A program made the translations under genes and the position numbers. Positions 1-46,583 of a DNA stretch of 46,583 nt are shown here, in pieces; the stretch's first letter is position 1, and every line of letters starts with the position of its first letter. Origin of the DNA: a virus; the IMG/VR virus record IMGVR_UViG_3300004222_000002, positions 1-46,583 of that record, one strand, 5' to 3'. Under the pieces are notes generated by a model. The model did not search any database, was not told where the DNA came from, and saw only the letters and a list, made by a program, of their open reading frames with translations.

Positions 1-60
1 GTTCGAACCGTCGACCTCAACCTTGGCAAGGTTGCGCTCTACCAACTGAGCTATTCCCGC
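1..60 (-). tRNA. tRNA-Gly(GCC), 5' 60 nt only (3' end cut by window edge)
   Basis: Reverse complement reads GCGGGAATAGCTCAGTTGGTAGAGCGCAACCTTGCCAAGGTTGAGGTCGACGGTTCGAAC. Anticodon arm is CAACC-TTGCCAA-GGTTG (GCC). Positions 1-39 are identical to 46545-46583. Confidence 0.9.
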
Positions 61-209
61 GTATCTGTAAAGCTGTGCGCTTCACAGAGCAGACTTGAAT
101 TCTAGCGCAGATTTTTGCCGCTTCGGAAGAAGCCCGCAAAAAATCTGCGCCAAGGCAGATCGCAGCCTGCCTTGCACCTTGCGGCGGCAGGCTGTTTCAC
201 CGTCGACGC

Positions 210-992
210 CTACTTGCCGTCGATGCGATCCTGCATGCGCTTGGCCCGCTGTTCGGACGGCGGGTGGGAGCTCAGGATGGAGCTGCCACCGCTGCCACCG
301 CTGCCACCGCTGCCAGCGCTGAGCATGGCCAGCTTCTGGAACGATGTGACCAGCCCCTGGCGGCTCATCTTCTTTTCCGTGAGCAGATCGAAGGAGTAGT
401 CATCAGCCGCCGATTCCTGCGACTGCGAGAACTGGGCATTGATGAACTTCTCACCCAGATCACCCGCCTGCGAACGCGACAGCGAGGCCAGCGCCGAATT
501 GCCGCTATTGGCCGCAATAGAGCGTGCAGCCGAAGCCGCATAGGCCGTCTGCATGCGCTTCTTGCTGTGACCCAGTGCCACGTGCCCGATTTCATGGCCA
601 ATCACGCCACGCAGCTCGTCATCGTTCATCAGATCCATCAGGCCGCTGTAGACACGGATACAGCCATTGGCCATGGCCCAGGCATTCACGTCCTGCGTCA
701 TATAGACCTTGTAGACAGCCTTCTTCCCATTGACAGCCTGCGGCATGCCGGCAATCACCTTGTTCAACCGCAGCGTGTACTTGCTCTTTGCATCTGCCAC
801 CTTGTTCTGGGCATCCATGGTTGCACAGGAATCATTGGACAGCGTAACCACGTCGTCATCCGTGAGCGTCATGGCCTTCATGGCCGTGGAGCCCGAATCC
901 AGCAACCCGCCCACATCGGCAGACTCCATGGTTTTACAACCCGCCAGCACCACGCCGCTGGCAACAATCGCCGTCAATAACTTGATCTTCAT
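210..992 (-). CDS. M48-family zinc metallopeptidase, lipoprotein (host gene)
   Basis: Signal peptide with lipobox (VLAGC), HEIGHVALGH (HExxH) motif, and a GSGGSGGSGG linker near the C-terminus. High third-position GC. Confidence 0.85.
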   Translation of the reverse strand: MKIKLLTAIVASGVVLAGCKTMESADVGGLLDSGSTAMKAMTLTDDDVVTLSNDSCATMDAQNKVADAKSKYTLRLNKVIAGMPQAVNGKKAVYKVYMTQDVNAWAMANGCIRVYSGLMDLMNDDELRGVIGHEIGHVALGHSKKRMQTAYAASAARSIAANSGNSALASLSRSQAGDLGEKFINAQFSQSQESAADDYSFDLLTEKKMSRQGLVTSFQKLAMLSAGSGGSGGSGGSSILSSHPPSEQRAKRMQDRIDGK

Positions 993-1320
993 AATCCCTC
1001 CCGATAAATGAAGCGCGCATCATATCCACGACGCGCCAATTCAATCTACCGGCAATGGCAACCCATTTGCAATTTCTTGCAATTTCTCAATGGATAAGCA
1101 ATGTCAAATTTCAATGACGACTGCTCATTACAACAAATGGAAACAATTAAATTCACCAAATCAGCAATGAATGACCAAAACAGGCATGCAGCCATGCTGT
1201 CGATGCACAGAGCGTGAAGCACTGCCACGGCGCTGAATCGGAAGAGAAGAAGATGCGCCAGCCAAGTCGAGGCCGCTGCGGAGACATGGCACCAAGGACC
1301 AACAACGATCCGTGATGCAG

Positions 1321-1346
1321 AAAAAGAAAAAGGCCCCGAGGGGCCT
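1321..1346 (-). terminator. Rho-independent terminator of the original tRNA-Gly/tRNA-Cys transcription unit
   Basis: Hairpin AGGCCCC-GA-GGGGCCT (1331-1346). On the minus strand it is followed by TTTTTCTTTTT and lies about 30 nt downstream of the displaced tRNA-Cys 3' fragment. Confidence 0.7.
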
Positions 1347-1367
1347 TTTGAACACTGTGTCTGCAAT

Positions 1368-1421
1368 GAATTTTTGGAGGCGCGAACCAGAGTCGAACTG
1401 GTCTAACGGGATTTGCAATCC
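1368..1421 (-). repeat. att direct repeat, left copy: displaced 3' 47 nt of tRNA-Cys plus 7 nt downstream
   Basis: gaatttttggaggcgcgaaccagagtcgaactggtctaac[g]ggatttgcaatcc matches 46405-46458 at 53/54 positions. The mismatch is at 1408 versus 46445. Similarity stops exactly at the anticodon-loop side. Confidence 0.85.
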
Positions 1422-1488
1422 ATTCTCATCGTTTTATATCAATAACTTACAAGAGGACCGCACAAAATCGAGAAAGAACCGCGTCTAG

Positions 1489-2181
1489 TTATTGTTTAAG
1501 TAAAGCTAGTTGGTCTGAGGGCAGCAGATTCTCATCCTCGGGCTTTTCCGCTCCGCTCCGAAGCACGCCGAGCGGCGGCAGCCTGATCAGCGCATCAGCC
1601 TGGGCGGCCGTTCCGTGCAGCCAGGCATCCCAGTCCTGCTGCTCAAGCATCACGACGCCGCGCTTTTCCTTGCCGGGCCGGTGCATCAGCGCGAGCACTG
1701 GGTGGCCGTCTGCAGGCTGCGTGATCATGGTGTAGTTCGGGACAAGCTCCCCGGTCTCCGGGTCCGTCCATTCGCTATAGAGCCCGGCCAGGGCCGCCGG
1801 CTGCCCGTCCGCGCGCTGGAACGACCACCACACATTGCGCGACCCGAGGCCCCAATACGGCTCGATCCACGACTCGGCGGGGATCAGACAGCGCTGGCCG
1901 GCTCGCCATGCAGGCGCGAACGTCCAAGACTTCGCGATGGTCTCGCGCCGGGCATTGTTCGTTGACATGGGCGTCCCGTCGCGGGTAGTCGGCCGGCGCG
2001 TGGGAGAGCTGCGCGGGATCATCCCCCACTGCCCCACCTCAATCTCGCCACCGGGCTTGATGTACGGCCCCAACGCCAGCGGCGTAACGTGTGGCTTCCA
2101 CCACCTGTTCGGCGCCTGTCGGCCGATCCGAAAAACGCGCTCGATCTCGGTCTCGCGTGGGGTGTTGTATCGGTTGCAGAT
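1489..2181 (-). CDS. SRAP (SOS-response associated peptidase, YedK/DUF159 family), apparently with a non-canonical ATC start
   Basis: The frame reads (I)CNRYNTPRETEIERVF...NARRET...RCLIPAESWIEPYW...MHRPGKEKRGVVML, the SRAP layout with Cys at position 2. There is no ATG/GTG/TTG between the in-frame stop at 2224-2226 and the Cys codon. AGGAGG (2187-2192) lies 5 nt before ATC-TGC. Confidence 0.7.
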   Translation of the reverse strand: MCNRYNTPRETEIERVFRIGRQAPNRWWKPHVTPLALGPYIKPGGEIEVGQWGMIPRSSPTRRPTTRDGTPMSTNNARRETIAKSWTFAPAWRAGQRCLIPAESWIEPYWGLGSRNVWWSFQRADGQPAALAGLYSEWTDPETGELVPNYTMITQPADGHPVLALMHRPGKEKRGVVMLEQQDWDAWLHGTAAQADALIRLPPLGVLRSGAEKPEDENLLPSDQLALLKQ

Positions 2182-2248
2182 GATGACCTCCTGATGACCA
2201 TCCGGGATTGTCAGGAGTACATGCTAACTTTCGAGCATCACAAAAACA

Positions 2249-2264
2249 CTGTATATTAAAACAG
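2249..2264. promoter_or_regulatory. LexA (SOS) box in a divergent promoter region
   Basis: CTGTATATTAAAACAG is a perfect CTGT-N8-ACAG with an AT-rich centre, set in the longer palindrome aacaCTGTatattaaaACAGtgtt (2245-2268). It lies between the SRAP start (2181) and the plus-strand small-ORF cluster. Confidence 0.8.
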
Positions 2265-2719
2265 TGTTCTGCGAAATCATCGAACTCCGTCGCGCTGGCC
2301 TCAGGCTCGCGCCCAAAGACTGGCCAGAGCCCGTCAGGGGAGATTTGCGCTTGGCCCACGACGATGGGAAGACAAACAACAGCCGGCGCAACATGCGCGT
2401 CGCGTCCCTTTGGGTCGAGTGGAGCGGCCACGACATTCCTGGCCCCCGCATGTTCGAGCCCGTCCTACTAGACGTTCTTGGCGATGCAATGCTCTGGCGC
2501 GGCCACGTCTGCGCCCGAATCGAGGAGGGGATTGCTGAATATGAGCAGATGTGGCTCATTCGCCCCATCCGGTCTATGGAAGCGCCGCCGCTTCCAAAAT
2601 TTGATGCTGCTCGGTTTTCGCCGAAGCTACCCGCGACTCTCCCGCCTCGCTCCGAGACGCCCAGCGTCGCAGAGCGGTGGTACGCCGAACAGGGCCGCGA
2701 GATGCCCATGACACGCTGA
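2264..2719 (+). CDS. Hypothetical protein (start uncertain: GTG 2264 inside the LexA box, or ATG 2393)
   Basis: Strong third-position GC bias in this frame. It is followed by two translationally coupled ORFs. No recognisable motif. Confidence 0.5.
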   Translation: MFCEIIELRRAGLRLAPKDWPEPVRGDLRLAHDDGKTNNSRRNMRVASLWVEWSGHDIPGPRMFEPVLLDVLGDAMLWRGHVCARIEEGIAEYEQMWLIRPIRSMEAPPLPKFDAARFSPKLPATLPPRSETPSVAERWYAEQGREMPMTR

Positions 2720-2723
2720 GGAG

Positions 2724-2933
2724 TTGCCCATGCACCCGCCGCTGATCTATCCAACTATCTTGCGTATGCACCCCTGGTTCGGCCAGCCGGAAGAGGAATT
2801 GCTGCCTGGCAGGCCAGAGGACTACCGCATCGAGCAGGAGGACAGGGACTGGTTCGTTGTGCGCGGCCCAGGGGGGCGGGTCGTGCACAGCGGCCTCGGC
2901 CCCGTGCAGATATTGCCTGCTCGCCATGCCTGA
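2724..2933 (+). CDS. Hypothetical small protein (69 aa)
   Basis: GAGGAG Shine-Dalgarno 6 nt upstream of the ATG, high GC3, and the stop overlaps the next start (ATGCCTGA). Confidence 0.55.
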   Translation: MPMHPPLIYPTILRMHPWFGQPEEELLPGRPEDYRIEQEDRDWFVVRGPGGRVVHSGLGPVQILPARHA

Positions 2934-3135
2934 CCGGTTCGATTGGGGAGGAGTCCCCACGGCGCATGGTTGGTACGCCGTCGTGCTGCAACCGGGTCCC
3001 CTGCCTTACCCTGGCGCACGCTTTTGGAGGGGGAGCGCATGGGACAGCCCGCGCGGCATCGTCGCTCACCATGGGCCGCATGCGGACGCAGAGGAGGCTT
3101 TAGATTGGGCTGAGGAACGCTGCCCCGAAGAATGA
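2926..3135 (+). CDS. Hypothetical small protein (69 aa, MPDRFDWGGV...)
   Basis: The internal ATG of ORF 2857..3135 overlaps the previous stop. High GC3. The gene ends at a terminator hairpin. Confidence 0.5.
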   Translation: MPDRFDWGGVPTAHGWYAVVLQPGPLPYPGARFWRGSAWDSPRGIVAHHGPHADAEEALDWAEERCPEE

Positions 3136-3157
3136 AAAAGCCCCGCACTGCGGGGCT
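3135..3157. terminator. Bidirectional hairpin terminator
   Basis: AGCCCCG-cactg-CGGGGCT (3139-3157). On the minus strand it is followed by TTTTT, ending the CRISPR-like transcript. It also closes the plus-strand small-ORF cluster. Confidence 0.65.
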
Positions 3158-3358
3158 TACTACCTACACGGTAGCGAACAGCCAGGCAGCTTGCGTGGCC
3201 CATTACCTCGATTTCTAAGCTGCCTGTTCGGCAGCGATCCCGCACTGGGCTTCAAGTCCCGCTAGGCGATTCTCTTAGCTGCCTATGCAGCAGCAAACGA
3301 ACTGCAGTACGTGCCGTCTTTTAAGTTCATTTTCTGAGCTGCCTATGCGGCAGGGCCT
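3152..3358 (-). CRISPR. Type I-F-like mini-CRISPR array: 4 repeats (28 nt) and 3 spacers (32, 31, 32 nt); no cas genes in the window
   Basis: Minus-sense repeats: AGGCCCTGCCGCATAGGCAGCTCAGAAA (3358-3331), GTTTGCTGCTGCATAGGCAGCTAAGAGA (3298-3271), GATCGCTGCCGAACAGGCAGCTTAGAAA (3239-3212), GTTCGCTACCGTGTAGGTAGTAAGCCCC (3179-3152, degenerate terminal repeat). Compare the canonical I-F repeat GTTCACTGCCGTATAGGCAGCTAAGAAA. Phase is 59-60 bp. Confidence 0.65.
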
Positions 3359-3606
3359 CAAACACTAACACACTGTCCAGCTTCCACCAGCGGCTCTAGC
3401 CCCGCATCGATGGCCACACACGCCAGCGCCAGGATCCTCGGCAATGGTCCCTCTTTGCCCAGGTAGTTCGCATAGGTCGCACGGCTGACGCCAAGGGCCA
3501 AAGCCGCCGTGACATAGGTGAAGCCGTGGCGTAGCTGCCAGGCCCGGAGATCATTTGCGGTCACGCTGGTCACTCGTTGGGTTGGCGCGCTCCACCCGCT
3601 CAACAA
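3358..3606 (-). CDS. Small HTH DNA-binding protein, Aca1-like (start uncertain: TTG 3606, GTG 3573 or GTG 3564)
   Basis: HTH segment FTYVTAALALGVSRATYANYL. The length and the C-terminal ...ILALACVAIDAG... resemble anti-CRISPR-associated Aca1 as I recall it. The stop codon overlaps the first CRISPR-like repeat by 1 nt. Confidence 0.6.
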   Translation of the reverse strand: MLSGWSAPTQRVTSVTANDLRAWQLRHGFTYVTAALALGVSRATYANYLGKEGPLPRILALACVAIDAGLEPLVEAGQCVSV

Positions 3607-3742
3607 TCCAATCGGTCAGCTTCTTCCCCTCGGCCCTGGACTGCTGCACCCAGCGCGCCTTACGCTCCTGAGTGACCCGCAGTGGCAGTGGCACGAGGCC
3701 CGAATTCTCGGGCGCCTCTCGATCGGATTGGTTGCTGCTCAT
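3551..3742 (-). CDS. Small ribbon-helix-helix-like protein (63 aa); excisionase/regulator or other small effector
   Basis: LPLRVTQERKARWVQQSRAEGKKLTDWIVERV fits a beta-strand/helix/helix RHH pattern. Its ATG overlaps the integrase stop (ATGA). Confidence 0.55.
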   Translation of the reverse strand: MSSNQSDREAPENSGLVPLPLRVTQERKARWVQQSRAEGKKLTDWIVERVERANPTSDQRDRK

Positions 3743-4710
3743 GGCGCGAGTTTATCGCCAGACGATGGGAGCAGAACGTACTTCCAAAGGTGTCGTGTCA
3801 GCCCTCTGTCGTCCTCATACACCTCCGTCATGCTGGCTTTCGCGTGCCCGAGCAACGTTTGAGTATCAACGCCTTGGTGCCGGTACAGACGCGCCGACAG
3901 CGAGCGGATCTCATGAAAGGTTGGCGGCGTGCCCTCACCCGTATACGGAGCTGCAGCTTGTTGCGCAAGCCAGAAGCGATGCGAGACAGTCTGCGGATGG
4001 AGCCGACGATGCGGCCGAGCCCCGGTGCGCAGCAACCACTCGCCATCAAGCGGCTTGTATTCGAGGCAGTCCCGGACTACTTCAGCAACAGTGATATTCA
4101 GGGCATCCAGGCGCAGGGCCAGCGGGATGGCCACGCGAGCGCCCGTCTTTTGCTGCTCAACAAAGAGATGCCCGTCTCTGACGTCGCCTCGCCCGAGTCT
4201 CACCAAGTCCGCACGCCGTTGCCCGGTCACTAAAGCCAGCCGCAGGGCGATGGCGAACCACGCAGGCATGCGCTCGCGACTGTAGTCATGGATCGCCGTG
4301 AACTGTTCCAGCGTCAACCGAGATCGCCGCACAGGCGCCGGCAGGCGCTTGACATGCAGAGCTGGGTTAGCGTCAACCCATCCCTCCATGAGCGCGACAT
4401 TGAACATCGCGCGCAGCTCCTGCAGCGCATGACGGGAAGTGACATGCAGGCCGAGATCGTGAATGCTCTTGACGAGCCGCCCTATTTCCCAGGGCCGAAT
4501 GCTGCGCAGCTCCCGCCCCTGAAACGCCGGCCGCAGGTGTTGCAACACGCCCCGCTTGTTCTGGAGCGTCAGCGGATTGAGGGCCATGTTGTTCAGCGCA
4601 GCGAAGTAGCAAGCCTCCATATCCTCGAACGTTTGAACAGGCGAAATGCCCTTCAACTCGGGAGCGCGGACACGCCGCAACGTGGATAAAACGCGGTCAA
4701 AAATTGTCAT
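3739..4710 (-). CDS. int: Tyrosine recombinase/integrase, lambda-Int-like (int1)
   Basis: Catalytic signature present: ...TGQRRADL..., HEIRSLSARLY, LLGHAKASMTEVY. ATG 4710 is preceded by AAGGAA. The ORF-track start at 4764 is probably too far upstream. Confidence 0.85.
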   Translation of the reverse strand: MTIFDRVLSTLRRVRAPELKGISPVQTFEDMEACYFAALNNMALNPLTLQNKRGVLQHLRPAFQGRELRSIRPWEIGRLVKSIHDLGLHVTSRHALQELRAMFNVALMEGWVDANPALHVKRLPAPVRRSRLTLEQFTAIHDYSRERMPAWFAIALRLALVTGQRRADLVRLGRGDVRDGHLFVEQQKTGARVAIPLALRLDALNITVAEVVRDCLEYKPLDGEWLLRTGARPHRRLHPQTVSHRFWLAQQAAAPYTGEGTPPTFHEIRSLSARLYRHQGVDTQTLLGHAKASMTEVYEDDRGLTRHLWKYVLLPSSGDKLAP

Positions 4711-4766
4711 CGTGTTCGTTCCTTGAGATGCCCCCACGAGCCATTCGGCCGAGGGGGCGAACACAA

Positions 4767-5195
4767 TTACTCCGCGTCTGCCGGCAGGTCGATGCTGATA
4801 CCCAAACGCACGGCGTGGGCCAGCCGCACCAGTCCCGCGATTTCACCGCTACCAGCAAGCAGCTCGACAGGCAAACCATTGGCTTTCGCAACGGCCTTGC
4901 GCTCGCTCAACGCTGCGACGGTGCGCAATTGCCCGGTGCGAGGATCAATGAATTTCATCTTGTAGTCCCAGCCACGCGCCTTGCGGTGATGAACCTCTTC
5001 ACCAATCAGCAGGAAGTCGCCTGCGAACAGTTCCTCGTCACCCTGCTTGAGGTATGCGCCAGGCACATCGTTGGCGCCAAGCACCTTGTTCGGCACCGGG
5101 AGAACAACGCCGCCGCGGACAACCTTTGCCCAAAAACGGCAACGATAGTCAACGGGCTTTACGGAGACGGAGACGGAGACGGATTGAATCGACAT
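4767..5195 (-). CDS. Hypothetical protein (142 aa)
   Basis: High GC3. ATG 5195 has an AAGGAT Shine-Dalgarno 6 nt upstream. No recognisable motif. The N-terminus contains an SVSVSVSV run. Confidence 0.55.
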   Translation of the reverse strand: MSIQSVSVSVSVKPVDYRCRFWAKVVRGGVVLPVPNKVLGANDVPGAYLKQGDEELFAGDFLLIGEEVHHRKARGWDYKMKFIDPRTGQLRTVAALSERKAVAKANGLPVELLAGSGEIAGLVRLAHAVRLGISIDLPADAE

Positions 5196-5267
5196 GATGT
5201 GATCCTTCATGAAGGAAGCCCGGAACCGCCGGGGCGGATGCAGCGCTGTGCTGCCATGGGTGGAAAT

Positions 5268-5288
5268 ATAGTCTAATTTTTAGACTAT
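5268..5288. promoter_or_regulatory. 9-3-9 perfect inverted repeat (candidate operator or terminator) in an AT-rich intergenic region
   Basis: ATAGTCTAA-ttt-TTAGACTAT, located between the 64-aa gene stop (5332) and the 142-aa gene start (5195). Confidence 0.45.
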
Positions 5289-5331
5289 CGCAAGGCTTTT
5301 GAATTTGTTTTGATGGCGCCCCACCCTATCG

Positions 5332-5526
5332 TCAATGGCTCCTTATCACTGCCTGTAGCTTGGCCTGAGCTGACCGCCCAACCCACCTGCATGGGCCGTT
5401 GCCAGCTGCTGCCTCCTGATCCCAGCGCGCCACGATCTGGGCCTCTGTCCAGCCCTTGGCTGCGAGGTAAGCGTGGTCTTCGGCGTCGTATTGACGGTGC
5501 GTCTTGATCTGATTCGTGGCGGTCAT
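5332..5526 (-). CDS. Hypothetical small protein (64 aa)
   Basis: AGGAG Shine-Dalgarno 5 nt upstream of the ATG. High GC3. Confidence 0.55.
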   Translation of the reverse strand: MTATNQIKTHRQYDAEDHAYLAAKGWTEAQIVARWDQEAAAGNGPCRWVGRSAQAKLQAVIRSH

Positions 5527-5584
5527 GGCGTGCTCCTATTGCGTTGAATCGATTAACGCTCTGTCACCGGCACCAGCCAAGCAC

Positions 5585-5620
5585 TGGCCCGTGTCCGACT
5601 GCGCAGTCGGACACGGGCCA
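5585..5620. repeat. 36-bp perfect palindrome (strong hairpin or dimeric binding site)
   Basis: TGGCCCGTGTCCGACTGC|GCAGTCGGACACGGGCCA, between the Dam stop (5643) and the 64-aa gene start (5526). No U-tract on either strand. Confidence 0.6.
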
Positions 5621-5642
5621 GCGCTTGACTCGGCCGCGAAAC

Positions 5643-6437
5643 TCAGAACAAACCTACGGGCTCGGCTGCGCGATCCCAGCTGCTGTAGACCAGTTCAGTG
5701 CGCTGCACGCCACTGCCGCCGCCGGCCACGATGTAGGTGATCGGCACGACCTCAACATGCAGGCCAGCGAAGCATTCACGGATGGCCGGATGGTCGTTGA
5801 TGCTCAGCACGGCCTTGCCCTGCAAGTTGCGCATACGCTCGGCCATGGCCTCGTACTCGGCCCACTCGAAAGGCACGCCATATCCTTCCGTCTCCCAATA
5901 CGGGGGGTCGAGATAAAACAGAGTGTGCGGCCGGTCGTATCGCTTCATGCAGTCGCGCCAGTCCAATCGCTCGATGTATGCGCCATGCAGTCGCATATGG
6001 GCGGCGCTCAGGTCTTCCTCCAGGCGCAGGAGGTTGACGGTGGGTGCAGGCGCAGTCGTGGCCGTGCCCCAAGTTTGGCCGGAGACCTTGCCGCCGAAGG
6101 CCTGGTGCTGGAGGTAGTAGAAACGCGCCGCGCGCTCGATGTCGGTCAGGGTTTCCGGCCGCGTGATCTGCAGCCATTTGAATACCTCGCGCGAGGACAG
6201 TGCCCACTTGAATTGGCGCACGAACTCCTCGAGGTGCCGCTGGACGATCCGGTACAGATTGACCAGCTCGCCGTTGATATCGTTGATGACTTCCACCTCT
6301 GCCGGCGGGCGCATGAAATAGAGCGCCGCACCGCCTGCAAAGACTTCGACATAGCACTTGTGCGGGGGGAAACGGGGAACGATGACATCGGCAAGACGGC
6401 GCTTGCCGCCAAGCCAGGGGACGATAGGGTTCGCCAT
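5643..6437 (-). CDS. dam: DNA N6-adenine methyltransferase, Dam (D12 class) family
   Basis: PWLGGKRRL, FAGGAALYF (FxGxG) and FYLDPPYW (DPPY) motifs in the Dam order. Confidence 0.85.
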   Translation of the reverse strand: MANPIVPWLGGKRRLADVIVPRFPPHKCYVEVFAGGAALYFMRPPAEVEVINDINGELVNLYRIVQRHLEEFVRQFKWALSSREVFKWLQITRPETLTDIERAARFYYLQHQAFGGKVSGQTWGTATTAPAPTVNLLRLEEDLSAAHMRLHGAYIERLDWRDCMKRYDRPHTLFYLDPPYWETEGYGVPFEWAEYEAMAERMRNLQGKAVLSINDHPAIRECFAGLHVEVVPITYIVAGGGSGVQRTELVYSSWDRAAEPVGLF

Positions 6438-6573
6438 GATGGGCTCCAGAGTTTGATATATTGCCCCCGCCTGTACAGGTGGACGGGGCCTCGGCTGGGC
6501 TCACAGGCGCGTTCTGTGGGTTCGGCGGCTTGGTTGGTGTTACAGCACCGACCCGGTCGCCTCGTTCTTTTTT

Positions 6574-7092
6574 TCAGGGGGCCAGCAGGCCCCGGTCGAC
6601 GTCGATCTGGGTGCGCAGCAGCACTACTTCATCGTCTCGACGTGCAAGATCCGCTCGGAGTCCTGCAACCACTGCTGCCCCGCTTGCAACGTGCTGAGCG
6701 AGGGCGCCGTATCGATCTGCAAGATCGCGGCCGGCAGCGGCGTTGGCCTGGGCTTGCGCCCGGGCAGTGGCTGCGCTGCGTTCGGCGGCGAGGCGCAGCC
6801 GCTCAACACGGTCGAGATCAGCGCGCACAACAGCGTCGCGCGCAGGGCGGGCCTGGGTGAATGCATCGGATGCCTCCTGGGTTCGTGTTGCGTGGGTGGA
6901 TTCGGATGTGGCGAGCTTTCGCTCCAAGGTCAGACTCGCGACGGCCTGGCCGGCCACTTGCTGCGCCTGGGCCGCGATCAGGTGCTGGCGAGCGAGCTGC
7001 TCGGTGTGGAGGCGCCAGGTCTGCAGGGCCAGCAGCACGGCAAGCACCAGGGCGCCGGCCTGCCAGGCCTTGGACTTGATGGCTTCGAGCAT
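6574..7092 (-). CDS. Rz: i-spanin (Rz-like)
   Basis: Starts at ATG 7092, directly after the endolysin stop. It has an N-terminal TM segment (AGALVLAVLLAL) followed by a long coiled-coil-like region, and it contains an embedded lipoprotein ORF in another frame. Confidence 0.7.
   Translation of the reverse strand: MLEAIKSKAWQAGALVLAVLLALQTWRLHTEQLARQHLIAAQAQQVAGQAVASLTLERKLATSESTHATRTQEASDAFTQARPARDAVVRADLDRVERLRLAAERSAATARAQAQANAAAGRDLADRYGALAQHVASGAAVVAGLRADLARRDDEVVLLRTQIDVDRGLLAP
6624..6866 (-). CDS. Rz1: o-spanin (Rz1-like) lipoprotein, nested in the Rz frame
   Basis: Signal peptide with lipobox (VLSGC) and a proline-rich mature part. It lies wholly inside the Rz gene in a different frame. 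Confidence 0.65.
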   Translation of the reverse strand: MHSPRPALRATLLCALISTVLSGCASPPNAAQPLPGRKPRPTPLPAAILQIDTAPSLSTLQAGQQWLQDSERILHVETMK

Positions 7093-7094
7093 GG

Positions 7095-8102
7095 CTACAC
7101 CCCCAGCCACGGCAAGTACTTCAGACGCCTGGACTGCAGCGGCACGGTGTTGCGCACGTGCTCGCGGTTGATGTCGTAGGCGCTTTGACCGTAGCCCTGC
7201 CACTTCTCGCGGCTCTTGACGCTGTGCAGCTCGACGTGGCCGAACCACTGGTCGGCGTCGCAGCCTGCCCGCAACGTGCACAGCTGGCGGTCCTGCTGGA
7301 GGTGGCTCCAGCCGCCGTTGTAGGCTGCGTCGCAGAAGGCCACGCGCACCAGTGCATCGAGATCTGGCGACAGCGCCTGCAGGCGTGCATCGCAGCCGCG
7401 CAGCTTGATGATGGCCGCGCGCACGCTCAGCTCGGGCCGCTCGTAGACGGATTGCCAGTCCAGATCCTCAAGCGCGGACGGCGCCATGCGCCGCACTTCG
7501 TCCAGGCTGTCGAAGCGCAGGGCGCCGGTCTTTGTCCAGGCCCGCGTAAGCTGGGCCAGGCCGGCGCCCTCTTCCCGTGAGGTCTTCAGGCGCGCGGTCG
7601 AGGACCAGCACATGGAGTGCGATAGCGATCGGCAGGACTCCTGCTCGAACAGCGCACCCAGGTAGCTGCGGCGGGGGATCTTGGGCCAATGGGCGTTGAT
7701 CTCGTCGACCACCATCGGCGCCATGGCCTCGGCGCGGGCCAGGCCGGCGGGCTGGCGCGCCGGCACCTCGCCCGCCTGGGCAAACTGCGTCATCGATGCC
7801 CAGACGATGGCCACGACCATGGCGCCACGCAGCACACACAGCGCCAGGAAGGCCAGGCCGGCGCCGATGGGGTGCTCGAGGGCCTTGATCCATGCATCGC
7901 GGCCGTGGGCATAGTCGGCCATGGCCTTGGACGCACTCAGCGCCACGGCCACGGCCACAGCGGTCCACGACAGCCACAGCAGACGCACCACGGGCTCGCG
8001 CCAGCCGTTGGGGCCGAGGGAGTTGATGACGATCACAGCCAGGGGAAGGGCCAGCACGGCCCACCACCGCCAACGCTTGAGGGGATTCACAGGGGACTCC
8101 AT
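7095..8102 (-). CDS. Lytic transglycosylase (SLT-type) endolysin with a multi-TM N-terminal domain
   Basis: ATG 8102 (MESPVNPLKRW...). About three hydrophobic segments are followed by EQES...GLAQLT...AYNGG, the order of SLT catalytic motifs. The upstream part of ORF 7095..8342 crosses a terminator and is rejected. Confidence 0.7.
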   Translation of the reverse strand: MESPVNPLKRWRWWAVLALPLAVIVINSLGPNGWREPVVRLLWLSWTAVAVAVALSASKAMADYAHGRDAWIKALEHPIGAGLAFLALCVLRGAMVVAIVWASMTQFAQAGEVPARQPAGLARAEAMAPMVVDEINAHWPKIPRRSYLGALFEQESCRSLSHSMCWSSTARLKTSREEGAGLAQLTRAWTKTGALRFDSLDEVRRMAPSALEDLDWQSVYERPELSVRAAIIKLRGCDARLQALSPDLDALVRVAFCDAAYNGGWSHLQQDRQLCTLRAGCDADQWFGHVELHSVKSREKWQGYGQSAYDINREHVRNTVPLQSRRLKYLPWLGV

Positions 8103-8116
8103 TTCTTCATGGACAC

Positions 8117-8149
8117 AAAAAAGCCCGCCGGTGTTGCCACCCGGCGGGC
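8117..8149 (-). terminator. Rho-independent terminator at the end of the tail operon
   Basis: GCCCGCCGG-N9-CCGGCGGGC, followed on the minus strand by TTTTTT. Confidence 0.7.
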
Positions 8150-8169
8150 GCTGAAAAGCGGGTGCGGAT

Positions 8170-8400
8170 CTAGACGTCGATACGGGTGTAGACGAGGTCC
8201 GGGGCCGGCCCGGTAACTGCACCGTCTCGCACGAATACGGGCGTGCCGGCCTCGATCGCCAGAGGGTTGTTGACGATGGATGTGCCACCGCCGGGAAACT
8301 CCACGCGGGCCGTGGCACCGATGCGTGCCACCAGGGTGGCATAGAGGACTGGTGGCTCGGTTTGCAGCCGCTGCAGGCGGCGGAAGAGATTGATGATCAT
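8170..8400 (-). CDS. Small tail-associated hypothetical protein (76 aa)
   Basis: ATG 8400 overlaps the upstream stop (ATGA). Last gene of the tail block. Confidence 0.5.
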   Translation of the reverse strand: MIINLFRRLQRLQTEPPVLYATLVARIGATARVEFPGGGTSIVNNPLAIEAGTPVFVRDGAVTGPAPDLVYTRIDV

Positions 8401-10292
8401 GCGATGGACCTTTCGACATCGAGGGCCTGACGGATGGACGGCGCGTCGACCGAAACAGTGATGCCTCGCACCAGCCCCCGCCACGTCTCCTCAGGCTCCT
8501 GCACCTCGATCAGGTAGCCAGGCAGGATCAGCCCAGGCCGGGTGCCGCCTGTGAGCAGAGGCACCGTGATGGGCTGCTGGTGCGTGATCGCCGACGCGGC
8601 CAGCACGGATTGCCCTCGCATCCGGGCCGCGACTACCTCAGTGATCAGCGCATCCGTGATCTGTGGGGCGAGCCGGTCGCCCGCAGAGCCTGCACGCGTG
8701 ACATGGCCCAATGGGCGCCCCGGCGCCGTGCCTGCGATGTAGACGGCATTGAAGTGGGCCGCCTGGGCCGGCTGCAGGCTGTCGGCGGTGATGATCTGCC
8801 CAGGCATGACAACGTCTGCAGGCGCGCCGGCCCAGGCCCACGGAAGATGGGGAAAACGGGGTGCGATCTGCAGCCGGGGCTCCGACCTGTGGCTGCGCAC
8901 CACGGCGCCGGCAGCCTCTGCGATCCGCTGGGCCACCGACAACGGCGTGCCGCTGTGGCTCCACACGTTCTCTGGCACCAGCCAGTCGTCGATCTGCCAA
9001 TCCAGGCCGATGCCCGTGAGGTCGAGCGCATCGAGCACCAGCTGCTGGGCAGTGCGCGGCACGGCGCTGGTCCAGTCCGTATCCGCAAACGCAGGCGCGG
9101 ACAGCAGCGAGGTGATGCTGCGGCCGGTGAGCTGAACAGCATGCTCGCCAAACTTGCGCGTGCGCGATGGTGGGTCGACCAGAAACACCCACTGTATGCC
9201 ATCGATGGTGACGCGGATCTGCTGCGGCACGCCCTGCCGTGGCGCCAGTTGGTCCAGCAGCGAAAGCTTGCCCGAGGCCGTCATGGTCCAGCCGTACTCG
9301 TCGTCGTTCGTGGTGATGCTGATGGTTTGCAGCGGCACGCGCTCCAAGTTGGGCAGCAGCACCGCATCAATGGTGTGGACAGTCATGTAGACCCTCAATA
9401 GCGGAATGACATAGCGCGGCGGCTCGGGGTTGACGCCGCCCTTGCAGCAGAAAAAGACCAGCTCGGTGCTGGCGGTCGAGGCCTGCGAGAACACCAACTC
9501 CACGGCGCCCCCAGGCGGCGGCACATAGCACGGCGGTGGTTTGGGGGGATCGACCGGCCGGCCCGGGGTGATGCCCGGCGGCGGCACCATGGCGTCCTGA
9601 TACCGCGCACCGCCCATGACCACGGCCAGCTGCAGGGCGTCGCCCATGCTGCTGGTGTGCCAGGCACACCGCTGCAGACCGTCGACGAAGGCCTGCACGG
9701 TGGCGCGGCGCACGCGGATGGCTTCTTGGAATCGCTGCAGCACAGCCGCCTGGGAGGCCAGGGCGTTGTCCATGCCCTGGCGCGTGACCAGGTGGACGCG
9801 GATGGCTTCCTGCCAGGCCTGGGCGGTTATGCCAGCCACGGCCAGGGCGTTGCCTATGCCCTGGCGCGTGTCCAGGCGCAGGCGCTGTGAGTCCTGCCAG
9901 CGGTGCACGGTGGCCGCGCCGGCAGCCATGGCCTGCCCGCCACCGATGCGCGTGGTGCTGCTGGCCACGGCCGACTGCTGGTAGACCGACACGAGGGCGC
10001 CACGCGCAGCTGCGGCCTCTTGGAAGGCAGACAACGTGCCGCCCACGGCCGGCCGGTCGGTGCGCGTCTGGTAGACAGCGCCGAGGGCGACCCGCGCGCC
10101 AGGCAGCCGGATGGCAGTGGCAGCTGTCTTGCGCCGCAGGGCACGGATGCCCACGCGGGCGCCTGGCAGGCGGATGGCCGCCCGCGCGACCGCGTCCTGC
10201 CCCGAGCCCGAATCGTCCTCATTGCCGAACACCAGCTCGTTGGGCGAACCACCGGCCAGCGGGCGACGGAAGATCAGCTCGATGATCGCCAT
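8397..10292 (-). CDS. Putative tail fiber/host-recognition protein (631 aa) with internal repeats
   Basis: Position at the distal end of the tail module. Internal repeats are present (AIRLPGARV twice, QEAIRV twice), plus a proline-rich linker. Confidence 0.5.
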   Translation of the reverse strand: MAIIELIFRRPLAGGSPNELVFGNEDDSGSGQDAVARAAIRLPGARVGIRALRRKTAATAIRLPGARVALGAVYQTRTDRPAVGGTLSAFQEAAAARGALVSVYQQSAVASSTTRIGGGQAMAAGAATVHRWQDSQRLRLDTRQGIGNALAVAGITAQAWQEAIRVHLVTRQGMDNALASQAAVLQRFQEAIRVRRATVQAFVDGLQRCAWHTSSMGDALQLAVVMGGARYQDAMVPPPGITPGRPVDPPKPPPCYVPPPGGAVELVFSQASTASTELVFFCCKGGVNPEPPRYVIPLLRVYMTVHTIDAVLLPNLERVPLQTISITTNDDEYGWTMTASGKLSLLDQLAPRQGVPQQIRVTIDGIQWVFLVDPPSRTRKFGEHAVQLTGRSITSLLSAPAFADTDWTSAVPRTAQQLVLDALDLTGIGLDWQIDDWLVPENVWSHSGTPLSVAQRIAEAAGAVVRSHRSEPRLQIAPRFPHLPWAWAGAPADVVMPGQIITADSLQPAQAAHFNAVYIAGTAPGRPLGHVTRAGSAGDRLAPQITDALITEVVAARMRGQSVLAASAITHQQPITVPLLTGGTRPGLILPGYLIEVQEPEETWRGLVRGITVSVDAPSIRQALDVERSIA

Positions 10293-10295
10293 GGG

Positions 10296-10715
10296 CTACT
10301 CGATGTAGCTGGTCGGGGCCAGCGTGAGGTAGCCGCCCGCGTACAGCTGGGTGCTGTCCGGGATCTGGATCTGGCCGTCACCGCCCTCAGCCGACACATC
10401 CACGTCCATCACCAGCGCGCCCGCCGCCGACACGATGCGGCCCCAGGTCGCAATGCCGGACTCGAGGATCATGGCGCCTGCTGCATCGCGGGCCAGCAGC
10501 CGCAGCCGGCCGCCCACGATCTCGCCGCAGGGCCTGGCCAGCGGCAGCTCCACCAGCATGGGCAGGGCCGAGGCCTCTCCGAAGGCGGGCCGCTCGGCGT
10601 CTGCGAAGAACCGAACGCAGGCCGTGCCCGAGCCCACGTCCAGCAGCAGGTCGCGCAGCCCCTGCAGGCGGGCCTCGTTCGCAGGCATGGTGATTTCAAC
10701 GCCGCGCAGGGTCAT
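10296..10715 (-). CDS. Tail-module hypothetical protein (139 aa)
   Basis: ATGA overlap with the upstream gene. High GC3. Confidence 0.5.
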   Translation of the reverse strand: MTLRGVEITMPANEARLQGLRDLLLDVGSGTACVRFFADAERPAFGEASALPMLVELPLARPCGEIVGGRLRLLARDAAGAMILESGIATWGRIVSAAGALVMDVDVSAEGGDGQIQIPDSTQLYAGGYLTLAPTSYIE

Positions 10716-11113
10716 GGCATGGCCTCCGGTGTGACGCGGTCGGCCACCACGGCGCGGAAGTCTCCCTCGTGGTCGTAACTCAGGACCGTGTATGCGGTGG
10801 TGCTGTCGATGCGCGGGAAGTCATACTCGCCCTGGGTGTTGCTCCAGGCCTCGCGGATCAGCATGCCGTCGCGATCACGGTACAGACGCACGCGGCGCGA
10901 GACAGGCACCTTGGGGCTGTTCTTGTCCTCTTGCTCAACGGTGCGGCCGCGCACGCGCCCCAGGCCGTTGCCGCCCAGGACATAGTCCAGTTGCCCGGCC
11001 GTTCGGACCCGCAGCGGCCTGGCGATGTTGGCATAGATGTCCCGGCCACCAACGCCGACCGCGGCGGTCAGTCCCAACACGCTGACGGGGTACGTGACTT
11101 GCGCCATGGCCAT
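10712..11113 (-). CDS. Tail-module hypothetical protein (133 aa)
   Basis: ATG 11113 overlaps the upstream stop (TGATG). High GC3. Confidence 0.5.
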   Translation of the reverse strand: MAMAQVTYPVSVLGLTAAVGVGGRDIYANIARPLRVRTAGQLDYVLGGNGLGRVRGRTVEQEDKNSPKVPVSRRVRLYRDRDGMLIREAWSNTQGEYDFPRIDSTTAYTVLSYDHEGDFRAVVADRVTPEAMP

Positions 11114-12297
11114 CACCGCCACGGGCCTGTGATGTCGACGAACCCGTAGCCAGCGGGCACCGTCGCGGACGACGACTGCGGCAATGCCAACAAGCGCCTG
11201 CCTGTACCCTCTTCAAGCAAATAGGAGTCGCGCTCGAAGTAAGGAGCGGTATTTGCTTGAGGCACATATCGGAAGCCGGGTATCAACGCACGAGGAACAT
11301 CCGACGAGATCGGCTTGTTGTCCACGTACATGCGTGTGAGCTTGAGTTCGCCGTCTACGTCACTGGGAAAATTTCCCAAAAACGAATCGCTCCCTGAAGT
11401 TCCCGAACCTATGAAACTGGCATAGCGCGGATTAACCGCACCGCCCAGGGCCGTCAATGCCCTCGGCAAATACAACCTGGTCGCATTGGTGGTTTGCTCA
11501 AGCCCACCGAGGTTTGGAGTTCCGTAGCCATCGGAGAGAATCGGTGCCCCCATCAACATAGTGGCGAATGCGTCGCCCGCCCGGCGTAGCGCCAGCAAAT
11601 CGCCAAAGGCGCGACTGCCGCCTGCGGTGTTTGTCGCCCCAGTCGCCGAGCCCGGGGCAACGTTCTCGAGGAAAAAGCGCGTGTCACCGACCAGGCACCA
11701 CCGCACCGCCGCCGCGCTTGCAACTGTGCTTTTGCCCCAATACAGACCCACAGCCTGCTGGGCGGCAGTAGGAAACGGCCCTTGCCCCACATCGATGGCC
11801 GACATGCTCTCGTAGCCGCGCATGGCGGTCGTGCGAGTGTCTCGGTCATCCACATAGAGGTACATGCCGTAGCTTTGCGGATCAGTGGACCGATACACAG
11901 CCTGGTTGGTCCCAGAGAACGGCTTGGCCCAGCCCAGCGGCGCGTACTTGAAAGTGATGCCCGCGCCGGTGTCCACGCTGTCAGGCGCAGCAGTGCGAAA
12001 CCGGAAAAGGCCACTGGCAGACTCGGACACCCGCTGCTCGCCGTTGAGCAGGGCCTGCGCGGCGCCATCAATCAGCAGCACGCTGTCGGGTGGAGGCGGG
12101 AGAGACGCGCCCGCTGTGAATTCCACTGTGGCCACGCCGGCCACCACGGTGATGCGCGTGGCTGCGCGCAGGCCGAAGCCCGTGACCAGGCAGGCGTCGA
12201 GCACGGCGAGCTTGCTGCCGACCTGGCCGGCCTGCACGGGCGCCCCATACATGGTTGAGAGAAAGTGCTTGACGCTGGTATCGACAAGGGATGCCAT
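11113..12297 (-). CDS. Tail-module hypothetical protein (394 aa)
   Basis: ATG 12297 (MASLVDTSVKHF...) has a GGAGA Shine-Dalgarno upstream. The ORF-track extension to 12459 is Arg-rich junk that overlaps the previous gene. Confidence 0.55.
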   Translation of the reverse strand: MASLVDTSVKHFLSTMYGAPVQAGQVGSKLAVLDACLVTGFGLRAATRITVVAGVATVEFTAGASLPPPPDSVLLIDGAAQALLNGEQRVSESASGLFRFRTAAPDSVDTGAGITFKYAPLGWAKPFSGTNQAVYRSTDPQSYGMYLYVDDRDTRTTAMRGYESMSAIDVGQGPFPTAAQQAVGLYWGKSTVASAAAVRWCLVGDTRFFLENVAPGSATGATNTAGGSRAFGDLLALRRAGDAFATMLMGAPILSDGYGTPNLGGLEQTTNATRLYLPRALTALGGAVNPRYASFIGSGTSGSDSFLGNFPSDVDGELKLTRMYVDNKPISSDVPRALIPGFRYVPQANTAPYFERDSYLLEEGTGRRLLALPQSSSATVPAGYGFVDITGPWR

Positions 12298-12314
12298 GGG
12301 TGATCTCCAAAAAA

Positions 12315-14219
12315 TCAGGGTCGGTCGACGCTGCCGCGCACAAGGTGCTCGAACTGGTAGTCGTCGGCCACGGCCTCGCTGGGCTGCACGGTGCGGATCA
12401 GGGCATGGGGGGCGATGCCGCCCTCGGTGTTGATGCGCAGCACGTTGCCCGCGCTCCACCCCTGGCCCCAGCCGAGGGCGCGGATGGTGATGTAGGGCAC
12501 GCCGCTGATCGGGTTGATGGGCGCGAAATCGACGTTGGTGGAACCAGTGCCCAGATTGCCCACGTGCTCGCCGATGAATTCAAAGGTCGTGGCGCTCAAG
12601 AAACGGCACATCCAGCGCTCGGGCAGCGCGCCGGCATTTGTGACGACCAGGGGCGCGATGGTGTCGTTGTAGCTGGCCAAGGCCTCGGGGCCGTCGACCG
12701 TGTCCTGCCACCTGCTCTGCCAAGTGGCCTGGTCAAACATCAGGCTGACGCGGGCGCGCAGCGTTCCTGCCATCAGCGCACTGGAGACCACGCTGCCCAC
12801 GGGAAACTCGTGGCTCAGCTGCTTGGTGATCGCCAGCATGCCGTTGATCTGCACATCGCTGACGCGCGCCATCTCCTCGATGCGGTGCTGGAAGGTCACG
12901 GGCTGGGCCCAGCCCGAGATGTCGCTGACCGTGATCTTGCCGGCCTCCAGATCCACGCTCCAGCCATGCTGGATGCGCTGGCCATCGGCGCCGATGACAT
13001 AGGCCCGTGACAGCCGCACGCGGCCACAATTGATGACCTGGCCGTTGGTTACGGTGACGGGGCCGACCGTCCCGGTGTGGCCGATCACGATGTAGCTGCC
13101 CACGCGGTAGATGGGCACGCGACCATCGGGCGGCAGCCGCACGGGGTCCAGGCCGATCACGTCCGCGTCCAGCGGCAAATAGAAGTAGCTGACGCTGTTG
13201 TAGCGCAGCGTGGTCGGGTCCACGGGCCAGGGGCGCCAGATGCGGTTCGGCTGCACGGCACCGATATCATCGGCCGAGTACCACCATTCGGTCTTCTGGG
13301 CAGGGGTCAGCGAGGTGTCCAACACATAGTCGCCAAACTGCAGCTCGACCACGCCGCTCTGGTAGTCGATCTTGCCGCGCAGGTGCGTGCCCGAGATAAC
13401 GCCGTCGATGCCAGCCGAAGCCGTGATCTGCTCGCCAGTGGCATCGGAGAGGTTCATCACGAAGCCGCTGGGCTTGATGGGCGCGGCGGCCGTGCGCATG
13501 AAGATGCTGGCCGTGGTCCAGTTCTGGCGCACGGTCCACAGGCTCTCGACCACCAGGTCGGTGGCCGGGCCATCGACCACATAGTCGAAGATCCGCGCCA
13601 CACCGCTAGAGTAGTCCAGCGCGCCGGCCACGAAGCCCAGCGCCGTGGACGTGCGGTCGCGCACAAGCACGCCGTCGTAGTCCTCGTAGACATGACCCAT
13701 CCACCGAAACCGCACGCTGCCCGGCACGATGTAGTCGGTGGTGTAGGGACACAGGTCCAGCACCACCGGCTCGGGCGTGAAATTCATTGTGTGGTGCTGG
13801 GCACTGGCGAAGTCCTCGGCATAGGTCACCGTTACGGTGCTCGCCGCCAGCAGTTCTTCGCTGACCGAGGTATCGCTGCGATCACCGCCCTTGGAGACCG
13901 TCGAAAAGCTCGGGTCACTACCGCCGCCGCCCATCGTGGTCTCTTCAAAACTCTGGGCGTTTTCGTAGTCGCTGTTGTAGCCCTCGGTCTTGCTGTCCAG
14001 TTGGACGAACTTGATGTTGAGGAACTTGCCCGCGTAGTTGATGGTGCCGTCCGGGCCGAACGTGCCCTGGCCGTCATCGGTCAACAGGTGGCGCACGGTG
14101 TCCTGCGTCTTGCTTGTCTGATAGCTGGACCGGCTGTGCGTCGAAGACGAGCTTGTCGATGTCCTTGTTGTCTGCATGACAACGCCGCCCGATATGCGGC
14201 CCACTGATACTCCGTCCAT
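12315..14219 (-). CDS. Large tail/distal-tail structural protein (634 aa)
   Basis: Position downstream of the tape measure. AAGGGGG Shine-Dalgarno upstream. High GC3. Confidence 0.55.
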   Translation of the reverse strand: MDGVSVGRISGGVVMQTTRTSTSSSSTHSRSSYQTSKTQDTVRHLLTDDGQGTFGPDGTINYAGKFLNIKFVQLDSKTEGYNSDYENAQSFEETTMGGGGSDPSFSTVSKGGDRSDTSVSEELLAASTVTVTYAEDFASAQHHTMNFTPEPVVLDLCPYTTDYIVPGSVRFRWMGHVYEDYDGVLVRDRTSTALGFVAGALDYSSGVARIFDYVVDGPATDLVVESLWTVRQNWTTASIFMRTAAAPIKPSGFVMNLSDATGEQITASAGIDGVISGTHLRGKIDYQSGVVELQFGDYVLDTSLTPAQKTEWWYSADDIGAVQPNRIWRPWPVDPTTLRYNSVSYFYLPLDADVIGLDPVRLPPDGRVPIYRVGSYIVIGHTGTVGPVTVTNGQVINCGRVRLSRAYVIGADGQRIQHGWSVDLEAGKITVSDISGWAQPVTFQHRIEEMARVSDVQINGMLAITKQLSHEFPVGSVVSSALMAGTLRARVSLMFDQATWQSRWQDTVDGPEALASYNDTIAPLVVTNAGALPERWMCRFLSATTFEFIGEHVGNLGTGSTNVDFAPINPISGVPYITIRALGWGQGWSAGNVLRINTEGGIAPHALIRTVQPSEAVADDYQFEHLVRGSVDRP

Positions 14220-14239
14220 GTTTCTGCCCCCTTGATTGT

Positions 14240-16102
14240 TCAGGCGCCCCAGCGCCGATACTCCACACCGCCGATCGACTTGACGCCCGCCGTGTACTCG
14301 GCATCGGTCCAGACCACGCCATCGACGTCAGGCGGCACGTAGTGATTGCCTTCGGGCGAGCTGGTGGCGCCGACCTCGATGTAGACGGCCCCGCCGCTGG
14401 CGCGCGCCCCGCCCTGAGCCATGTACTTGCCCGTGGTCGAGCCATCGGAAAGCGGCACGCGCGAGGTGATGACGGGCGCAGGCGCCGGGGGAACCTGGGG
14501 CAGGTAGCTGAATTTGCCGCTGCCGCCGTTTTTGGAGACCGAGGTGCCACCGGATGAGGCGCCGGAGCTGGCCGAGAGATTGCGCACGGTGATCCATCCC
14601 ACGGACACGGTGCCGGGCGCAGGGATGGTGTCCAGGGTGATCGCGCCGTAGCCGCCTGCGTCGAGGTTGACTAGGACGTTTTTGTTGATGACCACCGCGT
14701 AGTCGTACTCGATCAAGAACTGCCCGCCCGCATCGATCATGAACTGAGGGCGCAGCAGCAGCGCGGCCGAGGCGTAGTTGATTTCGCCTGTTGCATCGCC
14801 CTGTAGCGCACCCTGGCCGTTGCCTGTGGCTGTGCGCACGACGCCGCCAGAGGGCCATTTGATGACCAGCGAGCCCGGCTTGATGCCCTGGTGCGGCAGG
14901 CGCATGGCGTGCTCGGGCAGCCGCCAGCCCGTGGCACTGGAGCGGTTCACGAAGGCCGAGGCCTCACCCCACTGGAAGATGATGGAGCTGCCCACGTCTG
15001 GCAGTGCGGGCAGCGTCACGGACACCGAGCCGTTCGCATAGTTGACGGTGCCCACGGCCGATCCCGTCAGCTCCCCCTGGCCGTTGTCGGATGCGGTGTA
15101 CCAGACGCCCATCACCTGGAACGAGACCACCAGCGTGTTTGGCGCCGGGAACGGCTTGAGGATAGCCACCCAGCTGAAACTGCGGTTTTCCTGGCCTACT
15201 TTGATACGGCGCGTGTGCGGCGCATTGGGCACGCGGATCTCGCGAGGCGAGGTGGCGAGCACCAGTTGCCGCACGCCGGCCGGGCGTTGGTCCAGCGCCG
15301 CAGTCTCGGTGCGGGAGTTGGGCACCAGCTGGGTGTAGATGCTGGCCACCCGCAGCATGCTCTCGCCCAACTGCGCCGCTGCCGTCAGAGGCTGAGCGCC
15401 GTAGAAGCTGGCCGCATCTGCGACGGTGGTGTCCCGGATGCGGGTCTTGGATGGGTCCGCCGCATAGCTACGGTTGGGTGGCGACCCCGGGAAGGCGCTG
15501 CGCAGCCGGGGGGTGATCTCGCACGTGGTGACGCTGGCGGTGTAGTCCGTGTAGCCGCCGCCGCTGGAATAGGAAAACTGCAGGGTCTCGGTTTCGGCGC
15601 GCAGCACACGCACATACTGCAGCACCTGGCTGGCCTGCCCTTCGTTGTAGACGAGGATCAGTGTGCGGCCGATGGTCGGCGCTGGCGTGCCGGGCCGGTG
15701 GAAGATCATGATCGAGCCCTGCCCCTGGACGTGATTCTCGAGCAGGTAGCCGCCCCACTCCGTGCCCGGTATCAGGTAGGCCGCAATAGCGGCAGCAATC
15801 TCTGTACGGCGCGCGAATACGCCGCAGGGCGCGATGGTGATGGACACATTCGGATCGTTGGGCACGGCCGAGACAATGATGTTGGTGTCCATCAGCGGCT
15901 CGGTGGTGGGCGTTTGCACGGCCGCGTGCACCTGTCGGATGGACACGTCGCCGCCGGCCCGGTCCACTTCTGTGATGTCCTCGAAGACGCCATTGCTCTT
16001 GCCCCAGGGGATGACGTTGCCCGTGGGGCCGCCGCCGCCGTTGGCGTCATCGGTCATCACCTTGGATTCGAGTAGGCGGATGTCGCCGTCTTTGATGGTC
16101 AT
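14240..16102 (-). CDS. Large tail/distal-tail structural protein (620 aa)
   Basis: ATGA-coupled to the upstream gene. Position downstream of the tape measure. Confidence 0.55.
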   Translation of the reverse strand: MTIKDGDIRLLESKVMTDDANGGGGPTGNVIPWGKSNGVFEDITEVDRAGGDVSIRQVHAAVQTPTTEPLMDTNIIVSAVPNDPNVSITIAPCGVFARRTEIAAAIAAYLIPGTEWGGYLLENHVQGQGSIMIFHRPGTPAPTIGRTLILVYNEGQASQVLQYVRVLRAETETLQFSYSSGGGYTDYTASVTTCEITPRLRSAFPGSPPNRSYAADPSKTRIRDTTVADAASFYGAQPLTAAAQLGESMLRVASIYTQLVPNSRTETAALDQRPAGVRQLVLATSPREIRVPNAPHTRRIKVGQENRSFSWVAILKPFPAPNTLVVSFQVMGVWYTASDNGQGELTGSAVGTVNYANGSVSVTLPALPDVGSSIIFQWGEASAFVNRSSATGWRLPEHAMRLPHQGIKPGSLVIKWPSGGVVRTATGNGQGALQGDATGEINYASAALLLRPQFMIDAGGQFLIEYDYAVVINKNVLVNLDAGGYGAITLDTIPAPGTVSVGWITVRNLSASSGASSGGTSVSKNGGSGKFSYLPQVPPAPAPVITSRVPLSDGSTTGKYMAQGGARASGGAVYIEVGATSSPEGNHYVPPDVDGVVWTDAEYTAGVKSIGGVEYRRWGA

Positions 16103-16518
16103 AGGGTTTCGCTCGCCTCAATAAAGCGCAGCACCAGGCTGCAGTAGTAGTCGCTGTCTTCGGGGTCGCTGTACTCGATGACCGACTGCATCGCGATGGC
16201 CCGCGTCTCCTCGGCGTCGCCATGGTCGAAGACGACCTCGAATTCCTCGGCCAGGATGCGCAGCGTCATGCGCAGCCCGGGAATGCCGGACCAGGCCTTG
16301 AGCGTGCGCAGCGTCGCTCGCGAGATCCACGCGCTATCGCCGTCGCCCTGCAGCGTGATCGGCTGGCCCCCGTTGCGGGCCATGGCATCGATGACCAGCG
16401 TGCCGAAGATGCCGCGCTCGGTCTTCTGGGAGACCTTCGACCAGGTCAGCTCATCCACCCAGATCAGGTCACGCGGCAGCTCCAGCACCTGGGCGCCGTT
16501 GGACAAATAAATGCTCAT
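16099..16518 (-). CDS. Minor tail protein (139 aa)
   Basis: Lies immediately downstream of the tape measure gene. High GC3. Confidence 0.5.
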   Translation of the reverse strand: MSIYLSNGAQVLELPRDLIWVDELTWSKVSQKTERGIFGTLVIDAMARNGGQPITLQGDGDSAWISRATLRTLKAWSGIPGLRMTLRILAEEFEVVFDHGDAEETRAIAMQSVIEYSDPEDSDYYCSLVLRFIEASETL

Positions 16519-16522
16519 GAGG

Positions 16523-19500
16523 TCAGGCTCCCAACTGGATCTTTTGCTGCTCGATCACGCGCAGCACCTCACGGGCCAGCGCCTCGATGGACTGCTGGCC
16601 CGTCAGGTTTGTGGGAACGGGGTAGGCCATGCTGTTGCCGATGTAGATGTTCACGATGCGGTCGATGCGCCCGCCACTACCACCACCACTACCGCCGCCG
16701 CCTTCCCCACCGCCGCCAGTACCGCTGCCACCAGCCCCGCCTTCGGCCTTCTTCTTGGCGGTCTCCATGGCTTCGCGGATCTTCAGCGCGTCAAGCTCCC
16801 GGTCAAACTCGAACATGGTGAGATCGCGCATGTAGTTGCCCAACTGACCGGCCGTTGTACGGAACGGGTTGTCGCGCTCGTACTGCTCCAGCCAGGCCTG
16901 TTTCCAGGCCTCGGCCTCCTCCCGGCTGTTGAACGTGGGCACAAGATCCTGGGCAGCGGTTGTGCCCCTGTTCATGTACTTGGAGTCGTCGAGCTCGCGG
17001 TTGCGGTTGTCCTGCCTCTGCTGGAAGGCTGCGCTTAGCATCTGCCCCTGCTTGACCAGTTGCTGGACCTTGTCGGAGACCTTGTCTGCCTCGATGCCCA
17101 TGCTGCGCAGAACGTCTGCAGCGGTGCGCCCCAGATCCTTGAACTGATCGCCGGCCGACTTGGCCGAACGGCCAATGTCCCCGACTGACTTGAGGGTCGC
17201 GCGACCCGCATCGTCGACCTCAATCTTGAAGCCGCGTACTGAAGCTGCCGACTTGACCCATTCGGGCGCAATACCCTTGTTTGCCGCGATCGCATCTTCG
17301 GCCGCTTTTTTGAAGCCTTCACTCAGCTCCCGCGCGCTCGCCTTGCCGGAGGACACCATGAAATCAAAGGCAGAGCGTGAGCTGGTCGCCACTTGCTTGA
17401 GCGCCTCATCGGACGTGACGCCCAGCGCCTTCATGGCCTCGCGCAGGCTGTTGATGCCGGGCTTGGCCTTGTCCAGGGCATCGGACAATTCCAGCGCCTT
17501 GGTCTTCGCCTGGTCGAGGAGTCCGTCCGCCACCTTGTCGCCCAGGACCTTGCGCAGCTGCTCGACGCGCACGCGCACCTCGTCGAGGGCCTTCTGGCTG
17601 TCGGCGGTGTTGATGGCCTTGACCAGGCTGGCCTCGAGCACGCGGCCGGTGTCAATACCCTGCTGCTTGAGGCGATCGAGACCCCGGATCACGACATCAA
17701 GATCATTCAGCGCGCTGCGCGACGCCTTGCCAATGCCGCCCTCCAGGGCCGTGAACTCCAGCCCCGTGCGCTGCACGGCTGCCCGCAGGACGTTGTCCAT
17801 CATCTCGGCCACGCGCTCACCCTCTCGCGTGGCCGCCGCGAGGGCACCCTGCAGGCGTTGGCGCAGACCGTTGACGACTTCCTCAGAGGCGCCCGACTTG
17901 ATGGCGTCTTCGATCTGCTTGCCCAGCTTCTTGGCCTCGCTGCCCGCCGTGGCAAAGGCCTGCCGCGCAAGGATCTCGAACTTCATCAGATCCTGCCCGT
18001 CCAGCGCCTTGGCCCAGGCGCCCTGGAATTCGCTCGCGCTGATCTTTCCGTCAGCGACCAGCTTGTCCAGCACGGCCGAGGCGTTGCGGATGCCCGGCGC
18101 CGATCCCAGATCAAAATCCTTACCGATCTTTGCGATAGCCTCTGCCGCCGTATCGCCCTCCTTGCGCAGCTTGTCAAACTGGCCGATCAGTCCTGTCGAC
18201 TCCTTGTTGAGGTCAAAACTTCGGTTGCGGACTTCCTCGAGGGCCACAGCCTGGCGGCGCAGCGCCTCGGCATGCTGCTTGGCGGCTTCCTCAGACAGGC
18301 GCGACTGGCGCTCGGCCTCTTCCAGGGACTTGCCGTAGCCCATGGCCTTGGCGGCGGTCTCACCCAGCCAAACGCCCAGTCGCTGAATCTCCGGTGCCAG
18401 GAACGTCAGCGCGACGCCCAAGCCTAGCGGGCCTCCGAGCAGGCCCGTGAGTGCGCCTACACCTCGGCCCAAGATACCCACACTTGTGTTGGCCGAGGCA
18501 GCAGCGGCAGCAAAACGACCTTTGGCCGCCACCGAGGCGTCGAGGGCAGCCGTGCTCTGCGCGGTCTGCCGCTGCAATTCCCCCTGGGTGGCATTCACGC
18601 CCTTGAGGGCGTTACCCAGCTCGCCCCAGGACTTGGCATTCGCAGTCTGGGCGGCGGTGCTGGTGGCAGAGGCAGCAGCGTTGGCCGCCTGGGCCGCCGC
18701 GCTGGCGTTGACAGCGATGGCATTGGCACGGTGCGCGGCCGTGTTGGCGGTCGTGGCCACGCTGTTGGCCTCGACCGCCTGGGTGGCCGCGATCGTCTTG
18801 GCGGCCCAGCCGGCAAACCATTCGGCAATCTTGGCGATCTGCATCGCGCCCCAGACCTTGCCCGCCATCGTCAGCGTGTTGACCAGAATGTCGAGGTTGC
18901 CGGCCAGGGCGTCGATGACCTTGGCAGCGTTCGTGCTGCTGATCAGCCCCTTGTCGGCTGCGCCCACATACAGGGTCCACTGCGTGGAAAGATTCTGCAG
19001 GGCACGGCCCACGGTGGGCGGCAGCTTGCCGTACTCGCGCGCCACGACATCTGCCTGGCCCTCCAGGGCCTTCATGACGGTTTCCGCCGTCAGGGCGCCC
19101 TGCCCGGCCATCTCCCGCAGCTCGCCCGTGGTGACGTTCAGACCCTTGGCCAGCGCCTCCGCCAGGCGCGGAGCCTGCTCCATCACGCTGTTGAATTCTT
19201 CACCGCGCAGCACGCCGGACTGCAGGCCCTGGATCAGCTGCGTCAGCGCGGCCCTGGCGGACTCGGCCGCGCCGCCCGACAGTTGCGTGGCCTGGTTGAT
19301 GGTGGTGGTCAGCCGCAGCGCCCGCTCCTGCGCGGCGGCTGCAGCCATGCCGCCCTCCTGCGAGGCTTTGGTCAGGCGCGCGAACAGGTTGCCGGTTTCC
19401 TCCAGCGAGCTGTTGGTCGCCAGGGCGACGCGCTGCACGCCGCCGAAGGACTTCTCGAACAGTGGGCCTTCACCCGTGGCGAGCTTGACACGGGCCTCGA

Positions 19501-20446
19501 GGTTCTTGAATTCGTCGGCTGTCGCGCCTACGTCCTTGATCAAACCACCGAAGTAGCCACCGCCAATCGCCAGCGTGGCGATCTGCTGGATGCGCTGCAG
19601 CTGCGCGCTGATCGATGACATGCCCTCACGCAGCGTGCGCTGGTTCGCTGCCTGCACCTGGGTGGACTGCGAGGATGCTGCAGCGGCCTGCTGGTATGCC
19701 GGCGCCATGGCCGCCACGGCCTCTCGGACTTGCTGCACGGCGCCCTGCAGGTTGCGCTCCTGAGCAGTCAGGTTCGTGGTGCTCAGGCCCACGGCCTGCA
19801 TCTGGTCCCGAACGGCGGCCAGTGTGCCGTTCTTGACGCGCAGTTCGCTCGACAGCTTCGCTGCGCTGCCGATGGCAAGGTCGTATTCCTTGCGCAGCGC
19901 AGCCTCGGCATTCTGCGCGGTAGTCGCAGCCTGGGCCGCTTCGCGCTGGCCGGCCTGCTGAGACTTCAGCTCGGCGGTCGCAGCCTTGATGCCGTCCTTC
20001 AGGCCCGCGACAGTATTGCGGTAGTCGTCCGTGCGCCTGGCCGTGCCCGTGGTCTCATCGCGCACAGCCTTGAGCGCGTCTTTCTTGCGCTGCAGTTCGG
20101 CCTGGGCCTGCTGGGTGGCAGTCGTCGCGGTCTTCTCGGCGGTGGCGAGTGTCTGCGTTTTGCCGCCCGCATCTTGCAGCTCGTTGCCCAGGCGATCGAC
20201 GGTGGAGACGGCTTTTTCAAACTCCTGCGACAGAGACTGCGTCTGCAGCTTCAGTGCCCCGAATTCGTTCAGCGCCCGCTGCTTGGCGCCCAGCGCCTCG
20301 AGGGCCTGGGCTGCGTCCTGGGCGCTTTTCTGCAGATCGCCCTCGAGCACATCCCCGACATCCCGCAGCGTCTTCGCCAGTTGCTCGGCATCGGCCTCGC
20401 CCTTGACGGCGGCTTCGATGTCGTATTTGATCTTTGGGTCTGCCAT
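16523..20446 (-). CDS. Tail tape measure protein (1307 aa)
   Basis: Very long, Ala/Gln/Lys-rich helical protein with a lambda-type tape-measure core (…GALTAETVMKALEGQ…LQNLSTQWTLYVG…). Glycine-rich C-terminal tract. Canonical position. Confidence 0.85.
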   Translation of the reverse strand: MADPKIKYDIEAAVKGEADAEQLAKTLRDVGDVLEGDLQKSAQDAAQALEALGAKQRALNEFGALKLQTQSLSQEFEKAVSTVDRLGNELQDAGGKTQTLATAEKTATTATQQAQAELQRKKDALKAVRDETTGTARRTDDYRNTVAGLKDGIKAATAELKSQQAGQREAAQAATTAQNAEAALRKEYDLAIGSAAKLSSELRVKNGTLAAVRDQMQAVGLSTTNLTAQERNLQGAVQQVREAVAAMAPAYQQAAAASSQSTQVQAANQRTLREGMSSISAQLQRIQQIATLAIGGGYFGGLIKDVGATADEFKNLEARVKLATGEGPLFEKSFGGVQRVALATNSSLEETGNLFARLTKASQEGGMAAAAAQERALRLTTTINQATQLSGGAAESARAALTQLIQGLQSGVLRGEEFNSVMEQAPRLAEALAKGLNVTTGELREMAGQGALTAETVMKALEGQADVVAREYGKLPPTVGRALQNLSTQWTLYVGAADKGLISSTNAAKVIDALAGNLDILVNTLTMAGKVWGAMQIAKIAEWFAGWAAKTIAATQAVEANSVATTANTAAHRANAIAVNASAAAQAANAAASATSTAAQTANAKSWGELGNALKGVNATQGELQRQTAQSTAALDASVAAKGRFAAAAASANTSVGILGRGVGALTGLLGGPLGLGVALTFLAPEIQRLGVWLGETAAKAMGYGKSLEEAERQSRLSEEAAKQHAEALRRQAVALEEVRNRSFDLNKESTGLIGQFDKLRKEGDTAAEAIAKIGKDFDLGSAPGIRNASAVLDKLVADGKISASEFQGAWAKALDGQDLMKFEILARQAFATAGSEAKKLGKQIEDAIKSGASEEVVNGLRQRLQGALAAATREGERVAEMMDNVLRAAVQRTGLEFTALEGGIGKASRSALNDLDVVIRGLDRLKQQGIDTGRVLEASLVKAINTADSQKALDEVRVRVEQLRKVLGDKVADGLLDQAKTKALELSDALDKAKPGINSLREAMKALGVTSDEALKQVATSSRSAFDFMVSSGKASARELSEGFKKAAEDAIAANKGIAPEWVKSAASVRGFKIEVDDAGRATLKSVGDIGRSAKSAGDQFKDLGRTAADVLRSMGIEADKVSDKVQQLVKQGQMLSAAFQQRQDNRNRELDDSKYMNRGTTAAQDLVPTFNSREEAEAWKQAWLEQYERDNPFRTTAGQLGNYMRDLTMFEFDRELDALKIREAMETAKKKAEGGAGGSGTGGGGEGGGGSGGGSGGRIDRIVNIYIGNSMAYPVPTNLTGQQSIEALAREVLRVIEQQKIQLGA

Positions 20447-20469
20447 GTTGGGCGCTCAGAGGTCAGCGG

Positions 20470-20652
20470 ATGAAGGGATTGATCTGGTGCATCGCACTGG
20501 TGTGCGCGGGATTGCCGCTGGCCCTGCTGGGCCTGTGGCTGGATTCCGAGCGCCTGATGGCGATCGGTGCCGGGGCCATCGCCACCGTGGTGGTGGGATG
20601 GCCGGTGCTGCTGCTGATGGGCGCGGTACAGACGTCTGCACCGCGCCGCTGA
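20470..20652 (+). CDS. Small two-TM membrane protein (60 aa) on the opposite strand inside the tail operon
   Basis: MKGLIWCIALVCAGLPLALLGLWL...AGAIATVVVGWPVLLLMG. Third-position GC is high in this frame. The overlapping minus-strand ORF 20456..20854 puts the GC-rich position at codon position 2. Confidence 0.5.
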   Translation: MKGLIWCIALVCAGLPLALLGLWLDSERLMAIGAGAIATVVVGWPVLLLMGAVQTSAPRR

Positions 20653-21429
20653 TCAGTCGCCTGCGGTCGGGAGACGGACCTCGTAGCCCTCGGTCTTTCC
20701 GGGCGGCGTGACGATCTTTCCGGTCAGCGTGATGGCCGAGTAGTCCGAGCCCAGGAAGTCGAAACCTTTGTTGGCGCCCAGCACGCATTCGTGGACATCC
20801 ACTTCGATAGGCGACCCGTCGACCATGTTCTTTCCATCGAAGCGCGCCTGGCAACGCACCTGGGTGACACGCCCGCCCAGGATCTTCTTGCCGTCGACAG
20901 CCTGGTACGTCGCGGACAGCTTCACCACATCGTTCTTGGCCGGCGCGCCGTCGACCGCAAGAACACGGATCTCCCCGCGCAGCCAGTTGACCTCGTAGTG
21001 GGTACCAAGGACAAAGGGATCGCCTGCACCATCGGGGGAGAGAGAGAAGCCCTGCTCCACCAGGTTGCGCTTGCCCACCGGCAACCAGACGCCCACGGCG
21101 TTGATCGTCATTTCCTGCGCGGTGATCGTGCCGGCGCCCTGGGTGAGCTTCGCGACCAGGCCCTGGAACTGCATCGCCATTGCGGTGGTGCTGGCGGCCG
21201 ACAGCTCGATGGTGATCTCGGTGGGCTTGGGCAGCACCACCGAGGCCCGGGCCTGGCCATAGTCGAGGTGCGACCGGGATCCCGAGACCTTCTCCTCGAA
21301 ATTGGGCTTGATCTCGAACTTGTCGGCATCCAGTGGAGGCCCGAAACCGTCATAGGCCAGAGTGGCCGTGTTCCAGGGGTTCAGCGAGACAAGGCCGCCG
21401 GCCAGGATGGCACGTGCTGTAGTGGACAT
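20653..21429 (-). CDS. Putative major tail tube protein (258 aa)
   Basis: ATG 21429 has a GGAAGGAAA Shine-Dalgarno upstream. It lies directly upstream of the tape measure region. The ORF-track extension to 21642 is rejected. Confidence 0.55.
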   Translation of the reverse strand: MSTTARAILAGGLVSLNPWNTATLAYDGFGPPLDADKFEIKPNFEEKVSGSRSHLDYGQARASVVLPKPTEITIELSAASTTAMAMQFQGLVAKLTQGAGTITAQEMTINAVGVWLPVGKRNLVEQGFSLSPDGAGDPFVLGTHYEVNWLRGEIRVLAVDGAPAKNDVVKLSATYQAVDGKKILGGRVTQVRCQARFDGKNMVDGSPIEVDVHECVLGANKGFDFLGSDYSAITLTGKIVTPPGKTEGYEVRLPTAGD

Positions 21430-21443
21430 GGTGATTTCCTTCC

Positions 21444-21471
21444 AAAAAAACAAAACCCGCGCAAGGCGGGC
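21444..21471 (-). terminator. Weak intrinsic terminator or attenuator upstream of the major tail gene
   Basis: Minus strand reads CCCGC-cttgc-GCGGG followed by TTTTGTTTTTTT. The stem is only 5 bp. Confidence 0.35.
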
Positions 21472-21494
21472 AATCTGCTGAATCGATCCGACGC

Positions 21495-21956
21495 CTATGT
21501 CGGATCGCGGTAGGCGAGCGTGAACAGGCCCAGCACCAGGGCGCCGCCCACGTCGATGTTTTCGAGCTGGTAGCGCACCTCGCCCTCGGCCATGCCGCCG
21601 CCCTCGATCTCGATGCCCATCTGCGTGAGCAGCGGCATGCACTCGAGCACGGCACGCTTGGCGACGCGGTAGTCGGCATGGGCCTGCTCGCGTGCGGCTT
21701 CCACCCGGCTGATGACACCGAGGGAGAATCCGTAGGAACGTCGGGGACGCTGGCCGGGCTGGTCGCCCCTGGGCTTGTCCGCCTGGTCCTCCACGAACAG
21801 CACCCGCCCGCCTGTCTTCAGGTCGGCAGCGGCCAAGGGGTTATCGCGCAGCACAGCACCCTGCAGACCTGGTGCAGCCTGCAGCGCCTGGTAGACGGTG
21901 CGACCGATCACGAAAGGCGCGCCATAGCGCAGCACGTCAGGATGGGGCTGGCTCAT
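21495..21956 (-). CDS. Head-tail connector/tail completion protein (153 aa), putative
   Basis: Position between the capsid and tail tube genes. ATGA coupling. Confidence 0.45.
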   Translation of the reverse strand: MSQPHPDVLRYGAPFVIGRTVYQALQAAPGLQGAVLRDNPLAAADLKTGGRVLFVEDQADKPRGDQPGQRPRRSYGFSLGVISRVEAAREQAHADYRVAKRAVLECMPLLTQMGIEIEGGGMAEGEVRYQLENIDVGGALVLGLFTLAYRDPT

Positions 21957-22288
21957 GGCTGCACGCTGCCCAGCAGCGCCTCCATCTCAGATCCATCGTT
22001 GACGCGCTTCGGCTCGGCCAGTACGCGGAAACGGTCACCGATCCGCACGCCGATGGTGAGCTCATCGGCCAGCATGATCAGCACATCGCGCTCGCGCAGT
22101 TCGTGCATCGAGGGCAGCCGCAGCGTGCGCTCTGCAGCGAAGACCCGGCCATCCAGGGCCTCGTCGTCTATGACGCCGAGAATCCCTGCGGCCGAGCCCA
22201 CGACCGCGCCCTGTCGCTCGATGGAGAACGCCAGGGCGAAGTCGTCGCCGTAGAACACTTCGCGCAGGTCGCGGTCGAGGTCCAGCAT
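21953..22288 (-). CDS. Head-tail joining protein (111 aa), putative
   Basis: Position and size are typical of head-tail adaptor proteins. Confidence 0.45.
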   Translation of the reverse strand: MLDLDRDLREVFYGDDFALAFSIERQGAVVGSAAGILGVIDDEALDGRVFAAERTLRLPSMHELRERDVLIMLADELTIGVRIGDRFRVLAEPKRVNDGSEMEALLGSVQP

Positions 22289-22290
22289 GG

Positions 22291-22725
22291 TCAGGCCTTC
22301 CCGCCCTTGGCCTTGTCGTCAGCGAGGCGTTCGGCTTCGGCCTTCTCCGTAGCAGCCTTCTCGGCAGCCAAGCGTTCGGCTTCGGCCTTCTCCGTGGCAG
22401 CCTTCTCGGCAGCCAGACGCTCGGCTTCAGCCTTCTCCGTAGCAGCCTTCTCGGCGGCCACGCGCTCGGCTTCGGCCTTCTCCGCAGCAGCCTTCTCGGC
22501 AGCCAGGCGCTCGGCTTCGGCCTTGTCCGCAGCAGCCTTCTCGGCCGCCAGGCGTTCGGCTTCGGCCTTCTCGGCTGCGGCACGGGCCGCGTCGATGGCC
22601 GGGTCTTCAAGCACGCCCAACGCGACCAGTGCCGCACCCTCGTCGGCCTTGAGCGTGATGGTGCTGTCCACGTTGTGGCGCTTCCCGTCATGCTTGACGG
22701 GCGACAGTACGGTGTACTTCGGCAT
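22291..22725 (-). CDS. Repeat protein (144 aa): 45-aa N-terminal domain plus (EKAEAERLAAEKAAT)n
   Basis: ATG 22725 lies just after the capsid stop. The C-terminal ~90 aa are near-perfect 15-aa repeats. Confidence 0.6.
   Translation of the reverse strand: MPKYTVLSPVKHDGKRHNVDSTITLKADEGAALVALGVLEDPAIDAARAAAEKAEAERLAAEKAAADKAEAERLAAEKAAAEKAEAERVAAEKAATEKAEAERLAAEKAATEKAEAERLAAEKAATEKAEAERLADDKAKGGKA
22327..22578. repeat. 45-bp tandem repeat, ~5.6 copies, in-frame inside CDS 22291..22725
   Basis: The unit gcgttcggcttcggccttctccgtagcagccttctcggcagccaa recurs with a few substitutions. Confidence 0.85.
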
Positions 22726-22730
22726 GGCCG

Positions 22731-23669
22731 TTACGCTGCCGCGCCCTGGAACAGGAAGCCCGCTGTGGCGCCGACCAGCTCGGGGCTGTAGGCGTCGGAG
22801 ACGGGGTAGTACCACGTCTGCGTGTTCTTGTCGAAGTACGGCTCTTCGACTTGGGGGCGGTCCTTGAGCTGGTACGTGTAGCCGTAGTTCGGCGAACCCC
22901 GCTGCTGCATCGAGGCCGGCGTGGTGTAGGCCAGGATGGCGTCCAGGCCCCACATGTCCTTGAATTCGCTGCCCTCGTAGTAGGTAGCTTCGCCTTCGAC
23001 GATGCGGTCGATCTCCAGCAGGCGCTGCAACTGCTCGATGGTCGCCGGCACGCGGTCCACCGTCACGCTGATGCGGTCCAGGATCTTGGGGTGGTTGCGC
23101 AGCGCCGACAACACCCGGGGGCCAACGGTCATGACATTCGGCTTCTTGCCGATCTTCTTGCGGATCACTTCCTTGGCCTCGTTGACATCCTCGGCCGGGT
23201 TGCTGTTGGGGTCGGTCCACTTGCTGGAGCCGGACAAGGCCGTCTTGTTTTCCGTGGGGTAGTTGGCAGGGTTGCGAGCCAGATCGGAGGCGAGCTTCTC
23301 GCGCTCATTGGCCATCACGTCCTGCACCGTGTTGACCGCCATGGCGCCCATGTCGATGCCGGGAACGGCCTGTGCTTCCTCTTCATTCTCGATGGGGACC
23401 TGGCCTTCCAGGCGGTGATCCACCAGCGAGTACTTGCCCTTGGCATAGCCCAGCTGGATGCGCTTGGTGTTCGCACCGGGCGCACGAGCCGTGTTCACCA
23501 GGCGAAAGCTCTCAGGGCCGAAAACCAGGATGGTGCCGGCTCGCTGGCCGACCTGCACGATGGGGAACAGGATGCTGGCGATCTTGGCATTTGGCGAGCC
23601 GTAGCCCCGCGCCACCTCGGTGAGGATGGGATCGACGACGCGGAGATCGGAAAGGTTGGGTTGCGGCAT
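22731..23669 (-). CDS. Major capsid protein (lambda gpE-like)
   Basis: 312 aa, GGAGA Shine-Dalgarno, position after the decoration protein and protease as in lambda-type head modules. Confidence 0.75.
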   Translation of the reverse strand: MPQPNLSDLRVVDPILTEVARGYGSPNAKIASILFPIVQVGQRAGTILVFGPESFRLVNTARAPGANTKRIQLGYAKGKYSLVDHRLEGQVPIENEEEAQAVPGIDMGAMAVNTVQDVMANEREKLASDLARNPANYPTENKTALSGSSKWTDPNSNPAEDVNEAKEVIRKKIGKKPNVMTVGPRVLSALRNHPKILDRISVTVDRVPATIEQLQRLLEIDRIVEGEATYYEGSEFKDMWGLDAILAYTTPASMQQRGSPNYGYTYQLKDRPQVEEPYFDKNTQTWYYPVSDAYSPELVGATAGFLFQGAAA

Positions 23670-23705
23670 GAGTTTCTCCAGAGAGTGATTCAGGGATGGA
23701 ATGGA

Positions 23706-24077
23706 TCAGGCGGCAGTGCTGACCAGGCCGGCGGACGGAACCAGCAACACCTCGATGCGATCGCCCGCTGCGGCAGCTGCGCCGAGCGCTCGGGCCACGG
23801 GGCTCTTGCTGCCCACGGTCAATGGCACGACGCGGCCCTGCGCGTCGACCATCAGGGCCGCGTCCAGGGTGATGGCAGCGCCCGCCTCGACGATGGAGGT
23901 GCCCTGCACATCGACGGGCAGCAGATCACCGGCCTGGGCTGCGCTGGTGCGCGTGACACCGAAGGCAACGCCGCCGGCGGTGGGATAGCCGCCGGACTGC
24001 GTGACGAAGCGTTCGGCCGAGACGGCGGCGCTGGCCACCACGGTGAGGGTCAGAGTGGAAATGTTCCCGGAGGGCAT
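23706..24077 (-). CDS. Head decoration/cement protein (DUF2190-like)
   Basis: 123 aa, Ala/Gly/Val-rich beta-type sequence. Lies between the protease and capsid genes. AGGAG Shine-Dalgarno. Confidence 0.6.
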   Translation of the reverse strand: MPSGNISTLTLTVVASAAVSAERFVTQSGGYPTAGGVAFGVTRTSAAQAGDLLPVDVQGTSIVEAGAAITLDAALMVDAQGRVVPLTVGSKSPVARALGAAAAAGDRIEVLLVPSAGLVSTAA

Positions 24078-24114
24078 GTTGTGCTCCTAGTGAGGGGGTT
24101 GACGATCCGGGCGC

Positions 24115-25467
24115 TCAGCTGGCGTAGCCCAGTTCCTTGAGCGCGGCGACGAGGCTGATGCCCCGCTCCTTCGCCACGGCCTTGGCCTCTTCGACCTGCT
24201 GCGCCTTGGTCTTTTCGCCGTTGTCGGCCGGGGCGGCGCTGCCCTTGGCGGCGGGCGGCGCATCCTGCTTGTGGGCCTCGATGGCAGCAGCGCGCAGCGC
24301 CTTCTCAGCGCCCAGCACCGCCAGGCTGGCGTCGGCGGCCGAGGTCTTGCCGTCGAAGGCCAGGCCCTGCAGCAGTTCCTCGTGGCCTGGCAGTCCCTCG
24401 CCCACGGCGAGGACCGCCTTGATGCGGTCGCGCTCCTGGGTGGCACCCAGGACGGTGAACTCGGCCTGGATGGCCGCGAAGAGAGAGGCGTGGTCCTGCT
24501 CGAAAGACGCACGCGTGATGGAATCGGACATTGCTGTTTCCTTTGGATCACGGGTTGAGGATTTGTCTTTGGGCGCAGCACCGGCGCTTGCTGACGGGGC
24601 CACCGGCTTGATCACGGCCTTGCGGCGCGACGCGAACTCGGTGGGATCTGCGGCCATGCGGTCCAGCAATGCGTCGAGGGTGGAGACACCGTCCACCAAC
24701 CCCGCATCGATGGCCTGCTGGCCACGGAACACGCGGCCATCGGCCATGTGCTCCAGAACTTGCTCGGCGCTGACGCCCCGGTAACGCGCAACGTCGTCCA
24801 CGAACAGCGTGTAGACGTAGTCCACGTCCGCCTGGACAACGGCCCGGGCCTCATCGGACAGGGGCTCGTTCGGCTTGGACAAGCGCTTGTATTTGCCCGC
24901 TGTGATGCTTTCCTGCTGCACGCGGGACGAGGGGTCGAACTCGCGGTCCACCACCACGCCGATGCTGCCCACGCTGACGACAGAGCCGCTGACAAAGATG
25001 GCGTTGGCGCCGCTGCCGGACCACATGCCTGCGCTCAGCAGCATCTCGCTGGCGTGCACGACCAGCGGCTTGATGGCACCGGCATCGTGAATGGCCTGGG
25101 CAAACTCCGGCACGCCGATCACGTTGCCGCCAGGCGTGTCCATCGCCACCACGATGCTGCGCACCCGCGCGTCTGCCAGGGCGCTTTCGATCTGCAGCGT
25201 GGCCTGCCGGGTGCTGATGCCGCCCGACACGCGCATGAACAGGTTGGCCTTGGGTGCCATCACGCCGGACAGCTTCAACAGCGCCACGCCGCCGGGCAAG
25301 ACCTCGTACTCCTGCTGTTCGTGCGCCAGCGGCCGGCCCAGCCGGGCCTCGATGGCGTCAAGATCCAGCTTCTCGCCGCGCAGGTGCATGGCGTAGATGC
25401 CCTGGATCTCGCGCAGCATGCCCGGCTCGATGGCCCAGGCGCCCAGGATCATGTCGTGCAGCGTCAT
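24115..25467 (-). CDS. Prohead protease, S49 (SppA/ClpP-like) family, with a C-terminal scaffold-like region
   Basis: The N-terminal ~280 aa look like a lambda gpC-type S49 peptidase. The C-terminal part is Ala/Glu/Lys-rich. It follows the portal region. Confidence 0.75.
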   Translation of the reverse strand: MTLHDMILGAWAIEPGMLREIQGIYAMHLRGEKLDLDAIEARLGRPLAHEQQEYEVLPGGVALLKLSGVMAPKANLFMRVSGGISTRQATLQIESALADARVRSIVVAMDTPGGNVIGVPEFAQAIHDAGAIKPLVVHASEMLLSAGMWSGSGANAIFVSGSVVSVGSIGVVVDREFDPSSRVQQESITAGKYKRLSKPNEPLSDEARAVVQADVDYVYTLFVDDVARYRGVSAEQVLEHMADGRVFRGQQAIDAGLVDGVSTLDALLDRMAADPTEFASRRKAVIKPVAPSASAGAAPKDKSSTRDPKETAMSDSITRASFEQDHASLFAAIQAEFTVLGATQERDRIKAVLAVGEGLPGHEELLQGLAFDGKTSAADASLAVLGAEKALRAAAIEAHKQDAPPAAKGSAAPADNGEKTKAQQVEEAKAVAKERGISLVAALKELGYAS

Positions 25468-25784
25468 GGTGCGGCTCCCCTTGTAGGCGTCCCACCCAGA
25501 TTGCGGTTGACGTCATTCAGCGAACGCTGCAGGTCTTTGACATCGCTCTTGATGTCGGACAGCGTTTCTTTCATGCGCGAGTCCTGTTCGCGCGTCCGGT
25601 CGGTAACAACGGCAGCCTGGGACTCGATGACGCTGATGCGCTTGTCCAGCGTGCTGTATGCCGAGACGCCAGCTACCAAGGCGCCCACGAACGTGAGGAT
25701 GTGGCCGAGGTTCACCGTGGGATCGAATGCCAGACGGCGGCGCGCGTGGTGCGGCTCGACCAGCGGCGTGAAATCTGTGCTCAT
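25464..25784 (-). CDS. Small membrane/coiled-coil protein (106 aa) between portal and protease
   Basis: ATG 25784 overlaps the portal stop (ATGA). One TM segment (ILTFVGALVAGVSAY) followed by a helical region. Confidence 0.5.
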   Translation of the reverse strand: MSTDFTPLVEPHHARRRLAFDPTVNLGHILTFVGALVAGVSAYSTLDKRISVIESQAAVVTDRTREQDSRMKETLSDIKSDVKDLQRSLNDVNRNLGGTPTRGAAP

Positions 25785-27382
25785 GCAGGCTCCTGCGTTG
25801 CGGGGTTCTTGGGGTTGCTCTTCGGCTGCTGGGGCGCAGCGGCGCCGGCCTTGGGCGTGGGCAGCATTCCGTCTTTGACCAGGCGCTCGTACTCGGCTAG
25901 CTTCTGGTCGTAGGTCTCGTCCCAGCCGCTGCCGAACAGTTCCCACTCGGCGCGCTCGCGCGTCATCAGCCGCGCGTCGATGGCCTCCACATAGGCCTGC
26001 ACTTCGGCCTTGGGATCGATGCTGCCCATGCTGTCGCCCGGCCAGGCGGCCCGCGTGTAGGCCCAGCGCAGCAGCGGGTCGGCAAAGAAGCCCGGCGCGG
26101 GCACGCGGCCAATGGCCACGGCCTCGGCCAGCCAGGTCTCGAACACGGGTTGGCAGAAGCTCAGCGACAGCCAGTAGCGCACGCTGCGGAAGTACACCCA
26201 GGCATCCAGCAGCGCAGCCTTGCTGGCGGAATAGCTGGAGTTGAATTGCTTGACCAGCAGCTCGAAGGGAAGGCCCAGGGCGATACCCATCTGCTTGATG
26301 ACTGCCTGAATGAAGGGCTCGAAATTGGGATTCGGCCGGGACGGGTTGACGAAGGTTGCCTTCTCGCCAGGTGCCAGCCCAACCACGGCCCCCATGCCCA
26401 GGGCAATGTCGGCAGGTGCCTCGCTGTGCGTCGCGCTGCCGCCGTCAAACACCGGCGCCGCGTTGCCGCCTGGCGCCTCGATGAACACCGTGAGGTAGGC
26501 GGTCAGCACCGCCGCCATGATCTCGGCCTCGGTATAGCGCGAGATCTGCTTGATGCAGTCGATGATTGGTGCCAGGTAAGGCACGCCCCGGGGCATTCCC
26601 GGACGCAGGCAGCGGAAGTGGTGCAGCATGCGACGCCGGCCGCTGCGGCCCAGGCGCTCGATCCATTCGCCCTTGTAAGCGCCTCCCGCTGTCGGCAAGC
26701 CGCTGCCCGGGTGCTTGTCGTACAGGTGGTAGGCCTCCGGGGCACCGTGAGCGTTCAGGCGCACGCCGCCGGAGACGGTGTCGCTGTCGGCCTTTCCGCC
26801 GGGGTTGCCGACGCGATCGGCTTCCAGCACCTGGATGCGCAGCTGGTAGGGCTGGGTGGCCGTGCGCTTGCCATCTGGCAGCAGAGAGAAGCAGTCACCA
26901 CTTTCCAGCGCGGACCGCAGGACCAGCGCCTGCAGCTGGTAGAAATTCTGCTTGCCCTCGATATCGCACTCAGTGCTGTCGGCCCACAGGCTGAACTCCT
27001 GCTGCACTTTGGCTTTCCAAGCCAGGGCGCGGTCCTTTGACCAGCCCAGCACCGCGAGGCTCGGCTGCGCGCTGAGCGCCAGGCCGGTGCCGACTACCCG
27101 GTCGATATTGGTGTTGATGGCACCCACCGCGATGGGGCTGGTGCGCGCCAGTTCGCGGGATGCGCCGCGCTGGAAAGGCAGTTGGCGCATCGTGTCCGAC
27201 CGGGCGTCCCGGGGACGCGGATTCCAGAAGCGGCGTGGAGAGGCAGAGCCGGCGGATGGCATCTCGCCGCCCATGGCCTGCATTGCCCCCAGCGTCTGGA
27301 CCTTGGCGCGGGACAGCGCCCTATCGGCCGCCCAGCCCGGAGCCACCGCTGCAATCGCGCGGTCAAGCAGATTGAGTTCCAT
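25781..27382 (-). CDS. Portal protein, lambda family
   Basis: 533 aa, positioned between gpW and the protease. Overall similarity to lambda gpB-type portals, judged by eye. Confidence 0.8.
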   Translation of the reverse strand: MELNLLDRAIAAVAPGWAADRALSRAKVQTLGAMQAMGGEMPSAGSASPRRFWNPRPRDARSDTMRQLPFQRGASRELARTSPIAVGAINTNIDRVVGTGLALSAQPSLAVLGWSKDRALAWKAKVQQEFSLWADSTECDIEGKQNFYQLQALVLRSALESGDCFSLLPDGKRTATQPYQLRIQVLEADRVGNPGGKADSDTVSGGVRLNAHGAPEAYHLYDKHPGSGLPTAGGAYKGEWIERLGRSGRRRMLHHFRCLRPGMPRGVPYLAPIIDCIKQISRYTEAEIMAAVLTAYLTVFIEAPGGNAAPVFDGGSATHSEAPADIALGMGAVVGLAPGEKATFVNPSRPNPNFEPFIQAVIKQMGIALGLPFELLVKQFNSSYSASKAALLDAWVYFRSVRYWLSLSFCQPVFETWLAEAVAIGRVPAPGFFADPLLRWAYTRAAWPGDSMGSIDPKAEVQAYVEAIDARLMTRERAEWELFGSGWDETYDQKLAEYERLVKDGMLPTPKAGAAAPQQPKSNPKNPATQEPA

Positions 27383-27388
27383 GGCCGT

Positions 27389-27631
27389 TTACCGGGGGGA
27401 CAGGTAAGCGACGCGGCGCACGCGGCCGGTCCGGCCCTGCAGGCGTTCGATATTGGCGCGGCACTGCTCGATCCCTGCGCGAACCTGCTCGAGATCGGCA
27501 CGGCGGTTGCGCCTGGCGGTCTGTCCGTTGCCGATCATGTATTCCTGCGAGTTCAGGATGCGTTGCTCGGCGTCGAGATAGGACTGCAGGCGCTCGCGCT
27601 CCTGCGTCAGCTCAGTGGCGGCATCAGTCAT
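27389..27631 (-). CDS. Head-tail joining protein gpW-like (80 aa)
   Basis: Small helical protein directly upstream of the portal gene. Its ATG overlaps the upstream stop (TAATG). Confidence 0.65.
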   Translation of the reverse strand: MTDAATELTQERERLQSYLDAEQRILNSQEYMIGNGQTARRNRRADLEQVRAGIEQCRANIERLQGRTGRVRRVAYLSPR

Positions 27632-28383
27632 TACCAAGATCCTTTGGATTGCAGGTCGGCGATCGCACGCTCGAACTCGGGGCGGAAGCGCGCCAGCGCC
27701 ACACGCTGCACGGTGCCGCTGAAGTCGAGCCGAACCGAGTAGTCCGGCGCGTCGCTGGTGAAGACGAACAGGGCGCGCAGGCGCTTGCCCTCGCGCCGCC
27801 AGATGCCGTCAGGCCGACCACCGCCCTGCGGCTGGCCTACGAACATGTCGTTGGCCAGGCGCCGGCCCTTGCGCAGCTTGGCACCCGTGGCACGGTCGCG
27901 CGTGGAGCTGGCGGCGCGGATGCCCTTGAGGGCGTTGAGGATGGTGCGAACCTGGGCGCCGCTGACGTTGCCGTAGGCGTCCAGCTTGGCCGCTGCGCCC
28001 GGCATGGCGTACTGCGTGGGCGACAGCACGCCCTGGTAGCGCAGGGCCATCTCCAGACCCTTGTGCTTGCGCACGCCGCCCTCGACCTCCGGGAACAGGA
28101 AGTTTTCCGGGGCGACGCCCGGGGCATGCGCGCCGGTCTTGACCATGACGCGCGCCATCAGGTTGTCCTTGGTGGCGGGCTCGATGCGCAGCGCGTTGAG
28201 CGTGTAGGGAACGGGGTTGGAGAACACCTTGCGCATCTCGGCCGGCAGATCCTCGGCCTGTGCCTGCTTGGCGCAGCGAGTCAGCGCCGTGGCCGCCGCA
28301 TAGGGGATCATGCGCGACGGCACACCGCGCACGGACGCGATCACGTCGGCGATCGAGGCGCCCGTGCGTTGGATGGAAAGCAT
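27631..28383 (-). CDS. Hypothetical protein (250 aa), first gene after the late promoter/terminator module
   Basis: ATG 28383 with a GGAGA Shine-Dalgarno. Translationally coupled to gpW. No recognisable motif. Confidence 0.55.
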   Translation of the reverse strand: MLSIQRTGASIADVIASVRGVPSRMIPYAAATALTRCAKQAQAEDLPAEMRKVFSNPVPYTLNALRIEPATKDNLMARVMVKTGAHAPGVAPENFLFPEVEGGVRKHKGLEMALRYQGVLSPTQYAMPGAAAKLDAYGNVSGAQVRTILNALKGIRAASSTRDRATGAKLRKGRRLANDMFVGQPQGGGRPDGIWRREGKRLRALFVFTSDAPDYSVRLDFSGTVQRVALARFRPEFERAIADLQSKGSW

Positions 28384-28393
28384 GGATGGAGTC

Positions 28394-28434
28394 TCCAAAA
28401 CAAAGCCCCCGACTCCTTTCGGAGACCGGGGGCT
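28394..28434 (-). terminator. Strong intrinsic terminator (tR'-like) just upstream of the head genes
   Basis: Minus strand reads AGCCCCCGGTCTCC-gaaa-GGAGTCGGGGGCT followed by TTGTTTTGG. The RBS of the next gene follows immediately. Confidence 0.65.
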
Positions 28435-28494
28435 GATACCGACTTTCGCTGCTGCGGTTGGGTGTCGGGAGGATGTTTTCTGCGTCAGGCGGAT

Positions 28495-28569
28495 TTTTTA
28501 GACCTACCTGAATTGATGCCAATTTTGGGCCAAAGTGTCATATCAAAGCGAGCCCTAAATTGTCATATC
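28495..28569 (-). promoter_or_regulatory. Candidate late promoter (TTGGCA-16 nt-TAAAAA) with two upstream GATATGACA direct repeats
   Basis: On the minus strand the -35 is at 28522-28517 and the -10 at 28500-28495. GATATGACA copies lie at 28569-28561 and 28544-28536, 25 bp apart. The module sits directly downstream of the Q-like gene. Confidence 0.4.
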
Positions 28570-28582
28570 CAGAGCTGACACT

Positions 28583-29077
28583 TTATTCCTTGACTTCTGC
28601 GCTATTGCCTGGATTCCATTCCTCAAGAATGGCCTGTGACGCAGAGTAAAGCCGCTTTCGGAACGAGGCCAGCACCAGGTAGTAGTGCTGTCGGCTGATT
28701 TCCAGCGCAGAGGCGGCGACCTTCACGGGCGTGACCCGATGCACGTAGTAGAGGTCGAACACGCGCTTGTCCAACGCATCCGGCTGGCACTGGTATGCGA
28801 GGTGGAAGGCCGCCAGTTCGGCGCTACAGGCCGCATTCGGACCATCAGTACGCAGCGGCCTGGTGCGTGAGCCGCTGAGCTGGCCAAGGATGGAGCCCAT
28901 GCTCGGCGACGGACCGTAGAAGCGCCGCGTGGCTTTCCAGGCCACCCAGCGCTCGCACAGCTGGTCGAGATCTCGCTGCTCATCACCGGCATCTGGCTCG
29001 GCATCGTCATCCTGGCCAGGCGCGGCGGCTGCCAGGCGCAGGGCTTCGGGGTCGTGTAGATCGTCGTGGCGGGTCAT
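28583..29077 (-). CDS. Late-gene regulator: Q-antiterminator-like or sigma-70 region-4-like protein (164 aa)
   Basis: N-terminal LCERWVAWKATRR...SILGQL and C-terminal HTH (VFDLYYVHRVTPVKVAASALEISRQHYYLVLASFRKRL) resemble the Phage_antitermQ/sigma r4 layout. Its ATG overlaps the terL stop (ATGA). Confidence 0.5.
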   Translation of the reverse strand: MTRHDDLHDPEALRLAAAAPGQDDDAEPDAGDEQRDLDQLCERWVAWKATRRFYGPSPSMGSILGQLSGSRTRPLRTDGPNAACSAELAAFHLAYQCQPDALDKRVFDLYYVHRVTPVKVAASALEISRQHYYLVLASFRKRLYSASQAILEEWNPGNSAEVKE

Positions 29078-31230
29078 TGGATTCCTCTCGAATAAATGCG
29101 GCGGCCAACTGGCGCCGGGCGGGCAAGGGGTGGCAGGGGTGAAGGGGCCGCGACAGGCGGCGGGGGCGGGACAGGTGCCGGTGGAGGCATTGCGGGCGGC
29201 GGCAGGACCACGGTCGCCGGGCTCGGCACTTCGGCATGTACAGACGTCTGTACATGCCAGCGTGCCGGCATCGGGACGGGCGCCACAGGCGCGGCCGGCT
29301 CGGGCGCTGGCGGCGCCGCCAGCACGGGGGCCGGCACTGGCGCCGGTACAGGTGCAAACAGATCACCGATGGGCGGGATCAGCTTGTCGCGCAGCCGCTG
29401 CCAATCCAACGGGGTCCACTTGTGCAGGCCCAGCTGATGGGCGATGGCAAGGTTGTAGACGCTGACGTCCCAGGCCTCATTGCGCGCGCCATTGGGCTTG
29501 ACCCATTCGCGGATGGCGCGACCCTTCTGCCAGCGCGTACGCGCCTGCTCAACCACCATCTGGTCGAACCATTCGGGTGGCAGCGCATCGTTGAAGTGCA
29601 TGGCGCCCGGGCCTTCGGCCAGCTGCATGCGGTTGGAAAGCCAGTCCTTGGCGACGTCGGTACCGACCGTCCACAGCTCCACGCCGCCGGGCGTCTTGGT
29701 GCCGCCCCAATCGATGTCCACGCGGCTGGGAGCGCTGCCCATGATGGGCTTGTTTGGGCGCGAGGAACCATGCAGCACCGTGCAGTTCAAGGTGCGGCGC
29801 GCTGACCCGTAGTTGTAGACGTCCTGCGTGTTCGCGCCGCCGGCATCGATGCCATAGGCGCTGATCATGATGGGCCGGCCCGATGCGTGCAGCAGCGGCG
29901 TGCGCCGGATCTCGTCCAAGCGCTGCCACACGCTGCCCGGGGTATCGGGCGGGTCAGTTGGCGCGCCGTTGAGGACGATGTAGTCGATCACCCAATGCTC
30001 TAGGCCAGGCCCCCAGGCCTCGATCTGCACCTCCAAGCGGTTGGGCTGGGTGTCAGCCGTCAGGATGGCCACCAGGGCCGCATCGGGGAGCACGCGCAAC
30101 GGGTACTTCTCCGCGCGATCGCGCAGCTGTTTGGCCGTGGTCACGGTCTCAGAATTCTTGTACGACAGGCCCAAGCGCGTGTTGTAGAACACCTGCATGC
30201 CCTCATGGTCGCCACGCGCCAGGCGGTCCTTGGCCCGGGCGTACTGTCGCGCCAGCGTGAGCCATGTCACCGCACCGACAGGCATGTAAAAGGCCGACAG
30301 CGTGAAGCTGACCGTCTCCCCATCACCCTGCGCCGTGGCGACCCACCGCGCCCGTCCGCCTGCGGCCTCGTCGCGCAGCATCATGGTCTTGTGCCGCTCG
30401 TCGATCTCACACCAGCAGTGCGGGCAGACGAACCAGGCGCGATCCATGAAGCCCGTTTCTTCGTCTCGCCGGAACCTGAAGTTCTCCAGCAGCAGCGGCT
30501 GCAGTTCACCGCAATGTGGACAAGGGACGTGGTAGTACTCCTTGGTGCCCATCTCGAACAGCGTGTCGATCTTCGAGAAGCCCTCGATGGCGGGGCTCGA
30601 GGTATAGAAGAATTTGCTGTCGTTCGCGTACTGTGTGGCCCGGGCCTCGGCCAGTTCGACGGGATCGCCTTCGCCGTCCACGTTCAATTCGAGGCGGTCG
30701 ATCTCATCGACGTAGATGTAGGGGGCGGAGACTTCGGCCAGGTTGGCAGCCGAGCCGGCCGTATTCATGTACAGGGTCGCATCGCCCAGGAAATCCTTGG
30801 CCTGTACCGTGTTGCGGGAATCCCGGCTCTTGGCAGCGGCCACACGCTCGGCCAGCTCAGGCACGTTACGGATCATCGTGGAGACCCGCGCCGAGAAACG
30901 CTTGACCAGGGTATCCGTGGGCTCGAGGGCAAGGATGTTGCGCGGCCTGCGATGGATCAGGGAGGCGATCCAGTTGAGCGCCGTCTGCGTCTTGAACATC
31001 TGCGACGCGACCTTGGCGACCACGCGCTTGCAGGGGTGCCCCGGCGAAAGCACCTGGTGCACGCGCCGGGCGGGGTAGCTGTGATCGAAGCGGAACTCGC
31101 CCGGTTTGGGACCGCTCTTGGGCAGCTTCATGAACTCTTCGGCCCACTCGTCGCAGCGCAGCTCGGGGTCCGGGCGCATGCCCTCGACAGCTGCCTGGAC
31201 CATCAGTCCATACCCATCTGCGAGGTTCAT
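29074..31230 (-). CDS. terL: Terminase large subunit, lambda gpA family, with a 93-aa Pro-rich C-terminal extension
   Basis: 718 aa with gpA-like sequence throughout the first ~625 aa. ATGA-coupled to terS. Confidence 0.85.
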   Translation of the reverse strand: MNLADGYGLMVQAAVEGMRPDPELRCDEWAEEFMKLPKSGPKPGEFRFDHSYPARRVHQVLSPGHPCKRVVAKVASQMFKTQTALNWIASLIHRRPRNILALEPTDTLVKRFSARVSTMIRNVPELAERVAAAKSRDSRNTVQAKDFLGDATLYMNTAGSAANLAEVSAPYIYVDEIDRLELNVDGEGDPVELAEARATQYANDSKFFYTSSPAIEGFSKIDTLFEMGTKEYYHVPCPHCGELQPLLLENFRFRRDEETGFMDRAWFVCPHCWCEIDERHKTMMLRDEAAGGRARWVATAQGDGETVSFTLSAFYMPVGAVTWLTLARQYARAKDRLARGDHEGMQVFYNTRLGLSYKNSETVTTAKQLRDRAEKYPLRVLPDAALVAILTADTQPNRLEVQIEAWGPGLEHWVIDYIVLNGAPTDPPDTPGSVWQRLDEIRRTPLLHASGRPIMISAYGIDAGGANTQDVYNYGSARRTLNCTVLHGSSRPNKPIMGSAPSRVDIDWGGTKTPGGVELWTVGTDVAKDWLSNRMQLAEGPGAMHFNDALPPEWFDQMVVEQARTRWQKGRAIREWVKPNGARNEAWDVSVYNLAIAHQLGLHKWTPLDWQRLRDKLIPPIGDLFAPVPAPVPAPVLAAPPAPEPAAPVAPVPMPARWHVQTSVHAEVPSPATVVLPPPAMPPPAPVPPPPPVAAPSPLPPLARPAPVGRRIYSRGIQ
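29233..29258. repeat. 26-bp perfect palindrome inside the 3' extension of terL
   Basis: GGCATGTACAGAC|GTCTGTACATGCC. It is AT-richer than its proline-codon surroundings. Confidence 0.7.
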
Positions 31231-31808
31231 TGCGAGGCCTCCCCGGGCAAGACGCCCTGCAGCCTGCGTTCGGCAGCACCGAAGGCCTTGAGCATCTCGT
31301 CGTGGATGATCCTCTCGATTGCGCGCGAGTCGGCAAGGCCCACCAGCTGCGGCGCTGCGCGCTGGGGCACGCCCATGGCCTCGTCGCGCAGCGCGCGGAA
31401 GGCATCGAAAACGCCGCGCCAGGCCGCCTCGCGGGCCACCAGCAGCTTGGCCTCGCGGGCGTTCTCGCGTTCTTCGCGCTCAACCGACGCACGCTCCCGG
31501 CGCACGCGCAGGCTTTGGTAGTCATCGTTTGGCGCAGCGGCTGGGGAATCCTGGCCCTGTGCCGCGTTTTCAGCGGTGGACCGCCCTCCCCCTTGCTCTA
31601 TCGGCAGCGACGCGCCAGCGCGCCCGCTGTCGGCCCTGGCGCGCGTGTTCTGCTGCCACTGGATGTCGGCCACGGCCGGATCGATCTTCCCGTCGATCAA
31701 GGTGATGCGCTGTTCCTTCACGGCCTTGGCCACGGCGGACTTCGCCACGCCCCGGCGCCTCGCGTACTCGGCCTGCGTGACCAGCTCGACGCGCCCGTTC
31801 ACTTCCAC
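31227..31808 (-). CDS. terS: Terminase small subunit (Nu1-like, N-terminal HTH)
   Basis: N-terminal VTQAEYARRRGVAKSAVAKAVKEQRI winged-HTH-like segment. Lies immediately upstream of terL. Confidence 0.7.
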   Translation of the reverse strand: MEVNGRVELVTQAEYARRRGVAKSAVAKAVKEQRITLIDGKIDPAVADIQWQQNTRARADSGRAGASLPIEQGGGRSTAENAAQGQDSPAAAPNDDYQSLRVRRERASVEREERENAREAKLLVAREAAWRGVFDAFRALRDEAMGVPQRAAPQLVGLADSRAIERIIHDEMLKAFGAAERRLQGVLPGEASQ

Positions 31809-31859
31809 CCCCAGCGTTCACCACTTCGTTCACTTTTCCCCAGACCAGCCACTAGCGCT

Positions 31860-32255
31860 CGCGCGGGGGCCGAATTACCCCCGGAAAATCCTGGGCCGGG
31901 AGTACCTATGCCGGGGGGTGGGGTATACCCCATGCCAGAGGTGGGGGCCGCCGCGCCGCCTGCCGTCGCCAGATCCTGCCTATCCATTTCTTCTTCCTCT
32001 CTTCTCAAAAAACAAAGAAGTGATTACGCGGTTACGAGCGCGCGTAAACACGAAACCCGCGCCACGCCTAGCGAGTTACACGATTACGTGGTTACGCACA
32101 CGTCGCACACGCATACCCGCGCCCATGCACACACGCCCGCACCCGCACACCCACACACATGCATGTGTGTGAAGCGCGTAACGGCATAACCGCGTAACAA
32201 CCCGCGCCGTTGCTGGATTCCAGCGTTACGCGCCCGCGTAATGGCGTAACCAGCC
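31860..32255. repeat. Repeat-rich noncoding region: candidate cos site/terminase-binding sites and/or replication origin
   Basis: GGGGG-N8-CCCCC (31865-31882). TGGGGTATACCCCA (31919-31932). GTTACG-type motifs at 32024-32097 and inverted CGTAAC-type motifs at 32176-32250, flanking the 18-bp palindrome ACACACATGCATGTGTGT (32153-32170). Confidence 0.6.
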
Positions 32256-32259
32256 CGCA

Positions 32260-33918
32260 TCACTGACCTCCCTCTGGCTCATGCCCTTCGGGGGAAGGGG
32301 CGCCGCTGCCGTATCCCATGTACTTGCGCAGTGCATCGCCGAAGTCACGCACCGCAGTGGTGGCCCACTCGCTCTCTGTCATGCGCTGGTCGCCCTCGCC
32401 CAGAATCGGATCGGTCACCAAGAACATTCGCTCGGTCTTCTTCGCGGCACCAGGCCGCGTGACATTCATTGGCTTGACCCGTGCCGGGTACCCCTGCCCC
32501 TCAGAGAAACGCAGGACCATTGGGGTGAAGCGCGTTTGCTTCTCGGGGTAGCGATCGCCGGATCGCTGGCACCACTTGAGGTAGGCGGCATAGGCCTGGC
32601 TGACGGCGCAGGCGTTGTAGGGCAGGTCCAGCTCGCCGGCCTGCCACTCGCTCCAGAAGATCTCGGGGCTCTTGCGGTTGATCTCGATCAGCGCCGTCTT
32701 GGCTTCCGTCATGGGGGCCGGGGCGTAGGGGTGGAAGTCCCCCAGCGGGTACTTGAGCAGGTAGTCGTAGAACGCGGCCACGCCCCCGTTGTCGCGCCAC
32801 TCGCCCAGCTTCTTGTAGTACTCGATGTCCTTGGCCCGGGGCGTGTACACCACCAGGTAGCGCCGGTCCGAGTTGTCCAGGGCGAGCGGCTGCAGCTCGT
32901 TCGACAGGAACGCGATGTTCATGTGGTTCTTCTCCTCGCGCCGCGTCAGATTCTTGGGATTGATCTGCACGGTCGGCGAGGTGATCAGCGCCTTCAGCCG
33001 GTTCTTGTTGTGAACCAGCTCGGCCCTGCTGGACACTTCGTCGCCCACCACGAACAGCTTGCAGCTGCGCCAATCGTTGAACTTGTCCTCCAGCTCATCC
33101 TGCCCCACCAGCGCCCCGTACTTGCCGTAGATGGCGACCATGATGTCGAACAGAAAGTTCTTGCCCGCGCCTTCGTCGCCGTGCATCACCACGGCCGTGC
33201 GCAGCTTGGCACCCGGGTGCTGCAGCGGGTAGGCCAACCAGCGCAGCAGCCAATGCATGATGTCGCCGGTGTCGGCCTCATCTGGCGTGGCCCGGCTGGT
33301 CAGGTAGGAGATCAGCTCCAGCACGGGGGTCACGTCGCCGGCCTCGGGAACCATGGCCATGCCGTCGAACAGATTCACCGTGGTGACCGGGTCGGCCTTC
33401 ATCGTCGGATCGAAGACCACGTCCTCCAGCCGCACCGTCTTGCGCTTCTCATTGGCCTTCCACATGCGGACCATTTCGGCGCCGTGGGCGTGGCCCATGT
33501 TGGCGATCTTCATGATCATCCGCTCGGCACCGTCCCATACGGTGTCCGTGCCGTAGATCAGCACGAAGTTCTCGGCCAGGTGGTTGAACTTCCCCCAATC
33601 GACCGTCTTCTCCTTTTTCTTGCCCTGCACTGGCGGATCGGCCTTGTCGGCAGGGGCCTTGCCACCCCCATCCCCAGAGTCGCGCGCAGCTGCGCTCACT
33701 TTGGGGGGGCGGGGGGGCGACGAACGAGATGGCTCGGCCTGCGCCTCGCCTGGCGGCACGCGCACACCTGACTGAAAGTCGACGTGCACGACAGAGTTAT
33801 CCAGCGGCGCTGGCGCGCCGAGAGCCGACGAAGCATGCGACTCTTCGGTCGCATGCGGTGGCGGCGGGGGCGGGAACGAGGCCCCGCCAGCGTCGATATC
33901 GTCGGTGTGCTCAGCCAT
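32260..33918 (-). CDS. SF3 primase-helicase (D5/P4-alpha C-terminal, DUF5906-like NTPase)
   Basis: Walker A HGDEGAGKNF and Walker B LFVVGDE. The D5_N-like upstream region and low-complexity N-terminus are typical of phage/plasmid primase-helicases. Confidence 0.75.
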   Translation of the reverse strand: MAEHTDDIDAGGASFPPPPPPHATEESHASSALGAPAPLDNSVVHVDFQSGVRVPPGEAQAEPSRSSPPRPPKVSAAARDSGDGGGKAPADKADPPVQGKKKEKTVDWGKFNHLAENFVLIYGTDTVWDGAERMIMKIANMGHAHGAEMVRMWKANEKRKTVRLEDVVFDPTMKADPVTTVNLFDGMAMVPEAGDVTPVLELISYLTSRATPDEADTGDIMHWLLRWLAYPLQHPGAKLRTAVVMHGDEGAGKNFLFDIMVAIYGKYGALVGQDELEDKFNDWRSCKLFVVGDEVSSRAELVHNKNRLKALITSPTVQINPKNLTRREEKNHMNIAFLSNELQPLALDNSDRRYLVVYTPRAKDIEYYKKLGEWRDNGGVAAFYDYLLKYPLGDFHPYAPAPMTEAKTALIEINRKSPEIFWSEWQAGELDLPYNACAVSQAYAAYLKWCQRSGDRYPEKQTRFTPMVLRFSEGQGYPARVKPMNVTRPGAAKKTERMFLVTDPILGEGDQRMTESEWATTAVRDFGDALRKYMGYGSGAPSPEGHEPEGGQ

Positions 33919-34981
33919 AGCGCCTCGCCATCGCCTCGACCACGCCCACCAGCTGCCGGCGCACCACGTCCAGGCCCTCGAGGACGTGCAGATCGTTGAA
34001 GTCGGTATCCTTCGGCCCCCGTGTCAAGGGCTTGAAGATCGGCCAGACCAAGTCGCAGCCGTCCGTGGCTTTGGCCGCACGGCGCGCGGCCGTGCGGCCC
34101 GGGTTGAGCAGCGCCCCCGTGCGCTTGTCCCTGGTCATGTAGTCGTCGTCGGCCAGGATCAGGATGCGCGTGGCCGGGAACAGCGCCCGCAGCACGCGCA
34201 CGACCTCGGCCAGGTTGCCGGCGTCGAGGGCCACGAACACCGGGTGCTGGTGGTCCACCGCCATGCGGGCGGTCAGGCCTGTGGCATAGCCCTCGACCAC
34301 CATCAACAGCGCCGTGCTGCCGGCGTCGATCTCACCGAGGCGGATGCAGCAGCCCGGCTTGTCGAAGGCCCGCAGGTAGATCTTCATCCCGTCCGGCTTG
34401 ATGAACTGCAGGCCGCGCAGTGCCTGGTCTCGGGGCAGATCCGGCCGCACCAGGGGCAGTAGCGTGGTGCCAACCGGCAGGCGCACCACCACGTCATCCT
34501 CGCCACGCTTGCGGGAAGGCCAGCGCAGCGAAATCGGGCGATCGAGCGCACGGAAGGCCTCGCCCTGCACCTGCTTGCGGTCCAGATACGGCGTAGTGGC
34601 CGCGCGCACGCCCTTGCGCCAGATATCGATGGCCTCGGCCGCAGCGTTGGCGATCTCCTGTGCGCGCTCAAGTGCTGCTGCCTCGGCCAGGGCCTTACGG
34701 TGGGCGGCCTGGCGGGCGCGCTCGGCCTCGGACAGCGGCGCCAGGTCAATCTCCACCCGCTGCCAATCGCCGCCATGACGATAGGTGCCGAACGAGCCGA
34801 CCACATACGTGCCGCCAGCGTCTGGCTGCCACAGGTGCAGCTTGTACCAGTCCTTCCCGCCTTTGCCGCACGTGGTCTTGCAGCCCTTGCGTATGCGGTC
34901 ATCCATGAGGCGGAGATCCCGGTCGCGCAGCTCAATCCCGAAGTACTCCATTTGGCGCAGGACATCCTGATAGTTGTCCAT
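33911..34981 (-). CDS. Toprim-domain DNA primase
   Basis: MVVEGYATGL (Toprim Glu) and ILILADDD (DxD) motifs. N-terminal Cys/His-containing region. Confidence 0.7.
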   Translation of the reverse strand: MDNYQDVLRQMEYFGIELRDRDLRLMDDRIRKGCKTTCGKGGKDWYKLHLWQPDAGGTYVVGSFGTYRHGGDWQRVEIDLAPLSEAERARQAAHRKALAEAAALERAQEIANAAAEAIDIWRKGVRAATTPYLDRKQVQGEAFRALDRPISLRWPSRKRGEDDVVVRLPVGTTLLPLVRPDLPRDQALRGLQFIKPDGMKIYLRAFDKPGCCIRLGEIDAGSTALLMVVEGYATGLTARMAVDHQHPVFVALDAGNLAEVVRVLRALFPATRILILADDDYMTRDKRTGALLNPGRTAARRAAKATDGCDLVWPIFKPLTRGPKDTDFNDLHVLEGLDVVRRQLVGVVEAMARRYG

Positions 34982-35370
34982 CAGGCCTTGCCCCCCTTCA
35001 AGCGCTCGAGTTGGGCAGCGACCTGCAGCGCCGTGCCCATCACCCGCTCCAGCGTGTGCGCCAGGCGGGCAGTCTCGGTGACCGGGTCCAAGGGCACGGG
35101 CGGGGCATAGCCAGCCTCGCGCATGAAATAGGCGGTCAGGCCGTGGAAGCCGATCTCGCGCGCCTTGCGCATCAGCAGCAGCACCTGGCCGGGGTTCAGC
35201 CGCTCGGAGCGCGAGGGGTTGAGCGCATCCAGCAGGTAGCGCGCGGCTGCCTCGGGCGTCTTCTCGGGGTAGAGCATCTCGCCCACCTTCTTCGCGCCGC
35301 CCAGGCGCTGGACGGCCGCCTTGGCCGCGTCTAACTCATCGTCATACATCAGGATTTCATCGTCATCCAT
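34981..35370 (-). CDS. Hypothetical early protein (129 aa)
   Basis: GAGAGG Shine-Dalgarno upstream. Coupled (TGATG) to the primase gene. Acidic N-terminus. Confidence 0.55.
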   Translation of the reverse strand: MDDDEILMYDDELDAAKAAVQRLGGAKKVGEMLYPEKTPEAAARYLLDALNPSRSERLNPGQVLLLMRKAREIGFHGLTAYFMREAGYAPPVPLDPVTETARLAHTLERVMGTALQVAAQLERLKGGKA

Positions 35371-35411
35371 GGGTCACCTCTCTACTGTGATCCGGCCGGT
35401 TTGCGGCCCCG

Positions 35412-35448
35412 TTCCGAACCATTCCGAATCTTTCGGAACCGTTCGGAA
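35412..35448. promoter_or_regulatory. Four TTCNGAA heptamers at exact 10-bp phasing (two TTCCGAA, then two TTCGGAA)
   Basis: gTTCCGAAccaTTCCGAAtctTTCGGAAccgTTCGGAAtg, starting 42 bp upstream of the 129-aa gene start. Confidence 0.6.
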
Positions 35449-35462
35449 TGCCTCGACGAGGC

Positions 35463-35501
35463 AAAAAAAAGAGACTTCGGTGCATGAACCCATGCACCGA
35501 A
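35463..35501 (-). terminator. Intrinsic terminator between the Cro-like gene and the replication operon
   Basis: Minus strand reads TTCGGTGCATG-ggtt-CATGCACCGAA (11-bp stem) followed by gtctcTTTTTTTT. Confidence 0.65.
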
Positions 35502-35607
35502 ACCTCGCAAGAAAAAGCCGCCCAGGCCCATGACGGGCACCGGGCGGAAAATGCGCCCGGGGCGGAACACACCCCTGGCAACCACGAAACCAAGAAAGGA
35601 CACATCC

Positions 35608-35844
35608 ATGCCGGCCAACACATCACCGCGAATCGAGGAGGCCCTGCAGCGCATCGACGCCATCGAGGCGGCGTTGGGCGCGCTGACCATGCTGGCCGTG
35701 CAGCACATGCCGGCGGCCGAGCAGCGGCGCTTCGCGGAAGCGCTGGCCACGTTCGGGGCGGCAGCGGAAAAAGAAGGGGATGTGGCCACGGCTACTCTGC
35801 TGACCGGGCTGCACGGGGCGGCAGTGAGTGGGTCGGCCGCGTAG
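35608..35844 (+). CDS. Opposite-strand small helical protein (78 aa)
   Basis: AAAGGA Shine-Dalgarno 7 nt upstream of the ATG. High GC3 in this frame. Embedded in an otherwise minus-strand block. Confidence 0.5.
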   Translation: MPANTSPRIEEALQRIDAIEAALGALTMLAVQHMPAAEQRRFAEALATFGAAAEKEGDVATATLLTGLHGAAVSGSAA

Positions 35845-36017
35845 CGCACCAGTCCACCCAGCGATCTGAGAGCCGGGCGGCATCCCACGCAGCGACGTCG
35901 CTGGCGAGATCCCGGCAGAACGGCGTGCGGGCGGGGCTTTCCTTGACGCCCGTTACCGGGGGGGCGGCAAGGAAGGCCAGCAGCAGGCTGCGGCGAGTGA
36001 TAGCCGCACCTTCAAGG

Positions 36018-36242
36018 CTATGCATGAGCCGCCCCCTGCTCCGGCGCCCTACGGTTAGCCAACTCACGCAATCCGACTTCGCCCTGTGTGAGGACCTCGA
36101 TCTGGAGTGCCTCTTCGAGGCTCACCCGTCGCGTCCCACGCAACCAGTGGTTGACCTTTCCGGCGCTAACCGGCGGATCAAGGCGCTGCCCGAAGGAGGC
36201 CATGGTGATCCCATGCTTCTGAAGGTAGGTTTTGAGCTGCAT
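36018..36242 (-). CDS. Cro-like/YdaS-type HTH regulator (74 aa)
   Basis: MQLKTYLQKHGITMASFGQRLDPPVSAGKVNHWLRG. Divergent from the repressor gene. The operators abut its ATG. Confidence 0.65.
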   Translation of the reverse strand: MQLKTYLQKHGITMASFGQRLDPPVSAGKVNHWLRGTRRVSLEEALQIEVLTQGEVGLRELANRRAPEQGAAHA

Positions 36243-36244
36243 TG

Positions 36245-36272
36245 ATCCATTATGGATCAATCCACAATGGAT
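36245..36272. promoter_or_regulatory. Operator pair ATCCAttaTGGAT and ATCCAcaaTGGAT at the divergent switch
   Basis: 36245-36257 and 36260-36272. The first lies inside the 19-bp palindrome TTGATCCATTATGGATCAA. The same ATCCA-N3-TGGAT motif recurs at 37292 and 37316. Confidence 0.65.
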
Positions 36273-36335
36273 CACAAAGCCATGAACTCCATTTTGTGCA
36301 TTCCACAAGCGACGACGGCTTGGGAAACTTGCTCC

Positions 36336-36734
36336 ATGGATACATGGAGAGATCGGGCGAAGTCCCGCATGCGCGAACTTGGCATCTCGCAGGAGCGTTT
36401 GGCCGAGCAGTTCAGCATGACCCCTGCAGGCATGCAGAAGTGGTTGGCTGGAGCTCGGCAGCCCGCCTTCGAGGAGATCAACCAGATCGCGGATCACCTG
36501 GGGGTCACACGTACCTGGCTCACATATGGCACCGACCCCAACGACACTACGGATGGCCTTACTGGCCCAGCCAAGGCGGTTGTGCGCAAGCTGATACTGC
36601 TGGAGCGCACTGGCCGACTACCAGAAAGCCTCTGGGATGCAATTGGCTCCATGGTGAACGCTGTTGCTCCGCTGCCAGAAGAAACAGCACAAATCAAAAG
36701 TCCTGCCCCGGCGAAAAACGGCACAACAAACTAG
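36336..36734 (+). CDS. XRE-family HTH repressor (CI-like) without an S24 peptidase domain (132 aa)
   Basis: HTH GISQERLAEQFSMTPAGMQKWLAG. No Ser/Lys autocleavage motifs. The low GC3 of 36252-36335 argues for the ATG at 36336. Confidence 0.6.
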   Translation: MDTWRDRAKSRMRELGISQERLAEQFSMTPAGMQKWLAGARQPAFEEINQIADHLGVTRTWLTYGTDPNDTTDGLTGPAKAVVRKLILLERTGRLPESLWDAIGSMVNAVAPLPEETAQIKSPAPAKNGTTN

Positions 36735-36802
36735 AGCGCCGCCAAACTCGACTGGAGCGAAGATCTATCAATTTGTTAAACGATCCTCAGGAGGGAGGCC
36801 TA

Positions 36803-37276
36803 GTGACCAGCCATAAGCAATGCCTGAAGTGCGGACACAACGTCCAATACGACGCAGAGCCGCCTCTCGCGTGCCCTTCCTGCGGCGCCGTGTACTCCAA
36901 GGTTGAGCAAGCCCTCCGCGAGGGACTGCCGTCGAGACCCCAACCCACCCCAAAACCCTTGACAGGCCGCGCCCCAACAACAGACGTGGACCATCATGCG
37001 TTTGCCTCGCAACTACGCGAGGAAAGTATCTACCCCACGTTCCGGGCGGTGGCAAATCTCCTGTATTGGTGCGGCGTCGTTTTGGCCGTTCTTATCTTGC
37101 TAGGGGGACTATCTCTGGCAATGCGGGCCGGCATTGCCGCCGCGATCGGTGGCGTTGCAGGCGCAGTACTGGTGTTCGTGCTCGCGCGTGTGGGCAAGGA
37201 AATGAGCCTGATGCTGGCCGACCTTAGCGACGCAACCGTTCGGATGGCAGCCCATGCCGAGGGCCACAAGACGTAA
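36803..37276 (+). CDS. Zinc-ribbon plus two-TM membrane protein (157 aa) downstream of the repressor
   Basis: GTG start after AGGAGGGAGG. CLKC-N14-CPSC zinc ribbon. C-terminal hydrophobic segments LLYWCGVVLAVLILLGGLSL and AAAIGGVAGAVLVFVLA. Confidence 0.6.
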   Translation: MTSHKQCLKCGHNVQYDAEPPLACPSCGAVYSKVEQALREGLPSRPQPTPKPLTGRAPTTDVDHHAFASQLREESIYPTFRAVANLLYWCGVVLAVLILLGGLSLAMRAGIAAAIGGVAGAVLVFVLARVGKEMSLMLADLSDATVRMAAHAEGHKT

Positions 37277-37291
37277 GCGGCCAGCCAAGAA

Positions 37292-37331
37292 ATCCAAAAT
37301 GGATTGACACAAGTAATCCATTTTGGATAAT
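37292..37331 (+). promoter_or_regulatory. Near-consensus sigma-70 promoter (TTGACA-16 nt-GATAAT) flanked and overlapped by two ATCCA-N3-TGGAT operators
   Basis: Operator at 37292-37304, -35 at 37304-37309, operator at 37316-37328, -10 at 37326-37331. Lies upstream of the rightward operon. Confidence 0.65.
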
Positions 37332-37366
37332 CACCTCCGACACCCATCCCGGGTGCTGGAGGTTCC

Positions 37367-37765
37367 ATGTCCCTTGTCCCCCTTCTCGCGCTCCATGAAA
37401 CGCTTCAAGAGGCCGAGCGGTTCGTCGCCGGCTTCGAGAACGATCCCCACCAAGAAACCGATGTCGGCCTGCTGCTGAAAAAGCTGCGTGGCCAGGTCGA
37501 CGTCGTGCGCGTCACCATCGACACGCAGCGCGCCCAAGCCGCCGCCGAGGCCGCGAATGCAACGCTTCCGGCACCAGAGCAGAAGCTCGCCTCCTGCGAC
37601 CTGTCGCCGGACGAATACGCGCGCTGGGCGCAGCTGCTCGACCCCCTGATCAAGTACGCAGGCCGGCCAGGAGATTGGGGCCGGCAAACCGCGCTGGGCA
37701 TGCTGACCATGCGCCTGCTGCAGGTCCGCGAAACCCTGAAGCAGCAGATGGGGGAAGCGGTATGA
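37367..37765 (+). CDS. Hypothetical early protein (132 aa)
   Basis: GGAGG Shine-Dalgarno upstream. High GC3. Confidence 0.55.
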   Translation: MSLVPLLALHETLQEAERFVAGFENDPHQETDVGLLLKKLRGQVDVVRVTIDTQRAQAAAEAANATLPAPEQKLASCDLSPDEYARWAQLLDPLIKYAGRPGDWGRQTALGMLTMRLLQVRETLKQQMGEAV

Positions 37766-38400
37766 ACACCGTCCAGCCCATGCTCGACCTCGTGGAGCAC
37801 CTCACCAGCGCGCCCGGCGGCCAGCCCAACCCGATCACTGCCAGTCTGCTGCTGTCCTGGCTGGCGCACCCCCTGCAGCATCCGCACGGCAAGCTCAGCA
37901 AGGCCCTGATACTGCGCGGCCCGCGCGGCAACGGCACCGGCATGCTGGTGGACGTCATGGAGCACATTCACGGCACGGACTCGCTGCCGCTGAGTAGTGC
38001 CAGTGTTCTGGATCAGCGTTTCAATAGCTTTCTGTCCGGCAAGCGCCTGGTGACGTTCGACGAAGCGCCGACGCTCGAAAAACAGTACGAGCAACTAAAG
38101 CCCCTGATCAGCAACCCCTCACTGCAGATCCACGCAAAGGGCCATCCCTCACGCGTCGAGCTCAATCGCCTGAATCTCGTTTTCGTCACAAGCAACACAG
38201 CTTTGCTGCAGGCCGAGTTCGATCGACGCTACTTCGTCATCGAGACAGCACCAACGACCACCACCACGCCGCAGCTGTTTCGCGAGCTGATCCACTGGCG
38301 CGGCCGGGGCGGCGCAATCGACTTCGGCGAGTACCTGCGGCAGTACCCGCTGACGATGGATTTCCTGACCGAGCACGCATTCGCGGGGAGGCCGGCATGA
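37762..38400 (+). CDS. Short paralog of the SF3 helicase core with a degenerate Walker A (212 aa)
   Basis: LLSWLAHPLQHPHGKLSKALILRGPRGNGTGML aligns with LLRWLAYPLQHPGAKLRTAVVMHGDEGAGKNFL of 32260..33918. The Walker A Lys is replaced by Thr. Its ATG overlaps the upstream stop. Confidence 0.6.
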   Translation: MNTVQPMLDLVEHLTSAPGGQPNPITASLLLSWLAHPLQHPHGKLSKALILRGPRGNGTGMLVDVMEHIHGTDSLPLSSASVLDQRFNSFLSGKRLVTFDEAPTLEKQYEQLKPLISNPSLQIHAKGHPSRVELNRLNLVFVTSNTALLQAEFDRRYFVIETAPTTTTTPQLFRELIHWRGRGGAIDFGEYLRQYPLTMDFLTEHAFAGRPA

Positions 38401-38528
38401 ATACCTACCGCGTACGCGTCGCCGGCCGCACCTTCACCGGCGCCTACCTGAGCGGCGGCCTGGCCGTCATCCTGGCGCAGTGCTTCCACCGCGTGCACAG
38501 CGCCTCGGCCATCAGGGTGCAGCCATGA
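38397..38528 (+). CDS. Hypothetical micro-protein (43 aa)
   Basis: ATGA coupling at both ends. High GC3. Below the ORF-track size cutoff. Confidence 0.4.
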   Translation: MNTYRVRVAGRTFTGAYLSGGLAVILAQCFHRVHSASAIRVQP

Positions 38529-38680
38529 GCAGGCCGCGCATTGAACTGGATGGGCCGCACCCCAACCGCCGGCATCAACGCATCGTGCGCCGCCAACTGG
38601 TGGCCCTGACTGCCATTGCCGCGGCCCTGATCGCCGGCCCCTTCATCGCATCGGCAATCCACCTGTTCACAGGAGGCTGA
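38525..38680 (+). CDS. Small membrane protein (51 aa)
   Basis: MSRPRIELDG... followed by a TM segment (LVALTAIAAALIAGPFIASAI). ATGA coupling. Confidence 0.45.
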   Translation: MSRPRIELDGPHPNRRHQRIVRRQLVALTAIAAALIAGPFIASAIHLFTGG

Positions 38681-38682
38681 CC

Positions 38683-38982
38683 ATGGAGCTGCGCATTCAG
38701 GGCCAGGTCACCGCCTGTGTCTGCCGCACCACCACGGATGGTCGGCCCGTGCTCGAGGTCGAACTCAAGACGCAGGACGGCCAGGCCGTGCATGCCCGGC
38801 ACATCTACCCAGACAGCACCGCCAGCAGCAGCCATGCCGCCATGACGCTGGCGCGCCAGCTCAAGGGCCAGCAGGCCGAGCTGTACACCACCACCCCCCG
38901 CTTCACCTGGCAGCGCATGGACTGCCTGGCCCAACTCATCCGCGCCGTGTCAACGGCCAGCCCCCGCAAGGATCTCGCATGA
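38683..38982 (+). CDS. Hypothetical protein (99 aa)
   Basis: AGGAGG Shine-Dalgarno upstream. High GC3. Confidence 0.5.
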   Translation: MELRIQGQVTACVCRTTTDGRPVLEVELKTQDGQAVHARHIYPDSTASSSHAAMTLARQLKGQQAELYTTTPRFTWQRMDCLAQLIRAVSTASPRKDLA

Positions 38983-39266
38983 AACCCGCCCTGACCCCCA
39001 TCAACCACGGCGCCGGCTTTGGCACAAATCGCAGCGCCATCGACTCTGCGCAAGAACCTGTGCCATCCGCCAAAGCGCTGCGCCAACGCCGCATGCGCGA
39101 ACGCGTGACCACGCCAGAGCGGGAACAACCCATCCGGGCCAGCACCACAAAGGGCAACCTGGTGGCAACGGAGCTGCAGCCTTCCGTGCGCCCGGGTGCA
39201 ATGGACGCCTTCAAGCTGCCCAGCCTGATTAGCGGCAAACGCGTGTATCTCCGGGGGCACTCATGA
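38979..39266 (+). CDS. Hypothetical protein (95 aa)
   Basis: ATGA coupling. High GC3. Confidence 0.45.
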   Translation: MKPALTPINHGAGFGTNRSAIDSAQEPVPSAKALRQRRMRERVTTPEREQPIRASTTKGNLVATELQPSVRPGAMDAFKLPSLISGKRVYLRGHS

Positions 39267-39508
39267 GCAGGCCCGCCTGCAGGGCCTGCTCGCACTGGCA
39301 GCCCGACTCCAGCGACCCCCGCATGGTGCGCCTGGGCTTCGCGCACTGCGGCAAGCAGTACGCACCAGGCCACACGTTCGCGGCCACAACGCAGTGCGAT
39401 CAATTCGACCCCATGCCCACCGAGCTGCTCGAGGCGCGCCGCAAGGTCGCCGCCGAGCGCGTGCAGCAACTCAACGAAAAGGAGGCCAGCCGTGGCTCCC
39501 AAAAATAA
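39263..39508 (+). CDS. Cys-rich small protein (81 aa)
   Basis: CRACSHW...HCGK...C pattern. ATGA coupling. Confidence 0.45.
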   Translation: MSRPACRACSHWQPDSSDPRMVRLGFAHCGKQYAPGHTFAATTQCDQFDPMPTELLEARRKVAAERVQQLNEKEASRGSQK

Positions 39509-41645
39509 AGACCCCCTGATCGACCGCGATGTCGTCATCAGCGCCGAGGCCACGGGCAAGGGCGGCAAGCCCCACCCCCAGGCCGGCCAGCGCGGCAAGG
39601 TGATCGGAAAGACGCCCGGCGGGCGCCAGTACCAGATCGCCGTAGGCGACAGCCTGGTCAACCTGCCCATGGATGCCTTCGAGGTGGTGAATGATCGCGG
39701 CCCCACTGACGCAGCAGCCCAGCACCCCACGCTGCCCATCATCCAGATCGTGCCCAGCCGCACCAATCGCCGCGTGGTCGAGGACGATGCGTTGCACGAC
39801 ATGGCCGCCACCATGAAGTTGTACGGCGTGCTGCAGCCCTTGCTGCTGCGCCGCCTGCCGGCCGAGCGCCTGCAGGACACCTTCGAGGACGAGGCCACCC
39901 GCCACGCCACGCACGAAATCATCGCCGGTGAGCGCCGCTACCGCGCCGCCCAGATCGCCGGCCTGCGCGCCGTCCCCTACCTTGAGCGGGACGCGGACAA
40001 CATGCAGGCGCAGTTGATGCAGCTGATCGAAAACCTGCACCGCATCGACCTCAACCCGCTGGACGAAGCCCTGGGCGTACAGCGCCTGGTCGAAGACCAT
40101 GGCATGAATGCCGACACAGCGGGCGAGGCCCTGCGCAAGAGCCGCACCCATGTGTTCGAGTCCTTGCGCCTGCTAACGCTGTGCCCCGAAGCCATCACCG
40201 GCCTCAAGGCCGGCACGCTCACGCGCAGCGTGGCCCTGCTGGTGGCCCAGCGGCCTACCCAGGCCATCCAGGCCGAGTACACGCAGCGCGTGCTCACCGG
40301 CGGCCCGGACGGCGGCCCCATGAGCTACCGCAGCGCCCTGGACATGGCCCGGCGCAGCTACATGCTCAAGCTGGACCAGGCCCCGTTCGCACTGGACGAT
40401 GCCACGCTGTGCCCATCTGCTGGCGCCTGCTCGGTCTGCCCCAAGCACACGGGCGCGTCGCCGGAGCTATGGGACAAGAACGATGCGGACGTCTGTACTG
40501 ACACCGCCTGCTTTGCCGACAAGAAAGACGCTCACTTCGAGCGTGTCAAGGCCCAAGCCCAACAGCGCGGACAGCAGATCATCACCGGCCGCCAAGCGCG
40601 CGACATCATGCCCAGCGAAAACGGCACGCCCCGTGGCTACCTACTGCTGGACAAGCCCAGCCAGGGCAGCAGCGCGCCCGTGCGCCAGGTGCTGGGCCAG
40701 GACGTGCCGGCAGCAAACGTGGTGCTGATCGAAGCGCCCAGCGGCAACCTGGTGGAGGCCGTGGCCACGCACACCGCCAGCGCGGCGGTGAAGGTCAAGG
40801 GCGAGCGGCAAGCGGCTGCCAAGGCCCAAGCCGAGCCGCCGGCCGAGCCCACGCGGGAAGCGCTGAAGCGCGAGTACGAAATGCGCTGGCGCGAGCGCGC
40901 GGCCGAGGCAACGATCGACGGGCTCCTGCAGTGCGTGCCCGAAGGGCTGGACCACATACCCAGCCGCATTGCCCTGCAGATCCTGAAACTGCTGGCCGTC
41001 CAGACCCCCCCTCGCCTCCTGCACCGCATGTTCCAGGTTGACAGCAAGGCTGGTCGGGCAGAAATGGACTTGGAGAATGCCCTGGAGGATCTCGCCGAGC
41101 AGGATCTGCCCGCGCAGATCCAGTACATGCTCATGATGGGTTGCACCCTCGGCCTGGACCAGGGCGAGCCACTCCTCGAGGACTTGGTGGACCTGGCCAA
41201 CGTGGATCTCGAGTCGATCCAAAGCCAAGTGCAAGACGAGATGAAAGCCGAGGCCGCCGCACGCGCAGGCAAGGCAGCACCCACAGACAAGGCCACGCCC
41301 AAGCTCAAGAAGGGCAAGGCCACGGCCGCAGAGGCCAGCCGCGCGATCGCGGACGCGATGGCCGCCGCCGAGGTCACCACTCCCAACTCCATCGAACCGA
41401 TGCAGCAGGTCCGCATCCGCGTCGACCTGCGCGGACCCGGCAAGAAGCTCCTGCCCACCAGGGGACGCCTGGCCATGGTCACTGAGCGCCTCGGCGACCG
41501 CGCGTGGCTGATCGAGCTGCCCATTGACCCCGAGGTCGACCTACTCGACGAGGACGCCCTGGACGCGGCCAAGCGCTGGAACCTGAGCGCCGACTACACC
41601 GAGCTGGAAATCATCAATACCGAGCAACAGGAGGCACGCCAATGA
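39492..41645 (+). CDS. ParB/Srx N-terminal-domain protein (717 aa) with a Cys cluster
   Basis: IIAGERRYRAAQIAGL (ParB box), then an HTH-like region and the cluster CPSAGACSVCPKH...CTDTAC. GTG start after GGAGG. Confidence 0.7.
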   Translation: MAPKNKDPLIDRDVVISAEATGKGGKPHPQAGQRGKVIGKTPGGRQYQIAVGDSLVNLPMDAFEVVNDRGPTDAAAQHPTLPIIQIVPSRTNRRVVEDDALHDMAATMKLYGVLQPLLLRRLPAERLQDTFEDEATRHATHEIIAGERRYRAAQIAGLRAVPYLERDADNMQAQLMQLIENLHRIDLNPLDEALGVQRLVEDHGMNADTAGEALRKSRTHVFESLRLLTLCPEAITGLKAGTLTRSVALLVAQRPTQAIQAEYTQRVLTGGPDGGPMSYRSALDMARRSYMLKLDQAPFALDDATLCPSAGACSVCPKHTGASPELWDKNDADVCTDTACFADKKDAHFERVKAQAQQRGQQIITGRQARDIMPSENGTPRGYLLLDKPSQGSSAPVRQVLGQDVPAANVVLIEAPSGNLVEAVATHTASAAVKVKGERQAAAKAQAEPPAEPTREALKREYEMRWRERAAEATIDGLLQCVPEGLDHIPSRIALQILKLLAVQTPPRLLHRMFQVDSKAGRAEMDLENALEDLAEQDLPAQIQYMLMMGCTLGLDQGEPLLEDLVDLANVDLESIQSQVQDEMKAEAAARAGKAAPTDKATPKLKKGKATAAEASRAIADAMAAAEVTTPNSIEPMQQVRIRVDLRGPGKKLLPTRGRLAMVTERLGDRAWLIELPIDPEVDLLDEDALDAAKRWNLSADYTELEIINTEQQEARQ

Positions 41646-42442
41646 CCACAACTTCTGATCGTGACAGCCACTTCTTCCTGGCCGGCTTCAACTGCCATAT
41701 GCACCGCAATAACGCCAACATCGTGTGGAAGGAAGCTCTGGCCACGGCGCCTTCTGCATGTGCTGAGACCCATGGCTTATTGGTGGCCTGCGAGGCCGTC
41801 ATCGCCGAATGGTCTCGGCAGAAGGGCTTGTTCGCCGTTTTGTCACGGGACGGATGGATGGATGACCGCGTGGCCGAACTGCGTCTCGCCATCGAGACAG
41901 CACCTGCTAAGCCCGCGCCCACAGATTGCCCCCCGGCGTGCGTCGACGCACAGACCGAGCCCAGCCGCCACTCCGCACCGGGCTTCAGCGTGGACGCGAC
42001 GGCCATGCTCGACCAGATAAAAAAGCTGGCCGAGGAACTGATCAAGCTATCGGCCAAGGCCCAGGTTGCGAGCCCTGAGACGCCTGCTGCGCCCGCTGAG
42101 CCGTCAGTGGTTACACGCCGGATGCTGAGGAGCAAAGCCGAGCGTGATGTGATCGACGAGCGCCGCCGCCAAGTGAGCGCTGAAGGCTGCTCCACCAAGC
42201 ACGACGACGTGTATCAGGGTTCCGAACTCGCACTCGCAGCAGCTTGGTACGCAACCCCTCCATTCACTCGGTTTGCGCTCGATGCCAACGACATGAGCCT
42301 GTGGCCCATTAGCTGGCTTCCCACCTCGTTCAAGCCGGGTGATCGCCGCCGCGAGCTGGTGAAATCTGGCGCGCTGATCATCGCCGAGCTGGAGCGCCTG
42401 GACCGTGACGCAGCCTTGGCAGCAGGCGAAGTGAGGCCTTGA
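41642..42442 (+). CDS. Hypothetical protein (266 aa); C-terminal part resembles all-alpha NTP pyrophosphohydrolase/DUF550-type phage proteins
   Basis: ERRRQVSAEG...HDDVYQGSELALAAAWYA...KPGDRRRELVKSGALIIAELERLDR pattern. Low certainty. Confidence 0.4.
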   Translation: MTTTSDRDSHFFLAGFNCHMHRNNANIVWKEALATAPSACAETHGLLVACEAVIAEWSRQKGLFAVLSRDGWMDDRVAELRLAIETAPAKPAPTDCPPACVDAQTEPSRHSAPGFSVDATAMLDQIKKLAEELIKLSAKAQVASPETPAAPAEPSVVTRRMLRSKAERDVIDERRRQVSAEGCSTKHDDVYQGSELALAAAWYATPPFTRFALDANDMSLWPISWLPTSFKPGDRRRELVKSGALIIAELERLDRDAALAAGEVRP

Positions 42443-42444
42443 CC

Positions 42445-44250
42445 ATGCAAAATCCCCAATTCATCCTGGGCCTCGAAGACGAGTTGGTCGTAGACGAATT
42501 CGCCTGCGGCGGCGGCATGTCCGAGGGCATCGAGCAGGCCATCGGGCGACATGTGGACATCGCCGTCAACCACGACAGCGATGCGTGCAGCATGCACGAA
42601 GCGAACCATCCCCAGACTGAGCACTACCGCAAGGACGTGTTCGAAGTCTGCCCGCGCAAGGCCACGCGCGGCCGGCCGGTGGGCCTTCTGCACATGTCGC
42701 CAGACTGCACCCATCACAGCCAGGCGCGCGGCGGCCAGCCGCGTTCCAAGAAGCTGCGCGGCCTGGCCTGGATCGGCGTGCGCTGGGCAGGCATGAAGCG
42801 TCCGCGCATCATCACGCTGGAGAACGTCAAGCAGATCCTGCTGTGGGGGCCGCTTATTGCGAAGCGCTGCCCCAAGACGCGCAGAGTCGTGAAACTGGAC
42901 GGCACCGTGGCCGCGCCCGGCGAGCGCGTGCCCGTGCACGACCAGCACCTGGTGCCCGACCCCAAGCATGTCGGCCGCACCTGGCGCGCGTTCGTGCGAG
43001 CGCTGGAGCGCCTGGGCTATGTCGTGGAGTGGCGCGTGCTCTGCGCTGCTGACTACGGCGCCCCGACGACGCGTAGCCGCCTGTTCATGGTGGCCCGCTG
43101 CGACGGCGCGCCCATCCAATGGCCCGAGCCCACGCACTTCAAGGAACCGAAGAAGGGGCAGAAGCGCTGGCGGTCGGCCGCCGAGTGCATCGACTGGAAC
43201 ATCCAGGGCCGCAGCATCTTCGAGCGCGAGAAGCCGCTGGCCGATGCCACGATGCGACGGATTGCCCACGGCATGAAGCGTTACGTGCTGGACAGTTTAG
43301 ACCCCTTCATCGTGCAGATTGCGAATTGGTCAAGGCATGGGCTGTCCAGCGCGAAAGACCCGCTGTCCACCGTCACGGCTTGGCCGCGTGGAGGATCGCA
43401 TGCGGTTGCTGCCCCTGTGATGGTGCAGGCCGGCCACGGCCAGGGCACCCCAGACGCGCCACGCTGGAGCTACGGAGCCAAGGATGTGCATCAGCCTGTG
43501 GGCACCGTGACAGCCAGCGGCGGCGGCCAAGCGCTGGCCGTGGGCACCATGGTGCAGATGGGCTACGGCGAGCGCGAGGGCCAGGCTCCGCGCGCGCTGG
43601 ACCTGGAGCAGCCCATGGGCACCGTGGTGGGCGCTGGCAAGTTCGCGGCTGTGGCCGCATTTGTCGAACAGGCGAACGGTGGATTCAATGCCACGCCGGC
43701 CCACGATGCACGCTCGCCGATGACCACCAGCACGGCCAGCGGATCACAGCAGCGCGTCGTCACCGCCCACCTGACCACACTGCGCAAGAACTGCATCGGC
43801 AAGGAAATGCGAGAGCCAGTGCCAGCCGTGACTGCCGGCGCCGAGCACCACGCGCTGGTCGAGTACCACCTATCGCCCGAGGCAGAGGCCGGCGCGCTGC
43901 GCGTGGCTGCATTCCTGATCCGCTACTACGGCCAGGGCGGCCAGCTCGGCGAGCTGCGCGAGCCCATGGCCACCAGCACCACCAAAGACCGGCTGGCACT
44001 GGTCACGGTCTGGCTGCGCGGCACGCCCTACGTCGTCGTGGACATCCAGCTGCGCATGCTCACGCCGCGCGAACTCTACAACGCCAACGACTTCCCCCGC
44101 ACTTATGTCATCGACCGGGGGCACGACGGCCGCGTCTTCTCCAAAACCACCCAGGTGCGCATGTGCGGCAACGCCGTGCCGCCATCGCTGGGCAGGGCCG
44201 TCATCGCGGCGAACTGGAACAGCCGAGCAGCACTGAGGAAAGCAGCATGA
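42445..44250 (+). CDS. DNA (cytosine-5)-methyltransferase with a long variable region
   Basis: Motif I FACGGGMSEG, motif IV SPDCTHHS, motif VI TLENV, motif VIII YGAPTTRSRLF, motif X GNAVPP. Confidence 0.85.
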   Translation: MQNPQFILGLEDELVVDEFACGGGMSEGIEQAIGRHVDIAVNHDSDACSMHEANHPQTEHYRKDVFEVCPRKATRGRPVGLLHMSPDCTHHSQARGGQPRSKKLRGLAWIGVRWAGMKRPRIITLENVKQILLWGPLIAKRCPKTRRVVKLDGTVAAPGERVPVHDQHLVPDPKHVGRTWRAFVRALERLGYVVEWRVLCAADYGAPTTRSRLFMVARCDGAPIQWPEPTHFKEPKKGQKRWRSAAECIDWNIQGRSIFEREKPLADATMRRIAHGMKRYVLDSLDPFIVQIANWSRHGLSSAKDPLSTVTAWPRGGSHAVAAPVMVQAGHGQGTPDAPRWSYGAKDVHQPVGTVTASGGGQALAVGTMVQMGYGEREGQAPRALDLEQPMGTVVGAGKFAAVAAFVEQANGGFNATPAHDARSPMTTSTASGSQQRVVTAHLTTLRKNCIGKEMREPVPAVTAGAEHHALVEYHLSPEAEAGALRVAAFLIRYYGQGGQLGELREPMATSTTKDRLALVTVWLRGTPYVVVDIQLRMLTPRELYNANDFPRTYVIDRGHDGRVFSKTTQVRMCGNAVPPSLGRAVIAANWNSRAALRKAA

Positions 44251-44660
44251 TCCCCGCACTGAGCATCCGCCAACCCTGGGCCTGGCTCATCGTCCACGGT
44301 CACAAGGATATCGAGAACCGCGACTGGAACACCACGTTTCGCGGCAACGTGCTGGTGCACGCCGGCCTCACGATGACCCGCGCCTACTACGACCAGATCA
44401 CCGAAGAGCTGGGCAACGCCGGCATGCTCCCCGCCAGCGGGCTCCCCGCCTACGAGCAGCTGCAGCGGGGCGGCTTGGTCGGCTGGACCCGCATCGTGGA
44501 CTGCGTGGAGCACAGTACGTCGAAGTGGAAACAGGAGGGCAGCTTCGGCTTCGTGCTACGCGACAGCCGGCCCATTCCCTTCGTGCCATGGAAGGGTCGC
44601 CTGCAGTTTTTCAATGTCCCAAAACACGCACTGGAGGCAAGCAGCGATGACCAGCGCTGA
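44247..44660 (+). CDS. ASCH-domain protein (137 aa)
   Basis: ALSIRQPWAWLIVHGHKDIENR is the typical ASCH N-terminus. ATGA coupling to the methyltransferase. Confidence 0.7.
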   Translation: MIPALSIRQPWAWLIVHGHKDIENRDWNTTFRGNVLVHAGLTMTRAYYDQITEELGNAGMLPASGLPAYEQLQRGGLVGWTRIVDCVEHSTSKWKQEGSFGFVLRDSRPIPFVPWKGRLQFFNVPKHALEASSDDQR

Positions 44661-45024
44661 CACCGAAATCCTGACCGTCGAAGACCTGGCCGAGCTGTTT
44701 GCCTGCGACAAAGAAACAGCAGCAGCGCGCGTTAAGTGCGGCGATCTGCCTGGCGTGAAGGTGGGCCGTGGCTGGATCATCCCGCGCCAGGCCCTCTTCG
44801 AGCGCCTCAACGAGATGGCGCGCGAAGAGGCCGCAGCCAGGCGCGCGCAGCTGGGCGCAACGCGCGATGCAGCCCAGCTGCGCGGCAAGGCCGCTCAGGC
44901 CGCTTCAGCGGCCCCCACGGCTGCACCGCCGGCCGCACTCCTGCCGAGCAGCACCCCAAAGGCAAGGGGCCGCCAGCGGCGAGTACCGCCAGCCCTGCCG
45001 CCGCTGGCTGCGGCCGGCTGCTAA
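44647..45024 (+). CDS. Excisionase-like HTH protein (125 aa)
   Basis: LTVEDLAELFACDKETAAARVKCGDLPGVKVGRGWIIPRQAL is a MerR/excisionase-type HTH. Convergent with int2. Confidence 0.6.
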   Translation: MTSADTEILTVEDLAELFACDKETAAARVKCGDLPGVKVGRGWIIPRQALFERLNEMAREEAAARRAQLGATRDAAQLRGKAAQAASAAPTAAPPAALLPSSTPKARGRQRRVPPALPPLAAAGC

Positions 45025-46235
45025 GACCACATCCGGGCCGCCAGATCTTCCGCACGGAAGCTGGCGTACCGCTGGGCCATCTTGCTGCCAGGCGCCCAGC
45101 CCATGATTCGATGGATCTCTGCCTCGCGGAACATCCAGTCCCCTGTCTTGGTACGCATCTCGAACCACAGGCACGTCGCCTCATGCCGCAGGTCGTGCTC
45201 CGTCAGCCCGTCGCACTGTGCATAGCCAAACAGGCTGGCGAACCGATTGGAAAGCCGCGACGAGACCCTGGCCAGCTCCTGCGCATCCTCTTCCCCCGTC
45301 CACCACGGAAACACCAGCTGCTGCTCGCCCTCATCCGGCAGGGCCTGCAGGTAGGCCTCCAGCACGCCGAAAAGCTCAGGCCGCATGGGCACCTCGCGGT
45401 ACTTGACCTTGCCGTGCCACTGCTTGCTGGCCTTGGCCCGGATCACCCGCGTCGCCAGGCTGAACTGCCCACGCCGGAGCGTGTAGGCCTCGCGCAGCCG
45501 CAGCCCCGTGTAGAGGATCAGTAGGAACATGGCGCGCAGGGCTGGCGCGTCGTCCAGCTTGATGGTGCGCTCGCGGTCCGGCCGCCGCTCGCCGGCCAGC
45601 ACCCGCTCGATGCGGTCCAGCTCGCCCGGCAGCAGCCGGCGCTCGCGCTGGACATCTTCCTTGGCAACCTTGGGCTTGGCCTGGTCGCCGGCCGCAGCGT
45701 TGAGCGCCTCGATGTCGGCCCGGTCCTTCGGGGTGTATGTGGCCGCACCCTTGGGCAACAGGCGCAGCGGGTTGCCCACCATGGCATCGGGATGCTGCCG
45801 CAGCCACCAGTCCAGGCAGCGTGACAGCGAGCCCACGCGCTTGCGGATGGTGCCCGGCGAGAAATTGCGCTCCAGCTTGAGGCTGCGCACCCAGGCCTCG
45901 GCCCATTTGTACGTGAGGTCGGCGATCAGCACCTTGCCCACCTCATCGACCAGCAGCTCGAGGACCGGGATGTCGGTAGCCGCCGGCTGGCCTGTGTTGA
46001 TCCAAGCCACCAGCACGAATCGCAGCCGCTCAGTGGGCTTCGGGGCTGAAGCCGTCTGCTGCACCAGGCCCGCCGGCACCACGCCGGCAGCGAGCAGCTG
46101 GTCGACCTGCTGGCCGTACTGCTCGGCCTCGGCCTGGTCGTCGAACGTCATATAGACCGGCTTCGGCAGCAGCTTGCTGCGAATCGTCAGCTCATATCGC
46201 CCTCGGGGCGTTTTGCGCACACTCGACAAACTCAC
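45021..46235 (-). CDS. int: Tyrosine recombinase/integrase adjacent to tRNA-Cys (int2); start GTG 46235 or TTG 46229
   Basis: Catalytic residues in TGLRLREAY, HDLRHEATCLW and MGWAPGSKMAQRYAS. The gene starts 178 bp from the tRNA 3' end. Confidence 0.85.
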   Translation of the reverse strand: MSLSSVRKTPRGRYELTIRSKLLPKPVYMTFDDQAEAEQYGQQVDQLLAAGVVPAGLVQQTASAPKPTERLRFVLVAWINTGQPAATDIPVLELLVDEVGKVLIADLTYKWAEAWVRSLKLERNFSPGTIRKRVGSLSRCLDWWLRQHPDAMVGNPLRLLPKGAATYTPKDRADIEALNAAAGDQAKPKVAKEDVQRERRLLPGELDRIERVLAGERRPDRERTIKLDDAPALRAMFLLILYTGLRLREAYTLRRGQFSLATRVIRAKASKQWHGKVKYREVPMRPELFGVLEAYLQALPDEGEQQLVFPWWTGEEDAQELARVSSRLSNRFASLFGYAQCDGLTEHDLRHEATCLWFEMRTKTGDWMFREAEIHRIMGWAPGSKMAQRYASFRAEDLAARMWS

Positions 46236-46361
46236 CTCCCTGTGAAGTTCGGCCGGAGTGTACTCACCTCATCGACAAACTATGCAAATTAGGCGTGGTT
46301 CGACCGCAGTTTCTGCGCGGTTTGAGATCGATTGAGCCTATATTGAATCGTGCCGGAAATG

Positions 46362-46383
46362 AAAAAAGGCCCCGAAGGGCCTT
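46362..46383 (-). terminator. Terminator downstream of the reconstituted tRNA-Cys (phage-borne)
   Basis: Minus strand reads AAGGCCC-ttcg-GGGCCTT followed by TTTTCATTT. It mirrors the host terminator at 1321-1346. Confidence 0.6.
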
Positions 46384-46404
46384 ATAAGTACTTGATTCTA
46401 ATTA

Positions 46405-46458
46405 GAATTTTTGGAGGCGCGAACCAGAGTCGAACTGGTCTAACCGGATTTGCAATCC
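46405..46458 (-). repeat. att direct repeat, right copy (inside the intact tRNA-Cys)
   Basis: 53/54 identity with 1368-1421. Confidence 0.85.
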
Positions 46459-46485
46459 GGGGCATAACCGCTTTGCTATCGCGCC
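46412..46485 (-). tRNA. tRNA-Cys(GCA), 74 nt
   Basis: Reverse complement reads GGCGCGATAGCAAAGCGGTTATGCCCCGGATTGCAAATCCGGTTAGACCAGTTCGACTCTGGTTCGCGCCTCCA. Anticodon arm is CCGGA-TTGCAAA-TCCGG. Encoded CCA end. Confidence 0.93.
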
Positions 46486-46528
46486 AAGATCACTATCAAA
46501 CATGCAGCATTGCTGCAGTTTTTAAAAC

Positions 46529-46583
46529 TGGAGCGGGAAAACGGGTTCGAACCGTCGACCTCAACCTTGGCAAGGTTGCGCTC
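46529..46583 (-). tRNA. tRNA-Gly(GCC), 3' 55 nt (5' end cut by window edge)
   Basis: Reverse complement ends ...CTTGCCAAGGTTGAGGTCGACGGTTCGAACCCGTTTTCCCGCTCCA. Same gene sequence as the copy at 1-60. Confidence 0.9.

Follow-up and report, generated by a model that had tools for sequence, protein, structure and literature searches.

The window analysed here is a stretch of viral DNA of 46,583 nucleotides (IMG/VR record IMGVR_UViG_3300004222_000002). It carries a 54-bp att repeat at 1368-1421 and 46405-46458, at tRNA-Cys, as well as terminase, portal and integrase genes, and the proteins of the cassette discussed below and of its neighbourhood carry the name Delftia acidovorans, including strain CCUG 274B. 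The element is a Delftia acidovorans prophage integrated at tRNA-Cys.

Within this prophage lies an accessory cassette of ca 2.5 kb (about 3112-5630), which carries a short CRISPR array. Delftia assemblies that contain the cassette include GCA_000411195.1, GCA_003505835.1 and GCA_032108945.1. The features of the cassette are collected in the table. Its upstream boundary is a palindrome whose arms are 93% complementary with no gap in the inverted-repeat search, and the similarity of two relatives (L003 and L002) to the window ends at the same place, at about 5625-5634. No direct repeats flanking the cassette were found, and a comparison of the DNA at 2900-4800 with GenBank phages gave no similarity.

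Features of the accessory cassette and of its array (positions in the window)
Feature	Position	Strand	Remarks
Palindrome, 28+28 nt	5575-5630		Upstream cassette boundary, just past the stop of the phage Dam-methylase gene
64-aa ORF	5332-5526	-	First cassette gene; from the ORF list, called as a gene in related contigs
Promoter, sigma-70-like	5265-5293	-	TTGCGA-17-TATATT; the only one in the cassette (promoter scan)
147-aa ORF	4767-5210	-	From the ORF list
Tyrosine recombinase/integrase, 341 aa	3739-4764	-	Pfam Phage_integrase (9e-18), Phage_int_M
Ribbon-helix-helix (RHH) protein, 63 aa	3551-3742	-	PDB match to the AcrIF25 N-terminal RHH domain
XRE-type HTH protein, 68 aa	3358-3564	-	GTG start overlaps the RHH gene; stop TGA
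R1 (repeat 1)	3331-3358	-	AGGCCCTGCCGCATAGGCAGCTCAGAAA; 5' end degenerate; hairpin CUGCC-GCAUA-GGCAG intact; handle CUCAGAAA for crRNA 1
S1 (spacer 1, allele S1a)	3299-3330	-	32 nt; matches a Mu-like Delftia prophage family, 5'-CC PAM
R2 (repeat 2)	3271-3298	-	GTTTGCTGCTGCATAGGCAGCTAAGAGA; U-G wobble closes the stem; handle CUAAGAGA
S2 (spacer 2)	3240-3270	-	31 nt
R3 (repeat 3)	3212-3239	-	GATCGCTGCCGAACAGGCAGCTTAGAAA; closest of the repeats to the I-F consensus; handle CUUAGAAA
S3 (spacer 3)	3180-3211	-	32 nt
R4 (terminal repeat 4)	3152-3179	-	GTTCGCTACCGTGTAGGTAGTAAGCCCC; hairpin within the first 20 nt
Intrinsic terminator	3138-3158	-	9-bp stem with 7 G-C pairs, then a T-run (terminator scan, fold)

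Ahead of the array the gene order is integrase, RHH and HTH, as the first-pass annotation had stated, the integrase being recognised by Pfam and the RHH protein by its PDB match. The cassette integrase is the second one of the prophage, the other (45021-46235) lying by the tRNA-Cys att site. It has 323 aa in some records and is named tyrosine-type recombinase/integrase in Delftia acidovorans records. The 64-aa ORF found no match in Pfam, PHROGs, PADLOC or PDB, and the 147-aa ORF no family or PDB match. The only recognisable promoter contains a perfect 9-bp inverted repeat, ATAGTCTAA-N3-TTAGACTAT at 5268-5288, which lies between and over the hexamers, is unique in the window and has zero occurrences expected by chance. 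From its sequence and position this palindrome looks like an operator, and we treat it as a candidate for that function.

The array itself reads on the minus strand, from 3358 to 3152, as four 28-nt repeats separated by three mutually dissimilar spacers. The earlier description of four 28-nt minus-strand units in a 59-60-bp phase is borne out by this reading together with a repeat search, which returned three copies 59 and 60 nt apart, and the three spacer sequences quoted at that stage are exact. At its upstream end the array is joined directly to the HTH gene, the first A of R1 being the A of the TGA stop codon (3360-3358), and at its downstream end it runs into the intrinsic terminator, the start of which occupies the position of the R4 handle. 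Both junctions had been proposed before, and the sequence and the terminator scan agree with them. No leader could be recognised; a coding gene, that of the HTH protein, occupies the leader position. According to gene calls in relatives, genes on the opposite strand converge on the terminator.

All four units can form the 5-bp stem with 5-nt loop of the Cas6f hairpin, and the 8-nt handle CUNAGAAA is present in R1-R3, that of R2, which precedes S2, having GAGA in place of GAAA. The four hairpins and the terminator are contained in the minimum-free-energy fold (z = -2.5), and this fold includes the U-G wobble of R2 and the CTACC/GGTAG stem of R4 to which the first-pass annotation had drawn attention. 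The R4 stem, CUACC/GGUAG in the RNA, represents a compensatory change from G-C to A-U, and it occurs, like the rest of R4, in identical form in 24 of the 24 related copies. R4 was also said to have lost only its handle, and indeed the hairpin is kept and the handle alone is replaced by the terminator start. The window contains the hairpin-plus-handle pattern three times, where 0.06 occurrences are expected, and three or more were seen in none of 100 shuffles.

An explanation of the array as a coding-repeat artefact was considered and rejected, because the 59-60-nt phase is not a multiple of 3 throughout and because nothing supports the ORFs that overlap the array (3066-3245 and 2822-3148). Annotation pipelines overlook the array, the gene callers either leaving the region blank or placing ORFs over it.

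The repeats type as I-F. With the Rfam model of the I-F repeat (RF01317, CRISPR-DR4; gathering score 35 bits), minus-strand matches were obtained for R3 with 35.4 bits (E = 3e-6), R2 with 30.8 and R1 with 28.7. R3 alone thus reaches the gathering score, R1 and R2 lying below it with E <= 4e-4, and R4 has no match to the model. Compared with the PA14 repeat, the identities are 22/28, 23/28, 23/28 and 17/28 for R1 to R4, which reproduces the 22-23 of 28 positions previously given for three of the units. The repeats are degenerate, with 22-25 of 28 positions shared with canonical or Delftia-type repeats.

The RHH protein provides the only detectable link of the locus to anti-CRISPR proteins. It matches AcrIF25 (PDB 8jdh/8jdi) with E = 1.3e-7, residues 19-52 aligning with residues 12-45, and 21 of these 34 residues (62%) are identical. 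AcrIF25 consists of an N-terminal RHH domain and a C-terminal domain, which binds Cas7f and imitates the Cas7-Cas7 interface, and Aca14 is an RHH-type regulator of acr-aca operons (bioRxiv 10.64898/2026.07.27.740549; PMC13131331). Only the N-terminal domain is represented in the cassette protein, which is without the Cas7f-binding part, and no other cassette ORF matches AcrIF25. From this similarity, and from the published role of that domain, we consider the RHH protein a candidate regulator of the operon.

The HTH protein had been called Aca1-like, a designation that we could not substantiate. Its Pfam match (HTH_31) scores 18.7 bits and is sub-threshold with respect to the cut-off of 27, its best PDB match is a generic XRE-type HTH (2auw, E = 0.0099), and no Aca entry appears in PDB at E <= 10, nor any match in NCBIfam. 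The genes upstream of it (RHH, integrase and the 147-aa ORF) do not include a recognisable acr gene, and a search of the small ORFs of the cassette for Acr candidates in PDB, PADLOC, PHROGs, Pfam and NCBIfam gave no match. The exact protein is present in public collections as a 68-aa gene. Back-translated patterns found no relatives in GTDB genomes or IMG/VR; two more distant homologues, of 65-73% identity, are located at the ends of integrated elements by tRNA genes, without arrays. With the AcrIF25 link and a promoter that carries a putative operator, the locus resembles an anti-CRISPR operon.

We now turn to the spacers. The S1 allele present in the window, S1a, has protospacers in 14 contigs that belong to a Mu-like Delftia prophage family, 12 of them matching at 32/32 positions (L148, L150 and L155-L164) and two at 31/32 (L146, differing at position 12, and L147, differing at position 30), and all 14 protospacers are flanked by the I-F 5'-CC PAM. 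In type I-F guides the sixth positions do not pair, and both 12 and 30 are sixth positions. A scan of IMG/VR for CC followed by the S1a seed gave seven stretches, namely four with 31-32/32 and three chance matches with 17-19/32, and in ten further loci the 32/32 protospacer with CC was present in every case. A BLAST search of S1a against GenBank phages returned weak matches only, which were judged to be due to chance, and the DNA of the target phage likewise shows no similarity to GenBank phages.

The protospacer occupies the 3' end of a phrog_4408 gene in the tail module, and the exact target protein is annotated as 'MULTISPECIES [Delftia]', occurring in D. tsuruhatensis, D. deserti and Delftia sp. 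BR1. Among the gene products of the target phage are GemA, Mor, Mu gp36 and Com. Its tail module is syntenic with that of the window prophage, at 35-56% amino-acid identity, and the phrog_4408 gene of the window itself (16099-16518) has a different sequence at the S1a site. A further copy of any of the spacers, as self-targeting would require, was found neither in the window nor in related prophages, and the examined parts of the target phages contain no I-F repeats that would represent reciprocal arrays.

Spacer 1 is also the part of the array that varies. In 24 cassettes that are 95-100% identical, from contigs of many samples, the array has the same structure throughout, with S2, S3, the terminator and every hairpin retained, so that the question of conservation in related prophages, raised in the first-pass annotation, is answered in the affirmative for both hairpins and spacing. 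S1, on the other hand, is either absent or present as one of three unrelated 32-nt alleles, and it has been replaced at least twice, each time by exactly 32 nt. S2 is alike in all alleles but for 1-2 SNPs, and S3 is conserved as well, with SNPs between alleles. The variation is polarised to the leader end, but not in the manner of canonical adaptation: R1 and R2 differ in sequence, and the turnover of S1 is therefore not ordinary Cas1-Cas2/3 adaptation at the array.

Targets were found for one of the five distinct spacers. That protospacers with a CC PAM should exist holds for S1a, while for S2 and S3 nothing convincing was obtained. S2 resembles the major-capsid gene of Stenotrophomonas Menderavirus phages in the GenBank phage BLAST (26/31, CC PAM); four of the five mismatches fall at third codon positions, and S2 has an in-frame stop relative to this gene. 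From this pattern S2 looks phage-derived, and the match was kept as a lead, the other weak BLAST matches of S2 and S3 in GenBank phages being judged chance. A codon-degenerate S2 pattern with PAM had no match in IMG/VR, and neither S2 nor S3 has a PAM-plus-seed match in ca 0.3 Mb of Delftia and phage DNA. For S3 no target was seen in GenBank phages, IMG/VR or the same ca 0.3 Mb of DNA. The two other alleles, S1b and S1c, gave only chance matches of 18-22/32 in the PAM-plus-seed scan of IMG/VR and none in metagenome contigs. The exact S2 sequence is absent from the copy of IMG/VR that was searched, and the window is therefore not part of that copy.

A second orphan I-F mini-array was found in D. 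acidovorans NBRC 14950, where it lies in a region that is phage-like, and there too the terminal repeat is fused to a terminator. One of its spacers, N2, gave a 22/32 match that was judged to be due to chance.

The absence of cas genes within 46 kb, noted at the outset, agrees with our search, in which no cas family was found in the window among 100 ORFs of >=150 aa (best 25 of 38 matched families), the only defence families among these being methyltransferases. The host lineage does have a I-F system: published tables list a complete locus, CAS-TypeIF[1345861;1355340], with an adjoining array in D. acidovorans SPH-1 (NC_010002.1), and published data record I-F self-targeting loci in three Delftia species. 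A homologue search with a Cas6f query from a Burkholderiaceae MAG returned Xanthomonadales-type proteins, with no Delftia among the 120 matches listed; the PA14 Csy4 sequence served only to locate cas6f in the loci examined. A scan of GTDB genomes for the I-F repeat pattern, with G required at repeat position 5, gave for Delftia only an orphan array among the matches listed.

Taken together, we consider it probable that the locus is a cas-less type I-F mini-CRISPR array, carried by a prophage and used for inter-phage competition through the Cas proteins of the host. Since spacer 1 perfectly matches a rival Delftia phage, the array most likely borrows the host Cas proteins. The earlier suggestion of a hijacked host I-F system directed against competitors gains support from the I-F typing, the Delftia prophage context, the published I-F system of the species, the S1a protospacers and the conservation of the array. 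The sequence-based findings named beforehand as speaking against it, such as a failure of the repeats to type as I-F or to do better than shuffled sequence, a host lineage devoid of I-F systems, or hairpins and spacing that are not conserved in relatives, were all looked for, and none was encountered: RF01317 matches R1-R3, and shuffling does not reproduce the hairpin-plus-handle count.

The proposed mechanism is as follows. The 147-aa ORF, the integrase, RHH and HTH genes and the array would form one minus-strand operon with the array as its 3' end, transcribed from the putative operator-bearing promoter near 5293-5265 to the terminator at 3158-3138. As judged from sequence and fold, the host Cas6f would cut at the base of each repeat hairpin, releasing three crRNAs of ca 60 nt (59-60), each made up of the 8-nt handle at the 5' end, a spacer and the hairpin at the 3' end, and these would be loaded into the host Csy complex (I-F Cascade). 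The sequence of crRNA 1 allows perfect pairing with the CC-PAM protospacer at the 3' end of the phrog_4408 gene in a family of Mu-like temperate phages that is common in Delftia genomes. Host Cas2/3 could then destroy the target phage on superinfection or induction, by which the lysogen would be protected and a competitor of the resident prophage removed. The observed exchange of the leading spacer among near-identical cassettes would retarget the module, and S2 and S3 would be older guides with targets outside the databases searched. Most carriers of the cassette are predicted to have I-F cas genes and a host repeat close to GTTC[A/G]CTGCCGCATAGGCAGCTCAGAAA.

An RNA decoy had been put forward from the beginning as the alternative to such a guide function. 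In this reading the locus would be an RNA anti-CRISPR of the Racr kind, whose abundant repeat hairpins trap Cas6f and Cas7f in non-productive complexes and so shield the prophage, or the phage during infection, from the host I-F system, the spacers being incidental. RacrIF1 is encoded by a prophage, imitates the I-F repeat and binds Cas6f and Cas7f, and candidate racr genes are found clustered with acr genes (PMC10651486); the degenerate repeats, the upstream RHH protein with its match to the RHH domain of AcrIF25 and the palindromic operator in the promoter, as in acr-aca operons, are in line with this. However, Racrs are solitary units that have no guide and no further repeat within about 100 bp, whereas four phased repeats with spacers of the canonical I-F length of 31-32 nt are present here, and from the account of SRUFinder in the Racr paper (PMC10651486) this program would call the locus an array. 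The cassette lacks an Acr protein homologue, and S1a has its 14 PAM-flanked protospacers, 12 perfect and two near-perfect, in a rival Delftia phage. It is furthermore hard to hold that the spacer content is irrelevant, because S1 alone has been swapped for other 32-nt sequences and the rest conserved. As an account of the locus we thus find the decoy quite unlikely, and it loses most ground for spacer 1; for S2 and S3, and as an added effect, it keeps some room, and competition for Cas proteins could be a side effect of the array. Improbable to a similar degree is a regulatory array of the Cracr type, in which some or all of the units, likeliest S2 and S3, would encode crRNA-like RNAs that guide Csy to silence the host cas or creT promoters by partial, PAM-proximal pairing. 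I-F Cracr arrays with several spacers and degenerate repeats do occur in viruses, linked to AcrIF24, an Acr protein with a DNA-binding domain (bioRxiv 10.1101/2024.10.29.618823), prophage regulatory I-F mini-arrays are known (bioRxiv 10.1101/2023.03.03.530964), and the Acr-operon-like regulators of the locus and the conservation of S2 and S3 across alleles, with no phage target found, would suit such a role. Against it, CracrIF RNAs mature to 46-49 nt (bioRxiv 10.1101/2024.10.29.618823), but the units here have full 31-32-nt spacers, and RNAs of 59-60 nt are therefore predicted. S1a is a perfect full-length phage match rather than a partial promoter match, the capsid-gene resemblance makes S2 look phage-derived, the PAM-plus-seed search with S2 and S3 in the ca 0.3 Mb of Delftia and phage DNA was negative, and no acrIF24 homologue was detected.

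The locus might also be inert, that is, a fragment of a host I-F array caught by recombination and now decaying, with S1a as leftover host immunity. The degenerate repeats and truncated terminal repeat, the in-frame stop of S2 relative to its capsid-gene match and the SNPs in S2 and S3 between alleles could be read as decay, and mobile elements spread isolated I-F arrays in Pseudomonas aeruginosa (PMC13142298). What makes this very unlikely is the pattern of what has been kept: four hairpins, of which one is preserved through a double compensatory change and another through a wobble, and the three handles that are needed, with only the unneeded fourth lost. The array is fitted precisely between stop codon and terminator, a second Delftia element shows this arrangement too, the structure is identical in all 24 contigs, and the replacement of S1 at least twice by exactly 32 nt is difficult to reconcile with a relic. 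Finally, a more elaborate version of the competition hypothesis, which we regard as unlikely, treats the cassette as a self-contained, retargetable exclusion module, with the integrase, the AcrIF25-related RHH protein, the HTH protein and the guide array under one operator-controlled promoter. The leading guide would be swapped by recombination at the repeat cores, spacers would be stolen from host or rival arrays and not acquired via Cas1-Cas2/3, and the units would divide the labour, S1 being the interference guide and the degenerate, conserved S2 and S3 yielding RNAs that act as regulators or decoys and adjust the host I-F system to the advantage of the prophage.

Taking the locus as a prophage-borne guide array against a rival phage, its closest counterparts are the virus-borne mini-CRISPR arrays of inter-virus conflict described by Faure et al. 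2019 and Medvedeva et al. 2019, as far as they are summarised in PMC11656645 and bioRxiv 10.1101/2023.03.03.530964. Common to both are a short, cas-less array in a viral or proviral genome, repeats of the CRISPR type published for the host species, a spacer against a related virus of the same host, and a predicted superinfection exclusion via the host Cas proteins. In these summaries the known arrays have one or two spacers and repeats identical to that of the host, whereas the Delftia array has three spacers and individually degenerate repeats. It moreover forms the 3' end of an integrase-RHH-HTH operon whose promoter carries a putative operator, and prophages that are otherwise nearly identical have different alleles of its leading spacer. 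Delftia is new as a host genus, and so is the pairing of subtype and host, the locus being known here from sequence. Virus-borne mini-arrays for inter-phage competition are thus already known, and the Delftia locus would add a further example.

With RacrIF1 and the other Racrs (PMC10651486) the locus shares the mimicry of I-F repeats in a prophage, with an intact Cas6f hairpin, without cas genes and next to regulators of the anti-CRISPR type, but the latter are guide-less solitary units, while the Delftia units are phased and have full-length spacers with a perfect PAM-flanked target. The Cracr arrays (bioRxiv 10.1101/2024.10.29.618823) and the regulatory I-F1 mini-arrays (bioRxiv 10.1101/2023.03.03.530964) are likewise type I-F, multi-unit and prophage-borne, have degenerate repeats and are associated with a DNA-binding anti-CRISPR-related protein. 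Cracr spacers, however, pair partially with host cas or creT promoters, in acrIF24-linked RNAs of 46-49 nt; the Delftia spacers have 31-32 nt, spacer 1 fully matches a phage gene, and no acrIF24 was found. The orphan I-F arrays of P. aeruginosa (PMC13142298) are similarly functional-looking, far from a cas operon and associated with mobile DNA. They have a CRISPR2-like leader, canonical repeats and active adaptation, in contrast to the Delftia array, which is phage-owned, lacks a recognisable leader and has non-identical repeats. With the acr-aca operons (bioRxiv 10.64898/2026.07.27.740549; PMC13131331), finally, it has in common the small DNA-binding proteins at the 3' end of the operon and an inverted repeat over the promoter -10 region, here a putative operator. 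The difference is that the Delftia operon is without an Acr effector domain or known acr gene, has an integrase and ends in an array.

Phage mini-arrays are predicted to turn the CRISPR machinery of the host on competing phages, yet the target has been identified for very few natural ones, and the single experimental validation cited comes from archaeal viruses. The Delftia locus is a bacterial type I-F case whose target, a Mu-like prophage common in the same genus, is unambiguous. It offers natural alleles that differ only in the guide, a two-spacer allele that can be used as a natural control, and a culturable host. A guide array under anti-CRISPR-related regulators also blurs the line between anti-defence RNAs, such as Racr and Cracr, and phage-borne defence, and the locus suggests a way in which the range of further phages that a strain can acquire is shaped by its prophages.

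Read on the minus strand, the array proposed in the first-pass annotation consists of four 28-nt units (R1-R4) at a 59-60-nt phase, which the strand reading and, for three copies, a repeat search bear out, separated by unique spacers (S1-S3) of 32, 31 and 32 nt. Its two ends also lie where that annotation placed them. Namely, the first base of R1 is the A of the TGA stop codon (3360-3358) of a small HTH gene, and R4 passes directly into an intrinsic terminator with a 9-bp stem, found by a terminator scan. In the 46.6-kb window, where 0.06 copies are expected, the hairpin-plus-handle motif CTGCC-N5-GGCAGCTNAGARA is present three times. The identities to the PA14 repeat counted earlier (22-23 of 28 positions) are correct, and the Rfam family of type I-F repeats (RF01317, CRISPR-DR4) matches R3, R2 and R1 with 35.4, 30.8 and 28.7 bits, respectively, all on the minus strand, R3 alone reaching the gathering score of 35. 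R4 gives no Rfam match; a double change from G-C to A-U preserves its stem. All four hairpins, likewise said to be maintained, appear together with the terminator in the minimum-free-energy fold.

The array belongs to a cassette of ca 2.5 kb (about 3112-5630), located between the terminal Dam-methylase gene of the phage and the cargo genes near the att site, a position occupied by other DNA in the related prophages L002 and L003. No direct repeats flanking the cassette were found. The palindrome at its upstream end sits exactly where the similarity to cassette-less related prophages ends, and could be a late-operon terminator or a recombination site. The inverted repeat at the promoter occurs once only in the window and has the look of an operator that the RHH or the HTH protein would bind. 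From the layout, we infer that the array is co-transcribed with the operon formed by the 147-aa ORF, the integrase, RHH and HTH genes.

Features of the cassette, in minus-strand order, and of the remaining window
Feature	Position	Strand	Remark
28+28-nt palindrome	5630-5575		56 nt, 93% complementary, no loop; first cassette element on minus strand
64-aa ORF	between palindrome and promoter	-	
Sigma-70-like promoter	5293-5265	-	sole one in cassette (promoter scan)
Perfect 9-bp inverted repeat	5268-5288		ATAGTCTAA-N3-TTAGACTAT; between and over -35/-10 hexamers
147-aa ORF	downstream of promoter, before integrase	-	
Second tyrosine integrase	4764-3739	-	341 aa
RHH protein	3742-3551	-	63 aa
HTH protein	3564-3358	-	68 aa
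Array	3358-3152	-	last cassette elements, with terminator
Terminator	3158-3138	-	follows array
M48 peptidase gene	210-992		host DNA
54-bp direct repeat	1368-1421 and 46405-46458		prophage bounds; 3' part of tRNA-Cys gene
SRAP gene	1489-2073	-	194 aa; adjoins att site
phrog_4408 gene	16099-16518		window's own copy
45-nt tandem repeat	22310-22572		5.8 copies, 90% identity, 15-nt sub-period
Primase/helicase-like ORF	32260-33918		
tRNA-Cys (ARAGORN)	32857-32945	+	89 nt; within and antisense to primase/helicase-like ORF
Tyrosine integrase	45021-46235	-	404 aa; adjoins tRNA-Cys att site

We now turn to the two regulators. The HTH protein had been called Aca1-like, a label that we find unsupported, since HTH_31 scores below the Pfam cut-off, there is no NCBIfam match and no Aca entry, and two more distant homologues (65-73% identity), which lie next to tRNA genes where other integrated elements end, have no array downstream. 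It is a generic XRE-type HTH protein, with 2auw as its best PDB match (E = 0.0099). The RHH protein aligns with residues 12-45 of the type I-F anti-CRISPR AcrIF25 (PDB 8jdh/8jdi; E = 1.3e-7, 21 of 34 identical), and is without the Cas7f-binding C-terminal domain of that protein. Anti-CRISPR activity does not depend on the N-terminal RHH domain of AcrIF25, a suspected built-in regulator, and Aca14 is a stand-alone RHH repressor of acr operons that acts via inverted repeats over the -10 box (bioRxiv 10.64898/2026.07.27.740549; PMC13131331). The RHH protein of the cassette may be a stand-alone Aca-type regulator. Neither the AcrIF25 effector domain nor any other Acr homologue was found among the cassette ORFs, and the locus thus has acr-operon-like regulation with no recognisable Acr protein.

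The prophage, ca 45 kb long, encodes a gpA-type terminase, a portal protein, tape-measure and tail genes, ParB, a primase/helicase-like protein and two methylases. Database records of the proteins encoded in and next to the cassette come from Delftia acidovorans, with CCUG 274B among the strains. As reported earlier, it has no cas gene: PADLOC, run on the 100 ORFs that reach 150 aa, gave methyltransferase families only (among the best 25 of 38 families). The prophage has two tyrosine integrases, one at the tRNA-Cys att site and one in the cassette at the opposite end, the latter being absent from this end in L002 and L003. The SRAP (SOS-response-associated peptidase) gene varies widely in length among related contigs (159 to 241 aa), a sign that it may be truncated or frameshifted at this end of the prophage. 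The tandem repeat in the structural-gene region probably encodes a protein segment that is repetitive and rich in Ala, Glu and Lys. For the internal tRNA-Cys, a false call or an unusual phage tRNA is the probable explanation. The window ends (1-39 and 46545-46583) are identical over 39 nt and, when joined, restore an intact tRNA-Gly(GCC) beside tRNA-Cys, so that the contig closes as a circle. This circle includes ca 1.4 kb of host DNA between the att copies, and is most likely an assembly closure via the repeated tRNA-Gly gene and not a true phage circle.

The cassette recurs at 95-100% identity in 24 contigs from isolates, MAGs and metagenomes. Spacing and hairpins are conserved: R1-R4, S2, S3 (with 1-2 SNPs) and the terminator are retained throughout, L016 and L018 having a hybrid leading repeat. 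The leader-proximal spacer is variable, being S1a, the window allele (ATGAACTTAAAAGACGGCACGTACTGCAGTTC), S1b (TCGAAATCCCGGCACAGGTCAATGTGACGTAC), S1c (AAAATGAAGTGTCCGGCGCGGTTAAGCAAATT) or, in L016 and L018 (both 1501-2100), absent; every S1 allele is exactly 32 nt. Spacer 1 has thus undergone allelic turnover, and the related copies point to a living array. The two-spacer allele has one leading repeat, AGGCCCTGCCGCATAGGCAGCTCAGAGA, an exact hybrid of the 5' part of R1 and the 3' end of R2, which is the product expected if recombination took place inside the shared repeat core GCATAGGCAGCTCAG. Insertion by Cas1-Cas2/3 would duplicate R1; since R1 differs from R2, the exchange is not a simple insertion of this kind. 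More probably, the spacers were exchanged by recombination with other arrays.

An IMG/VR scan for S1a, requiring CC plus the seed with positions 6 and 12 left free, gave seven stretches, of which three are chance matches (17-19 of 32). The spacer matches L148 and L150 at 32 of 32 positions, and L146 and L147 at 31, with the mismatch at positions 12 and 30, respectively. Both are sixth positions, which are unpaired in I-F complexes. Immediately upstream of all four matches, the spacer-identical strand reads 5'-CC. This is the I-F PAM (PMC10651486; bioRxiv 10.1101/2023.03.03.530964), for which the first-pass annotation had suggested a check. The same target protein is encoded in ten further public contigs, each of which has a perfect protospacer with CC. 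A 127-aa phrog_4408 gene, flanked by the tape-measure gene and a large tail gene, supplies the protospacer with its 3' end. Annotations of the exact protein exist in several Delftia sp. as well as in D. acidovorans, D. tsuruhatensis and D. deserti. Self-targets are absent: the window's own phrog_4408 gene differs in sequence at the target site, and no second copy of any spacer was found in the window or related prophages.

The target phage encodes GemA, Mor, Mu gp36 and Com, and is therefore a Mu-like transposable phage. Its tail module is syntenic with that of the window prophage (35-56% amino-acid identity), and their Dam methylases share 63-76% protein identity. The common tail-gene order and related methylase indicate that these two families, with different integration strategies, exchange late modules. 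The S1-targeted Delftia prophages L165-L169 have a Com zinc-ribbon gene and a D12 Dam methylase at their end. S2 resembles the major-capsid gene of Stenotrophomonas Menderavirus phages: 26 of 31 positions agree, a CC PAM is present, and of the five mismatches four fall on third codon positions. Relative to this gene, S2 has an in-frame TAG at spacer position 6, and the true target is therefore probably an unsequenced relative. No target was found for S1b and S1c in IMG/VR and metagenome contigs, nor for S3 in GenBank phages and IMG/VR.

A I-F system is on record in the host species. According to published tables, the type I-F locus of D. acidovorans SPH-1 (CAS-TypeIF[1345861;1355340]) is complete, lies next to an array of ca 3.5 kb and comes with a self-targeting spacer; I-F self-targeting loci are listed in three Delftia species, and an AcrIF8 homologue in a Delftia phage. 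Another orphan I-F mini-array was found in D. acidovorans NBRC 14950 (NZ_BCZP01000038.1, about 9431-9760; L044:1431-1760), and arrays of this sort therefore occur repeatedly in the mobile DNA of Delftia. It has six repeats, close to GTTCACTGCCGCATAGGCAGCTCAGAAA, and five spacers, the first 'spacer' resembling a hairpin with a T-run behind it. As in the window array, the last repeat is fused to a terminator, here GGCCCGCCCAGCGGGCCTTTTT, into which it is truncated. Its neighbours give PHROG hits, no cas genes lie within the 8 kb examined, and its spacer N2 has a chance match only in IMG/VR.

The best-supported reading, also put forward in the first-pass annotation, is that of a phage-borne mini-array using host Cas proteins, for which the I-F anatomy, the prophage context, the PAM-flanked S1a targets, the missing self-targets and the turnover of S1 all speak. 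The transcribed array would be cut by host Cas6f, the resulting crRNAs would be loaded into the host Csy complex, and crRNA 1 would direct Cas2/3 against the Mu-like phage. Prophage mimics of I-F repeats are known that act otherwise, as RNA anti-CRISPRs (Racr; PMC10651486) or crRNA-like regulatory RNAs (Cracr; bioRxiv 10.1101/2024.10.29.618823). A pure Racr decoy is unlikely for spacer 1, because its guide content is specific and is replaced under a length constraint, although competition for Cas proteins may operate alongside the guide function. S2 and S3 may have a Cracr-type regulatory role, although their canonical length and, for S2, its phage-like origin speak against it. Nor is the array likely to be an inert relic, as its hairpins are maintained by compensatory change, its placement from stop codon to terminator is precise, and the design recurs.

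Viral mini-arrays targeting related viruses are an established category (PMC11656645; bioRxiv 10.1101/2023.03.03.530964), to which the present array belongs. Compared to the usual members, it is uncommon in its three spacers and individually divergent repeats, its fusion to an operon of integrase, RHH and HTH genes whose promoter bears an operator, the relation of its RHH protein to the AcrIF25 N-terminal domain, and its natural guide alleles. The locus is a good entry point for experiments, and not a new principle.
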